Part shown: positions 1-36,393 of the stretch, one piece after another
Layout: every line of letters starts with the position of its first letter
Position numbering within the stretch: the first letter of the stretch is position 1
Source of the DNA: Candidatus Thorarchaeota archaeon
GTDB lineage: Archaea > Asgardarchaeota > Thorarchaeia > Thorarchaeales > Thorarchaeaceae
Assembly (NCBI GenBank): GCA_048882385.1
Contig: JBHLRQ010000022.1
Location: forward strand, 1,864-38,256
Direction: 5' to 3'
Length of the DNA stretch: 36,393 bases
The notes under the pieces: generated by a model
Seen by the model: only the letters and a program-made list of their open reading frames with translations
Told to the model about the DNA's origin: nothing
Database searches by the model: none
Made by a program: the position numbers and the translations under genes

Positions 1-1
1 C

Positions 2-52
2 GTACCCATCGAAACTAGTGGTGACTGGAAATCACCAAGTGAGGAAGTTTAA
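2..52 (+). CDS. 3' end of an upstream gene, partial (VPIETSGDWKSPSEEV*)
   Basis: Open frame from the window edge to TAA at 50-52, 2 nt before the ATG at 55; this spacing is typical of an operon. Confidence 0.45.
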   Translation, partial: VPIETSGDWKSPSEEV

Positions 53-54
53 AC

Positions 55-1998
55 ATGGCCCAGTTGAGCTCTCTTAAATCGGTTATGAATGGCACAAGTG
101 AATCCGGTTCTGTTGGAAGGTTAGCAGGATTTGGCAGCATTTTCGGTATTATTGCAGCTGCTTTAGGCCTTATTTCGGGATTGTCATTGGTTCCAATTCC
201 AGCCCTTGTATGGGAACAGACATCAGTACCTCCCGATCCATTCACATGGATACTGAGTGGCAACACACAGACACCAATCCTTATGGCTGGTTTCATGGGA
301 TTGATGGCAGTCAGTTTGTTATGCCAAGCGTTGGGATCAAGAGACCTTGGTTCCAAACTTGGGAGCAGTCTTAACAAGATATCATGGGTCGGTATGATTG
401 TAGCTGCTGCTACTGCACTTTATGTTCCAAGTCAGTTTGCAGGTGTATTTGATGATTCACTAATTCCAGGCTTCTTTTTACCTCTTTATTTAATGGGAAC
501 GGTGTTCGTAATTGCGTGGCAAATAGGAGCTGTACTATATACTGATTCAAGCAAAACTTGGGTTGGATTTCTAGCTGGCATGCTTAATGCACTCTTTATT
601 CCAGTACTGACACTTGGACAAGCAATTAATCCTCTAATGATCTATGCAGCTTATGGAATATTACTAGTTGGCCAATTAATGAGCTTGATTTTCTGGTGGT
701 CGCCATTTAGTACGATTCGAGAATATGCTAGAAGTCCTGAAAAAGCAAAGTTTGCGTTTGGGCTAACAGGTTTCTTGACATTCGCTATTGGTCTTGCTGT
801 AGTTCTTTTTGGACCCATTGAGATTATTCAAGGCGTGACTGTTTGGAGTCCTTGGAGTACATTAGCTAGCGCAACAACATATCAGACAAATCCAGCTCTT
901 GTTTTTGGTCTGCTGTCAATGATGGTCTATTGGATCATGCTCTCTCCCAGACTTGGTGCTCGAGAGTTAAAAGCCGCAGCAATTGGTGAAGACATTATTA
1001 AGGGAGGGAGCAAGTGGCTAATGTTGTTCCTGGCTATTATAGGTCTTTTAGCTTCAGGTCAAGCAGGTACTTTTGTTGAAGGACTTGGTGGTTTGGGCTT
1101 TTTCATGGTCATCGCACCAGGAGGTATCATGTTTATAATGGGTGCTCTCTATACAGCGAAAACCGATATAGTGACTGGACTTCCACTTGTCTTTACATCA
1201 GTATTCTTGATGGTTCATCCATATACTCTACTTCCCTTTGTACTGTATTCTTGGATAATTGTTGTAATAACTCAGCTATTCCTAATGGTGGAGTCATATT
1301 GGAGAGGGCTCACAGGTTTCTCTCAAGGGGCACTCACTGTCATATTCAGTCTAGGAGCATCAGCAGTGATTATAATCTTCATGCTTGGGGGATTTGGAAG
1401 TGGACCACTAGCATTATGGCCAACTAATAGATGGTTCAATATCACCTTGATTCCAGGTATTCCTGCGGCAATTCAAGGTGCAACTATAATTGCTTTGCCA
1501 CTCCTAGCACTACTCTTGAGGAATGTTAGTCTAGCGGGATATGCATATGGCAGAGGATACACTTCAGGAGGCGTTCTGATGGGAATCAGTGTCTTATTTT
1601 CATTCATGGTTCCTGTGATAGCAGGGAATGAGAGTGTAGGTCACGAAGCAAATACAGGAGCCGCATTACTGCTAGCACTATATTCTATCAGTGTTGTCCT
1701 TGTATTATCACTCAATCTAAGTCTTGCAAATGATGTTGAAGATACGGGTCACGGTTTTGAAGGCGCGCTTATCAAGGTTTCAACTATGGTTGCGCTTGTT
1801 ATAGCTGCAATTGTTGTGATACTCGTCTTAGTCGTCTTCGCAGGAATGCCTTCGGCTTCTCAGATTGCAATGACGATTTCACTTATGGTGACTTTCGTTG
1901 TGGGCACTGAGATACTTTCAATAATAGGCTGGGCGATTGCAGGGATTCGTCTTGGAATGCTAAGACAAGGTTTTAGTTTAACAAAACCCGAACAATAA
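55..1998 (+). CDS. Large polytopic membrane protein of unknown function (647 aa)
   Basis: Long ORF made almost entirely of hydrophobic Gly-rich segments (roughly 15 or more TM helices by eye); no motif recognised. Confidence 0.85.
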   Translation: MAQLSSLKSVMNGTSESGSVGRLAGFGSIFGIIAAALGLISGLSLVPIPALVWEQTSVPPDPFTWILSGNTQTPILMAGFMGLMAVSLLCQALGSRDLGSKLGSSLNKISWVGMIVAAATALYVPSQFAGVFDDSLIPGFFLPLYLMGTVFVIAWQIGAVLYTDSSKTWVGFLAGMLNALFIPVLTLGQAINPLMIYAAYGILLVGQLMSLIFWWSPFSTIREYARSPEKAKFAFGLTGFLTFAIGLAVVLFGPIEIIQGVTVWSPWSTLASATTYQTNPALVFGLLSMMVYWIMLSPRLGARELKAAAIGEDIIKGGSKWLMLFLAIIGLLASGQAGTFVEGLGGLGFFMVIAPGGIMFIMGALYTAKTDIVTGLPLVFTSVFLMVHPYTLLPFVLYSWIIVVITQLFLMVESYWRGLTGFSQGALTVIFSLGASAVIIIFMLGGFGSGPLALWPTNRWFNITLIPGIPAAIQGATIIALPLLALLLRNVSLAGYAYGRGYTSGGVLMGISVLFSFMVPVIAGNESVGHEANTGAALLLALYSISVVLVLSLNLSLANDVEDTGHGFEGALIKVSTMVALVIAAIVVILVLVVFAGMPSASQIAMTISLMVTFVVGTEILSIIGWAIAGIRLGMLRQGFSLTKPEQ

Positions 1999-2012
1999 TC
2001 TATACTCGATAG

Positions 2013-2771
2013 GTGACAACATTGGCTCCCCGTGTGAAGGGTATTATGGCCCGACCAGAGGGAGCCTCTGTTTCGTTTCTACTTGTTCATGGTTTTTGTG
2101 CAGCACCTGATGAGATGTCAACATTAAGTAGATATTTGGAAAAAAAGAGAATAGCCTCGTTTTCTGTTCAGATTGCAGGTCATGATTCATCACCTGAGAA
2201 CCTTAGCACGACTTCTTGGAAGGATTGGTACTCTTCAGTTCAGTTAGGTCTTGCAGAGGTCAAATCATGGAACTCGCAACATATGTTTGTAGCTGGTCTT
2301 TCCATGGGTGGCGCTTTATCGATGATGCTTGCTTCCGAGGATCAAAATATCGATGGACTTGTTCTTCTTGCGCCAGCTCTCAAGATTTCTGGAGTTCTCT
2401 CTAAACTTGTTCCACTATTGAAATATTTCTGGAAATATCGTTCAATCAATGTTGAGAAAGCTCAGGAAATCTATGATGTGAAAAGGACAAAGTATGAAAG
2501 AGAACCTCTCTCATCATATCATGAATTATTCAAGCTTCAAAAAGCAGTGCGGAAGATAATTGGGAATATCACAATTCCGACGTTGATCCTTCAGGGAACA
2601 GAGGACAAGACAATCAATCCTGATAATGGAAAACTGGCTTTTGATGGAATTTCATCAAAATACAAAAAACTGCATTTGATACAGGGAGCGGAGCATGTCA
2701 TAACATGCCATCCTACAAGAGAAGTTGCCTATCCATTAATATTTGAATTCATTGAAAGACTCACGGTTTGA
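2013..2771 (+). CDS. Alpha/beta hydrolase, carboxylesterase/monoacylglycerol lipase type
   Basis: LVHGF oxyanion motif, GLSMGG nucleophile elbow, GTEDKTI (Asp), GAEHVI (His). Confidence 0.9.
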   Translation: MTTLAPRVKGIMARPEGASVSFLLVHGFCAAPDEMSTLSRYLEKKRIASFSVQIAGHDSSPENLSTTSWKDWYSSVQLGLAEVKSWNSQHMFVAGLSMGGALSMMLASEDQNIDGLVLLAPALKISGVLSKLVPLLKYFWKYRSINVEKAQEIYDVKRTKYEREPLSSYHELFKLQKAVRKIIGNITIPTLILQGTEDKTINPDNGKLAFDGISSKYKKLHLIQGAEHVITCHPTREVAYPLIFEFIERLTV

Positions 2772-3462
2772 ACATGGATTTCACCAATTTAATACCTACA
2801 TCAGGATAATCTGTGATTAAACCATCAACTCCGATTCGGAGCAGTCTAGTCATGAATGTTTCATCATTAACAGTCCATGGGAACACTTTGATTCCAAACT
2901 CGTGAGCATTTGAAACCAACGTGGGTGTTGTCAGCTCTTTTGCAGAATTGATGGCGTATGCTCCAAGCTCATATGCATATGAAGGAAGGTCATCTAATTC
3001 TTGTTGTACAAGAACCGCAGTATGGATCTTTTCATTTAGTTCTCTGATTTCTGAAAGACAGATATGAAGGAAAGAAGATACAAGAACTTCATTTGTCAAT
3101 TCCATATCATCAACAAGACGGACAAGTTTCTCCTCAATTCCCGCAGTTTTTAATTCGATGTTTATTTGAATTTTACCACGTGCGAATGTGAATACATCTT
3201 CCAACAAGGGGATTTTCTGACCCAAACCAGCATCAAAACTCTGAATCTCTTCCAGACTGAGCGAATCGACTTTTCCAGTTCCGTTTGTAGTTCTATCTAT
3301 TGTTGAATCATGGATACAAACTAGATGACCATCAACAGTTTCATGAACATCCAACTCTATCATAGTGGCACCAAAACGCCAAGCTTTTTCATATGATAGA
3401 AGGGTGTTCTCAGGTGCATGACCAGATGCACCCCGATGCGCGATAATAATCCGTGGCAACAT
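2761..3462 (-). CDS. Glycerophosphodiester phosphodiesterase (GDPD, UgpQ/GlpQ family)
   Basis: IAHRGAS..PENT, IELDVH, HD.TIDRTT, NIELK, WTVND, GVDGLITDYP; start taken at ATG 3462. Confidence 0.93.
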   Translation of the reverse strand: MLPRIIIAHRGASGHAPENTLLSYEKAWRFGATMIELDVHETVDGHLVCIHDSTIDRTTNGTGKVDSLSLEEIQSFDAGLGQKIPLLEDVFTFARGKIQINIELKTAGIEEKLVRLVDDMELTNEVLVSSFLHICLSEIRELNEKIHTAVLVQQELDDLPSYAYELGAYAINSAKELTTPTLVSNAHEFGIKVFPWTVNDETFMTRLLRIGVDGLITDYPDVGIKLVKSMFKP

Positions 3463-3507
3463 TAGGCATACAACCAAAACAAAGAATAATGAACTGTAAC
3501 AGAAGCG

Positions 3508-3792
3508 CTAATCATCAGGACGAGAGAGACCAGATCCTCCACAGCGAGGACAAACTTCAGCATCTCTCCTACCTGTGCCTTTGCAATAATAGCACTCATC
3601 GCTAGGCACGTCAAGTGTTTTATCAACTCCCTTGGCAAATGCAGCCCCAACGCCAATCAAGACCACTGAAACGAACAAAATAAAGAGAGAAACCAGATAA
3701 AATGCGGGTATTGGAAGAAGCATAAAGAGTGTGATTACAAAAATTACTATTCCAGTTGCAATCAGTCCTGTTCCTACCTTTTTCCGTACCAT
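3508..3792 (-). CDS. Small 2-TM membrane protein with a DnaJ-type zinc-finger pair
   Basis: Two hydrophobic helices, then CYYCKGTG...CPRCGGSG (two CxxCxGxG repeats); start taken at ATG 3792. Confidence 0.82.
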   Translation of the reverse strand: MVRKKVGTGLIATGIVIFVITLFMLLPIPAFYLVSLFILFVSVVLIGVGAAFAKGVDKTLDVPSDECYYCKGTGRRDAEVCPRCGGSGLSRPDD

Positions 3793-4123
3793 TGTGATAA
3801 CCTGTTTTTCTGGACAAACGATTCGCTTCATAGGTATGCTTTATAGCTTGTGGCTGAGTAGAACCTTTGAGGAGTCATAAAAAGTTAGCCAGGAAAAAAG
3901 GAAACGATTTAGAAATTAGATAATTGATCAAAATCGGAGTGTTGTAAAACCAAAAAATGGACTCATCGATTATATAGGATCGCACACAGCTGTATTGATA
4001 GGAGATAACCAATCAAGCTTCGTTCAAAATGACCTACCCGAGCTATACACTTATGCGTAGGAAATCACCCGAACAGATAATAGAGAATGCTGAAGGAAAT
4101 AGAAGAATACGGGAGACAAGAAG

Positions 4124-5041
4124 ATGTCAAGAACAGACCTCTTTGCAAAATATACACAAATCTATGCCAAAGCACGCGCAAGAGAGATAGTACCAGATGG
4201 GACTTTCGTCCGTCAGCTTGCTGATGTTCCGAGGCAATCATATGACATTGGAGTGTTCTTCAAAACAAAAAGCCGGAGTCGAGTAGTCCAGCTCTATCAA
4301 GGCAATGCAATACCACTGGAGGTCGGAAAACAAGAAGGATTTTTGGAAACTGAGGATTCAACATATCTAAGTAGGACAGTACTTTCGAAATTCAAATCTG
4401 TGGACTATCTAAGGGTAGTATTCTCCGCTGGCAAGATATTGGCTACAAAAGAAGAAAGGATGGAATTTCTAAAAGCAACACAACGAATACTTGATGTAAT
4501 ACTTAGAAAGGCTCGAAATATCCTTCATCTTGGGGAGTTGGAACCTTTCCGTTTTGATGATAGAGTGAGAACACTTAGTGAATTTCTTAGAAAAGAATTG
4601 AAAATGGATGAGGTGTCAGTTGAAGCGGCTTCTATTCCCTTCAATGTAGCTTCACCCAATTATATTCTGTTGGCTGATGGCTCAATTATCGCTGTAGATG
4701 ATGAACCTAAAGTCCCTCAAGCAACTTTCTTTCTTGTCGGTGGAATTGGATATGTATTTGATAAGACTGAGGGAGCTATAAGTGAAGAGAGACTGTTTAG
4801 AACAACCGCAGATCTTAGTCCACAAGGAATCGATGAAGCCTATATTGACAGGATGATTAGAAGGGTTACCGAGGATTTTCAAAACAAATTACACTCACTG
4901 ATATTTGCTGATGTTTGGAAGAAAAGCCAATCCGCTCCTATAGGAGTGAACTTTGGAGGAAATCTTCTAATAAAAGCGGAACCAAGTAGCGAAATCTGGG
5001 CTGGTGTTTTCGAGGTTTATGTAAAGTCACCTAGAGCATAA
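4124..5041 (+). CDS. Hypothetical soluble protein (305 aa)
   Basis: Long ORF with protein-like composition, GGGAG upstream of ATG; no motif recognised. Confidence 0.78.
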   Translation: MSRTDLFAKYTQIYAKARAREIVPDGTFVRQLADVPRQSYDIGVFFKTKSRSRVVQLYQGNAIPLEVGKQEGFLETEDSTYLSRTVLSKFKSVDYLRVVFSAGKILATKEERMEFLKATQRILDVILRKARNILHLGELEPFRFDDRVRTLSEFLRKELKMDEVSVEAASIPFNVASPNYILLADGSIIAVDDEPKVPQATFFLVGGIGYVFDKTEGAISEERLFRTTADLSPQGIDEAYIDRMIRRVTEDFQNKLHSLIFADVWKKSQSAPIGVNFGGNLLIKAEPSSEIWAGVFEVYVKSPRA

Positions 5042-6668
5042 TGAAGTCAAATGCATCAATTGCAAGAAACACTGCCCGGAATGCATAGATTCTGAAGGTA
5101 TATGTTGCAACACCTTGGTCAGTTTCATCAATAACCGATCTCAGAGTTGATAGTGATCCAATTCCGAATGAACTGAGAAGAGAGGGAAGTGAATCTACTG
5201 TTATGAATTGGACTCCATTTCCGACTGCTAGTGCAATATCATTTGCGATGATTGCGAGGTCATTGTATACGCTATCTGTCCTATCCAAAACATCCGTTGA
5301 GTTTCCGACTTCCCCAACTCTCAAGCTCCATTGAGAACCCAATCTTGCAACTGAGCTTGAGTAGGAGTGAACAAGATACTCTCCTACATCACCACTCATC
5401 TCAAAAGAGAAGCGTGATCGACTACAAGATACAGAAAAGAAATTCCATTCCTGCAGTAAGGATGATGTTACACCGCAGAGCTGCATAGCATTGGAATCAT
5501 TATCGAGTAAATCATCAACTACAAAGGATTCCACGAACAAACCAGTTGTGATACCTGAGGTAGATGCTGCATTCCTTAGTTTTAATGAAGCATTCTCAAT
5601 GCGAGGAATATCAACAGAATAGATTGACGCACGCATCAAGTCGCTGAATCCAATAAGGTCCAGATTTCTTGTCCTAAGCATCAGTGCTTGCCATTCTTCT
5701 CTAGAAAGTGTCATATCAAAGAGTATGAAATGAGGTCCGTTAATGATGTCAAATGTCTCAACATTCATTATCTGGTCTAGAGCTGCTTCATGGCTAGCGT
5801 AGATGGTTTCTATCATTTCTGTCGTTGCGAGGGTCTGTGGATCTTCTCCTGCAAGTATAGCACGATCAGCTGTCAGTGTAATAGAATAACCAACTGCTGT
5901 ATCATTGAGCGCTAATAGCCAGGTTCGTAGTCTTTCCCAAGAGGATGGATCATTTTCGAGTACATGAAGATCCAAGAAGAAATTGTTGTTGAGCACATCA
6001 GACAACAACTGTTGTGTTGGTGTAACATTTTGGTAAGGATAATCAAAATCAGCCAGTGGCACACTTATCCATATATCAGGCACATCAGCGACATTTGTGG
6101 TTGCAATTGGGATTTGCCCCATTAGAATTGTAGAAATTGGAAAGGCAAGTCCAATTAGGTTCAAAATTATAAAATAAGCAATAACTTTCTTTCCGGATTC
6201 TCTAAATCTGCTCCGAGGTCGAAAACCTCCCATTATGAAAATTGAAACTGCAGCTGCGATATTAAAAATCAAACAAATGATGAAACCACGTACAAGAAGT
6301 GAAAGTGTGCCAAAGAAAACCATACAAATAATCAAGAACACAAAGTTCAATGCTGCTGTACGACTCGTATAGTATGCTCTAATCATTAGCGGCAGAATAA
6401 ACATCATGGGTAGGATGTAGAGTGCGATTGGTAGAGAGTCAACAAACGCTACCCCACTAATAGTCATCCCAAATGTTACTGATATGAGTGCATACAAAAT
6501 CAAAATCATGTTGATTACCAATACAGCTGTAATAAACCGGTGGAGAAAGAGATCATATTTTGGAACCGAGTTTATACGTAGTCGAAGTTTTCTGCGTGCT
6601 TCAAGAAGCTGACTCATTTCTGCTCTCTGTTGATTCGAACTGCGGACAGATAAGGTTGATGGACTCAA
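5031..6668 (-). CDS. Membrane protein: about 5 N-terminal TM helices plus a large acidic soluble domain
   Basis: 545-aa ORF with hydrophobic first third and N-x-S/T sequons in the remainder; start may be the later ATG (MSQLLEARR). Confidence 0.8.
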   Translation of the reverse strand: MSPSTLSVRSSNQQRAEMSQLLEARRKLRLRINSVPKYDLFLHRFITAVLVINMILILYALISVTFGMTISGVAFVDSLPIALYILPMMFILPLMIRAYYTSRTAALNFVFLIICMVFFGTLSLLVRGFIICLIFNIAAAVSIFIMGGFRPRSRFRESGKKVIAYFIILNLIGLAFPISTILMGQIPIATTNVADVPDIWISVPLADFDYPYQNVTPTQQLLSDVLNNNFFLDLHVLENDPSSWERLRTWLLALNDTAVGYSITLTADRAILAGEDPQTLATTEMIETIYASHEAALDQIMNVETFDIINGPHFILFDMTLSREEWQALMLRTRNLDLIGFSDLMRASIYSVDIPRIENASLKLRNAASTSGITTGLFVESFVVDDLLDNDSNAMQLCGVTSSLLQEWNFFSVSCSRSRFSFEMSGDVGEYLVHSYSSSVARLGSQWSLRVGEVGNSTDVLDRTDSVYNDLAIIANDIALAVGNGVQFITVDSLPSLLSSFGIGSLSTLRSVIDETDQGVATYTFRIYAFRAVFLAIDAFDFIML

Positions 6669-6704
6669 CCTTTAAGATGATGATACATGAGTTTCGAAAT
6701 GTGA

Positions 6705-7910
6705 TTGTCAAGTATGTATGATGTCATCGTGATTGGAGCTGGACCAGGAGGAGCCACAGTATCTCGTTACCTTGCTACCCTCGGACTTGAGGTTCTAATG
6801 ATTGACAAAGACACATTCCCACGTGACAAGCCATGCGGGGGAGGATTTTCCCAGACAATTATCGACGAGTTTTCATATTTGAAACCAAGAGTTCATGAGT
6901 TCTTGAAAGGAGTCGCTCGAGTGGGGGTTATTCATTCACCAAATCGACAAATTTCACTTCAAGGCAGAGTTGACATGGCTGTAACACTTCGGACAGATTT
7001 TGATAATGTGTTGTATGAAGAAGCAGTTTCAGCTGGAGTAGAGCCACTTGTTAATTCACGAGCAAAGGATGTAGTAATCAAGGAGGACTATATCACTATA
7101 GAGCTTGCAGGTAGTAAATCAGTTCAGGGGAAAGTTGTGATTGGTGCAGACGGTATTACGAGCATGGTCGCTCGTAAAACCAACCTCAACAAAAGATGGC
7201 CAAATTCGAGTATAACTGCATGCAGAGTTTGCGAAATTCCTGCAAAAAGCAAGGACATCATAGATCGATATACTGAGGACCTTAAGTATCACTTCTTCGC
7301 AAATCTGGATGGAAAACCGGGATACGGTTGGATTTTTCCAAAGGAGGACACCATCAATGTTGGGTTGGGTTTCATCGGACCTCACTCAGCTGGTCTACCA
7401 AGAGTCTTTGAAGCGTTTGTGAAGTACCTCAAAAAGAGGGATCTTCTCATGGAGGATTCCGACGTGTCAGGTACAAAAGGAGCTCTAGTCCCAACTGGCG
7501 GACCAATTCAAAACACAGTGACTGACCGATGTGTTCTGCTTGGGGATGCCGCAGGTCACGTAAGTCCATTAACTGGTGGAGGGATTGTATATGCTATGAG
7601 AGCTGCAAGATATGCAGCCCATGTGATATCTAATTCACTTGAGAATGAAAAGGCAGATGTAGAATCTTTGATGAGATATCACCATCTATGGAAGTCTGAT
7701 TTCGGAAATGATTTCAAGAATCAGCTGCTTGCTCAAAGGATATTCACTGGACCCTTCACTGATGTCTTGTTCACGATTGGTAGTAAAGACAAAAAGATAC
7801 AGCAGATGGTTTCTGATTCGATGTCTGAAGCAGCAGAGGGAGAGATTGATGTCAAACAGCTTGTCCTAAGGACGTTAGTTGTATGTTTAAGAGAAGCTGT
7901 GAAAATCTGA
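6705..7910 (+). CDS. Geranylgeranyl reductase family FAD-dependent oxidoreductase
   Basis: GAGPGG FAD motif, RDKPCGGG, GYGWIFPK, GDAAGHVSPLTGGGI. Confidence 0.92.
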   Translation: MSSMYDVIVIGAGPGGATVSRYLATLGLEVLMIDKDTFPRDKPCGGGFSQTIIDEFSYLKPRVHEFLKGVARVGVIHSPNRQISLQGRVDMAVTLRTDFDNVLYEEAVSAGVEPLVNSRAKDVVIKEDYITIELAGSKSVQGKVVIGADGITSMVARKTNLNKRWPNSSITACRVCEIPAKSKDIIDRYTEDLKYHFFANLDGKPGYGWIFPKEDTINVGLGFIGPHSAGLPRVFEAFVKYLKKRDLLMEDSDVSGTKGALVPTGGPIQNTVTDRCVLLGDAAGHVSPLTGGGIVYAMRAARYAAHVISNSLENEKADVESLMRYHHLWKSDFGNDFKNQLLAQRIFTGPFTDVLFTIGSKDKKIQQMVSDSMSEAAEGEIDVKQLVLRTLVVCLREAVKI

Positions 7911-7970
7911 ATTATCATACTTTCAGAAATGATGAATGAAACTGATTGAAACAGATGGTCTACCCACTAC

Positions 7971-8525
7971 TCAGAGATTGACAATGTCTGTTAGATGGTT
8001 TTCAACCAATGAGTGAACTTCTGGACGACCCAATAGCTTTCGTCGGGTTTCGCTCATATTGTTTATGACACAAGCCACTCCCACAACACTTGCTCCTAGC
8101 TTCTCTACAATCTTAATTGCAGCAAGCACTGAAGTTCCTTGAATTAACCAATCATCAACAATGGCTACTCGGTCACCAGGATCGAGAGAATCGGAAACGA
8201 TTGCCAGACGTTTGTCTGCAAACATCGAGGAGGGCAGATATTCAATATCTCGTTCATAATCCTCAGGGAGGTATGCAATGGATCGAGCTGGTACAATCCC
8301 ACAACCTAAATAGTAAGCTATTGCACTCCCCAGAGCAAGACCTCTCTGTTCAATACCAATCACCTTGTTAGGACGAAGTTCAACTAGAGGTTTTGCTAGC
8401 GTAACGACAGCCTCGTGAAATATGTGAGGATGTTCAAGAATTCTGCTGATATCACAAACAGCCTTTCCTGGTTCTGGCCAGTCCTTGATAACATCAATAT
8501 ATTCTGTAAAGTCTACATCCACCAT
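7971..8525 (-). CDS. Adenine phosphoribosyltransferase-like type I PRTase with degenerate motifs
   Basis: DWPEPG..DIS, GIEQRG, VAIVDDWLIQGTS, IVEKLGASVVG align by eye with APRT. Confidence 0.8.
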   Translation of the reverse strand: MVDVDFTEYIDVIKDWPEPGKAVCDISRILEHPHIFHEAVVTLAKPLVELRPNKVIGIEQRGLALGSAIAYYLGCGIVPARSIAYLPEDYERDIEYLPSSMFADKRLAIVSDSLDPGDRVAIVDDWLIQGTSVLAAIKIVEKLGASVVGVACVINNMSETRRKLLGRPEVHSLVENHLTDIVNL

Positions 8526-8681
8526 TGTTACAAACCTTGAGCGGAGCTAGCTACTAGTAAGATTTTATTCTTTCTGTATAACTGAATATCACAGAGTATG
8601 TATCACTATGATGCTCACACACGAAACAGTTAAAGTACCGAGTCTGATGGTGGTTAATACCCAAAAAGGTGGAGCCGGGTA

Positions 8682-9980
8682 ATGATAATTCCAGGAACGA
8701 CTATCTCCTTAACACTGCTTCCAGCTTTCGTAGAAGTACGAGACAAAGGTGTTGTGAAAAAGAAAATCCCACTCAAAGAAAGATCTTTTGATGATGTTGC
8801 TTTAGAGCTCCAAAAATACCTACGTTATCTGGGAAAGCGTCTTGCTCCAGGAGTTCTTGAAGACGTATTAGATAAGATTGGATTGCCAAAAGCCCGACGT
8901 GTCCTTAAAGAGGAAGTGATTGCACCACCTGAACCTACACCAGAACCTGAACCGGATATTGTTACTCCAGAACCAGAACTTGTCAAGGTCGAAGCTGAAC
9001 CTAAGAAGAAAAGAAAAGGGTTGATAAAGAAGGAAGAAGAGCCGGCCGCAACTTTTGTGGAAGGACCAGGCGTAAGTGCTGATGAGAAAGGTTCAATCAG
9101 CGTTGAAGACTTTGATGATATTGCTGATGCGTTGCAAGTCGTAGAATCCTTGAGTGACTCATTCTTGACAGGGGAACCTCAGGAGAAACCAGTAACTGTG
9201 AAACCCAGACCTAAAATCAGCATTCATGTAAATGGTCAGGAAGAAATAGTAGCATCTCACAGGTCATATGCGCGAATTGCTGAAGCTGAAAGAATCGAGG
9301 AACCGGCTGAAGATGAGGAAGTAGAAGAGCCTGTTGAAGAATTTATTGAACTCGTAGCTGAAACTGTTGAGGAAGAAATAGAACCAACGCCACAAGTCAC
9401 ACCAACTCATCAGATTAAGCCCATTGTCGAATGTAAAGGACTCCTTCTTGGTGAAGATGGAGTAGGAAAGGAAACCCTGAAAGCTAAAGCAGAGATTGTT
9501 CCGATTTCCATTGGTGATGGAGAAGTGTCACCATATATTTTTGGGAAAGTCTTTGAGGGGGACAATCATCGAATCGATCTAAGAGTGTGGTCGTTCGACC
9601 TTGCAGTGAAGGCAAAGGTTCAACGAAAGCAATTCTACGAAGATTCTCAAATCATTATTATTATGTATGCAGCTTCAGATAGATGGAGTTTCGAGAGTAT
9701 CGATTTCTGGCTACGAGAGGCAACATTGTCATCTGAAGAAATGCCACCCCTAGTAATTGTAGCAAACAAGATTGATCTCAGAACTGATTCCTCAGAAGAT
9801 ACTGGTGATCAGCCAGTATCATATGACGAGGGATTCCAGCTTGCTGAGGAACTGGCGAAACGTTTCGGTTCTGATGAAAAGCTGCATCCTGTTGCGTTCA
9901 TCGAAACTTCCTGTGTATCAGGAGAAGGTATCGAAGATGTGTTTGAAACAGCAGTCCAACTCTTTGAAAACACTCTGTGA
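8682..9980 (+). CDS. Protein with N-terminal domain, acidic/Pro-rich linker and C-terminal Ras/Rab-like GTPase domain (degenerate)
   Basis: GEDGVGKE, DLRVW, FY..SQIIIIMY, SFESIDFWL, VIVANKIDL, FIETSC..GEGIEDVFE; GGTGGAG SD upstream. Confidence 0.88.
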   Translation: MIIPGTTISLTLLPAFVEVRDKGVVKKKIPLKERSFDDVALELQKYLRYLGKRLAPGVLEDVLDKIGLPKARRVLKEEVIAPPEPTPEPEPDIVTPEPELVKVEAEPKKKRKGLIKKEEEPAATFVEGPGVSADEKGSISVEDFDDIADALQVVESLSDSFLTGEPQEKPVTVKPRPKISIHVNGQEEIVASHRSYARIAEAERIEEPAEDEEVEEPVEEFIELVAETVEEEIEPTPQVTPTHQIKPIVECKGLLLGEDGVGKETLKAKAEIVPISIGDGEVSPYIFGKVFEGDNHRIDLRVWSFDLAVKAKVQRKQFYEDSQIIIIMYAASDRWSFESIDFWLREATLSSEEMPPLVIVANKIDLRTDSSEDTGDQPVSYDEGFQLAEELAKRFGSDEKLHPVAFIETSCVSGEGIEDVFETAVQLFENTL

Positions 9981-10103
9981 ACCTTAATCTTTTTGAGCTC
10001 AAATACAAAGGGTTCATCCAGGATCTTCTCAGAGAATTAAAATAGTCGTCGGACATTCGATGAGAAGACTGAATATAATTGCCAACGAGATTGAAGAAAG
10101 TAA

Positions 10104-10421
10104 GTGGTGTTTACATCGATAGAGTATTGCGAAAGCTGTGGAAAGGAAGTAGATCCGATTCAACCGGCGAAGAATCTAGAGGATAACTTTGCAAATGATA
10201 CACGGAAGAACATGAGTATATGTACTGATTGTTTCAAAAAGAGATTCAAAATATCATCAAAGAAGAGAAGTGGGTATGGGGGAACAATCTACGAACTTGA
10301 GGAGAGATCGCCTCCTCGTTTTGGATTAGGAAGCCAATCTTTTAGCTGTCTCAAATGTAACTGGGTTGCTTGGAATGATGTTGGTCTTGAAGCCCACATG
10401 CGAAAAAGACATGCTAAGTAA
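10104..10421 (+). CDS. Small zinc-finger protein (CxxC...CxxC plus C-terminal C2H2)
   Basis: CESC...CTDC, and FSCLKC-x12-HMRKRH. Confidence 0.83.
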   Translation: MVFTSIEYCESCGKEVDPIQPAKNLEDNFANDTRKNMSICTDCFKKRFKISSKKRSGYGGTIYELEERSPPRFGLGSQSFSCLKCNWVAWNDVGLEAHMRKRHAK

Positions 10422-10422
10422 G

Positions 10423-11049
10423 TCACTTGTTCACAGCAAACTGGTTTCGCTCTTTTATTATTTCATGACCAGTGATTCTCAGACCATCAACATTTCGTGC
10501 AGCACTTTCTAGCATGCCCATTCTGTAGGTTGCAGTGCGAGGGCCAATAGCATGCAACCAATCAAGACTGGCCATATCAAGCCGATCATGCACAGAGAAG
10601 AACAGTTTGAGATCCGCCCCAATAGCTCTCGATCTCTCAAACATTGCTGCAGTGAGACCTAGACTAGGGGCAGCAAATCCCATCAATACCCAAATGAAGA
10701 TCAGTGGATCGTTCCCGAAATATTCAAAGAAAAACAGGAACCCTGTAAAGATTGGCCAAACCAAAGATAGAATCACAAGCACTAATGAGAGATGCTGTGT
10801 GATATCGTCACTACCAAGCCCCGCTATTCCAATCACATCCTGATCTGGAGGATAGAGATAGACTAGAACACCGCCGGATGTAATGCCAACGACCACAGCA
10901 GAGAATAGTATAAGGAGCATGAATGAGAAAGCTGATTGATCCCAAATTGCTGGGAAACTAATCATAGACTGCAGAACTAATGATAGAGTCATGACTAAAG
11001 CACCAACTGCAAATCCTTGCCAGCTGAAGAATTCGTATTTTCGTGCCAT
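10423..11049 (-). CDS. Membrane protein with about 4 TM helices and a C-terminal soluble domain
   Basis: Four hydrophobic stretches; start taken at ATG 11049 (MARKYEFF). Confidence 0.78.
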   Translation of the reverse strand: MARKYEFFSWQGFAVGALVMTLSLVLQSMISFPAIWDQSAFSFMLLILFSAVVVGITSGGVLVYLYPPDQDVIGIAGLGSDDITQHLSLVLVILSLVWPIFTGFLFFFEYFGNDPLIFIWVLMGFAAPSLGLTAAMFERSRAIGADLKLFFSVHDRLDMASLDWLHAIGPRTATYRMGMLESAARNVDGLRITGHEIIKERNQFAVNK

Positions 11050-11214
11050 TATCTCGTCAGACAATATCAAATACTCCTCTATGTATTCTATGAGCAGATA
11101 AGTCACAAGACGACTTAAAGTTTCTCATTACTTACTGCCCTTGACATGTTATTTTGACTAATGACTAGCTGCAACTACGCAAATTTGATACCATCCTTTT
11201 GTTCCACGCTTACT

Positions 11215-11232
11215 AGTACAATTCCTTGTACT
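11215..11232. promoter_or_regulatory. Palindrome AGTACAA-TTCC-TTGTACT upstream of the ABC operon
   Basis: Perfect 7-4-7 inverted repeat just upstream of a TATA-like TTTATTAG; function inferred. Confidence 0.4.
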
Positions 11233-11286
11233 TCGAAGGAGTAATTTATTAGCCCTCGAACACAGAAGCACCATAGCGCAAAGAAA

Positions 11287-12000
11287 GTGGAGTGGGTATC
11301 GCTGAATAGTGACGTAATTGTTGACCTCCAATCAGTATCGCGTGTATATGACATGGGAGAGATTGAAGTACATGCCCTACGGGGTGTTTCTCTTCAAATC
11401 AAGAGAGGCGCTGCGATTGGAATCATGGGACCCTCAGGTTCAGGAAAGACTACTCTATTGAACCTCATTGGAGCCCTCGATAGACCTACGCATGGAACTG
11501 TTGTTCTCGATAATGTTGACATCACACATATGAACGAGGGCGAGTTAACGAAGGTTAGAAGAAACAAAATCAGTTACGTGTTTCAGTTCTTTAACCTACT
11601 TCCTGTTCTTACAGCTTACGAAAATGTCGAGCTTCCCCTTCTGATCGGTGGTGTAGATGAGGATGCACGGAAAGAGCGTGTTGACCATCTACTCTCACTT
11701 GTTGGGTTGACAGAGCGAGCTGACCACCGTCCAGACGAACTCTCGGGTGGCGAACAACAACGCATTGCAATAGCAAGAGCACTTGCTAAACCAGCCCAAT
11801 CAACTAATAGTGTCATCGTTTTAGCTGATGAACCGACTGGAGACTTGGACTACAACACAGGACAAGAGATCTTGGAAATATTGGTTTCCTTGACAAAGGG
11901 AGAAGGGGGAACTCTAATCACAGTGACACATGATCCAGAAGTCGGAGAGAAGATGGATCGTGTATACAAGATGCGTGATGGTCAAATCGAGAATCCATGA
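11287..12000 (+). CDS. ABC transporter ATP-binding protein, LolD/MacB family
   Basis: GPSGSGKT, YVFQFFNL, LSGGEQQR, LADEPTGDLD, VTHD. Confidence 0.95.
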   Translation: MEWVSLNSDVIVDLQSVSRVYDMGEIEVHALRGVSLQIKRGAAIGIMGPSGSGKTTLLNLIGALDRPTHGTVVLDNVDITHMNEGELTKVRRNKISYVFQFFNLLPVLTAYENVELPLLIGGVDEDARKERVDHLLSLVGLTERADHRPDELSGGEQQRIAIARALAKPAQSTNSVIVLADEPTGDLDYNTGQEILEILVSLTKGEGGTLITVTHDPEVGEKMDRVYKMRDGQIENP

Positions 12001-12009
12001 TAGGGGCAA

Positions 12010-14820
12010 GTGTATATGGCAGCAGTCCCAGCAGGTTATGAAGCCTTTCATAGCATGAGAAGAAAAGGAGTCACATTACTTTGTTTCCTATTGGCTTCTT
12101 CTATGGCAATGGGAATAACGGTCTACGTTGACTCTTACTCGGTTCATGAATGGGATAGGAATTTAGACATCGGGCAGGTCGCTATGGTTGCGCATGGAGA
12201 GAATATTCAAAATTATGTCAATGGGATCAGAGCTATTGATGGCGTGACTAAGGCGGCTTCTATTCGAAGAGGTTCAGGGATTATTCAATATTATGTGAAT
12301 GAAACTTGGGGACAGTATCAGAATGATATCTGGGGAGATATTATTTCACCCGACCAAGATTTTCTGGATACATTCCCTGGATATATTACACTTGAAGAAG
12401 GGTCATTTCCAACCGCAAATGGCTCTCAAATCGCAATACTAGATGCTATGGCGAATGACTATGGTTTTGATGTGGGGGATGTGTTAAATTTCACTGCAGA
12501 TTGGAACGATGAATTTGAACTAATAGAGATAATTGGAATTTACAGCCAGGGAGAAGCTCGAGAGTACGATTACTACTATGGATATTACGAAACCATCGCA
12601 ATTGTTGTTCCATCCATAATTACATATGCTGAATATCAGGTCTACATCGATATTGATAGATCAAGACTGACAGCGTTTAATGCAGGTGGCTCACTCGCAT
12701 ATGCACAAGGAATTGATCAAGCAATTCGTGAACTTGACCCATTATATTCACCAGCAAATCCATGGAGAAGTACATTCTCTGTAAGGAATTACGTCACCAG
12801 AGGGATATTCTCATACATGAATTGGGTTTCAATCACGAGAATGACACAGCTCTTTCGGTCGGTAGCAATTATTCTGCTCATCCTTATGGTAACATTCCTA
12901 GCGATACGTCATAATGTGAATGAAAGAAGGTACGAATCAGGTGTCCTTTATTCAAGGGGAGCTTCAATGGGAGATCTTGATAAAATTGTAAATCGAGAAG
13001 TATTGGTCCTCTCGATATTATCATGTGTTCTCGGCATCCTTATCGGTGCAGGAATAAGTAGAATAGCCCTAGGTGCTACAGGCTTCTTTCAATTTGATTT
13101 TGGGTTGATGGTTTCAGAACCTTTCCTTGTAAGTATCGAGTCCTTGATAATGTCAGCTATTGTTGGCATTGCATTACCAATCCTAGCACTGGGAAGCTAT
13201 CGGATTGTGTATTCAACAAAGAAATCAGTTGATGAGGGACAAGGCAGATTGTCCAAAGTTGTTAAAGGTTTGAATTTTGTCAAATGGGATGTTCTCGTTG
13301 TAATTATAGCAGGACTCCTATTGATGGCTCTATTCTCAGGAGGACAAGAAGCCATGAACAATCCATTCATGGGAATGATTCTTCCTGTTGTACCATTACC
13401 GCTTTTCCTTGGAGTTGCAAGCTTGTCAATCAAAGGACTTAGAGCCGGAGCAAGCAGAATCTCACGTTTCATGGTAAGAATTGTTGGTCAGGTTCCTGCA
13501 GCAGTTGGTATTCGTCGAATTGGAAAAAGCGCATCCTCCGGAGGAGCAGCAGCAATGGTACTTGTTCTGGCAATATGTCTCTCTTGGAATAGTGCTATTG
13601 TTGATGCATCACTCCCAATTACAAAAACTTACCAAGCTCAGCTCAGTGTTGGAGCTGATATTACGTTTGGTCTTGATAGCGAAAAAATAGGACTCTGGGA
13701 TAATTTCACACTAAATGTTACATCGCATGAAAGTGTTGTCGGAGCAACATATGTTTCAGAAACAGGATTCTATCTTTCTAGTGGATATGGCGGATACAAC
13801 ACATTTCTTGCTGTGGATGCAAGAGAATATAGTAAGATTGGATACCACTATCTAGGAGAAAGGCTCAATGACTCAGAGATGGCGAGTTTAATGGAATCAT
13901 TGGCATCAGTCCTCGATGGAGCCATCATATCACAGGACATAGCAGATGAGTATGATCTTGAAGTTGGGGATATTATGCGTGCTTCTGATATCGATGAGGA
14001 GGCAGTGATATTCACATTTCGTATTATTGGGATTGTGCAGTCTCTCCCCGAGATGCCAGCAGAGTACTACGGGTGGTACTATGATTATTATTATTATCCT
14101 CCACCAATGAGTCCGTACTATTATGGGTATGGCATAGTGGGACAGGATAGAGTTATGATCAATAGAGATTACTTACAATCTCTAAAAGGTTCCCTAAATC
14201 AAACTAGCAATTACCTCTGTGTAAGCATTACAGAAAATGCCAACGGAACTCGAATTGGTGAAGACCTTCTTCAAGCAGGAGGTTATGAGGTATTAAATGA
14301 AGATGTTTGGGATGCTGTGTCTACCCAGACTGATGAATACTTGGCACAGGCTACATATCATATCGATAGATCAGTAGATACAATGCTGACAGTACTTACT
14401 GTTGGCACTATAATGGGTGCTTTTGCAATCTATGCGGTTGAAGGAGCTAGAGAAAGGAGGAGAGAGATAGCTCTACTCCGTTCAGCTGGAGCAGAAAATA
14501 GTCTAATTGTCAAATCACAGGGTGCGGAGATGTTAGTCATCATGTTGTTCAGTTTTGTTGTCTTGCTGGGATATTCCCCATTATTCTTGACAACAGCCAT
14601 CAGCTCAGCAGGCAGTTCTCTGTCATCATACTATGAATTGTACCCGATTGCTGTTTTTCCAGTTATTCCATGGATGACGATTATAACAGTGCTTGCCTTT
14701 TTCTTCGTATCAGTATTGATCTTCATAGGTTTTGTTGCCATCTATGGGTCCAGAATCAATCTGGCGCAAACATTGAATGCTACTTGGGCTGAAGCCTCAC
14801 CATATGGAGATGAACTCTAG
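12010..14820 (+). CDS. Large FtsX/MacB-like ABC permease, type A
   Basis: Duplicated TM-extracellular domain-3TM architecture; ERRYESGVLYSRGAS and ERRREIALLRSAGA motifs; GADI. Confidence 0.92.
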   Translation: MYMAAVPAGYEAFHSMRRKGVTLLCFLLASSMAMGITVYVDSYSVHEWDRNLDIGQVAMVAHGENIQNYVNGIRAIDGVTKAASIRRGSGIIQYYVNETWGQYQNDIWGDIISPDQDFLDTFPGYITLEEGSFPTANGSQIAILDAMANDYGFDVGDVLNFTADWNDEFELIEIIGIYSQGEAREYDYYYGYYETIAIVVPSIITYAEYQVYIDIDRSRLTAFNAGGSLAYAQGIDQAIRELDPLYSPANPWRSTFSVRNYVTRGIFSYMNWVSITRMTQLFRSVAIILLILMVTFLAIRHNVNERRYESGVLYSRGASMGDLDKIVNREVLVLSILSCVLGILIGAGISRIALGATGFFQFDFGLMVSEPFLVSIESLIMSAIVGIALPILALGSYRIVYSTKKSVDEGQGRLSKVVKGLNFVKWDVLVVIIAGLLLMALFSGGQEAMNNPFMGMILPVVPLPLFLGVASLSIKGLRAGASRISRFMVRIVGQVPAAVGIRRIGKSASSGGAAAMVLVLAICLSWNSAIVDASLPITKTYQAQLSVGADITFGLDSEKIGLWDNFTLNVTSHESVVGATYVSETGFYLSSGYGGYNTFLAVDAREYSKIGYHYLGERLNDSEMASLMESLASVLDGAIISQDIADEYDLEVGDIMRASDIDEEAVIFTFRIIGIVQSLPEMPAEYYGWYYDYYYYPPPMSPYYYGYGIVGQDRVMINRDYLQSLKGSLNQTSNYLCVSITENANGTRIGEDLLQAGGYEVLNEDVWDAVSTQTDEYLAQATYHIDRSVDTMLTVLTVGTIMGAFAIYAVEGARERRREIALLRSAGAENSLIVKSQGAEMLVIMLFSFVVLLGYSPLFLTTAISSAGSSLSSYYELYPIAVFPVIPWMTIITVLAFFFVSVLIFIGFVAIYGSRINLAQTLNATWAEASPYGDEL

Positions 14821-17658
14821 ATGTTTCTCTTCTCGCGCTTATCTGCCCGAACTCCAGAGGTTCTAGCAACATTACTCATATTTTCATTGTCAAGTGGAGT
14901 TCTCGGCGGAATTCTATTCTATATGGATTCAACAGCGCCTACCGTTCTTGGGGACATGACATCGCAAGTTCCTGTTGATATGGAGATTTCATTCAATTAC
15001 CCGTTCTACTACCAAAATACAACCACAGCTGATGATATCAGAACCATCGTCGAAGAACAAGAGATTGTACAATCGACAGAAATCGTTTCACAAGCACAGT
15101 TCTGGGATTACTGGGAAGCAGACTACCAATACAGTAGGAAAGCGTTTCTCGGAGTGGATAGTTCTGTCTTTGAAACTTTTCCAAAGGCAATAGAACTTGA
15201 TACGGGTTCATTGTCATACGATGACCAATCTTGTGTTGTTGAAAAATCAAGATTCGTTCGAGATGGTCTTCAGATTGGCGGCAACTATAGTCTTTCATTC
15301 TATATACGTGATGAGAATTGGACCGATGTACTTGTCGAGCAAACATTCGTTATCGTCGGAACATTTACGTCGAATATCTTCATGCATTCTCCAATTTGGG
15401 GTCAACCTGAAGTTACTTACTTACAGATGATCACAACTCCAGACGCATTAGAATCAGTTTTTGGGATAATGCCTCCGGATGAATGGGAAGGCTACACAAA
15501 AAGGATTTGGGTAGGATTCGATAAGCAAACCATTCTTGAAACCGACTCTCAAGCGATGCTCGAATCATTGGATTCTGTGAAAAAGCAAATCGAACAAGCA
15601 ACTCTGCCATATGCGATGATAGGCTACGATGGATTCGGACTTATCAATGCAGTCTATGAGTTTGCTGTATGGTCCACCAACGTAAGAGCGATTGCATTAG
15701 CATTTTCGTTACCTTCAGTATTCATGGGCTTGATGCTAATACAATACAATACAAAATTGGTTTCTGATGAACAAAGGCGAGATGTTGGAACTCTTAAAAC
15801 CCGTGGATCCTCAGGAATACAAGCTTTCAGTTGGGTTTTGAGTAGTGCTGTTGCTACAGGTGCTGTAGGAAGTCTGGGCGCAGTTGTGGTAGGTGCCGGA
15901 TCAGCATTGCTTTCTGGATCCGTTCGTGAATTATTTGTATTCAATTTGGAACAATTGGAAGGTTTCGCTCTACTCCTTCATCCAATAGCAGTATTGTTTG
16001 TCTTTCTATTCTCATTTGTGGCAGGAATTCTAATAGCTCTACCAGGAGCCATCAAAGCACTAATCATGACTCCGACTGAAGCCCATGGGATTCTAGAAGG
16101 AGAGATAATTACTGACTCTGAGAAAATGGGAAATCCATCCATTGACCTTCTAGCAGTTGGTGTATCGGGTTGGCTATTGATGCCCATGTTGGCATTCTTT
16201 GCTTTATTTGGTGTAGGAGCATTTGGAGTGGTAATCATCCCATTATTTGCGGTATTCCTATTTGCTTTTACACGTGGACTTTCAAGACCTACAGCTTTGA
16301 TTAAATCGAAACTACTATCCCTAGTACGAAGACCGTCATTAGTTGTTGGTTCCCGATTAATGTCCCGCACTGTTCTGATGTTCAAGAAATCACAAGCTAT
16401 GGGGACGATGTTCATCGCAATGGTGTTCTGTGCAGGTCTATTTGCTTCAATATCAGCTACAACTGGAGACACGCACATGAAACATCTATTTCAGTTTCAG
16501 ACCGGAGCAGATATTGCAGTAGATGTAGATGTATCACTCGAGAATGTAACAATTGATCTTGTGGATAATATAACAGCAGTTGATGGAGTGATGCAAGTAA
16601 GTCCAATGTTACAGACAACAGGATACATACAATATTGGAACTCCTATTACATTGGCATGGGAGAGAATGTTAACAGGAGCATAACAGTTTTTGGAGTAGA
16701 ATCTGAAACTTGGGCTTCAACCGCATTCTTCCTTGACTACTTCACAATGCTAGATTCACCTAGTAACTCAATTGCGAAATTAGCAGATTATTCCGACGAC
16801 AGCGCAAATATCATGTCAACGTTTAAGCCAATTTCAAACTACGTGTTAGATCAGATAACGCAAATACCTAGACCAGTCTATTCCAATGTTCTTGATCTTC
16901 AGATCTTTAGTGCTGATTGGTATAATCAAACGGAATGTTATATCATCGATCTCATGGTCAACACACAAGAATCGTCAATGACTAGTGCCCAGACATATTT
17001 ACCTGGTGAGCCAGACGCCACTGACTTCATAGTCATGGACCTGACATTGCTCCATTCGTGGATTAATTCGACAAAGGTGACAAAGTTCTATGTAGATTTG
17101 GAACCAGGTGCAAACTACACTCAAGCAATGATTGACATATACAATGTTGCACCGGATAGTTTCACTGATGTGGAAGCAGCAAATGAGTTCATTGACGAAG
17201 TGTTGGAATCGAGAGCGACACAATCGATCTACGGTGCATATACACTCAATGTGATTTTCTCCTTAATCTATTTGACCATTGGAATGATAATTGTGACTAT
17301 GGTCAGAGTTAGAGGGCTTCGAAGGCAGTTCTCTGTACTCAGAGCCTTAGGAACTGAAGCAAATTCAATAATCTTCGCAACACTTGCGGATACATCAATT
17401 GGATTGGTACTGGCTGCTTTAATTGGTGGGAGTATTGGAGTAGGTCTTGCATTCCTGCTTCAAAATGTACCATTACTTTACATGGGAATAACAACTTCGC
17501 AACTATGGGCAAGACTACCGGTCGCATTAATATTACCATGGACGCTAATATTGATAGTAATTGGAACAGCTGTGATAGTGTCCCTTATAGCGACCTATTT
17601 CGTTCTTTTGAGAACACTGAAACTCAATATTGCAGAGGAGATACAATACACGGAGTGA
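14821..17658 (+). CDS. Large FtsX/MacB-like ABC permease, type B
   Basis: EQRRDVGTLKTRGSS, RRQFSVLRALGT, TGADIAV. Confidence 0.92.
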   Translation: MFLFSRLSARTPEVLATLLIFSLSSGVLGGILFYMDSTAPTVLGDMTSQVPVDMEISFNYPFYYQNTTTADDIRTIVEEQEIVQSTEIVSQAQFWDYWEADYQYSRKAFLGVDSSVFETFPKAIELDTGSLSYDDQSCVVEKSRFVRDGLQIGGNYSLSFYIRDENWTDVLVEQTFVIVGTFTSNIFMHSPIWGQPEVTYLQMITTPDALESVFGIMPPDEWEGYTKRIWVGFDKQTILETDSQAMLESLDSVKKQIEQATLPYAMIGYDGFGLINAVYEFAVWSTNVRAIALAFSLPSVFMGLMLIQYNTKLVSDEQRRDVGTLKTRGSSGIQAFSWVLSSAVATGAVGSLGAVVVGAGSALLSGSVRELFVFNLEQLEGFALLLHPIAVLFVFLFSFVAGILIALPGAIKALIMTPTEAHGILEGEIITDSEKMGNPSIDLLAVGVSGWLLMPMLAFFALFGVGAFGVVIIPLFAVFLFAFTRGLSRPTALIKSKLLSLVRRPSLVVGSRLMSRTVLMFKKSQAMGTMFIAMVFCAGLFASISATTGDTHMKHLFQFQTGADIAVDVDVSLENVTIDLVDNITAVDGVMQVSPMLQTTGYIQYWNSYYIGMGENVNRSITVFGVESETWASTAFFLDYFTMLDSPSNSIAKLADYSDDSANIMSTFKPISNYVLDQITQIPRPVYSNVLDLQIFSADWYNQTECYIIDLMVNTQESSMTSAQTYLPGEPDATDFIVMDLTLLHSWINSTKVTKFYVDLEPGANYTQAMIDIYNVAPDSFTDVEAANEFIDEVLESRATQSIYGAYTLNVIFSLIYLTIGMIIVTMVRVRGLRRQFSVLRALGTEANSIIFATLADTSIGLVLAALIGGSIGVGLAFLLQNVPLLYMGITTSQLWARLPVALILPWTLILIVIGTAVIVSLIATYFVLLRTLKLNIAEEIQYTE

Positions 17659-18554
17659 CAACTATGACAGAGAATTTAGACGATATTGCTGAACAATACA
17701 AAATTGTGGTCCGAGACCTGATGAAGGTCTACAAACGCGGACAGAAAGAAGTCATTGCCTTGAGGGGTGTTGATTTCGAAGTTCGCCATGGTGAGTTTCT
17801 ATCCATCATTGGTCCGAGCGGAAGTGGCAAGTCAACACTCTTGAAGATGTTAGGAGCCTTGGATACACCAACCGCTGGAGCTGTGTTATATGATGGTCAT
17901 AGTGTCACGATGCTCGACGATAGAAGGGCCATGCTTTATAGAAGACAGAAGGTTGGATTCATCTGGCAGGTAGGCAACCTCGTACCTGGGCTCTCAGCGC
18001 TCAAGAATGTCACTCTTCCAATGAAGCTTGCTGGAGCTCCTACAAAGGTAGCCGAGAAGAGAGCACTAATGCTTTTGGACGCGATGGGACTCAGTCCCAG
18101 GATTGAACATAAACCAAATCAGATGTCTGGTGGAGAAAACCAACGAACTGCAATCTGCGTAGCATTGGCTAACAAACCCGAACTCGTTCTTGGTGATGAA
18201 ATCACTGGAGAGTTGGATAGTGAAACGACCGAGATGGTGATGCAATCATTGAAGATGACCAATGAAGAGTTTGGAACAACAGTAATCAATGTGACACATA
18301 ATCCATCTGTAACAAAGTATGCAGATCGTGTGTTAAGAATCAGGGATGGGCTCATTGAGGGACAGAAACATACGCTCTATGGCGATATTACTGAAGTGGA
18401 TGCCAAGGGGCGATTGGTGATTCCAGAAACTGTTAGACGCCTTGCTGGAATTAAAAAGCGAGTCGTCCTAAAGGCTACGTCTGAGGGTCTTTTGATTAGT
18501 CCACTTAGTACAGATGAAGAGAACAACAATTACAACAATGAAGCAATTCAGTAG
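17655..18554 (+). CDS. ABC ATP-binding protein (LolD/MacB family) with C-terminal AbrB/MraZ-like domain
   Basis: GPSGSGKS, GFIWQ, MSGGENQR, GDEITGELD, VTHN; tail TEVDAKGRLVIPETVRRLAGI; GTG 17655 overlaps the upstream TGA (alternative ATG 17664). Confidence 0.93.
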   Translation: MTTMTENLDDIAEQYKIVVRDLMKVYKRGQKEVIALRGVDFEVRHGEFLSIIGPSGSGKSTLLKMLGALDTPTAGAVLYDGHSVTMLDDRRAMLYRRQKVGFIWQVGNLVPGLSALKNVTLPMKLAGAPTKVAEKRALMLLDAMGLSPRIEHKPNQMSGGENQRTAICVALANKPELVLGDEITGELDSETTEMVMQSLKMTNEEFGTTVINVTHNPSVTKYADRVLRIRDGLIEGQKHTLYGDITEVDAKGRLVIPETVRRLAGIKKRVVLKATSEGLLISPLSTDEENNNYNNEAIQ

Positions 18555-18620
18555 AGCATCAAGAATTAATTGGAGAATCTCTATATTGAGGAAGAAAAGG
18601 CAACAATAGGTGATAGAACG

Positions 18621-18857
18621 ATGAGCAAACAATCACTGCCATGGTCTTATTATGCGGTTATTCTTACATTTGGAATCTTCTTTGCCACCTCGAATATCTA
18701 CATCTTCACGTTGTGGCTAGCACATCCACTCGCAAGTCCATTATGGCTCATAGGCGTTGCTATTGGAGCTATAGGATTAATCTACTCCATTAGTATGGTT
18801 CGAAATCACCAGAGAGAATTAATTGAGAAGAAGAAATTGGAAGAGGAAACCAAGTAG
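18621..18857 (+). CDS. Small 2-TM membrane protein with charged tail
   Basis: AGGTGA SD upstream of ATG 18621; two hydrophobic helices. Confidence 0.78.
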   Translation: MSKQSLPWSYYAVILTFGIFFATSNIYIFTLWLAHPLASPLWLIGVAIGAIGLIYSISMVRNHQRELIEKKKLEEETK

Positions 18858-18944
18858 CTGCCATTTCGGTGAAAAGCGTAATCAGTAAGAAATATCTCTC
18901 GGTGTTGTGCGCTTCCATTAGAATTACGAGGAAGAAGTGGATAG

Positions 18945-21719
18945 TTGATACAACAAGAAACCGTTAGTATAGGTAAGGTAAGGCGGAGAGGACTTACGCT
19001 GGCATGCTTTGTTCTTGCTATCACTCTTGTTGCTGGGATATCAATATACACAGATAGTCTTGCATCTCAACAGTGGGAGATCCACACCTCAATCGGTTCT
19101 GTAGCCATGAAAGTGAAGGGTGATAATGTTCATGTAATAATAGACGACATCTCTTCACTTCCTGAGATTACGAGTCTTAGCACAATTGAAAAAGCACGAG
19201 CGTTCCTAAGAATGGATCAAGATGAGATCTTTCAAGGCTCACCTGATAATCCATTGAATCCTGTCTTTCTAGCTCAAGGCTTTGCGTATTCCTTGAATAG
19301 TGAGTTTATCGAATCGTTTCCATACAAATTTGTTCTAGTTGTTGGACGATGGCCTGAAAATGGATCAGAAATTGCTATTGCATATAATGATGCCGCATAT
19401 TGGAATATTCCTATTGGTCGAATGATGAATTATACACACACTCTAAATGGAGAGAAAAGAACAGTCTTTGTTGTTGGAATATTTACACAGCCTGATTCTG
19501 ATGCCATTGAACTTTATGCAACAGATGCAGTTGCCATTGTCACTGAGGATGTTTTGAATCCTGAAGATAAATCAATTGAGATCTTCGCAAACATCGATAG
19601 AACTATCATAACACCTTTGGATGGCAGGGGAAGTTTAGCTAGACTTCAAGAACTTGATGATAAAATCAAGGCTCTTGATCCAGATTATTCTCCTACAACG
19701 CCATATTCAGAATATATTGTTGAGAATTATTTGGAGGTAGGAGTTAGAGAGTACATTGATTGGTTAAACACAGCAAGACTTCATCAAATCGGGAGATCTC
19801 AGGGAACGATACTTCTTGGGGGTATGTTGTTTCTCATGGCAGTTAGATTCAATACTGACGCCAGAAAAGATGAGTTACGACTTTGGTTCTCCCGAGGAGC
19901 ATCCAATAGAAGAATAACCACCTTAGTAGTGGGAGAGATTCTTGGCATTTCAATATTATCGTGTGTCTTTGCCTTATTTTTTGGAATTGTAGGAAGTCGC
20001 CTTGCTTACGCATCAACTGATTTTCTCCACTTTGAATCAAATTTGCTGAGCTCCTCAAGTTTCATGATAACTTATGACACACTGTTCTTTTTGCTTGCAA
20101 TCAGTATTGTAACACCTCTGATAGTCTATGCCATAAATCAGAGAACGAAAAGTGAAGAAATAATTGAAGAGCAAGAACATGGAAGACTAGCTAGATTCAC
20201 TAGAGCGCTAAGGATGATTCGCTGGGATGCAGCCATTCTTGTGACTGCGCTCCTATTTCTGATCGCTCTTAATATTGGTGGAAACACTGTTCGAAATATT
20301 CCATCACTGATGTTCATATTCTACTATTTACCAATTCCACTCTTTTTGGGAATAGCAAGCCTGCTAAGCAAAATCCTTCTACAAGCATCAAATGTAATCT
20401 CGAAAATCTATTCTAGAATGAATCGCCAAACAGTATCATATTTGGGAATAAGAAGAATTGGAAAAAGGGTGAGATATGCTGCACCGGTAATTCTTGTGAT
20501 TGGAATAACTATGTCAGTTTCTTTGAATTCTATGATTATTGCTGAGTCAATTCCACAAACCCAGATCAATCATTCAAGGTTCTTAATCGGAGCTGATGTG
20601 ACATTTCATCTCAATATAGACTCCAATGAGTATTGGCCCACAATATTTGAGTGGACTGCAAATCATACTAATGTTGAAAGCATAAGTATGGCATCAGTCG
20701 GAACTTTGACTTTTTCCGAAGGAAGTTCAGGCGAGGTAGAATTCATTGCAATCAACCCTAGCGAATTTATCAAGGTTGGCTTCAGTTATTTAGGAATAGG
20801 TCTTGAAGAATCGTCACTATCAATGATTCTAAATGATCTGGAGTTAAACACAGAAGGTGCAATTATTTCTCAGGATGTTGCTAACGAATATGATGTGCAT
20901 ATTGGTGACTCAATTCGTGCCTTTACTATTAATGAAATTGAGGATATCACAGAGTTTAACGTCATTGGAATTGTTCCTGCTCTTTCAGCACCCAACACAA
21001 TAAATGCGATGTTAACTGACCAAGGCGAAGCCCTCGGTTTAGGAAAGGTTTGGGTAAACAGTGAATATTTGTCTTCAATCATCGACCTTAACGGTACATC
21101 AGAGAATTTTCTGTGCGTGAGGACAAAACCGGGTTATAATGGAACAGCTCTGGGAGAAGATTTTGAACTGGAATTTGGTCCATCAGTTCTAGAGGCGGAT
21201 GGTTGGTCTGCAGTTGAATTTGAGGTTGATGCGTTAGTTTCGCAATCCCAATATCAAATTGATAGAGCAATTGATTCCATGCTCGTAATGATTTCAATAT
21301 TTTCAGTTGTATTAGCACTAACGCTATATAGAATTCAAGGTAACTTGCACGGAAAAAGGGAAAATGCAATTCTTAGAACACTAGGAGCAGGAAAAAGGAA
21401 TATAATCTCAACACAAGTTCATGAGCTTCTTGGAATTGTTATATTGACATTTTTCATTCTTGCCATCTTTGGTCCAATTCTAGTAATCAATTCAGTTGAA
21501 GCTGGTATGACAACGTATAGCATCTGGTCTTTTGAATTTCCAATAGGACCCCAAATCTCTATAAACTCAAACATGTTGGGATTCAGTCTTGGATATTTCA
21601 TAATTATTCCAATTGGTTTACTTCTTCTTCTATATGCAAGACCTTCACATGAAAATATGACTCAAGCTTTAGATGCAGGGTGGTCTAAACGAAACTTAGA
21701 TTGGGAGGAGTGGAGTTAG
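18945..21719 (+). CDS. Large FtsX/MacB-like ABC permease, type A paralog
   Basis: RRRGLTLACFVLA..GISIYTDS matches RRKGVTLLCFLLA..GITVYVDS of 12010; RWD, GIRRIGK and YQIDRAIDSML are shared; start uncertain (TTG). Confidence 0.9.
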   Translation: MIQQETVSIGKVRRRGLTLACFVLAITLVAGISIYTDSLASQQWEIHTSIGSVAMKVKGDNVHVIIDDISSLPEITSLSTIEKARAFLRMDQDEIFQGSPDNPLNPVFLAQGFAYSLNSEFIESFPYKFVLVVGRWPENGSEIAIAYNDAAYWNIPIGRMMNYTHTLNGEKRTVFVVGIFTQPDSDAIELYATDAVAIVTEDVLNPEDKSIEIFANIDRTIITPLDGRGSLARLQELDDKIKALDPDYSPTTPYSEYIVENYLEVGVREYIDWLNTARLHQIGRSQGTILLGGMLFLMAVRFNTDARKDELRLWFSRGASNRRITTLVVGEILGISILSCVFALFFGIVGSRLAYASTDFLHFESNLLSSSSFMITYDTLFFLLAISIVTPLIVYAINQRTKSEEIIEEQEHGRLARFTRALRMIRWDAAILVTALLFLIALNIGGNTVRNIPSLMFIFYYLPIPLFLGIASLLSKILLQASNVISKIYSRMNRQTVSYLGIRRIGKRVRYAAPVILVIGITMSVSLNSMIIAESIPQTQINHSRFLIGADVTFHLNIDSNEYWPTIFEWTANHTNVESISMASVGTLTFSEGSSGEVEFIAINPSEFIKVGFSYLGIGLEESSLSMILNDLELNTEGAIISQDVANEYDVHIGDSIRAFTINEIEDITEFNVIGIVPALSAPNTINAMLTDQGEALGLGKVWVNSEYLSSIIDLNGTSENFLCVRTKPGYNGTALGEDFELEFGPSVLEADGWSAVEFEVDALVSQSQYQIDRAIDSMLVMISIFSVVLALTLYRIQGNLHGKRENAILRTLGAGKRNIISTQVHELLGIVILTFFILAIFGPILVINSVEAGMTTYSIWSFEFPIGPQISINSNMLGFSLGYFIIIPIGLLLLLYARPSHENMTQALDAGWSKRNLDWEEWS

Positions 21720-24575
21720 ATGTTTCTTGTTTCTAGAGCTAAGTCACAAGCGCCTGAGATATTAGTCGCTTTCCTAGTTTTTTCATTATCTACAGGTGTA
21801 GTTGGGGGAGTTCTACTCTATCTAGATAGTGTTGGACCTGAGGTTTTGAATGAAATGTCAGTTGATATGCCAATTGGGATGCAGATCCACTTCCGTCCGG
21901 AGTTCTATCAGCAGAATGTGACTACATATAGTGTCATTGAGGAGCGGGTGGCTGCACAAGAACAAGCAGAATCAGTTGAAGGTGTTTCAATTATTGAGAT
22001 TTACGATGAAGAAGTAGAGGATTCCAAATATTCTAGAAATGTAATAATGGGAGTCGAGTCAAGCTTTTTTGAAACATTTTCAGATATTGTTTACACCCCA
22101 TCTGGTACAGCAATTTTGAATGAATCAATTTGCTATATCCAAAGAAACCTACTTTTTGAATTGGGACTTAATATTGGAAGCAACTACACGATTTCTGTGC
22201 CAACAATAGATGAAAACAAGAATCCGATACGAATCAATTCTACCCTTACGGTAGCTGGTGTGTTTGAATCTAATCTCTTTCAAAGGAGGATAAGTTATGA
22301 TCAACCATCTTTCTCTTCGCTTTTTGTAATTACAGCAAGACCTACTCTGCAGACTTATTTTGGTGAGCTTGATCATGCTGGAACCAACAGTTTGCTTGAC
22401 AGAATCTGGGTGAATTTTGATACAAACAAACTCACTCTTAACGATCCTACATCTATGCTTAGTTCTTTGAGGCAAATTGAACGACAGCTAGAGCAGGATA
22501 TTCTACCATATGCTTCAGTAGTTGAGTATGATCTGATTAGTGTAGCTTACCAATATTCCACCTGGGCTACAAGTATGAGAATAATAACGATGGCATTTGC
22601 TGTCCCATCTGTCATTATGGGACTAATGCTGATTCAGTACAATTCAAACCTATTGGCAGATGAAAGGAGAAGAAATGTTGGTGCTCTAAAAACTCGCGGA
22701 GCCACTGGCCGACAAACTATGTACTGGGTTTTGTCGATGTCGATCTTTAACGGAATTGTGGGGAGTTTCGGAGCGATTCTTACAGGAGCAGCGGCTGCTT
22801 TCATGGCTGGTGGAGTGAGAGAGCTGATGACATTCAATCTTTCTCAGATACTGAGCTTCGCAATTAATCTGAAGCTTGAATCAATTGCCATTTTGTTTTC
22901 ATTCTCATTCATATTGGGTTTGATTGTTTCCTTACCTGGAACAATCAATGCGTTTTTGATGTCTCCAGCAGATGCACACAGTGTTATTGAAAGAAAAGAG
23001 CTGACTCCAAAAGGAAGCTTGGGAAACCCTGTTATCTACGCATTGATGCTTAGTATTTCAGGAGTGCTTCTCATTCCGCTATTGGGAGCGATGGAATCCT
23101 TGGGAAGTTTTACCCTAGGTTCTACATTTCTTGGACTGACAGTGATTCTTCTATTAGCAATCTTTATTCTAGGGTTTGTTCTTCTCCTTGCGCAACCAGC
23201 GGCGTCGCTGAAATCTCGAATTCTACTGCGAATTAATAAACAGTCACTAGTTGTTGGAACTCGTGTTGTTGGAAACTCATCACGAATGTTCAGAAGGAGT
23301 GAAGCGATGGCTATCATGTTCATTTCACTCGTCTTCGCCGCAGGAATATTCTCCTCATTGGCGGCTGCTACAGGAAGTAACCATATGAAAGAGCTATTTT
23401 TGTTTGAAACTGGTGCAGATATTGTAATTGATGTAAAGCCAGGATTAACAAATCTGACTTTGGATTTCATTCCCGCAATTGAATCAATAGATGGTGTTTC
23501 AAAAGCAAGTGGGATGATTAAGACTTCGGCATATGTCACATTCTACAGTGACTGGTATGGATACTATCTATTTTGGAACAGATCAATCGAGTTGTATGGA
23601 GTTCAACCAAGCGAGTGGCTTGAATCAGCATTTATCCTTCCATACTTCACATATTATCACGATACAGCATCTTCAATATTGGAATTAGAAGACGAAGAAA
23701 CGAATGTCATTACAAACTTCCAACCTCTTCTTGGCTATGAGATTGATTCACTAGGCCAGCAGGTAGTCAGCTATTCAGACTATATTTCGTTGGAGCTTGT
23801 GGGTCCAACTGAAAAACACTATCTCAACTGTACTATCGTTGATATAATGTCAAATAATCCAAGGGGATTTGAGCCAATAGGCTTTTCACGCTCAGAATAC
23901 ATTGGAGCTTCATATATTCCTGGAGAAGAAGGGAATCATCCTTTCATCATGCTTAACATTGAAAATGTTCACAACTACCTCAATGTTTCATATGTAACTA
24001 GGTTTTATGTAGATCTAAATGAGGGAGTAAATTATACTCGAGTGATTGATGAATTGACAGCTCTCGCTCCTGGCAGTTTTGAGAGTGTGGACTCACCATA
24101 TTTTGGAATTGATGCAATCCGTGACTCAAGAGCAGGTCAAACAATTCATGGAGCATATACACTCAATGTCTTGTTCTCAATTCTCTATCTTACTGCCGGG
24201 GTTACTTTGGTGACAACAATAAAGATTAGAACAATGAGCAAACACTTCTCTCTCCTTCGTGCGCTTGGAACTGATGCTCGTTCTATTATCAGCTCAGTTC
24301 TCATAGATTCTTCATTAAGTGTAATTCTTGGTGGGATAATTGGAGGCCTTACGGGAATTGTACTCACCTTTCTTACATTTCAAATGCCACTGAATTATCT
24401 TGGGCTTTCAAATGAGGTAACATGGGACTATCTCCCACTGGTACTATCTATTCCTGTGCCTTTGCTCATTGCTTTGACTACAATTGCCATTGTATCTTCT
24501 CTGTTAATCAGCTTGGTCATAATTCGGAGGAAACTTGAAACAAATATCGCTGATGATATCCAACATTCAGAATGA
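21720..24575 (+). CDS. Large FtsX/MacB-like ABC permease, type B paralog
   Basis: MFLVSR..PEIL..FSLSTGVVGG matches 14821; ERRRNVGALKTRGA; GAYTLNV; C-terminus NIADDIQHSE. Confidence 0.92.
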   Translation: MFLVSRAKSQAPEILVAFLVFSLSTGVVGGVLLYLDSVGPEVLNEMSVDMPIGMQIHFRPEFYQQNVTTYSVIEERVAAQEQAESVEGVSIIEIYDEEVEDSKYSRNVIMGVESSFFETFSDIVYTPSGTAILNESICYIQRNLLFELGLNIGSNYTISVPTIDENKNPIRINSTLTVAGVFESNLFQRRISYDQPSFSSLFVITARPTLQTYFGELDHAGTNSLLDRIWVNFDTNKLTLNDPTSMLSSLRQIERQLEQDILPYASVVEYDLISVAYQYSTWATSMRIITMAFAVPSVIMGLMLIQYNSNLLADERRRNVGALKTRGATGRQTMYWVLSMSIFNGIVGSFGAILTGAAAAFMAGGVRELMTFNLSQILSFAINLKLESIAILFSFSFILGLIVSLPGTINAFLMSPADAHSVIERKELTPKGSLGNPVIYALMLSISGVLLIPLLGAMESLGSFTLGSTFLGLTVILLLAIFILGFVLLLAQPAASLKSRILLRINKQSLVVGTRVVGNSSRMFRRSEAMAIMFISLVFAAGIFSSLAAATGSNHMKELFLFETGADIVIDVKPGLTNLTLDFIPAIESIDGVSKASGMIKTSAYVTFYSDWYGYYLFWNRSIELYGVQPSEWLESAFILPYFTYYHDTASSILELEDEETNVITNFQPLLGYEIDSLGQQVVSYSDYISLELVGPTEKHYLNCTIVDIMSNNPRGFEPIGFSRSEYIGASYIPGEEGNHPFIMLNIENVHNYLNVSYVTRFYVDLNEGVNYTRVIDELTALAPGSFESVDSPYFGIDAIRDSRAGQTIHGAYTLNVLFSILYLTAGVTLVTTIKIRTMSKHFSLLRALGTDARSIISSVLIDSSLSVILGGIIGGLTGIVLTFLTFQMPLNYLGLSNEVTWDYLPLVLSIPVPLLIALTTIAIVSSLLISLVIIRRKLETNIADDIQHSE

Positions 24576-24730
24576 TTTACTAACTATGTACGAAACTTTC
24601 GAATGAGATAGACAAGACCAACCGTAACAGCAATACCTTCTCCAATTATGACAATATAGATTGGAGGAATAAATGCTGGGACTGGTGTTGTTAGAGAGAT
24701 ACAATCAAACGATTAGGATAAGCGTCTAAT

Positions 24731-26038
24731 TTATGGAAATATCCGACTAACTGTTCTTGGGAATGGTATGCTGTCTCTAATATGTTCCAGATTTAACATC
24801 CATGTTATCATCCTATCCATTCCTACTCCGAATCCTGAATGTTGAACGCTTCCATAACGTCGAATATCAATATACCACTTGTACTTCTCTGGATCATCAC
24901 CAATTCTTAGAAGGTTATCAATTAGCAACTGTGCATCGGTTTCACGTTCACTTCCACCAATCACTTCCCCAAAACCACGCGGGGCAAGAAGATCACTATT
25001 CTTGTAGGTTCGCGGGTCAGCAGGGTTATGCTTCATATAGAATGACTTGATCTCTTTAGGATAGAATTCTACAAACAGGAAGTTGTCACTATCTCTGGTT
25101 AGGATGTCTTCAGCTTCTGTTCTGATATCTTCTCCCCACTTGATATCCAATCCAGCTTGTTGACAAAACGTGATGGCTTCATCATACGTCATTCTATCAA
25201 ATGGTGGATTGACAGCTAACAGTCTTTCAGAATCGATCTCAAGTTCTTTTAGCTCTAGAGAACGATTTTCCGCTACTGCATGACACATGTAACTGATGAG
25301 TTCTTCCTGTCTTTTCAAGTTGCATTCATGATCGCACCAAGCTTCTTCAACCTCAAGATGCCAGAATTCTGTAACATGTTTTCGAGTGCGGGATTTCTCA
25401 GCTCTGAATGACGGTGCAAGTATGAACACCTTTTCCATAGCGAATAGTTGGGGTTCGAGATGCATTTGACTAGTCTGTGTCATGTACATCTTTTTACCAA
25501 AGTACTCTACTTCAAATAATTCCGCGCCTTCCTCGCCCATTGTTGAAACAAACATAGGGCAAGTAGTTTCATAGAATCCTTCATTTCGAAGATACTCGCG
25601 TGTTGCTCTGAATACTTCATCTCGAATCTTGAGGACATTTGTGAGCTTACGGGATCTCATCCACAAGTGACGATTATCATTCAAGAATTCGATACTTTGA
25701 TGTTCCGTTATTGGAAATTCCTCAGCGAAGTGTAAGACTTCAAACTCTTCGACTTGGACTTCGTACCCTCCCTCAGCACGAGAATCAGCATTAACAATAC
25801 CAGCCATTGTGACTAAAGATTCTATTAGCATCTTTTCTGCATCAGCATATTCTTTCTCGGTGACAGCTGTTTTCTTTATGACAGTCTGAACAACACCTGA
25901 AGGATCTCTCAAAAGTACAAACACCATCTTCTTTTGCTTCCGAATCCGATGAACCCATCCGCGAAGATGGACTTTTGCACCTTCATATTTACCTTCAAGC
26001 ACGTCACTGACGTGGATATAGCTCACTATTTTCACCAT
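24731..26038 (-). CDS. asnS: Asparagine--tRNA ligase
   Basis: OB-fold LRGWVHRIR, motif 2 FRAEKSRTRKHVTEFWHLE, GEVIGGSERE, motif 3 RRYGSVQHSGFGVGMDR. Confidence 0.92.
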   Translation of the reverse strand: MVKIVSYIHVSDVLEGKYEGAKVHLRGWVHRIRKQKKMVFVLLRDPSGVVQTVIKKTAVTEKEYADAEKMLIESLVTMAGIVNADSRAEGGYEVQVEEFEVLHFAEEFPITEHQSIEFLNDNRHLWMRSRKLTNVLKIRDEVFRATREYLRNEGFYETTCPMFVSTMGEEGAELFEVEYFGKKMYMTQTSQMHLEPQLFAMEKVFILAPSFRAEKSRTRKHVTEFWHLEVEEAWCDHECNLKRQEELISYMCHAVAENRSLELKELEIDSERLLAVNPPFDRMTYDEAITFCQQAGLDIKWGEDIRTEAEDILTRDSDNFLFVEFYPKEIKSFYMKHNPADPRTYKNSDLLAPRGFGEVIGGSERETDAQLLIDNLLRIGDDPEKYKWYIDIRRYGSVQHSGFGVGMDRMITWMLNLEHIRDSIPFPRTVSRIFP

Positions 26039-26133
26039 AATTTATGATACCATAACCATAAGCGGATATGGCTCTTCTGTCCACTCTTTTAAGAGATTAA
26101 AAGTATGACGGCCAAAAAGGACCGTCTTTCAAT

Positions 26134-28047
26134 CTAACGATATCTCACAAACCAGATTAGAACAAGGACAACAATGGTGCCAAGTGAAATAAGACCAGCT
26201 GTCATCAGATATCCTAAAACAACTGGAGCTGAAACATGAACAAGCACAATTGATTCTGCCATATTTCCTCCAAGGTCATAGACTTTCAGTATAACCTCAT
26301 GCTCTCCTTGAATCAAGCCTGAGAAATCAAACTCGATTGTTTCTGAAGTCCAATCCTCACTCTCAATAATCACACCATCAACTTCAATTGTGTAGTAGTC
26401 CTTGAAGTCATCTGTTGCAGTCCAACTGTAAATGATATTTCCAGCTCCCTGTGAATAGTAAATTTCAGGAGGGGAGGTTATAATTAATGGTGAAATATCA
26501 TCACGGTTCACTGTGACAAGCACACTATGAAACGCTGTGTTTCCACTCGTGTCGTTGGCATATAAGGTGAAGTTGTGAACTCCAATAGCTAAGTTGTCCA
26601 AACTAATGGTTATTACTGGATCGCCAGGATCGATCGCACCTTGGGCAAAATCCGTTTCGTTTTGAAGGATTTCGTACATGTTGAGGTTCTCGTCACTGAC
26701 ATTCCAAGAGAGTGTGTATCCAGTTTCAGTGTAATAGAACTCGACAGGTCCAGGTCCTTCGATAACTGGCGTAACGTTTTCATAAATTCGGAAAATCGTT
26801 ACATTTTCAGCAAAATTGGAATTCTGATCATACGCAATCAATTTAATCTCATATTCGCCTAATACAAATTCTGGGAAAGCAGCGCTTACGTTGTAAACAT
26901 ATTCATAGGTTTGGTTTATCCATGGAATGGAAACATTGAGGGCACCATCAACCCAGACTTCGATTGAGCTTGGGAAGTCATCCTCAAGAGTCCATGTTAG
27001 AGTAACATTCTCTGAACCAAGTAAGTATGATTGATCACCGGGACCTATGATGCGAGGATCGCGGACATCTGATTCAATCGTGGTTAGGTCGTACCAATAG
27101 TCCTGTAAACCAACTGGTTGACCACTCAAAGTTATTGACCAGTTGATGAATGCAACAGGTAAGTCAATGAATGAAACTGAACCATTGGCTGGTGTGACTT
27201 TAGAATCGATTACTGATCCATTGTAGTACATTAGTACAATATCAGCGCCAACAATTGGTGCTAGACTGGTTTCATAATAGGTAAATATCTCTAAGTCAAA
27301 AAGATAAGGATCTCCAGTAAGTGGACCAACAGTTTGATGTACAAGTAGTTGGGTACCATTTGATTCTATATCGCCTTCATCTAAGAGATAACCATCGTAG
27401 ATTGGGTCTCCGAGTACAGTCAATCTCCAAGTATAATTGCCAGGTAGAATGTCTTGGAAATCCGCTCGACCATCAATAACCTCCACCTGATCATAAAGTG
27501 AGCCATCGCTTACTCTAATAATGGAAAAGTTCAGATTATTCGCGGGGTTGCCTTCAATGTCAGTTATAGTGGCATTTAGGTCATCATTGTCGTTTTGCCA
27601 GTCAACATTACCAAAGAGAATTGAAACATCAGCTTCTGGACCATCAGATGTGATTTGCCCAGTGACATCAGGTGTTATAGGATCATCATCATGTGATACA
27701 TTCCATTTGTATGTGCCAGGAGCAAGATTGAAGAACCAACCGTATCCGTTTCCTTCAGTCTGAGTCTCATCCTCAAGAAGACCTGATGTAGTATTATATA
27801 GCCGAATCCATGCGTCACTCAGAGGAAGTGATCCGTTCAAAACTCTGAACTCAAAATCATCATCATTAAATGCCATGAGGTAATTATAGACTCTGACATC
27901 CACATTGTATGTCGTGTCTGCTATTTGATAGGATGTCTCCAGGAGTTTTGCATCTGAGATTACATCATTGTATGCAACTGGAGTGGCGGCACTAGCTAGG
28001 AAAAGTGCCACGAAGAGAAATGCAAATACTCTGTGTTTCTTGCTCAT
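26134..28047 (-). CDS. Cell-surface glycoprotein with beta-sandwich/Ig-like repeats and C-terminal membrane anchor
   Basis: Signal peptide MSKKHR plus hydrophobic core, acidic repeats, many N-x-S/T sequons, C-terminal TM followed by RYR. Confidence 0.88.
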   Translation of the reverse strand: MSKKHRVFAFLFVALFLASAATPVAYNDVISDAKLLETSYQIADTTYNVDVRVYNYLMAFNDDDFEFRVLNGSLPLSDAWIRLYNTTSGLLEDETQTEGNGYGWFFNLAPGTYKWNVSHDDDPITPDVTGQITSDGPEADVSILFGNVDWQNDNDDLNATITDIEGNPANNLNFSIIRVSDGSLYDQVEVIDGRADFQDILPGNYTWRLTVLGDPIYDGYLLDEGDIESNGTQLLVHQTVGPLTGDPYLFDLEIFTYYETSLAPIVGADIVLMYYNGSVIDSKVTPANGSVSFIDLPVAFINWSITLSGQPVGLQDYWYDLTTIESDVRDPRIIGPGDQSYLLGSENVTLTWTLEDDFPSSIEVWVDGALNVSIPWINQTYEYVYNVSAAFPEFVLGEYEIKLIAYDQNSNFAENVTIFRIYENVTPVIEGPGPVEFYYTETGYTLSWNVSDENLNMYEILQNETDFAQGAIDPGDPVITISLDNLAIGVHNFTLYANDTSGNTAFHSVLVTVNRDDISPLIITSPPEIYYSQGAGNIIYSWTATDDFKDYYTIEVDGVIIESEDWTSETIEFDFSGLIQGEHEVILKVYDLGGNMAESIVLVHVSAPVVLGYLMTAGLISLGTIVVLVLIWFVRYR

Positions 28048-28209
28048 CCAAAGTCACTCTCGATCAAGCTTGAGACGACATATCTTATGCCATCTTATAG
28101 CTTGGCGGCGTCGAACCCTCGGGCCGCATAAAAGGGTTTTCATAGTTAAAGACAGGAACTATGGTTGTAGAATAAGCCTTATGACTGCGAAAATATCGAA
28201 GAATGAACT

Positions 28210-28626
28210 ATGACAAAAATCGAATGGGATGACAGTCTCTCAGTTGGAGTCGATTTAATTGATGAACAGCACAAGATGCTAATCCAAAGGATCAGAGATT
28301 TGTCTGATGCAGTTAATTTGAGTAGAGGCGCAATTGAGATTGGAAAGACTCTTGGATTCATGATTGATTACACAGGATTTCACTTCTCGACCGAGGAAAA
28401 GTATATGACTGATTTAAGCTATCCCGGTTTCGATGTTCATAAGACTCAGCACGAGGAATTCAAATCCACACTCGATGAGATGGTGATGGAATTCAAAGAA
28501 GACGGTGCTACCGCTCAACTAAGTGAGTGGGTAAATAATTATCTAATCAACTGGTTGGTAAAACACATCAAATCAATTGATACAAAGTTGAGTGAGTTTC
28601 TTCGAGAAAAAGGATTTGAGGGATAG
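28210..28626 (+). CDS. Bacteriohemerythrin (single domain)
   Basis: W..SLSVGV..IDEQHK, HFSTEEKYM, HKTQHEEF, WLVKHIKSID: di-iron ligand set intact. Confidence 0.95.
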   Translation: MTKIEWDDSLSVGVDLIDEQHKMLIQRIRDLSDAVNLSRGAIEIGKTLGFMIDYTGFHFSTEEKYMTDLSYPGFDVHKTQHEEFKSTLDEMVMEFKEDGATAQLSEWVNNYLINWLVKHIKSIDTKLSEFLREKGFEG

Positions 28627-28650
28627 AAAGAGAATCCATCCCACTTGTTT

Positions 28651-29532
28651 CTACCTTATCTTCAGAATTGATGAGATATTTGCATGTTGATCAATAACTG
28701 GCTCAATCATTCCTGCTGTAGAAGTAAAAAGTGTAGTCACACCAGGACCATGACCAGAGATAACACAGTCACTGTGTACAATGATTCCAACAGAAACTGC
28801 GCCTTTCTTGTAGATACGACCAAAGGAATGGTCAGCATCCATGATTGCCACAAGATCACCAAATCTCAAATTATCAAGACCATACTCTTTGTTCGTACCT
28901 TCATCGAAGAGTTGTATATCATAGTCACCAGAATATGTTTCATCATCACCAAGTCCAGAGCCCATAATTTTAGCTGGTACCTTATGTGTAACAGGAATAC
29001 CTAGTTTTCCATCCCTCTCTTGGAAATTAATTCTCTTTAGAAAATTCGGATCCATACTCATGACTTTGATGTCAGGATAATCAAGTAATTCCAGACCTTG
29101 ACCATATGCTTTGATCAACATCTTATCGCCAATGATCAACTGTTCCATAATCTCCTCAGAGAAGTCGACCATAACATGCTCAATTCCTCCATGTTTTCCA
29201 ACAACTGTGCCCTTCTCTCCCTTTGCATCACCAGTTATTACTTTGGCTTCATTACCTACACATGCAAGGATGTTTAGTGATGTGTTTGCCATCTGTTTGA
29301 ATCGAGCATCATCTTCTTTGTTTTCAATACTCACTCCAGGCTCAACATGGTCTGCCTTCCAACCTGTGGCGGGGTCTCCAACACGTAGGTTGTAAGTTAT
29401 TCCTCCAACACTGGGCAAAGTAACAGGTCTACCATCGTGACTAATTCGATAGGCTGAACGTGCAACTGGACTAGCTATTTCACCCATCACAGATATTTTC
29501 ACAAGTTTGTCTTCATTTGTCTTAACTTGCAT
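28651..29532 (-). CDS. DUF4438 family protein
   Basis: KTNEDKLV, GGITYN..VGD...W.ADHVEPGVS, ACVGN, GKHGGIEHV, GDYDI, SGHGPGVT; family recognised from memory. Confidence 0.85.
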   Translation of the reverse strand: MQVKTNEDKLVKISVMGEIASPVARSAYRISHDGRPVTLPSVGGITYNLRVGDPATGWKADHVEPGVSIENKEDDARFKQMANTSLNILACVGNEAKVITGDAKGEKGTVVGKHGGIEHVMVDFSEEIMEQLIIGDKMLIKAYGQGLELLDYPDIKVMSMDPNFLKRINFQERDGKLGIPVTHKVPAKIMGSGLGDDETYSGDYDIQLFDEGTNKEYGLDNLRFGDLVAIMDADHSFGRIYKKGAVSVGIIVHSDCVISGHGPGVTTLFTSTAGMIEPVIDQHANISSILKIR

Positions 29533-29601
29533 AATTGAATCAACTCATTCCAGATTAATCTGGTTAGCAGATAAGAGTGATGATTTCCTTTTGAATGAAA
29601 A

Positions 29602-30432
29602 TCAAATGTGTTCTTCAAGCCAACTAAACATGTCAGCGAAGACTTCTTCGCCTCCTTCCTCATGATAGGGTTCATGATATAATCCAGGGTAAAGTTTCCA
29701 TGTTTTATCATCTGACGCGATATTATCATAGAATTCCTTGTTACGATCTGGATCCAGAATTAGATCATCACCAGATTGTTGCACCAAAACAGGTACTGTA
29801 ATCCTATTAGCAGAGTTAAACGCATCTTTACTTGCTTTTAATCCCTCTATGGCATACCTTGGTGTAGCCTTATCAAACCGAAGAGGGTCCTCTTTATTGT
29901 CTTTTACGATTTCAGGATTTCTTGAAATCAATTCATGATCAAGACCATTGTCAAAATACATCTTCACATTAAGTCTTGAGAGGAAAGATGCAATCGCTCT
30001 TGTTGCAGAACCTACTTTCAGACGCTCAGAAACTGCTGGAGCTGGTATGATGATTCCATCAGCCTCACCTGGATGTTTAGTGATATAATGGATGATAAAA
30101 ACAGCTCCAAGAGAATGACCAAAAAGGAACAGCTTCTTGTCCTGGTGAAGCAGTCTCATATATGCAACCAGAGATTCCAAATCATCTGTGTATTCATCAA
30201 AACTCTCGACATGACCTTTACGGCCAGGAAAAGTTCCAAAACCCCGCAAATCGGGAGCGTAGAAAGCATATCCCTCTGATGTAAAACGTTCTCCGAGGTA
30301 TGATAATCGGCCGCTATGAGATCCCAAACCATGTAATCCAAGCACAATCGCTTTAGAATCACCTTCAGGTTTCCAAATACGCAGAAGCATTGTTGTGCCG
30401 TCGAATCCTTGATATGTACTCTCCACAGCCAT
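29602..30432 (-). CDS. Lysophospholipase/monoglyceride lipase (alpha/beta hydrolase)
   Basis: HGLGSHSGR, DLRGFG, GHSLGA, YPGLYHE; start taken at ATG 30432. Confidence 0.92.
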   Translation of the reverse strand: MAVESTYQGFDGTTMLLRIWKPEGDSKAIVLGLHGLGSHSGRLSYLGERFTSEGYAFYAPDLRGFGTFPGRKGHVESFDEYTDDLESLVAYMRLLHQDKKLFLFGHSLGAVFIIHYITKHPGEADGIIIPAPAVSERLKVGSATRAIASFLSRLNVKMYFDNGLDHELISRNPEIVKDNKEDPLRFDKATPRYAIEGLKASKDAFNSANRITVPVLVQQSGDDLILDPDRNKEFYDNIASDDKTWKLYPGLYHEPYHEEGGEEVFADMFSWLEEHI

Positions 30433-30487
30433 ATTAAAAACCGAGAAGACACATGAGCAAAGTGCCCTATGTGTCTTCCGAAAATGA

Positions 30488-31315
30488 TTATGAGCGCTCA
30501 TCTAAGAAAGAGAATTGCATATTCGGATAATCAATGATTGTTTCAAAGTTCTTCAAGAAATCATAGCCTATTATCCCATTTTCGATGAGACATCCTTTGG
30601 GTGAAACTTTACTAAGATCTATGACAACAATCTGGGAATTTGTAATCTGCGCTGGACCCACGGAAAGTGATTCCAGTCCAGCCATTTTTAATTCCACATC
30701 ACCGCCTATACCTCTAGCGATTCCTTGAACAGCCTGAGCTTCAATACCAACTTTCTCAGCAAGTCCGGGCGTCATGACAGTATTTCCAGCTCCGGTATCA
30801 ACAACAAAATTATACGGTCCCTTACCATTGATATGAACTGGAACACCAACCAGATGGGAGTCGTTGATGTATTCAAAAGGACTCCATGCGATGCCGTTGC
30901 CATTAGAATTAGAATCACCTTTCTTGAGTTTGAACTTCTGCTTATTGTAACTGAGAGAAATCGTGCAATGCTTCAAAGTCGTGTATCCTAATACTCCTTC
31001 ACGACCTCCGGAAGTTTTCAATAGCGCATTAACATCTAATACATAGACTTCATCTTTCTCAAACTCAAGTGGTCCTACACCAATAGCTACATCCGCATAC
31101 TTTGTTGGAACACTACCCCCAATTCCATGTGCTTCCTTTTTGCTACCCATATGTGTAACAATTCCTAAGCTCTCTGCAAGTTGGGGAGTAAGAGTTGTCA
31201 CAGAAGCACCAGTATCCAAGTCGAAGGTGAATGGTCCTTGACCATTAACCTTGACTGGAACTTTTACGAGACGTGTACCAAAGTCGATTTTCACCTCAAC
31301 CTCCATTGTAGCCAT
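30488..31315 (-). CDS. Tandem two-domain retropepsin-like aspartyl protease
   Basis: FDLDTGAS...GIGG...GVLG and FVVDTGAG...GIGG...GIIG; GAGG upstream of ATG. Confidence 0.92.
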   Translation of the reverse strand: MATMEVEVKIDFGTRLVKVPVKVNGQGPFTFDLDTGASVTTLTPQLAESLGIVTHMGSKKEAHGIGGSVPTKYADVAIGVGPLEFEKDEVYVLDVNALLKTSGGREGVLGYTTLKHCTISLSYNKQKFKLKKGDSNSNGNGIAWSPFEYINDSHLVGVPVHINGKGPYNFVVDTGAGNTVMTPGLAEKVGIEAQAVQGIARGIGGDVELKMAGLESLSVGPAQITNSQIVVIDLSKVSPKGCLIENGIIGYDFLKNFETIIDYPNMQFSFLDERS

Positions 31316-31320
31316 CCTCG

Positions 31321-32139
31321 TTACTCAGGTTTTGTACCAGCAATATAAGCACTGTAAGCGCCATAGAGGCTATTTCCAGCTTTGCTATTAATCCGAGCAT
31401 CGTTGAATCCCGCATCACGCATGTGTTGCAAATATTCCTCATCAAGAATAGCTCCACCAATGCAGCCCGTGTAAGTTATAACTTCATCACGAACTTCCTT
31501 TGGTAGTGGTTTGGAAAGCACAATATCACTTACCATTACACGACCACCGGGCTTTAATACTCGATAGACTTCACGGAATACCTTTCCCTTGTCAGGGGCT
31601 AGATTGATTACACAATTACTGATTACTACATCTACAGAGTTGTCCTCTACAGGCATGTCCTCGATGTCCCCATAACGGAACTCCACGTTTGTTATTCCTA
31701 GCTCTTTAGCATTCTTTTCAGCCTTCTCAATCATGGCAGGTGTCATATCAACACCAATGACCTTTCCTGTTTCACCCACCTTCTTACTAGCGACAAACAT
31801 ATCGAGACCTGCACCACTTCCGAGATCAAGAACGACCTCGCCTTCATTCAAACTAGCGAGAGCAACAGGATTTCCACAGCCTGCAAACGATTCAGTGGCT
31901 CCGGTTGGCATACCCTCAGTGTCATATCCAAGAGCGTTTGCCAAGCTTACTCTTGTAACCTTAGCTTCCTCTTGAGGACCGCAACAACTTGAGGATGTTT
32001 GAGTTGGTCCACAACTTGCATCATTGCAACTCGGAGATTGTTCATCAGAAGTCCAAGTTCCCTCAGCTACTCGGGAATATGCGTCCCGTACAGCTTCTTT
32101 GATCTCATCAGATTTCATTTCACTTACTTTCTTCGTCAT
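31321..32139 (-). CDS. arsM: Arsenite S-adenosylmethionine methyltransferase
   Basis: N-terminal CC, FAGCGNP, VLDLGSGAGLD, VISNCVINL, GCIGGA; start taken at ATG 32139 rather than 32247. Confidence 0.92.
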   Translation of the reverse strand: MTKKVSEMKSDEIKEAVRDAYSRVAEGTWTSDEQSPSCNDASCGPTQTSSSCCGPQEEAKVTRVSLANALGYDTEGMPTGATESFAGCGNPVALASLNEGEVVLDLGSGAGLDMFVASKKVGETGKVIGVDMTPAMIEKAEKNAKELGITNVEFRYGDIEDMPVEDNSVDVVISNCVINLAPDKGKVFREVYRVLKPGGRVMVSDIVLSKPLPKEVRDEVITYTGCIGGAILDEEYLQHMRDAGFNDARINSKAGNSLYGAYSAYIAGTKPE

Positions 32140-32273
32140 CTTTTGCTTTCTCCTGAGAACCACAACATCCTGATGCTTGTCCCTGTCCAGTTTTTGTCCC
32201 TTCTGCAACCTGAGAGTATGCATCGCGAACAGCCTTTTTGATCTCATCAGATTTCATTTCACTTACTTTCTTC
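32098..32273. repeat. Exact 37-bp direct repeat (32098-32134 and 32237-32273)
   Basis: TTTGATCTCATCAGATTTCATTTCACTTACTTTCTTC occurs twice, offset 139 bp. Confidence 0.95.
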
Positions 32274-32278
32274 ATCAT
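32120..32278 (-). CDS. 52-aa small ORF paralogous to the ArsM N-terminus, with CCG motif (not in ORF track)
   Basis: MMKKVSEMKSDEIKKAVRDAYSQVAEGTKTGQGQASGCCGSQEKAKDDEESK*; GGTGG SD; mostly synonymous divergence from arsM. Confidence 0.68.
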   Translation of the reverse strand: MMKKVSEMKSDEIKKAVRDAYSQVAEGTKTGQGQASGCCGSQEKAKDDEESK

Positions 32279-32415
32279 ATAACCACCGTTCTGTTTGGAT
32301 TAGAATTTGAAATTTCATCGTCACCACAAGATAATTGACATGAGAACTTAGACTTGGTTTTGATTTGGATCTCACGTTTTGATGGAGTTTCCTTAGCAAC
32401 TTTGTCTTGAATCAT
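32275..32415 (-). CDS. 46-aa small ORF with CxxxC (not in ORF track)
   Basis: MIQDKVAKETPSKREIQIKTKSKFSCQLSCGDDEISNSNPNRTVVI*; GGTGA SD; ATGA overlap with the next ORF. Confidence 0.55.
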   Translation of the reverse strand: MIQDKVAKETPSKREIQIKTKSKFSCQLSCGDDEISNSNPNRTVVI

Positions 32416-32428
32416 TCAATCACCAACT

Positions 32429-32500
32429 ATATTGGGTGTCCAATATTTGTTGATATTGGGCATCCTATATATACATTTAAATGTATCGGACATCCAATAT
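32429..32500. promoter_or_regulatory. Divergent promoter with three ATATTGG-N4-CCAATAT boxes and a palindromic TATA element
   Basis: Boxes at 32429-46 (perfect), 32453-70 and 32483-500; ATACATTTAAATGTAT palindrome at 32471-86. Confidence 0.8.
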
Positions 32501-32506
32501 TTCAAC

Positions 32507-32878
32507 ATGAACGAGGAATCCGACCTTGCCCAGTGTTGTCCGCCCGACTGTTGTGACATGAGAGGATTTCTTACATTCCAGATTCTATGGGAGCTTGATA
32601 GGGAAGAACTGAATGGACAGCAGATCGCTGAAAGAATTGCCAAGAGGAGGGGTACAAAACCTACTCCAGGAACAATCTATCCTGCGCTCAAAGAGTTGAA
32701 GAAAGGCAAGTACATCAAGGGTACAAAAGATGGCAGGCAGATTGTCTATCGTCTTACTGAAGAAGGTGAGAAAGCGCTTCTAGACGCATCACGATATTTC
32801 ATTCAAGCGTTTGGTGACATCGCTGAAGATGTCAAAGTGAAAGTTATAGTGATAGAAGGCGACGATTGCGACTGCTAA
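32507..32878 (+). CDS. PadR-family winged-helix regulator with Cys-rich termini
   Basis: MRGFL...IL, PTPGTIYPALKEL...G, Y.LTEEG; CCPPDCC at the N-terminus and CDC at the C-terminus; start ATG 32507. Confidence 0.9.
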   Translation: MNEESDLAQCCPPDCCDMRGFLTFQILWELDREELNGQQIAERIAKRRGTKPTPGTIYPALKELKKGKYIKGTKDGRQIVYRLTEEGEKALLDASRYFIQAFGDIAEDVKVKVIVIEGDDCDC

Positions 32879-32951
32879 TTGTGATCACAAGTGGTTTCAT
32901 TGTTTTATACTAGTTGTGAAAATGAAAACATAGCTACGTAAAACTAACATT

Positions 32952-32992
32952 GGGAGAAGAGATTGAAGAATCTCTTTTCTTCCCCTTTCTCT
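32952..32992 (+). terminator. Hairpin plus pyrimidine tract downstream of padR
   Basis: GAGAAGAGATT-GAAG-AATCTCTTTTC followed by TTCCCCTTTCTCT. Confidence 0.4.
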
Positions 32993-33100
32993 GTGAATTT
33001 TTGTCCACACAATTGCTCACATTTAAAAGGCGTCTTATATAGAACCGACAAGTCCCTTATATACTCTATAAAGGCAAGAGAGAAAGCGGAGTTATTGCAG

Positions 33101-33706
33101 ATGCCGAGACCTGAACCAAAAACGAAAATTGAGAACGTCGTTGCTTCTGTTGTTCTCAATCAACGTCTTGATCTTGATGAGATTGCAGCCACAATGCCTA
33201 ATGTTGAATTTGATCCTGAACAGTTCCCAGGACTTGTATACAGATTGAAGAAACCAAAGACTGCTACATTGATCTTTAATTCTGGCAAGATGGTCTGCAC
33301 TGGCGCGAAGAGTGAGAAAGAAGCAAAGCGTGCAGTTCATAAAATTGTAAAGAACATCAAAGAGGCTGGCATTGAGATCACCGGTAAACCGGAAATCATT
33401 GTACAGAACATTGTCGCAAGTGCAAGCCTTGGCGCAGAGTTGAATCTTGAACTCGCAGCAATGAAACTTGAGAATACATTGTATGAGCCTGAGCAATTCC
33501 CAGGTCTGATATACAGGATGAGAGACCCCAAAGTTGTCATTCTGCTGTTCGGTTCTGGAAAGCTTGTCATCACTGGTGCTAAATTCGAGCCACAGATTGA
33601 TGAGGCAGCATTGAAAGTAATGGATCGACTTCTTGAACTAGGTGTCATGAGAATCCCCGAAGGTGAAGATTGGGGTCTCGAGGACTACGAAGAAGGCGAA
33701 TGGTGA
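33101..33706 (+). CDS. tbp: TATA-box-binding protein
   Basis: Two repeats: IENVVAS..PEQFPGLVYR..IFNSGKMVCTGAK and VQNIVAS..YEPEQFPGLIYR..LFGSGKLVITGAK; acidic tail; TTATATA at 33057-63; start ATG 33101. Confidence 0.97.
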   Translation: MPRPEPKTKIENVVASVVLNQRLDLDEIAATMPNVEFDPEQFPGLVYRLKKPKTATLIFNSGKMVCTGAKSEKEAKRAVHKIVKNIKEAGIEITGKPEIIVQNIVASASLGAELNLELAAMKLENTLYEPEQFPGLIYRMRDPKVVILLFGSGKLVITGAKFEPQIDEAALKVMDRLLELGVMRIPEGEDWGLEDYEEGEW

Positions 33707-33718
33707 TTTTCAATACTT

Positions 33719-33751
33719 GGTTCCCGTAGGAGCAACCACTCCTAGGGGACC
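33719..33751. terminator. GC-rich stem-loop between convergent genes
   Basis: GGTTCCC-G-TAGGAG-CAACCA-CTCCTA-GGGGACC, with a T-tract shortly after on the + strand. Confidence 0.55.
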
Positions 33752-33765
33752 ACTGATCCTTTTTC

Positions 33766-34887
33766 CTACCTTTTCTTCTTTGCTGGTTTTTTCTTGGAGC
33801 TTTTATTAGACTTACGACTCGTTTCTACCTTGGACTTTTCTTTTTTCTTGTCATTCTTACCTTTAGACTTGTCTTTGATATTTTTAGAGGATGTAACGAT
33901 TGATTCGGGCATTGTTGCCTGTGCCCATAGTTCGATGTTTGCACTTTCGTCAGCGGTAGCAATAGTAGTTGGTCGCTTGATCTCTTCGATTCTCTCTCTC
34001 CTAACTATTGTGGCTCCAAGTCGTCTTGCTAGTTTTAAAATTCTGATTGTAGATCTTGATTGCATAGCTTCGTTGAATGCAATTACTGGGATAATGAATG
34101 CCATAACGAAGAATGGAAGACCCAGAGTCCATAGAAAACCAACAATTGCTTCAAAGACGAATTCATTTGCTTCTGCTGGTATTGCTAGATTGATATCACC
34201 CTGAAACAGAGGAACAAGTAATGGATAATAGAAGTGATTTATGAACATCGTTATTGGAAAGGCAAGGATGGCATAACCACCGAGCATATTAGAAATCCAA
34301 CGACCTACACCCTGCGTGTCAGGACACTGTCGTAACTCAAGATAATCTGATTTCAAGTGAGTCACAACTCCTGCATCATTCAAGACCCAGGTGGGCATGA
34401 ATAATAACAGAGCGATGGGCATGAATAGAAGAGCACTCATTAGGGACACTACAATCGGGAAGAATGCTGCAATAGCGCCAGTAGGCACATCAGTTCCAAA
34501 CACGTAAGCCTGTAGTGGGGCACGAAACATACTAGCAAATGCAACACTGAATATTGCTGGTAGTGCAGCTCTTCGAACCATCTGTGTTCCACTGAAGTTT
34601 GATGATATGTTCATAATGTTCATATCGTATTTCTTTGATTTTACTATCTTCGCCAGCAATAGAATAACAACTGCAACTGGAACTGCGAATATGTAGTATT
34701 CTAGAAATAATATCGGGATTGCCAAAATTATAATCCAAATAATGTCAAAACCAAGAGATTGACTCATGGTTGTAGGAAACCAGTTTCTTGGTGGCATGGT
34801 TTCTGTTATCATGAGAATTAGCTGAAATGCGACAAAGAAACCAAGCAGAAAAAGAGCTCCTGGAGCAACAAACCGTCTAGCACCCAT
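33766..34887 (-). CDS. Polytopic membrane protein with Lys-rich C-terminal tail
   Basis: About 6 TM segments; tail KDKSKGKNDKKKEKSK...KKKPAKKKR. Confidence 0.83.
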   Translation of the reverse strand: MGARRFVAPGALFLLGFFVAFQLILMITETMPPRNWFPTTMSQSLGFDIIWIIILAIPILFLEYYIFAVPVAVVILLLAKIVKSKKYDMNIMNISSNFSGTQMVRRAALPAIFSVAFASMFRAPLQAYVFGTDVPTGAIAAFFPIVVSLMSALLFMPIALLLFMPTWVLNDAGVVTHLKSDYLELRQCPDTQGVGRWISNMLGGYAILAFPITMFINHFYYPLLVPLFQGDINLAIPAEANEFVFEAIVGFLWTLGLPFFVMAFIIPVIAFNEAMQSRSTIRILKLARRLGATIVRRERIEEIKRPTTIATADESANIELWAQATMPESIVTSSKNIKDKSKGKNDKKKEKSKVETSRKSNKSSKKKPAKKKR

Positions 34888-34965
34888 CGAAATAACCTAG
34901 TTTTTGGCATGCATGATCAAATGTATATCTTTTGGAACTTTGACTTAGCTATCGATTAGTTCAAG

Positions 34966-36168
34966 TTAGAAAAGCCCTAGCATGTTCCAGAGTGGTGGAA
35001 TACTGAGTACAAGGATAATCATTGAGATCACGAAGAGAACTACACGACCCTTGGATATCTTGACTGTATCGTTGAGAGGACCTGGATGACCTCCGCCCAT
35101 AGATAGTGCGAGAATGAGGATCGCCATTGTGAAATAGCCAGCTAAAACCATGAGCATCAGTGCAATCCAACCAATCTGCTTATGATATTTGGGACCTACT
35201 ATTGCTCGAAGTGCATGACCTCCATCTAATTGGGCTATCGGGAACAGGTTCAATGAAGTGACAAGCAGACCTACCCACGCAGCAAATGCTACTGGATGCA
35301 TGTAAAGTGTACCACCAGGCGGGATGAAGTCGGCGAAAAGATATCCAATCAAAGTGAAGAGATAGGGAACACCAAGTTCTCCAGACTGACCAGGAAATGC
35401 ATCTTCAATTGCAATCAACTGCTGTGCCGTAACTGGAAGAGACATTGCATATCCAAAGAAGAGAACCACAAGAGTTACAACGAAACCAGCAAGGGGTCCT
35501 GCTAGTCCCATATCTATTAGTTCCTCTCTGTTATTGGGAGGGCTCTTTTGTGATATGAACGCTCCAAAGGTTCCCCCGAGTGGCGGCAACCCCGGAATGA
35601 AATATGGTAATGAAGCTTCGATTCCTTTCCTTTTACACATCATATAGTGGCCCATTTCATGTGTGAAAATAATCCCCATGAGGGCCAGCATGAAAGTCAA
35701 TACTACAAATGCCAAATCTAGGAATGAGAAACCACCTGGATAGAACAAAGTGATAAAGACCGGACTCGTAGCTTGTAAAATTCCAGCTATTGCCATGGTC
35801 GCAAGTGTGGTGACGAATAGAGCGTAGTTGATTTTTCTATTACTCTTGCCAGGTGTTTGTATTGGTACAAACCGAATGAAGTATTCACCTTCAGCCTTAT
35901 TTCTCCACCTTACCATTGGCCAAACCTTGAGAGGCTTTGTCATTTTGGTAAGTTCCTTGAAAACCAGATCTTGTTCCTCATTGCTGGGAATAGCACTACC
36001 CTCAGGCCAGCGAACAACAAAGGTAGGCATACCATATTCAAGGACACTCATCACTATTTGGAAATGGATTGCAAGTATATCATTCAGTTCAGCAAACGTC
36101 GGATAAGAGATGACGCTGCTCACTTGATCATCATCGATAGCCAATATTTTCGTTTCTCCAATAGTCAA
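34966..36168 (-). CDS. Site-2 protease family (M50) intramembrane zinc metalloprotease
   Basis: HEMGH, GTFGAFI, AGPLAG, NLFPIAQLDGGH; N-terminal soluble domain; TTG start uncertain. Confidence 0.93.
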   Translation of the reverse strand: MTIGETKILAIDDDQVSSVISYPTFAELNDILAIHFQIVMSVLEYGMPTFVVRWPEGSAIPSNEEQDLVFKELTKMTKPLKVWPMVRWRNKAEGEYFIRFVPIQTPGKSNRKINYALFVTTLATMAIAGILQATSPVFITLFYPGGFSFLDLAFVVLTFMLALMGIIFTHEMGHYMMCKRKGIEASLPYFIPGLPPLGGTFGAFISQKSPPNNREELIDMGLAGPLAGFVVTLVVLFFGYAMSLPVTAQQLIAIEDAFPGQSGELGVPYLFTLIGYLFADFIPPGGTLYMHPVAFAAWVGLLVTSLNLFPIAQLDGGHALRAIVGPKYHKQIGWIALMLMVLAGYFTMAILILALSMGGGHPGPLNDTVKISKGRVVLFVISMIILVLSIPPLWNMLGLF

Positions 36169-36234
36169 AGACGTAAGCGAAGCTTCATTTGTAGCAATTT
36201 AAGAATTCCCGCTAAGGCAGTGTTTTTCAAGTTG

Positions 36235-36393
36235 TTAGAGCTTTAGATTATTTGAGAAATCGTAGGCATTGTGAACGATTTCAAGTAAATTCATGGTTCT
36301 AAATTCAGGATCTACCATCTCAACACGAAGATCTGTTTTTTCCAATTGCTTCAATAAACGGTCGTGTGGCTGTGGTCTTGTGGCAATTACAAC
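36235..36393 (-). CDS. 3' end of an unknown gene, partial
   Basis: Open frame VVIATRPQPHDRLLKQLEKTDLRVEMVDPEFRTMNLLEIVHNAYDFSNNLKL* from the window edge. Confidence 0.6.
   Translation of the reverse strand, partial: VVIATRPQPHDRLLKQLEKTDLRVEMVDPEFRTMNLLEIVHNAYDFSNNLKL

Follow-up and report, generated by a model that had tools for sequence, protein, structure and literature searches.

The E. coli YbbAP–TesA complex (Protein Data Bank entries 9GE6, 9GE7 and 9GE8) has been described as a type VII ABC lipid-extraction complex, in which, according to the published account, a single YbbP permease chain carries two copies of the ATPase YbbA (YbbA:YbbP 2:1) as a homodimer. In the same account, YbbP has ten transmembrane (TM) helices, large outer domains between TM1 and TM2 and between TM7 and TM8, and a TM5–TM6 linker, with its ATPase on a separate polypeptide. 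In LolCDE, two non-identical permease genes stand beside an ATPase gene, and LolC and LolE each supply a 4-TM half of a single transporter. BceAB consists of a fused 10-TM permease with an ATPase homodimer (BceA2:BceB1). The Firmicutes systems BceAB-S and VraDEH share the combination of a fused 10-TM permease with a separate ATPase, and a review describes VraH, a small membrane protein whose C-terminus is charged, as binding the ATPase of the 10-TM system VraDE. Literature searches retrieved no paper on a type VII ABC system of this kind in archaea, in agreement with the original prediction that no archaeal example had been characterised, and neither linked engines nor an AbrB-type ATPase tail is described for any type VII system in the searchable literature.

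Here we analyse a 36,393-nucleotide stretch of a Candidatus Thorarchaeota contig (the window), in which a single plus-strand run of seven open reading frames (ORFs) at 11287–24575 encodes an ATPase (ATP1), two large permeases (A and B), a second ATPase with an AbrB-like tail (ATP2), a small membrane protein (sTM) and a second permease pair (A′ and B′). The ATP1–A–B–ATP2–sTM core, joined here by A′–B′, is a vertically inherited Thorarchaeota operon for a type VII (MacB/FtsX-superfamily) ABC machine; this combination of parts is undescribed, although the parts resemble a known bacterial system. The best explanation as a whole, to which we assign a probability of about 0.5, is a pair of YbbP-like engines with homodimeric ATPases that would extract cargo from the outer leaflet of the membrane.

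Organization of the locus

Within the run, neighbouring stop and start codons touch or overlap: the ATG of B immediately follows the TAG of A, the ATG of B′ immediately follows the TAG of A′, and a GTG of ATP2 overlaps the TGA of B as GTGA (Table 1). The original prediction had listed these seven ORFs in this order, with permeases of 924–951 amino acids, and its boundaries held except for two starts. The ATP2 ORF, listed as 17505–18554, most likely begins at GTG 17655 or at ATG 17664 and not at 17505 (the database copy has 296 amino acids and homologues have 289–303), and the small ORF, listed as 18570–18857, has its conserved start at ATG 18621 in an alignment of 31 sequences.

Pfam searches of the 29 ORFs in the window, 6 of which had no match, returned no solute-binding, HlyD/MacA or TolC/OEP family, as had been claimed for solute-binding proteins, MacA-like adaptors and TolC, and no histidine kinase, response regulator or bacteriocin family. 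The next gene after B′ is a convergent AsnRS gene. A surface protein encoded on the minus strand at 26134–28047 is very rich in sequons, has a signal peptide and a C-terminal anchor, and is kept nearby in 29 loci. The two alpha/beta hydrolases of the window lie 5–9 kb from the operon, with no signal peptide seen by eye.

Table 1 Features of the operon and its upstream region
Feature	Position	Strand	Evidence
Putative promoter region of the operon, 180-nt intergenic	11107..11286		Lies between a divergent 4-TM gene and ATP1; inference only
ATP1, ABC ATPase, 237 aa, LolD/MacB-like, without extra domain	11287..12000	+	Pfam ABC_tran
Permease A, 936 aa, fused double-FtsX, 10 TM	12010..14820	+	FtsX, hydropathy, AF2, Foldseek
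Permease B, 945 aa, A-like architecture	14821..17658	+	FtsX, AF2, Foldseek
ATP2, ABC ATPase, 299 aa from GTG 17655 or 296 aa from ATG 17664	17655..18554	+	ABC_tran, junction
AbrB/MraZ/MazE-like (swapped-hairpin) domain, ATP2 C-terminus, ~43 aa, one copy	18381..18509	+	Pfam MraZ on isolated tail
sTM, 78 aa, 2 TM helices	18621..18857	+	31-sequence alignment
Permease A′, 924 aa, paralogue of A	18945..21719	+	FtsX, MacB_PCD, blastp
Permease B′, 951 aa, paralogue of B	21720..24575	+	FtsX, blastp

Architecture of the permeases

All four permeases matched FtsX above the Pfam cut-off (E values of 1.7e-16 for A, 1.1e-06 for B, 1.1e-07 for A′ and 6.3e-10 for B′), in two stretches in A and likewise in B, and A′ alone also matched MacB_PCD (E = 1e-07, residues 517–738). 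Hydropathy analysis found 10 hydrophobic segments in each chain, and the AF2 models of A (pLDDT 82.7, pTM 0.79) and B (pLDDT 83.0, pTM 0.76) contain ten TM helices, with two β-rich domains inserted between TM1 and TM2 and between TM7 and TM8 (at about 52–260 and 548–780 in A). The count for each permease is ten TM helices, not four.

A Foldseek search with the two models returned YbbP as the best match of both, with 9ge6_A (E = 2e-18) and 9ge7_A (E = 5e-18) on top for A and an E value of 9.8e-18 for B. Taken over both permeases, the alignments to these two chains had E values of 2e-18 to 9e-16 and TM-scores by target of 0.45–0.53, and they were full-length, spanning 964–978 columns at 11–12% identity. 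BceB ranked second, followed by LolE and MacB, with a probability of 1.00 to all four, and FtsX-type chains ranked lower. LolE and LolC chains matched each half of A and B, and isolated periplasmic domains of MacB and LolE also matched A in fold. For the Porter plus Sabre type of outer domain that characterises YbbP-like permeases, the observations are the two β-rich domains in each modelled chain, the MacB_PCD match in A′ alone and these periplasmic-domain fold matches. Profile comparisons with solved relatives were marginal in sequence, the B profile reaching MacB at an E value of 7e-05 and the A profile reaching YbbP at 2.6e-04.

Each permease is a fused 10-TM pseudo-dimer, in which an FtsX module, two linker helices and a second FtsX module form one YbbP-like chain. 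The locus has two features by which type VII systems are recognized, namely a four-helix FtsX module whose first two helices flank an extracytoplasmic domain and, in ATP1 and ATP2, a LolD/MacB/FtsE-type ATP-binding subunit with intact catalytic motifs; the ten TM helices, divided into two FtsX modules and two linker helices, are those of a YbbP-like permease. This assignment of family and architecture is very likely to be correct. The original prediction of a type VII ABC locus in an archaeon is supported; the archaeon belongs to the Asgard group Thorarchaeota, and a database protein 100% identical to B is named as coming from a Candidatus Thorarchaeota archaeon. The prediction had also taken A and B for the two halves of one LolC/LolE-like transporter, a view that finds no support in that form, each being itself a YbbP-like fusion of two FtsX modules.

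Sequons were more frequent than expected in the extracellular domains of A (8 against 2.56 expected, a count reached by a fraction of 0.002 of shuffles), B (9 against 3.23; 0.002) and B′ (9 against 4.35; 0.019) and were not enriched in those of A′ (6 against 4.04; 0.20), so the claim of two sequon-rich extracellular domains in every permease stands for A, B and B′ and fails for A′. At least half of the aligned rows keep five sequons in the A family (55 rows) and eight in the B family (53 rows). Together, this enrichment and conservation suggest that the predicted extracellular domains face outward.

The two ATPases and the AbrB-like tail

ATP1 and ATP2, which share 41% identity, matched ABC_tran with E values of 2.3e-33 and 2.4e-28, and their best NCBIfam models were LolD, MacB, DarD, YbbA and FtsE; the LolD scores (TIGR02211; 219.5 bits for ATP1 and 214.1 bits for ATP2) lie below the cut-off of 307.75. 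The Walker A, Q-loop, signature, Walker B with catalytic Glu and H-loop motifs of ATP1 are conserved across 34 aligned sequences, and those of ATP2 are all invariant in 34 aligned homologues, with a mean column identity of 81%. Judged from these motifs, both enzymes look catalytically competent, in keeping with the two ATPases originally listed.

The isolated C-terminus of ATP2 scored 25.8 bits against Pfam MraZ (cut-off 23), and the tails of two homologues came just under that threshold (20.9 and 20.5 bits). MazE_antitoxin gave 19.5–21.5 bits for ATP2 tails, the lowest value being that of the tail in the window, below its cut-off of 24.7, and AbrB chains were among the best PDB sequence matches with an E value of only 0.18. 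With a sequence match to a model of the AbrB superfamily, the mark of the SpoVT/AbrB (swapped-hairpin) group, the tail is of AbrB type at the superfamily level, and the AbrB domain named in the original prediction is retained at that level. It is nearly invariant among 34 homologues, follows the ATPase core after a gap of about 6 residues in the ATP2 alignment and is common to 188 proteins, all named ones being from Thorarchaeota or Promethearchaeota. More speculatively, the AbrB-like barrel might in addition signal the activity of the transporter to DNA or to some other partner in the cytoplasm.

Conservation of the core

In a comparison of 68 related archaeal loci from about 59 genomes, the core occupies one syntenic chromosomal position. 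A lack of co-occurrence of A and B had been named beforehand as a refutation of the prediction, and the loci do not bear it out: A lies directly upstream of B in 71 of 71 B genes for which upstream sequence is present, with B directly downstream of A in 71 of 72 A genes. ATP1 directly precedes the A–B pair in 39 of the 52 pairs with upstream sequence, and 33 pairs are flanked by both ATP1 and ATP2. The conserved core consists of ATP1, A, B, ATP2 with its AbrB-like tail and the 2-TM protein sTM. The flanking genes are all syntenic too, so part of the conservation of gene order simply reflects vertical inheritance. In a mirror-tree analysis of 34 modules, the pairwise distances of A and B were correlated (r = 0.97, partial r = 0.85), evidence that is weak given the relatedness of the rows.

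Besides its two TM helices, the small protein sTM has an outer loop that is short and conserved and a charged tail at the C-terminus, and 11 columns are invariant among 40 sequences. It is present in 36 of the 41 loci that contain ATP2 and at least 1,200 nt of downstream sequence; missing from the other five, it is not indispensable. It had no Pfam match above the cut-off, no informative Atlas match and no detectable sequence relation to named families, and VraH offers a functional parallel.

Comparison with bacterial systems

Compared with YbbP, the permeases here are about 140 amino acids longer and only marginally related in sequence; orthology to E. coli YbbP was rejected, A′ scoring 22.1 bits against the NF041854 cut-off of 999 and A, B and B′ giving no match. 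Unlike YbbAP, the locus encodes obligate A–B pairs, two different ATPases, one of them AbrB-tailed, and a 2-TM subunit. Its operon has no TesA-like secreted, outer-face hydrolase by Pfam, and the host archaeon has no outer membrane. A BceAB-type module was set aside, since A, B, A′ and B′ each have two extracellular domains whereas BceB has one (TM7–TM8), and no kinase or regulator family occurs among the 29 ORFs. The ATPases score best on LolD models and, as in LolCDE, two non-identical permease genes lie beside an ATPase gene; however, each permease gene is already a fused pair, the LolD scores are below the cut-off and there is no LolA/LolB-like gene, so an arrangement of two 4-TM permeases on a LolD dimer was rejected. 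The likeness to MacAB–TolC extends to an FtsX-type module with a MacB-like outer domain (MacB_PCD in A′; MacB periplasmic-domain fold matches), whereas the ATPases are separate genes, each permease is a fused double module and the HlyD and OEP families are not found in the window.

Proposed assembly of the engines

As one YbbP chain holds two ATPase copies, A and B are, by analogy, probably two engines and not two halves of a single one, and with two ATPases per YbbP-like chain an A–B complex would need four ATPase sites. Each 10-TM permease would form a complete membrane unit and dock two ATPase subunits through two coupling helices, as in YbbA2:YbbP1 and BceA2:BceB1, and the operon would give rise to two engines that always travel together. 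A and B are likely to act as a matched pair, and contact between them is plausible. In our preferred assembly, an ATP1 homodimer would serve A, and B would combine with an ATP2 homodimer and sTM, the single AbrB-like half-barrels of the two ATP2 chains pairing beneath the ATPase dimer. Closure of an AbrB-type barrel takes two chains. This requirement, the short link between core and tail, and the ATPase homodimers of the solved 10-TM relatives favour homodimers, but the pairing of A with ATP1 and of B with ATP2 is put forward tentatively, at slightly under even odds, as two different ATPase genes beside asymmetric permeases would suit an ATP1–ATP2 heterodimer on every permease equally well.

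With such heterodimers, each of A, B, A′ and B′ would dock ATP1 on one FtsX half and ATP2 on the other, and the lone ATP2 half-barrel would pair with the ATP2 of a neighbouring complex, tying the A and B engines into an assembly with four ATPase subunits. Such a link would account for A and B never being separated and agrees with the presence of both ATPase genes in 33 of 33 fully evaluable core modules. In A and in B alike, the coupling helix is of R-G-A-S type in the N-half and of x-G-A/T type in the C-half, and the partial correlations of the mirror-tree analysis give the gene-adjacent pairings no advantage (0.095 for ATP1–A and 0.074 for ATP2–B, against 0.211 for ATP1–B and 0.238 for A–ATP2). 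Moreover, a 1,968-amino-acid database protein consists of two fused 10-TM units with halves 31% identical, indicating that two such units can lie side by side; it is, however, one distant representative (84 bits), and close relatives show no A–B fusion, itself weak evidence. Because the fused 10-TM relatives of solved structure have homodimeric ATPases and a link of about 6 residues is better suited to pairing within a single dimer, on its two-fold axis, than to bridging two complexes, we regard the heterodimeric arrangement as rather unlikely. Still bolder, and in our judgement improbable, is an obligate super-complex of two YbbP-like engines (four FtsX modules and four ATPase sites) held together by the ATP2 half-barrels and the 2-TM subunit, serving as a housekeeping envelope-building machine with A′/B′ as a swappable cartridge on the same motors.

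Possible functions

For the homodimeric engines that we prefer, ATP binding would close the ATPase dimer, zip the stalk helices and move the extracellular domains (mechanotransmission); this movement would draw a cargo, either hydrophobic or lipid-anchored, out of the outer leaflet, with no solute passing across the membrane. The envelope-protein or lipid handling of the original prediction is a possible role. As Pfam finds no partner hydrolase, chaperone or cargo gene in the operon, the extractor role is drawn from analogy, and we consider it, as opposed to efflux or enzyme control, to have nearly an even chance.

The permeases might instead clear antimicrobial peptides or other toxic amphiphiles from the outer face or neutralise them there, in the manner of BceAB/VraDEH or adaptor-free MacB-like pumps, with the paralogous pairs broadening the range of substrates. 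In favour of this, source annotations give relatives the name 'ABC-type antimicrobial peptide transport system permease', BceB comes second among the fold matches, sTM is like VraH in its size and in having a charged tail, and paralogue expansion with variable copy number is typical of resistance genes. A role of this kind is nevertheless unlikely: the single syntenic position across the loci looks like housekeeping inheritance, ATP2 is conserved per column more tightly than is usual for an accessory resistance gene, the window lacks a two-component sensor, an adaptor and a bacteriocin gene, and each chain has two extracellular domains against the single one of BceB. Less probable again is a regulator that transports nothing and whose ATP-driven extracellular-domain movement switches on a surface enzyme or remodels the surface layer, for example in growth or division, as FtsEX of the same superfamily is described as doing. 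Large conserved extracellular domains could serve as docking platforms, and the sequon-rich anchored protein lies nearby; yet the gene for that protein lies past AsnRS on the opposite strand, where synteny extends to the whole region, the operon contains no candidate partner gene, and FtsX-type chains rank below YbbP, BceB, LolE and MacB in fold.

The second permease pair

The paralogy claimed for the two pairs is clear from blastp, with 30.6% identity over 931 columns for A and A′ (E = 1e-147) and 39.2% over 961 columns for B and B′ (E = 0), against only about 20% for A and B (E = 1e-06). A′ and B′ follow sTM in 10 of 36 testable loci. In the trees, the A′ clade comprises 9 rows (support 99), and the B′ clade comprises 11 rows within a 14-row group that is split from 39 core-B rows (support 99); because the A′ rows make up a single clade, as do the B′ rows, and both clades come from the same loci, the pair was duplicated as a unit. 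The A′–B′ pair goes back to an old duplication and has been retained in this genome.

ADOP family members often lack an adjacent ATPase gene, as do A′ and B′, which, as predicted, have none of their own beside them. These duplicated 'orphan' FtsX permeases of Acidobacteria (TIGR03434), of about 800 amino acids, are comparable to A′/B′ in this respect, whereas the Thorarchaeota permeases are A–B pairs attached to an ATPase-bearing core; membership of A′ was rejected (14.5 bits against a cut-off of 622.3). In the homodimeric assembly, A′ and B′ would serve as alternative permease cartridges on ATP1 and ATP2, respectively. Such borrowing of ATP1 and ATP2 is plausible, because the two coupling-helix motifs of B are nearly unchanged in B′ and those of A are retained in A′, and because pairs without an adjacent ATPase recur, in six cases after sTM (next gene evaluable) and in loci L065, L038 and L059. 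In locus L047, by contrast, the extra pair is followed by its own copy of ATP2, so extra pairs are not always borrowers.

Organization of the locus

The locus comprises seven consecutive open reading frames (ORFs) on the forward strand (positions 11287–24575 of the window), which encode two ABC ATPases (ATP1 and ATP2), two core permeases (A and B), a small two-transmembrane-helix (2-TM) protein (sTM) and a second, paralogous permease pair (A′ and B′). By blastp, A matches A′ at 30.6% identity across 931 columns, and B matches B′ at 39.2% across 961; A and B share only ~20% identity (E = 1e-06), and ATP1 and ATP2 share 41%. The ORF calls, Pfam matches and alignments thus bear out the gene order and the A/A′ and B/B′ paralogy of the original prediction, with the starts of ATP2 and sTM corrected. 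ATP1 and A are separated by 9 bases, the ATG of B immediately follows the TAG of A, the ATG of B′ likewise follows the TAG of A′, and the TGA stop of B shares bases with the GTG at 17655 (a GTGA overlap). ATP2 is likely to start at this GTG or at the ATG nine bases downstream; a 349-aa ORF from 17505 was rejected as an overcall, since the database copy of ATP2 has 296 residues and its homologues have 289–303. The sTM start listed is the conserved one.

Features of the locus and its surroundings (positions in the window)
Feature	Position	Strand	Length	Description
647-aa protein	55–1998	+	647 aa	Hydrophobic nearly throughout, many predicted membrane segments; no Pfam family
Small GTPase domain protein	8682–9980	+		Ras/Roc/Arf-like domain at residues ~250–430
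105-aa protein	10104–10421	+	105 aa	Cysteine-rich; no Pfam match
227-aa protein	10423–11106	−	227 aa	About four hydrophobic segments and a ~70-aa soluble tail
ATP1	11287–12000	+		Pfam ABC_tran (E = 2.3e-33)
A	12010–14820	+	936 aa	Pfam FtsX
B	14821–17658	+	945 aa	Pfam FtsX
ATP2	likely start GTG 17655 or ATG 17664	+		Pfam ABC_tran (E = 2.4e-28)
sTM	start ATG 18621	+	78 aa	
A′	18945–21719	+	924 aa	Pfam FtsX and MacB_PCD
B′	21720–24575	+	951 aa	Pfam FtsX
637-aa protein	26134–28047	−	637 aa	Signal-like N terminus, very many N-X-S/T sites, C-terminal hydrophobic anchor and basic residues
275-aa protein	30488–31315	−	275 aa	Retropepsin-like aspartyl protease domain in two tandem copies (two Asp_protease_2 stretches, E = 2e-34)

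Permease architecture

Hydropathy analysis gave the same layout for all four permeases: one helix, a polar region of ~240 residues, three helices, two helices, one helix, a second polar region of ~250 residues and three helices. AlphaFold2 models of A and B, computed from alignments of 55 A-family and 53 B-family sequences, reached mean pLDDT values of 82.7 and 83.0 and pTM values of 0.79 and 0.76, respectively, and each contains ten long helices and two β-rich domains. The first Protein Data Bank (PDB) match of both models is Escherichia coli YbbP (9ge6_A and 9ge7_A; E = 2e-18 to 9e-16; 964–978 aligned columns; target-normalized TM-score 0.45–0.53), followed by BceB, LolE and MacB. In the YbbAP–TesA paper, YbbP is described as a ten-helix protein with periplasmic domains that lie between helix 1 and helix 2 and between helix 7 and helix 8, in which helices 5 and 6 join two duplicated four-helix units, coupling helices lie between helices 2 and 3 and between helices 8 and 9, and two YbbA subunits serve one YbbP. 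This layout, with outer domains at 1–2 and 7–8, matches A and B exactly, and a 2018 review of the MacB family catalogues the same topological permutations. On these models, A and B are each predicted to be a complete pseudo-dimeric membrane unit with the YbbP layout, which changes the earlier view of them as LolC/LolE-like half-transporters. At the level of sequence the links are looser: the permeases fall outside the YbbP orthologue group (22 bits; cut-off, 999), and the matches of the A and B profiles to solved relatives are marginal (E = 7e-05 to 2.6e-04).

The original prediction had also described the outer domains of all four permeases as rich in N-X-S/T sequons. Within two polar domains per protein, whose boundaries we set from the models and hydropathy, the observed counts exceed the shuffle expectation in A (8 versus 2.56), B (9 versus 3.23) and B′ (9 versus 4.35); the excess in A′ (6 versus 4.04) falls short of significance. 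Sites retained by half or more of the aligned rows number five in the A family and eight in the B family. This clustering would fit outward-facing domains in a host that N-glycosylates its surface proteins.

ATPases and the small membrane subunit

The best-scoring models for both ATPases are LolD, MacB, DarD, YbbA and FtsE, all below their equivalog cut-offs. The Walker A, Q-loop, signature, Walker B (with the catalytic glutamate) and H-loop motifs are kept in both (34 sequences each), and neither ATPase appears to have a degenerate ATP site. ATP2 carries a tail of ~43 residues that begins about six residues past the ATPase core and is near-invariant among 34 homologues. In isolation, this tail scores 25.8 against a cut-off of 23 for Pfam MraZ and nearly reaches MazE_antitoxin; its best PDB sequence matches are 2glw_A, an uncharacterized 92-aa protein (E = 0.12), and, weakly, AbrB chains (E = 0.18). 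A search with the tail alone retrieved 188 proteins, every named one of which is labelled Thorarchaeota or Promethearchaeota.

The sTM protein has two hydrophobic helices, a conserved short loop and a tail that is charged; across 40 sequences, 11 columns are invariant. It matched no family in Pfam, and the best of its look-alikes in the Atlas (score 0.88) is at most a lead. A Pfam UbiA match to the ORF (19.2 bits against a cut-off of 34.2) was taken as chance. A functional parallel is VraH, which a review describes as a small protein of the membrane that has a charged C terminus and binds the ATPase of the ten-helix VraDE system. In complex prediction, B paired with the hairpin of sTM (residues 24–78) scored 0.00 in two runs without controls, a result that weighs neither for nor against binding.

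Distribution and conservation of gene order

A database entry with 100% identity to B carries the name of a Candidatus Thorarchaeota archaeon, and the named proteins among the 120 relatives listed are all archaeal, nearly all of them from Thorarchaeota. Against 1.84 billion representative sequences, the B-family profile gave 1,928 matches at E ≤ 0.001; among the best 150 of these, 22 are full-length B-family members scoring at least 860 bits, after which scores drop to 226. The lower-scoring matches are proteins of ~900–1,000 residues that score alike with the A and B profiles, and the Atlas holds a 139-member cluster of look-alikes in which Bathyarchaeota is the commonest phylum. Fused double-FtsX permeases as large as these are thus widespread, with subfamilies A and B being particular to Thorarchaeota. 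No longer form of B fused to A was found at E ≤ 0.001 among 8,000 candidates, which is weak evidence. Two long, distant relatives were inspected: P0251 (1,968 aa) contains two ten-helix units in one chain, with halves 31% identical, and hints that a pair of such permeases can work next to each other; P0263 (1,880 aa) joins a different multi-TM N-terminal region to a C-terminal B-like unit, and was ruled out as an A–B fusion because its likeness to B is confined to the C-terminal part.

We scanned one genome per species (genome_contigs) with the B-family alignment and motifs, called and classified the ORFs, and obtained 68 loci with B-family relatives from ~59 assemblies, judging by titles, none of which is bacterial. 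An A-type gene lies directly upstream of all 71 B-type genes that have upstream sequence. Conversely, B lies directly downstream of 71 of 72 A-type genes, a count biased by the loci having been found through B. The exception is a lone A-type gene at L062:3644–6400, between the gene for a 4-TM protein and ATP1; its sister group is the A′ clade (support 98). ATP1 precedes 39 of the 71 pairs, ATP2 follows 41 and both are present in 33, with ~19 pairs cut by contig ends on one side or the other. Of the 41 loci long enough to judge, 36 contain the sTM gene, which is missing from the ORF calls and hidden Markov model search in L029, L050, L052, L054 and L060. It is followed by the gene for asparaginyl-tRNA synthetase (AsnRS) in 19 loci and by something else in 7; three are cut. 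The flanks are syntenic as well, with genes for a phosphoribosyltransferase, a Ras-like GTPase, a zinc-ribbon protein and the 4-TM protein upstream, and for AsnRS and a surface protein downstream. The locus is a stable chromosomal feature, for which gene order alone overstates functional linkage.

Origin of the second permease pair

An A′–B′ pair follows sTM in ten loci, nine identified by script, plus L018, where the ORF call overlaps sTM. Extra pairs also occur upstream of ATP1 (L032), between ATP2 and sTM (L059) and with a second ATP2 of their own immediately after (L047); in L065 and L038, pairs have no ATPase within several kilobases. In quick trees with local support values and midpoint roots, B′ of the window falls in an 11-row clade (FastTree, 53 B-family rows), which forms with three further extra copies a 14-row group split from the 39 core B rows (support 99). 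Nine A′ rows likewise form one clade (support 99; A-family tree, 55 rows) from the same loci. Since A′ and B′ each form one clade from the same loci, the pair was duplicated once, as a unit, before these lineages diverged, and it has been lost or moved many times since. The second pair seems to evolve faster. End branches are longer for A′ (0.82) and B′ (0.42) than for A (0.26) and B (0.17), and the A′–B′ stretch (19001–24000) has a G+C content of 0.375–0.399 as against 0.401–0.440 in the core operon. Permease genes are split into two or three ORFs at L034:9539–15141 (A′ and B′) and L067:7177–12825 (A and B), reflecting either frameshifts and decay or sequencing error.

Proposed assembly and function

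The data show the components of the system, together with their order, conservation and class of fold; all statements on assembly and cargo are inferences. Each permease has two conserved coupling-helix motifs, and an A–B pair therefore needs four ATPase subunits. We infer, with a probability of roughly 0.45, that A docks an ATP1 dimer and B an ATP2 dimer, because the genes lie next to each other and because YbbAP, and reportedly BceAB, set a precedent for ATPase homodimers. An AbrB-type half-barrel has to pair with a second copy, and for two ATP2 half-barrels the easiest place to pair would be the two-fold axis within a single ATPase dimer. Alternatively, every permease could carry an ATP1–ATP2 heterodimer, with the ATP2 tails bridging the A engine to the B engine; this arrangement would account for the constant company of A and B, and the contrast between the coupling helices of the N- and C-terminal halves is the same in both proteins, yet we regard it as rather unlikely. 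Mirror-tree partial correlations (ATP1–A, 0.095; ATP1–B, 0.211; A–ATP2, 0.238; B–ATP2, 0.074; A–B, 0.85) do not discriminate which ATPase serves which permease. As the coupling-helix motifs are almost alike in B and B′, and in A and A′, and pairs without an adjacent ATPase recur, the data fit a model in which A′ and B′ borrow the core ATPases; the extra pair with its own ATP2 in L047 shows that such borrowing is not universal.

To our knowledge, bacteria are the only organisms in which the workings of type VII ABC machines are understood; their tasks there are the cleavage of peptidoglycan, the sorting of lipoproteins to an outer membrane, efflux through TolC and lipid extraction. We know of no such bacterial envelope parts in Asgard archaea, so the cargo would have to be a different component of the archaeal surface. 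Among the Pfam-scanned ORFs of the window, none encodes an adaptor, a duct, a binding protein, a sensor kinase or a partner enzyme, in agreement with the earlier observation that a solute-binding protein, a MacA-like adaptor and TolC are missing. This lack of accessory genes, with YbbP, LolE and BceB as the nearest folds, points to a machine that would remove hydrophobic or lipid-anchored material from the outer leaflet. A role in efflux or resistance is less probable, and an FtsEX-like regulatory role less probable still.

The family, fold and general mechanism are already known. The locus represents a type VII version retained throughout one class of Asgard archaea, which departs from the YbbAP and BceAB blueprints in that it always couples one complete permease with another and has an AbrB-tailed ATPase and a dedicated 2-TM subunit. 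In the literature searched we found no description of an archaeal setting for such a system, of two complete fused permeases in obligate partnership with two ATPases, of an AbrB-type tail on an ABC ATPase, or of a dedicated 2-TM subunit with a movable second permease pair. Among the papers listed on mechanotransmission and on FtsX with MacB, none concerns an archaeal system by title or abstract; an FtsX passage in a paper on Asgard archaea is unrelated, and the paper listed for AbrB with ABC ATPases is, by title and abstract, a review of cyanobacterial CO2-concentrating mechanisms. If the pair is one linked machine, it would represent a new way to build ABC engines and would open envelope biogenesis to study in the archaea most closely related to eukaryotes; if it is two ordinary YbbAP-like extractors, it would be a routine lineage-specific expansion.

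Neighbouring genes

The 227-aa protein is encoded divergently from ATP1 across a 180-nt gap and matched no Pfam or NCBIfam family. A relative occurs in 37 of 68 loci, just upstream of ATP1 in the loci listed, and could belong to the system, but the region is syntenic as a whole. Beyond the operon, the 637-aa protein looks like a surface glycoprotein (CarboxypepD_reg and SdrD_B matches sub-threshold or marginal, SpaA just above its cut-off) and is retained beside AsnRS in 29 loci, and the tandem aspartyl protease is conserved in 10. Ras/Roc/Arf-like GTPases are a typical Asgard feature; the one upstream is conserved in 33 loci, and its 250-aa N-terminal extension matched no family. The 105-aa protein is likewise conserved in 33 loci and, by eye, contains two CxxC pairs and a C-x2-C-x12-H-x4-H motif near the C terminus that resembles a C2H2 zinc finger.

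Follow-up and report, generated by a model that had tools for sequence, protein, structure and literature searches.

The window analysed here, a stretch of 36,393 nucleotides on a Thorarchaeota (Asgard) contig, carries a gene for a PadR-fold regulator with clustered cysteines (CC-PadR), which is transcribed divergently from two small ORFs, arsM, a retropepsin gene and a lipase gene (Table 1). An earlier note, made from the letters of this DNA, had read these genes as an arsenic regulon independent of ArsR. All of the genes that it listed are present, at the positions it gave apart from some coordinates that we corrected. When 31 ORFs of the 36-kb window (those of at least 90 aa, plus the two small ORFs of the locus) were searched against Pfam, 12 at E <= 0.01 and 19 at E <= 1e-4, none matched an ArsR-type family; thus, the absence of ArsR claimed in that note holds, for the window only.

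Table 1. Genes and other features at the CC-PadR/arsM locus (positions in the window)
Feature	Position	Strand	Description
alpha/beta hydrolase	29602-30432	-	Hydrolase_4, lysophospholipase-like; syntenic neighbour outside the conserved cassette
Hairpin and T5 run	30436-30481	-	between retropepsin and lipase
Tandem retropepsin-like aspartic protease	30488-31315	-	two DTGA motifs; 5-nt gap from arsM
arsM	31321-32139	-	272 aa; short-form arsenite S-adenosylmethionine methyltransferase by profile
orf52	32120-32278	-	52-aa ORF; tandem duplicate of the arsM 5' end
orf46	32275-32415	-	46-aa leader frame; SD-like GGTGAT at 32419-32424
Operator-like O1	32432-32443		TTGGGTGTCCAA; core of an 18-bp perfect palindrome (32429-32446)
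Operator-like O2	32456-32467		TTGGGCATCCTA; one-mismatch variant; repeat family D5
Operator-like O3	32486-32497		TCGGACATCCAA; predicted autorepression site; putative leaderless promoter
CC-PadR	32507-32878	+	123 aa; single-domain PadR-fold regulator; likely ATG start at 32507

The longest ORF of CC-PadR extends from 32432 to 32878 on the forward strand; homologues conserve the ATG at 32507 instead, which is therefore the likely start. Pfam PadR (PF03551) matches residues 51-116 of the long ORF with 42.9 bits against a cutoff of 27. In the AF2 model (pLDDT 87.1), helices 22-32, 37-48 and 54-66 are followed by a wing at 70-83 (strands 70-75 and 78-83) and a long helix at 85-116, and this is the topology of single-domain PadR proteins (about 110 aa), in which a long C-terminal dimerisation helix comes after a winged helix-turn-helix of three helices. 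Almost all of the PDB matches listed by Foldseek are PadR-family proteins, the top ones (3elk, 6qfd, 1xma, 5zi8, 5dym and LmrR) having a probability of 1.00 and a query-normalised TM of 0.55-0.66. Membership in two other families was considered and rejected: the ArsR/SmtB profile NF033788 gave 21 bits against a cutoff of 55, with no Pfam HTH_5 or HTH_20 match, and Penicillinase_R (PF03965), the profile of CopY/BlaI, gave 20.2 bits, under its cutoff of 22.6.

The translation contains both Cys motifs described in the earlier note, CCPPDCC at residues 10-16 and CDC at the C-terminus. Conservation of the Cys residues, on which that note had made its sensing proposal depend, is seen for the N-terminal motif: C10, C11, C15 and C16 are invariant in an alignment of 29 sequences (60-92% identity), and CC-x3-CC occurs in 108 of the 120 best database homologues, the other 12 being predicted proteins that start past the motif. 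The C-terminal CxC is not universal, being found in 91 of these 120 homologues and in 40 of the 80 loci that we compared (80 of 120 confirmed CC-PadR loci), and 21 of the 80 lack it while still being paired with arsM. The Cys motif itself was among the two peptide patterns by which the 80 loci were fetched; conservation of the motif within this set is therefore partly circular, and the evidence independent of retrieval consists of the 29-sequence alignment and the database homologues.

In the AF2 model, the Cys motif is located in a flexible N-terminal tail abutting helix 1, with low confidence (pLDDT 53-74). Such tails often become ordered only upon binding of a cofactor, and the host organisms inhabit anoxic sediments; one explanation is that the motif holds a structural or redox cofactor (Zn or an iron-sulfur cluster) and that the effector is, for example, oxygen, SAM/SAH or a methylated product. 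We regard this as quite improbable, as vicinal Cys pairs are unusual ligands of Zn or Fe-S sites and more distant relatives retain just one or two Cys residues ahead of helix 1. The helix-1 anchor was identifiable in 69 of 150 representatives, of which 17 have two such residues, 18 have one and 21 have none. A tunable sensing site accounts for this pattern better than a cofactor with an obligatory structural role does.

The product of arsM scores 313.8 bits with the NCBIfam arsenite methyltransferase profile NF008823 (cutoff 263) and matches the solved ArsM 5evj with an E value of 7.8e-41. The alignment to 5evj and 4kw7 spans the GCG, SNCV and GC-GGA cysteines and the SAM-binding Rossmann motif VLDLGSGAG. 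Of 79 partner ArsMs, 76-78 retain Cys52, 53, 88, 176 and 226, and 76-77 retain the three Cys residues aligned with conserved Cys of the solved ArsM; as to which of the aligned residues bind As(III), we take the assignment in the ArsM literature to apply. Fifteen of the 16 diverse partner ArsMs sampled pass the NF008823 cutoff, the exception being that of locus L079 (252 against 263). The accessible part of PMC10060404 reports no assay of ArsM-family enzymes from Asgard archaea.

The records of the 80 loci are from Thorarchaeota, Hermodarchaeota, 'Promethearchaeota', Bathyarchaeota, Methanomethylicota, Thermoproteota and Thermoplasmatota. In 78 of them arsM lies directly upstream of, and divergent from, CC-PadR (the partner in L075 is present and carries a masked run of N); the two loci without arsM have a DinB-family gene (L039) or a tRNA gene and V-ATPase genes (L073). 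PadR and ArsM are the only families common to more than 22 of the 80 loci, and the pair is found in 45 distinct flank combinations. The conserved core consists of two genes, CC-PadR and the divergent arsM, and not of a wider regulon. The linkage of PadR homologues to an arsenic gene, essential to the proposal of the earlier note, is thus observed. The co-occurrence with arsM, acr3 and arsC that it had envisaged is seen for arsM but not for the other two, since acr3 and arsC, as well as arsA and arsD, are absent from the 55 recurrent neighbour families and from the window. Because no other arsenic gene is nearby, arsM is the sole pointer to arsenic. Full-text literature searches gave no published description of the CC-PadR/arsM pairing.

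Four clustered Cys residues with a CxC tail are not specific for arsenic; Cd, Cu(I), Hg, Sb(III) or Zn might just as well be bound there, or the residues might work as a redox switch. PadR may control arsM and itself in response to another thiophilic or redox signal, such as Cd, Cu(I), Hg, Sb(III), sulfide or polysulfide, or thiol oxidation, with arsM being one output of a soft-metal or thiol-stress response. The closest solved relatives, among the matches listed, include Halobacterium hsRosR chains and M. tuberculosis Rv3488; RosR is an oxidative-stress regulator, and Rv3488 has reportedly been studied in connection with cadmium. Furthermore, a PadR-family protein of Halobacterium increased after treatment with Cu and Ni, according to the accessible part of PMC6978704. 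However, the sole conserved partner of CC-PadR is a member of the arsenite methyltransferase family, and the 55 neighbour families that recur beside the pair include none for metal efflux, thioredoxin or peroxidase. A signal other than arsenic is unlikely in our estimation.

The intergenic region of 91 nt (32416-32506) contains three palindromic operator-like sites that were overlooked in the first reading of the sequence. Their consensus is TYGG-N4-CCRA, of which the intergenic DNA has two or three copies. The count in the window alone is not significant (4 strict motifs against 1.6 expected), because 9 of 100 shuffles reached 4. In the 80 listed loci, the palindromes reach a density of 11.7 per kb upstream of PadR (150 in 12.8 kb), compared with 0.085 per kb elsewhere (63 in 744 kb), an enrichment of about 138-fold. 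At least one palindrome is present in 78 of the 80 loci and two or three in 64, and in 51 of the 80 one copy stands downstream of the TATA box, at -20 or -21 relative to the PadR start codon. O3 begins 3 nt past a TATA-like TTTAAAT (32476-32482) and ends 9 nt ahead of the PadR ATG, and 72 rows from across the phyla give the TATA-operator-ATG consensus TTTAAATGTA-TCGGACATCCAA-TA. Equivalents of O2 occur at about -50 in other loci. The TATATATA stretch abutting O2 (32466-32473) could be the TATA box of an arsM-side promoter, and the position of O1 is that expected for the start of the arsM-side transcript.

Binding of PadR to the palindromes is a prediction, and the gene order might be conserved with no regulatory link, the palindromes being bound by another factor. 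This is very improbable, considering that the pair survives in so many different flank combinations and that the palindromes stand at a fixed distance from the PadR start in most loci. Moreover, L039 and L073, which are without arsM, each retain a palindrome upstream of the PadR gene, and this fits autoregulation by PadR.

The earlier note had assigned a wider set of genes to the arsenic response, namely the small Cys-containing ORFs, arsM, the retropepsin and the lipase, as one regulon with accessory detoxification genes. The tight packing in the window agrees with this: the stop of orf46 overlaps the start of orf52 as ATGA, orf52 overlaps the arsM start (32139) by 20 nt, and the retropepsin gene follows arsM after 5 nt, as it also follows arsM in 22-23 loci. 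However, the small ORFs do not appear to be what was proposed. Of 13 sequences, 12 keep the orf46 frame at full length and one, L006, is cut short by a premature stop, but the differences at the three codon positions are 0.40, 0.38 and 0.42, with 321 synonymous versus 2031 nonsynonymous codon differences, which is no coding signature, and Pfam and NCBIfam gave no match. Probably this frame is a leader, whether translated or not, and not a conserved protein. As for orf52, it derives from an 83-nt direct repeat (32057-32139 versus 32196-32278, 83% identical), also overlooked in the first reading. It matches positions 2-40 of NF008823 (E 1.3e-5) and corresponds to the N-terminal segment of ArsM through its CC motif, followed by divergence and a stop. 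Intact equivalents are present in L001, L009, L012, L018 and L028, and only two database proteins of near length were found.

The retropepsin has two Pfam Asp_protease_2 stretches (E 2e-34) and is probably co-transcribed with arsM in the window, yet clade-specific: all of the 22-23 loci (of 80) that have it belong to the window's own Thorarchaeota clade, a 22-row clade in the ArsM tree. The lipase (Pfam Hydrolase_4, E 1.2e-64), separated from the retropepsin by 55 nt if its ATG is at 30432, is likewise confined to this clade (19-20 of 80 loci), in which the surrounding synteny also includes the unrelated genes for TBP (21 loci) and an M50 protease (14 loci). In most other loci the genes after arsM are unrelated, and 30 families adjoin ArsM. 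Furthermore, a strong hairpin with a T5 run separates lipase and retropepsin (MFE -24.5 kcal/mol, z -6.8; none of 200 shuffles folds as well). Its left arm recurs in the majority of 18 syntenic loci, a clear hairpin (MFE -18.9 to -26.1) in only 4 of the 18 (L006, L009, L043 and L049), and a T5+ run in two other loci (L004 and L018); the element may mark a transcript end or a processing site. The protease and lipase do not belong to the conserved unit, and we give the wide regulon little probability as a whole.

Among known systems, the ArsR/SmtB repressors offer a close functional parallel. Members acting on arsenic include R773 ArsR, Acidithiobacillus ArsR, Corynebacterium ArsR1 and the methylarsenite-selective ArsR of Shewanella. 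The As(III) sites of ArsR and ArsD consist of three thiolates, often with a vicinal Cys pair, and the site of ArsR arose repeatedly, at fold positions that differ between lineages. Like these repressors, CC-PadR is a small, presumably dimeric winged-helix regulator adjoining an arsenic gene and probably autoregulated, and its Cys thiolates, in vicinal pairs, are the presumed sensing site, which lies outside the core in a terminal extension. However, ArsR/SmtB proteins have four helices ahead of the wing and a fifth behind it, whereas CC-PadR has three before the wing and then one long C-terminal helix. It also has four clustered Cys (CC-x3-CC) against three in ArsR, and its operator-like TYGG-N4-CCRA follows an archaeal TATA box.

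With the single-domain PadR proteins (LmrR, TA0346, Rv3488 and Halobacterium RosR), CC-PadR shares a Pfam PadR match above the gathering score, the same architecture and size, and a locus with palindromic operator-like sites and a divergent candidate target gene. The signals of characterised members are phenolic acids, drugs or oxidative stress. In full-text searches we found no paper linking a single-domain PadR to arsM or As(III), and the CC-x3-CC tail is absent from the query-chain alignments of 3elk, 4esb and 6ez1. The CopY/BlaI copper repressors are also winged-helix proteins with a terminal Cys-rich metal site, a putative one in CC-PadR, but the Cys cluster of CC-PadR is N-terminal and its partner is arsM and not a copper ATPase. 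The metallochaperone ArsD binds As(III) by an N-terminal vicinal Cys pair and a nearby Cys; the analogy is one of chemistry only, the fold being unrelated and without a DNA-binding domain.

On these grounds we lean, with reservation, towards an autoregulated two-gene detoxification cassette, composed of arsM and a PadR repressor with its operator, from which the repressor would be released by As(III) and/or methylarsenite. A PadR dimer would bind the TYGG-N4-CCRA palindromes in the divergent promoter region of about 90 nt, with one operator placed after the TATA box and before the leaderless PadR start and one or two further operators covering the TATA/start region of the arsM-side transcript. 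Given this placement, occupancy would keep the archaeal transcription machinery from being recruited to either promoter. As(III) and/or methylarsenite would bind the thiolates of the N-terminal CC-x3-CC, to which the C-terminal CxC of the partner subunit, where present, may add ligands. Upon binding, helix 1 and the winged helix would change in geometry, the repressor would leave the DNA, and arsM would be expressed and As(III) methylated. In the Thorarchaeota clade, the arsM transcript may have gained the leader orf46, the duplicated 5' end orf52 and the downstream retropepsin gene.

More tentatively, and with somewhat less than even confidence in its parts taken jointly, CC-PadR may represent an unrecognised family of As(III)/methylarsenite metalloregulators on the PadR scaffold, in which a thiolate site was invented independently outside ArsR/SmtB. 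The sensor-effector cassette would have persisted in, and perhaps moved between, Asgard archaea, Bathyarchaeia, Methanomethylicota and Thermoplasmatota, and one Thorarchaeota clade would have added a post-transcriptional layer consisting of a leader with a conserved RBS-complementary block and a stand-alone ArsM N-terminal peptide. To our knowledge, almost no regulator of Asgard archaea has been characterised, and the promoter layout of TATA box, operator and leaderless start offers a clean test case for repression in these organisms. If the reading is true, a PadR-type arsenic sensor would widen the range of scaffolds known for metalloid sensing and supply biosensor design with a compact archaeal set of sensor, operator and promoter. 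CC-PadR beside arsM would then be a simple genomic marker by which arsenic-responsive methylation could be recognised in genomes of Asgard archaea and Bathyarchaeia. Sediment archaea that are abundant and uncultured influence, by methylating arsenic, how mobile and how toxic it is.

We found that the gene for the PadR protein, a regulator with an N-terminal CC-x3-CC motif, is paired with a divergently oriented arsM gene in almost all of the related archaeal loci analyzed. One genome per species was scanned, and 80 of the 120 confirmed loci (numbered with the prefix L) were analyzed. In 78 of the 80, the gene directly upstream, on the opposite strand, encodes an ArsM homologue; L075, whose ArsM gene is partly masked, is counted among them. 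L039, with a DinB-family gene, and L073, with a tRNA gene and V-ATPase genes, are the exceptions. The start-to-start distance between PadR and ArsM is typically 78-165 nt. When all 894 neighbouring ORFs were clustered, only PadR (80 loci) and ArsM (78 loci) proved to be widely shared; the families that follow in size occur in 22, 20 and 19 loci. The pair was found within 45 different flank combinations. No arsenic genes were present among the 55 recurrent neighbour families of the 80 loci. The NCBIfam ArsM cutoff was passed by 15 of 16 diverse partner proteins, and the ArsM cysteines are retained in 76-78 of 79 partner ArsMs. L063 and L064, on two contigs of one MAG, carry identical copies of the ArsM partner.

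In the window itself, ORF translation and profile matches located all of the genes listed in the earlier note (see the table), and the overlaps and gaps of the minus-strand series agree with its description. The claim that ArsR is absent also held for the window: 31 ORFs were scanned, and no match to an ArsR-type family, to acr3 or to arsC came up among them. When aligned to solved ArsM structures, the arsM product retains the conserved cysteines as well as the SAM motif. Among its other products are a TATA-binding protein and one GTPase of the Ras family. The nearest homologues of the window's PadR carry Thorarchaeota as their source name, and all of the close loci are Thorarchaeota MAG records. 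The GTPase domain forms the C-terminal part of a longer protein; such 'eukaryote-like' genes are typical of Asgard archaea. Elsewhere in the window there are two successive sets, each with an ABC ATPase gene and then two very large permease genes, as if a three-gene transporter unit had been duplicated in tandem.

Positions of genes and elements in the window and, where a locus number is given, in related PadR loci
Feature	Position	Strand	Remarks
PadR gene	32507 (likely start, ATG)	+	123 aa; CCPPDCC at residues 10-16; CDC at the end
orf46 leader region with its conserved block	32275-32445	-	columns 22-34 and 103-116 of the orf46 leader alignment (A3)
orf46	32275-32415	-	small ORF
orf52	32120-32278	-	small ORF
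arsM	31321-32139	-	313.8 bits, cutoff 263, NCBI curated arsenite-methyltransferase model
Tandem retropepsin	30488-31315	-	two DTGA motifs
Hairpin and T5 run	30436-30481	-	-24.5 kcal/mol; z -6.8
Alpha/beta hydrolase (lipase)	29602-30432	-	
Bacteriohemerythrin and DUF4438 genes	28210-29532		just past the lipase; syntenic in 8-10 related loci
Two ABC ATPase/permease sets	11287-24575	+	FtsX/MacB-like permeases of 924-951 aa
Protein with small GTPase domain	8682-9980	+	432 aa; Ras/Roc/Arf type
Intact orf52 equivalent, L001	5552-5716		
Intact orf52 equivalent, L009	5609-5779		
Intact orf52 equivalent, L012	1917-2087		
Intact orf52 equivalent, L018	5569-5730		
Intact orf52 equivalent, L028	5702-5920		
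CC-PadR with palindrome upstream, L039	5640-6003		no arsM
CC-PadR with palindrome upstream, L073	5640-6003		no arsM

The regulator belongs to the PadR family by both sequence and predicted fold. It scores 42.9 bits on the Pfam PadR model (cutoff 27) and falls under the cutoffs of both the ArsR/SmtB and the BlaI/CopY-type models; among the features tested, it has the profile score and fold of PadR and lacks two features of ArsR membership. The AlphaFold2 model, built from a 104-sequence alignment (pLDDT 87.1, pTM 0.78), has three helices, a two-strand wing and a single long C-terminal helix. Almost all of the Foldseek matches listed from the PDB are PadR-family structures, led by Thermoplasma TA0346, Halobacterium RosR, Rv3488 and LmrR, and a PDB sequence search agrees on this kinship. 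PadR proteins are homodimers. In the model, CC-x3-CC lies in a flexible tail directly before helix 1, with CDC placed after the last helix.

The loci were retrieved with two patterns, one being the Cys motif itself, and thus the 80 loci are no proof of its conservation. Of 709 PadR homologues found in a database search, the best 120 include 108 with CC-x3-CC, the other 12 being predicted proteins that start downstream of the motif, and 91 with a C-terminal CxC or CxxC. C10, C11, P12, P13, C15 and C16 are invariant in an alignment of 29 sequences with 60-92% identity. Among more distant relatives, drawn from a library of 50%-identity representatives (593 matches), most have one or two Cys right before helix 1 and fewer have four; thus, the four-Cys form is an elaboration within a wider archaeal subfamily.

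The intergenic region of the window contains a palindrome in three copies, with the core TYGG-N4-CCRA. Over the 80 loci, the 160-nt stretches preceding PadR contain 150 occurrences of this core (11.7 per kb), compared with 0.085 per kb in the rest of the loci; one or more sites were found in 78 loci, two or three in 64. The evidence is comparative, since in the window by itself the motif count (4 vs 1.6 expected) is not significant. In 51 of the 80 loci a site lies 20-21 nt before the PadR start, and the consensus anchored on it reads TTTAAATGTA-TCGGACATCCAA-TA, with the start codon 8-9 nt further on. This layout can be read as a putative TATA box, a candidate operator and a predicted leaderless PadR start, and the second and third sites would cover the TATA/start region of the arsM-side transcript. 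Such placement is the classic repression geometry in archaea. A sigma-70 promoter scan (10 vs 7.9 expected) is uninformative for an archaeon. The palindrome is kept in L039 and L073, and in L073, where the tRNA gene takes the place of arsM, the TATA box is kept as well; this would fit autoregulation that outlasted the loss or relocation of arsM.

The earlier note had described both small ORFs between PadR and arsM as Cys-containing. Of the two, orf52 arose from the arsM 5' end by tandem duplication, and orf46 was rejected as a Cys peptide. The predicted stand-alone ArsM N-terminal peptides of the orf52 type are 52-72 aa long, and every one has the ArsM N-terminal CC motif; only two small homologues were found in the protein database. 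On inspection of the translations, each orf52 copy looks closer to its own arsM than to the copies of other genomes, which suggests repeated or recent duplication, or gene conversion. The orf46 frame, preceded by a Shine-Dalgarno-like GGTGAT, is present in 13 sequences and full-length in 12, with a premature stop in L006. Its substitutions are even across codon positions (0.40, 0.38, 0.42), synonymous codon differences are rare (321 vs 2031 nonsynonymous), and the first Cys is present in 10 of 13; a conserved Cys peptide is thus unsupported, there being no third-position excess. The 'Cys' (SCQS) block is conserved at the nucleotide level, and we read orf46 as a leader rather than a gene for a Cys peptide. 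The conserved block is complementary to the Shine-Dalgarno/start region and also resembles an anti-sequence of the other, similar ribosome-binding site, which precedes the next start; it may be a translational control element. RNAalifold proposed pairing of the SCQS block with the Shine-Dalgarno/start region, and 89% of cells pair, compared with 25-54% when the partner is slid. However, covariation gave one compensatory pair, equalled by 291 of 500 shuffles, and the leader of the window folds no better than its shuffles (z = +1.0); the pairing is only a lead. Rfam gave only sub-threshold, chance-level matches (mir-450 and sR33) on 31800-33000.

The protease and the lipase, which the earlier note took as accessory parts of the operon, follow arsM only in the clade of the window (the starred 22-row clade of the ArsM tree), whose members also share unrelated neighbours, namely TBP, an M50 protease, DUF4438 and hemerythrin; that assignment was not borne out. 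The retropepsin gene, which adjoins arsM in 22-23 related loci, is probably co-transcribed with it in the window because the gap is only 5 nt. The two DTGA motifs lie in a single chain, and thus the protein is a predicted pepsin-like pseudo-dimer in an Asgard archaeon. A terminator scan gave 1 vs 2.6 expected; the larger, very stable hairpin that, with its T5 run, separates the retropepsin from the lipase was picked by eye and then folded. It is only partly conserved, and its left arm is present in the majority of 18 syntenic loci even without the right arm; thus, the left arm may serve another role.

In full-text literature searches, no paper connected PadR proteins to arsM or to the sensing of arsenic. 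PMC6016940 mentions nothing beyond a predicted network link, in a bacterium, of an arsenic-related to a PadR-like protein, and the one 'PadR' match in PMC13732558 is an author name. Both arsM and acr3 are reported from Asgard genomes in a cold-seep survey, whose main text lacks the term 'regulator' (PMC10060404). We infer arsenic as the signal from the gene partnered with PadR and from clustered-thiol chemistry; alternatively, the PadR protein may respond to other soft metals or to redox signals. The evidence supports the PadR-arsM pair as a putative sensor-effector cassette that would act in the manner of an ars operon under ArsR control. Such regulatory logic is known, and the PadR scaffold and the site are new.

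Follow-up and report, generated by a model that had tools for sequence, protein, structure and literature searches.

Is the short open reading frame that precedes arsM in a 36,393-nucleotide stretch of Thorarchaeota DNA (the window) a gene in its own right, and what might its product do for the enzyme encoded downstream? From microbes to humans, arsenic is biomethylated by ArsM/AS3MT, an enzyme with a flexible N-terminal Cys arm whose role is still debated. The analysis below establishes that the frame stems from a duplication of the arsM 5' end, that it is real DNA, that it recurs in other genomes, and that it is kept open and constrained at the amino-acid level. The explanation that we prefer, with middling confidence, is that it would be a translated ArsM N-terminal module (a helix plus vicinal cysteines) co-expressed with arsM. 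The features concerned are collected in Table 1.

Table 1. Features at and upstream of the arsM start (positions in the window)
Feature	Position	Strand	Description
PadR-family regulator	32507..32878	+	Divergent; N-terminal CCPPDCC, C-terminal DDCDC; PF03551, 43.5 bits
Putative operator	32425..32502	.	Three copies of the palindrome ATATTGGnnnnCCAATAT around an AT-rich TATA-like stretch, between the divergent genes
ORF1	32275..32415	-	Upstream ORF of 46 aa; its TGA overlaps the ATG of the small ORF (ATGA)
GGTGGT, SD-like	32282..32287	-	4 nt before the ATG of the small ORF, within the last codons of ORF1
Small ORF	32120..32278	-	52 aa (51 aa from the second ATG); paralog of ArsM residues 1-60: N-terminal helix, short linker, vicinal Cys38-Cys39, variable tail
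37-nt block, small-ORF copy	32237..32273	-	Identical to arsM 32098-32134
GGAG	32150..32153	-	10 nt before the arsM ATG, inside the small-ORF coding sequence
37-nt block, arsM copy	32098..32134	-	Codon-by-codon comparison
arsM	31321..32139	-	As(III) SAM methyltransferase, 272 aa; Cys motifs SSSCCG, FAGCGNP, SNCVINL, YTGCIGG

The downstream gene is a regular arsM. Indeed, its product scores above the cut-off of the arsenite methyltransferase model NF008823 (314.4 bits for a cut-off of 263) and carries all four Cys motifs; it has the ArsM fold, with 5evj and 4fr0 as best PDB matches, CrArsM, CmArsM and human AS3MT at the top of the Foldseek matches, and an AF2 model of pTM 0.77.

The original prediction had announced a hidden peptide of 52 aa that duplicates the ArsM N-terminus. 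The ORF exists, with the translation given there, but not over the range 32098..32278 assigned to it: the small ORF begins at 32120, and position 32098 falls inside arsM, where the arsM copy of the identical 37-nt block starts. Codon-by-codon comparison with arsM bore out both this block and the substitution pattern claimed for the 14 codons that follow it. Over codons 1-14 the sole difference lies in codon 2 (ATG/ACG), hence the identical block, and codons 15-28 differ by 10 synonymous and 2 replacement changes (K15E, Q23R). The likeness ends at codon 29; past a gap of 14 residues, the CC motif and the QEKAK segment of the small ORF line up again with their ArsM counterparts (QEEAK for the latter). 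A six-frame genome search with ArsM as the query recovered the copy at E=1.2e-9 and 66% identity, and the small ORF itself matches positions 2-40 of NF008823 (E=1.3e-5). Note that the 37-nt block alone is no footprint of recombination, because the arsM 5' end is conserved across orthologues: the first 39 nt past the start are conserved at the nucleotide level among orthologous arsM genes as well, the arsM of the window differing from those of close species at 3-6 of these 39 positions and at 5-10 of 39 in the next block, and the arsM of one relative is as near to the small ORF (2/39 differences) as the resident gene.

Two arsM alleles of co-occurring strains, joined in tandem during assembly, would also give an apparent duplication, and a strain-chimeric assembly had been put forward as an alternative. 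The genome is a MAG of 256 contigs with 4.94% contamination, and a related species, recognized by its arsM upstream sequence (of the G013 type), co-occurs in run X2. Allelic variation cannot, however, make a junction between the end of the peptide and the start of arsM, and contigs of two independent studies that run across both copies contain this junction free of mismatches and at a depth like that of the flanks. For study P2 (run X2), a contig of 162 nt spans 32105-32266, and hence the 32139/32140 junction, with 0 mismatches and at a depth of 24.1, as against 27.2 and 24.4 in the flanks; in run X1 (study P1), one contig lies over 32105-32209 (depth 19.9) and another over 32180-32255 (depth 13.8), for flank depths of 16.5 and 14.5. 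The k=31 contigs of the public runs break exactly at the 37-nt block 32237..32273. Six other species genomes, as well as metagenome contigs, moreover have the same architecture, and P0005, a 52-aa protein of an independent MAG that is 77% identical to the peptide, has the same ending (...KDDEESQ), where the arsM start is again read out of frame. We therefore regard an assembly artefact as extremely improbable.

The tandem arrangement recurs within a narrow range of archaea. Within the genus, 6 of 28 genomes carry an intact small ORF-arsM tandem; among Asgard archaea at large the count is 7 of 400 genomes, all of them members of one family (f1), and 5 of 8 metagenome loci hold further copies. 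At least 11 distinct short proteins are encoded on multi-kb contigs, and all those whose source is named belong to Thorarchaeota or Promethearchaeota; some of these homologues stand in Thorarchaeota annotation as 'hypothetical proteins', the only name under which some annotations know this small-gene family. An exhaustive profile search returned 40 matches, mostly short, of which 10 were looked up: two lie on multi-kb contigs with Thorarchaeota or Promethearchaeota names, and the others (contigs of 408-3771 nt or marked partial) are probably cut ArsM N-termini, so that these 10 of 40 matches established no case outside Asgard archaea. A literature search of limited coverage found no published stand-alone ArsM N-terminal peptide or arsM upstream ORF. 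The original prediction had named two observations in relatives that would speak against it, a second full-length arsM and absence of the peptide. No second full-length arsM adjoins a copy, whereas 21 of the 27 genomes of the genus that bear arsM lack the peptide. Presence of the peptide, mapped on the ArsM tree, takes 7 changes for 8 rows, with no more clustering than shuffled labels. The peptide is therefore dispensable or often lost.

Where the small ORF is present, its frame is intact. None of the eight distinct DNA copies is interrupted, and each retains the CC pair, for which alignments A1 and A2 show no variation. Since stop codons did not end the genome searches, broken copies were detectable; the single stop flagged is the terminal TAA of one copy itself (G020). 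By comparison, an open frame survives shuffling in only 1.1-3.4% of trials, depending on the copy (for the copy of the window, in 2.0% of 20000 composition-preserving shuffles). The helix block compared between species (10 pairs from 5 genomes) gives pS 0.54-0.99, pN 0.14-0.23 and pN/pS 0.16-0.43, with saturated synonymous sites; the corresponding ratios are 0-0.21 for the ArsM helix and 0.05-0.10 for the ArsM core, and the helix block stays well under the value obtained for ORF1 in the same loci (median pN/pS 0.78). The copies of G009 and of metagenome locus L070 share a form that has lost helix similarity to arsM and can therefore no longer be refreshed from it; this form keeps the frame, a length of 48 aa and both CC motifs, with pS 0.42, pN 0.15 and a ratio of 0.37 between the two (p=0.013). 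In G378, a comparison of the copy with the resident arsM, 69 codons long, yields pS 0.73 and pN 0.11. With no broken copy among the eight and ratios of 0.16-0.43 (helix) and 0.37 (G009/L070), these sequences do not behave as decaying pseudogenes, and the claim stands that the frame has been conserved as protein and that it behaves as a stand-alone small gene would.

The origin of this constraint calls for caution. Over the helix block, each copy falls with the arsM of its own lineage and a single peptide clade is rejected (AU p=0.030, 72 nt); the copy of the window lies 8-12/39 nt from the arsM alleles of its clade as against 14-19/39 from other peptides. Given this link between helix block and resident gene, part of the apparent constraint can be mimicked by gene conversion or repeated duplication from the constrained arsM. 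The purifying-selection signature read from the 14 codons thus holds as constraint on the amino acids, part of which may be inherited from a functional arsM. Taken to its end, this argument makes the small ORF a selectively neutral by-product: the arsM 5' end would duplicate easily, similar SD-ATG-first-codon sequences being found at ORF1, at the copy and at arsM, and copies would be either refreshed by conversion or cleanly removed by deletion between direct repeats. Only intact-looking copies or none would then be seen, and the 'purifying selection' would be borrowed from arsM. Besides the behavior of the helix block, several observations agree with such an origin: the G020 copy and its arsM share a lineage-specific RKTYSKVA, at a pS of only 0.37; the G378 copy mirrors the two-CC layout of its own arsM; presence is scattered, with clean absence in relatives, where the stop of ORF1 falls right at the arsM ATG; the tail outside [ST][SG]CCG is weakly constrained (pN/pS 0.45-0.76, closer to neutral); and the copy-to-arsM junctions vary from -20 to +38 nt between genomes.

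Other observations do not fit a neutral by-product. The copies of G013 and G017 and the second block of the copy of the window, compared with the resident arsM, give pS 0.57-0.68 and pN 0.03-0.28, and such near-saturated synonymous sites imply that no recent conversion has taken place. The G009/L070 form is constrained although it is beyond conversion by arsM, and none of the eight copies is broken even though the searches would have revealed it. Finally, the single-CC middle part common to P0005 and the copy of the window occurs in no arsM found, part of this evidence being weak: the genus genomes were covered, and the protein search with the peptide as the query, which returned no protein of 92-2000 aa at E<=0.001, had only 7 candidates to draw on. 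This also weakens, to a degree, the proposal that the small ORF is a remnant of a second arsM allele. An arsM with the peptide-specific middle part was not found in these searches, whereas the helix half does lie within the arsM allele diversity of its own clade. Likewise, a DNA search of the genus of G378 (17 genomes) revealed no near-identical donor for its copy, the best matches being its own arsM (75%) and those of other species (71-77%). All in all, we consider a neutral by-product unlikely, though worth keeping in mind; should it be correct, the small ORF would be a minor curiosity of operon evolution.

The translation signals around the small ORF are compatible with its being a gene or a leader. 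It has its own SD-like motif and start codon, lies on the same strand as arsM, and its stop sits 20 nt inside arsM, beyond the arsM ATG, so that both the SD and the overlap described in the original prediction are present. GGTGAT or GGTGGT precedes every small-ORF copy and every arsM in relatives. In the window, the GGAG inside the small ORF is by our reading the sole SD-like motif available to arsM, which gives it a putative role in arsM translation. Because ORF1, the copy and arsM overlap without gap, the small ORF probably belongs to the arsM transcript; a look-up of sequencing runs for 31800-32520 listed none of RNA. A longer ArsM made by frameshift fusion or TGA read-through was also considered, the arsM frame being open for 36 codons upstream in this genome, but the junctions differ among species, which makes this a less attractive reading. 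As for transcriptional control, the proximal copy of the palindrome is conserved in 22 aligned relatives, and CC(P/A)P(D/E)CC, mostly CCPPDCC, is present in every homologue of the PadR-family regulator listed, together with a C-terminal Cys pair in most of them.

ORF1 is found upstream of arsM throughout the genus, in 25 distinct copies of 39-47 aa that are all open (25/25), and one of its Cys is nearly invariant. It is almost never annotated (4 database proteins). The resemblance between starts (MTEDKV../MTEMKKV..) and an SCxxSCG motif in ORF1 raised the idea that ORF1 is an older copy of the arsM 5' end; hhalign ruled this out, with probabilities of 0.4% against ArsM and 3.2% against the peptides. 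In the region 31900-32600, Rfam models gave nothing near gathering scores (mir-450, 24.6 for 60; sR33, 18.7 for 37), and RNAalifold of the leader recovered the operator palindrome and a weak anti-SD helix, nothing more.

The copy and ORF1 could together form a regulatory leader whose translation governs that of arsM, through coupling and re-initiation or, in this genome, through occlusion of the arsM SD and start, which the copy contains; in a variant, the leader cysteines might render arsM translation arsenite-sensitive. To our knowledge, no arsenite-sensing leader peptide is available as a precedent, and a literature search on related terms found none. The layout in the window agrees with a leader, since the ORF1 stop overlaps the ATG of the copy and the copy, which ends past the arsM ATG, holds the only SD-like motif of arsM; in G013, the stop of the copy falls inside the GGTGAT of arsM. 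ORF1, always open, with near-neutral amino acids and one nearly invariant Cys, behaves as a uORF, and an ATCATC inside it pairs with the next SD, albeit with the weak support of 1 compensatory pair. By contrast, in G017, G043, G020, G009 and L070 the copy is followed by a spacer of 19-38 nt and a separate SD, so coupling is not uniform. Furthermore, a uORF that acts by position needs no constraint such as that of the helix (0.16-0.43, as against 0.78 for ORF1), and most relatives regulate arsM without a copy. We find such a regulatory role rather improbable.

We now return to the translated module co-expressed with arsM. The small ORF arose by partial tandem duplication of the arsM 5' end, the duplicated part running from the ribosome-binding site and start codon through the N-terminal helix to the first conserved cysteine pair, and it would sit in the arsM transcript between ORF1 and arsM, under the divergent Cys-rich PadR-type regulator. 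Its product would be an amphipathic helix followed by a flexible loop with vicinal cysteines. The CC loop could bind As(III) or exchange thiol and disulfide, the helix could dock the peptide on the ArsM catalytic core, as the N-terminus of the enzyme itself does, and the peptide would then serve methylation as a supply or buffer of As(III), or as a source of reducing equivalents. That the peptide is translated, binds As(III) and acts on ArsM is what we infer from the features described above. According to a passage of a study of the enzyme (PMC6138428), the N-terminal Cys pair of ArsM is required for the first methylation, as part of a disulfide cascade, and ArsM receives As(III) through thiol transfer from As(GS)3.

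Structure prediction is consistent with such a module. AF2 gives the peptide a helix at residues 10-25, the remainder being unstructured, and ArsM shares with it both this helix (10-25/26, pLDDT 72-85) and a disordered Cys loop. In the ESM Atlas, the matches were confined to unnamed clusters (0.90-0.92), with no structure among them. Docking of the peptide against the ArsM core (residues 62-272) scored 0.44, as against 0.01 for the best of 3 controls; with the custom alignments used, at least 66% of contacts agree between runs, and the partner has a pLDDT of 56 or more. Of 80 solved complexes, 58 pass the mark applied, as do 2 of 110 mismatched pairs; at scores of 0.60 or less, however, it is passed by only 7 of the 80 solved complexes and by both of these mismatches. 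The result lends weak support to docking of the peptide on the ArsM core, and it may mirror the homologous N-terminus that is present in solved ArsM structures. It is also confined to ArsM cut at residue 62 and is silent on the full-length enzyme, whose covalently attached N-terminus would outcompete the free copy at the same site.

A bolder proposal, which we hold to be a long shot, is that the arsM leader would constitute a thiol-based arsenite relay, the peptide serving as a dedicated As(III) carrier that docks on ArsM by its copied helix, or taking part with the Cys-bearing ORF1 in an arsenite-responsive translation of arsM. In the first case the module would be a protein surrogate for As(GS)3 that delivers As(III) to the catalytic cysteines; in both, the arm with which the enzyme captures its substrate would repeatedly have become an independent gene. 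A free-standing arm kept in several species would offer a natural experiment on whether this arm acts in trans, as an As(III) donor or as a redox partner. The case also illustrates how small proteins arise from 5' partial duplication and persist in concert with the parent gene.

How does the small ORF compare with known systems? One close counterpart is the ArsM/AS3MT N-terminus (NF008823), with which it shares homologous sequence and the same predicted helix and flexible Cys loop. The conserved cysteines of CmArsM are Cys44, Cys72, Cys174 and Cys224, as given in a passage of PMC6138428, and the peptide carries the first of the four; we equate its CC pair tentatively with Cys44 by the order of the motifs rather than by alignment to CmArsM. 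Unlike ArsM, the peptide is free-standing. It scores 24.9 bits for the cut-off of 263, over positions 2-40 of the 272 of the model, lacks any Pfam methyltransferase domain, and has CC 38-39 without the other three conserved cysteines (GCGNP, SNCV and TGCIGG are absent). Relative to the Cys-rich linker of the resident ArsM, its own is 14 residues shorter and has one Cys motif instead of two.

A functional analogy is possible with the metallochaperone ArsD, described in a passage of PMC12415280 as a small ars-operon protein whose vicinal Cys take up As(III) and pass it on to a partner. There is no sequence relation: the peptide matches no ArsD model and none of the Pfam families, its only NCBIfam match being ArsM, and it has 52 aa and one helix as against about 120 aa. 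Its partner would be ArsM, and no ArsA, ArsB or ACR3 family was detected among the 26 ORFs of the window scanned with Pfam. The As(III) sites of ArsD use three cysteines (Cys12-Cys13-Cys18), according to the same passage, and the peptide has two, which speaks against an As(III) carrier.

With uORFs, leader peptides and coupled genes, the small ORF has in common its shortness, its 5' position, the stop/start overlap and the downstream SD that it contains; it differs by its constrained amino acids, its homology to the regulated enzyme and its absence from most orthologous operons. Lastly, it resembles partial tandem duplicates evolving in concert, being a direct repeat of a 5' end whose helix block groups with the parent gene, and differs from them in that decay is absent, the frame and the CC pair being intact in every copy seen.

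The small ORF belongs to a compact minus-strand unit, in which it is preceded by an upstream ORF (ORF1) and followed by arsM. The source genome is a MAG (256 contigs, 95.3% complete) of an uncultured Thorarchaeota-type Asgard archaeon, an affiliation supported by the names given to near-identical database proteins and by the TBP gene; the solved structures closest to its ArsM are CrArsM, CmArsM and human AS3MT. Directly 3′ of arsM, after a 5-nt gap, lies the gene for a protein with two Asp_protease_2 domains, which overlaps by 14 nt with the following gene, encoding a Hydrolase_4 (S33) protein; both are possibly co-transcribed with arsM, and side matches by tblastn place the protease downstream of arsM in relatives too.

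Coordinates of the features discussed (window positions)
Feature	Position	Strand	Remarks
ORF1	32275-32415	-	46-aa upstream ORF
Small ORF	32120-32278	-	52 aa
arsM	31321-32139	-	NF008823, 314.4 bits (cut-off 263)
PadR-family regulator	32507-32878	+	Cys-rich ends; divergently transcribed
Three palindromes of form ATATTGGnnnnCCAATAT	32425-32502		17-19 nt, between the arsM-side and PadR-side transcription directions; overlap the divergent promoters
TBP gene	33104-33706		
Asp_protease_2 protein and Hydrolase_4 (S33) protein	29602-31315	-	
Ras/Roc-family small GTPase domain protein	8682-9980	+	Typical of Asgard archaea
Two consecutive ABC-ATPase + double FtsX/MacB permease modules	11287-24575	+	

Codon-by-codon comparison of the small ORF with arsM reproduced exactly the codon table of the original prediction: codons 1–14 contain one difference, leaving a 37-nt identical block, and codons 15–28 contain 10 synonymous and 2 replacement differences. 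Past codon 28, the two sequences realign only at the CC motif, across a 14-residue gap. The small ORF has its own SD (GGTGGT, 4 nt 5′ of the ATG) and ends 20 nt inside arsM, both as claimed, and its ATG overlaps the TGA of ORF1; the start proposed for it, 32098, is in fact the far end of arsM's copy of the identical block and falls outside the small ORF. The identical block alone is no proof of recent recombination, because orthologous arsM genes in general show nucleotide-level conservation over the 39 nt that follow the start (3–6 differences between close species) and, over this stretch, the arsM of another species (G002) matches the small ORF as closely as the resident arsM does. The small ORF is homologous to the ArsM N-terminus but cannot itself be classed as an ArsM, given a score of 24.9 bits against NF008823 (cut-off 263) and the presence of a single one of the four conserved cysteine positions.

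A strain-chimeric assembly had been put forward as an alternative origin of this arrangement. We checked the junction in Logan contigs (k=31) from public sequencing runs. As expected for this k, the contigs break at the 37-nt repeat; the middle piece, which carries the junction between the small-ORF end and the arsM ATG, is unique and was found without mismatch in runs of two studies. It covers 32105–32266 in run X2 (study P2), at a depth of 24.1 (flanks: 27.2 and 24.4), while in run X1 (study P1) two pieces, 32105–32209 and 32180–32255, have depths of 19.9 and 13.8 (flanks: 16.5 and 14.5), i.e. junction and flank depths are equal in both. No RNA run was listed as containing the stretch. Since allelic mixing could not produce this junction, mismatch-free contigs at flank depth count against a strain mix, and we consider an assembly artefact extremely improbable. 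Furthermore, a database protein from a different MAG (P0005), 77% identical to the small ORF and of equal length, ends in KDDEESQ, which is the arsM start MTKKVS read with a shift of one base; the overlapping junction thus exists independently, as deduced from this protein sequence.

The expectation that relatives carry the same small ORF upstream of arsM was borne out in a minority of them. With a peptide profile searched in six frames, stops being read through, adjacent small ORF and arsM were found in 6 of the 28 genomes of the genus (arsM itself in 27), and 7 such tandems were found among 400 Asgard genomes, the seventh in a different genus of the same family (G378); all genomes are MAGs and the counts are of genomes searched, not of clades. 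Three other Asgard genomes with two matches have them on separate contigs, and the small ORF is also present in five of eight metagenome loci. A collection of 5.8 billion proteins contains 15 short relatives of the peptide, all the named ones being Thorarchaeota "hypothetical protein"; an exhaustive profile search added two short proteins, labelled Thorarchaeota and Promethearchaeota, from multi-kb contigs, and the remaining short matches looked up, on very short contigs, are probably cut ArsM N-termini. As far as seen, the small ORF occurs in one Asgard family only, in a minority of its members. Its presence is unclustered on the ArsM tree (7 changes over 8 rows), and where it is missing the stop of ORF1 sits directly on the arsM ATG. 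The small ORF is dispensable in most relatives.

The purifying-selection signature originally proposed holds in part. Synonymous sites are saturated between species of the genus (pS, i.e. pairwise synonymous differences per site, of 0.63–0.83 for the ArsM core). All eight distinct DNA copies are open, with frames of 48–71 codons, as against 1.1–3.4% of trials per copy after shuffling, and every copy has the CC pair. Over the 24-codon helix block, pN/pS (Nei–Gojobori counts) is 0.16–0.43 for the peptides of five genomes, compared to 0–0.21 and 0.05–0.10 for the ArsM helix and core, figures that are pairwise, from short sequences and non-independent pairs, so that p-values for constraint are indicative only. 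The peptide tail outside [ST][SG]CCG is weakly constrained (0.45–0.76). ORF1 from the same loci has a median pN/pS of 0.78 over 300 pairs and so provides an internal control for a leader ORF that is kept open but indifferent in sequence.

Part of this signature could nonetheless be borrowed from arsM. In a tree built from the DNA of the helix block, the copies of three genomes (G000, G020 and G043) fall inside their own genome's arsM subclade, and a single clade of peptides is rejected by the AU test (p=0.030, 72 columns). The G020 copy and its arsM have the lineage-specific RKTYSKVA in common, and the two-CC layout of the G378 arsM is mirrored by its copy despite saturated synonymous sites (pS 0.73, pN 0.11). 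That copy (locus L062, G378:C388, 1179–2211), 71–73 aa long and retaining both CC motifs, is about 80% identical in protein sequence to its own ArsM N-terminus, and both it and its arsM seem to start at non-ATG codons. The junction between copy and arsM varies among genomes too. Either the arsM 5′ end underwent several duplications or a single old duplicate was repeatedly overwritten from arsM, and in either case some of the constraint need not be the peptide's own; we judge it rather unlikely that duplication and conversion left the small ORF as a neutral by-product. Three observations argue that borrowing is not the whole story. The G013 and G017 copies and the second block of the window's own copy are near synonymous saturation with respect to the resident arsM (pS 0.57–0.68, pN 0.03–0.28). 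The form found in G009 and locus L070 has lost the helix similarity, and is therefore no longer refreshable from arsM, while keeping its length and both CC motifs (pN/pS 0.37). Finally, the single-CC middle part of the window's copy recurs in P0005 and was found in no arsM by a genome search of the genus and a protein search.

AF2 predicts for ArsM (pTM 0.77) a confident N-terminal helix (residues 10–26, pLDDT 81–85) and a Cys-rich linker (35–61) that is disordered, with pLDDT below 50, ahead of the methyltransferase core; for the peptide alone it predicts the same helix (10–25) with the remainder disordered. Of the ArsM N-terminal arm, only the helix and the first cysteine position are encoded in the small ORF. 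For a complex test, the peptide was paired with an ArsM core truncated at residue 62, using alignments made in this analysis; the pair scored 0.44 and the best of three controls 0.01 (contact agreement between runs at least 66%, partner pLDDT at least 56). Of 80 solved complexes, 58 reach the mark of this test, as do 2 of 110 mismatched pairs; at scores of 0.60 or lower, it is reached by only 7 of the 80 and by both passing mismatches. The result weakly supports docking of the peptide on the truncated core, and the score may reflect only native-arm likeness since the N-terminus homologous to the peptide is present in solved ArsM structures. Competition with full-length ArsM's own arm is outside the reach of this test.

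The small ORF could also be a regulatory uORF. In this genome, the small ORF contains both the sole SD-like motif of arsM and the arsM start codon, and its translation must therefore affect arsM initiation; elsewhere the junction is not the −20 nt of the window, and copy and arsM are +4 to +38 nt apart with a separate GGTGAT. We rate this reading below that of a neutral by-product; the literature searched contained no description of an arsM upstream ORF.

ORF1 itself, with 25 distinct copies across the genus, lies directly 5′ of arsM or of the small ORF; all copies are open (39–47 aa), their stop overlapping the next ATG. Amino-acid change in ORF1 is nearly neutral, yet one Cys is nearly invariant and blocks are conserved at the nucleotide level. 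It has no detectable homology to ArsM, and annotations almost always miss it (the 5.8-billion collection has 4 such proteins). According to RNAalifold, an ATCATC conserved within ORF1 pairs with the GGTGAT SD of the next ORF (−6.4 kcal/mol; window 32204–32209 with the ORF1 interior, columns 153–158 and 204–209 of alignment A5), a predicted helix with one compensatory change that could possibly sequester the SD and be opened by ORF1 translation. The PadR-family regulator has an N-terminal CC(P/A)P(D/E)CC, mostly CCPPDCC, in all homologues listed from the loci examined (Thorarchaeaceae and a second family), and a C-terminal D-C-x-C motif is conserved in most of them. The regulator is a candidate for a repressor responsive to As(III), of PadR rather than ArsR/SmtB type; no paper on such a PadR-type repressor was found by title or abstract.

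ArsM has four conserved cysteines; the first methylation depends on its N-terminal Cys pair, which is part of a disulfide cascade, and As(GS)3 passes As(III) to the enzyme by thiol transfer (PMC6138428). The reading that we prefer, with about even confidence, is that the arsM transcript would also yield a small protein, whose CC loop would bind As(III) or exchange thiols and whose helix would permit docking on ArsM. The small ORF arose when the 5′ end of arsM was partially duplicated, and its product is possibly a thiol carrier. No free-standing ArsM N-terminal peptide was described in the literature searched. A trans-acting ArsM arm is a biochemically attractive and testable idea, with dispensability in most relatives and the conversion confound as counterweights. 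The small ORF is not an ArsD and has no sequence relationship to that protein. A functional precedent for an As(III) carrier encoded in an ars operon is nevertheless provided by ArsD and its Cys12-Cys13-Cys18 site (PMC12415280).
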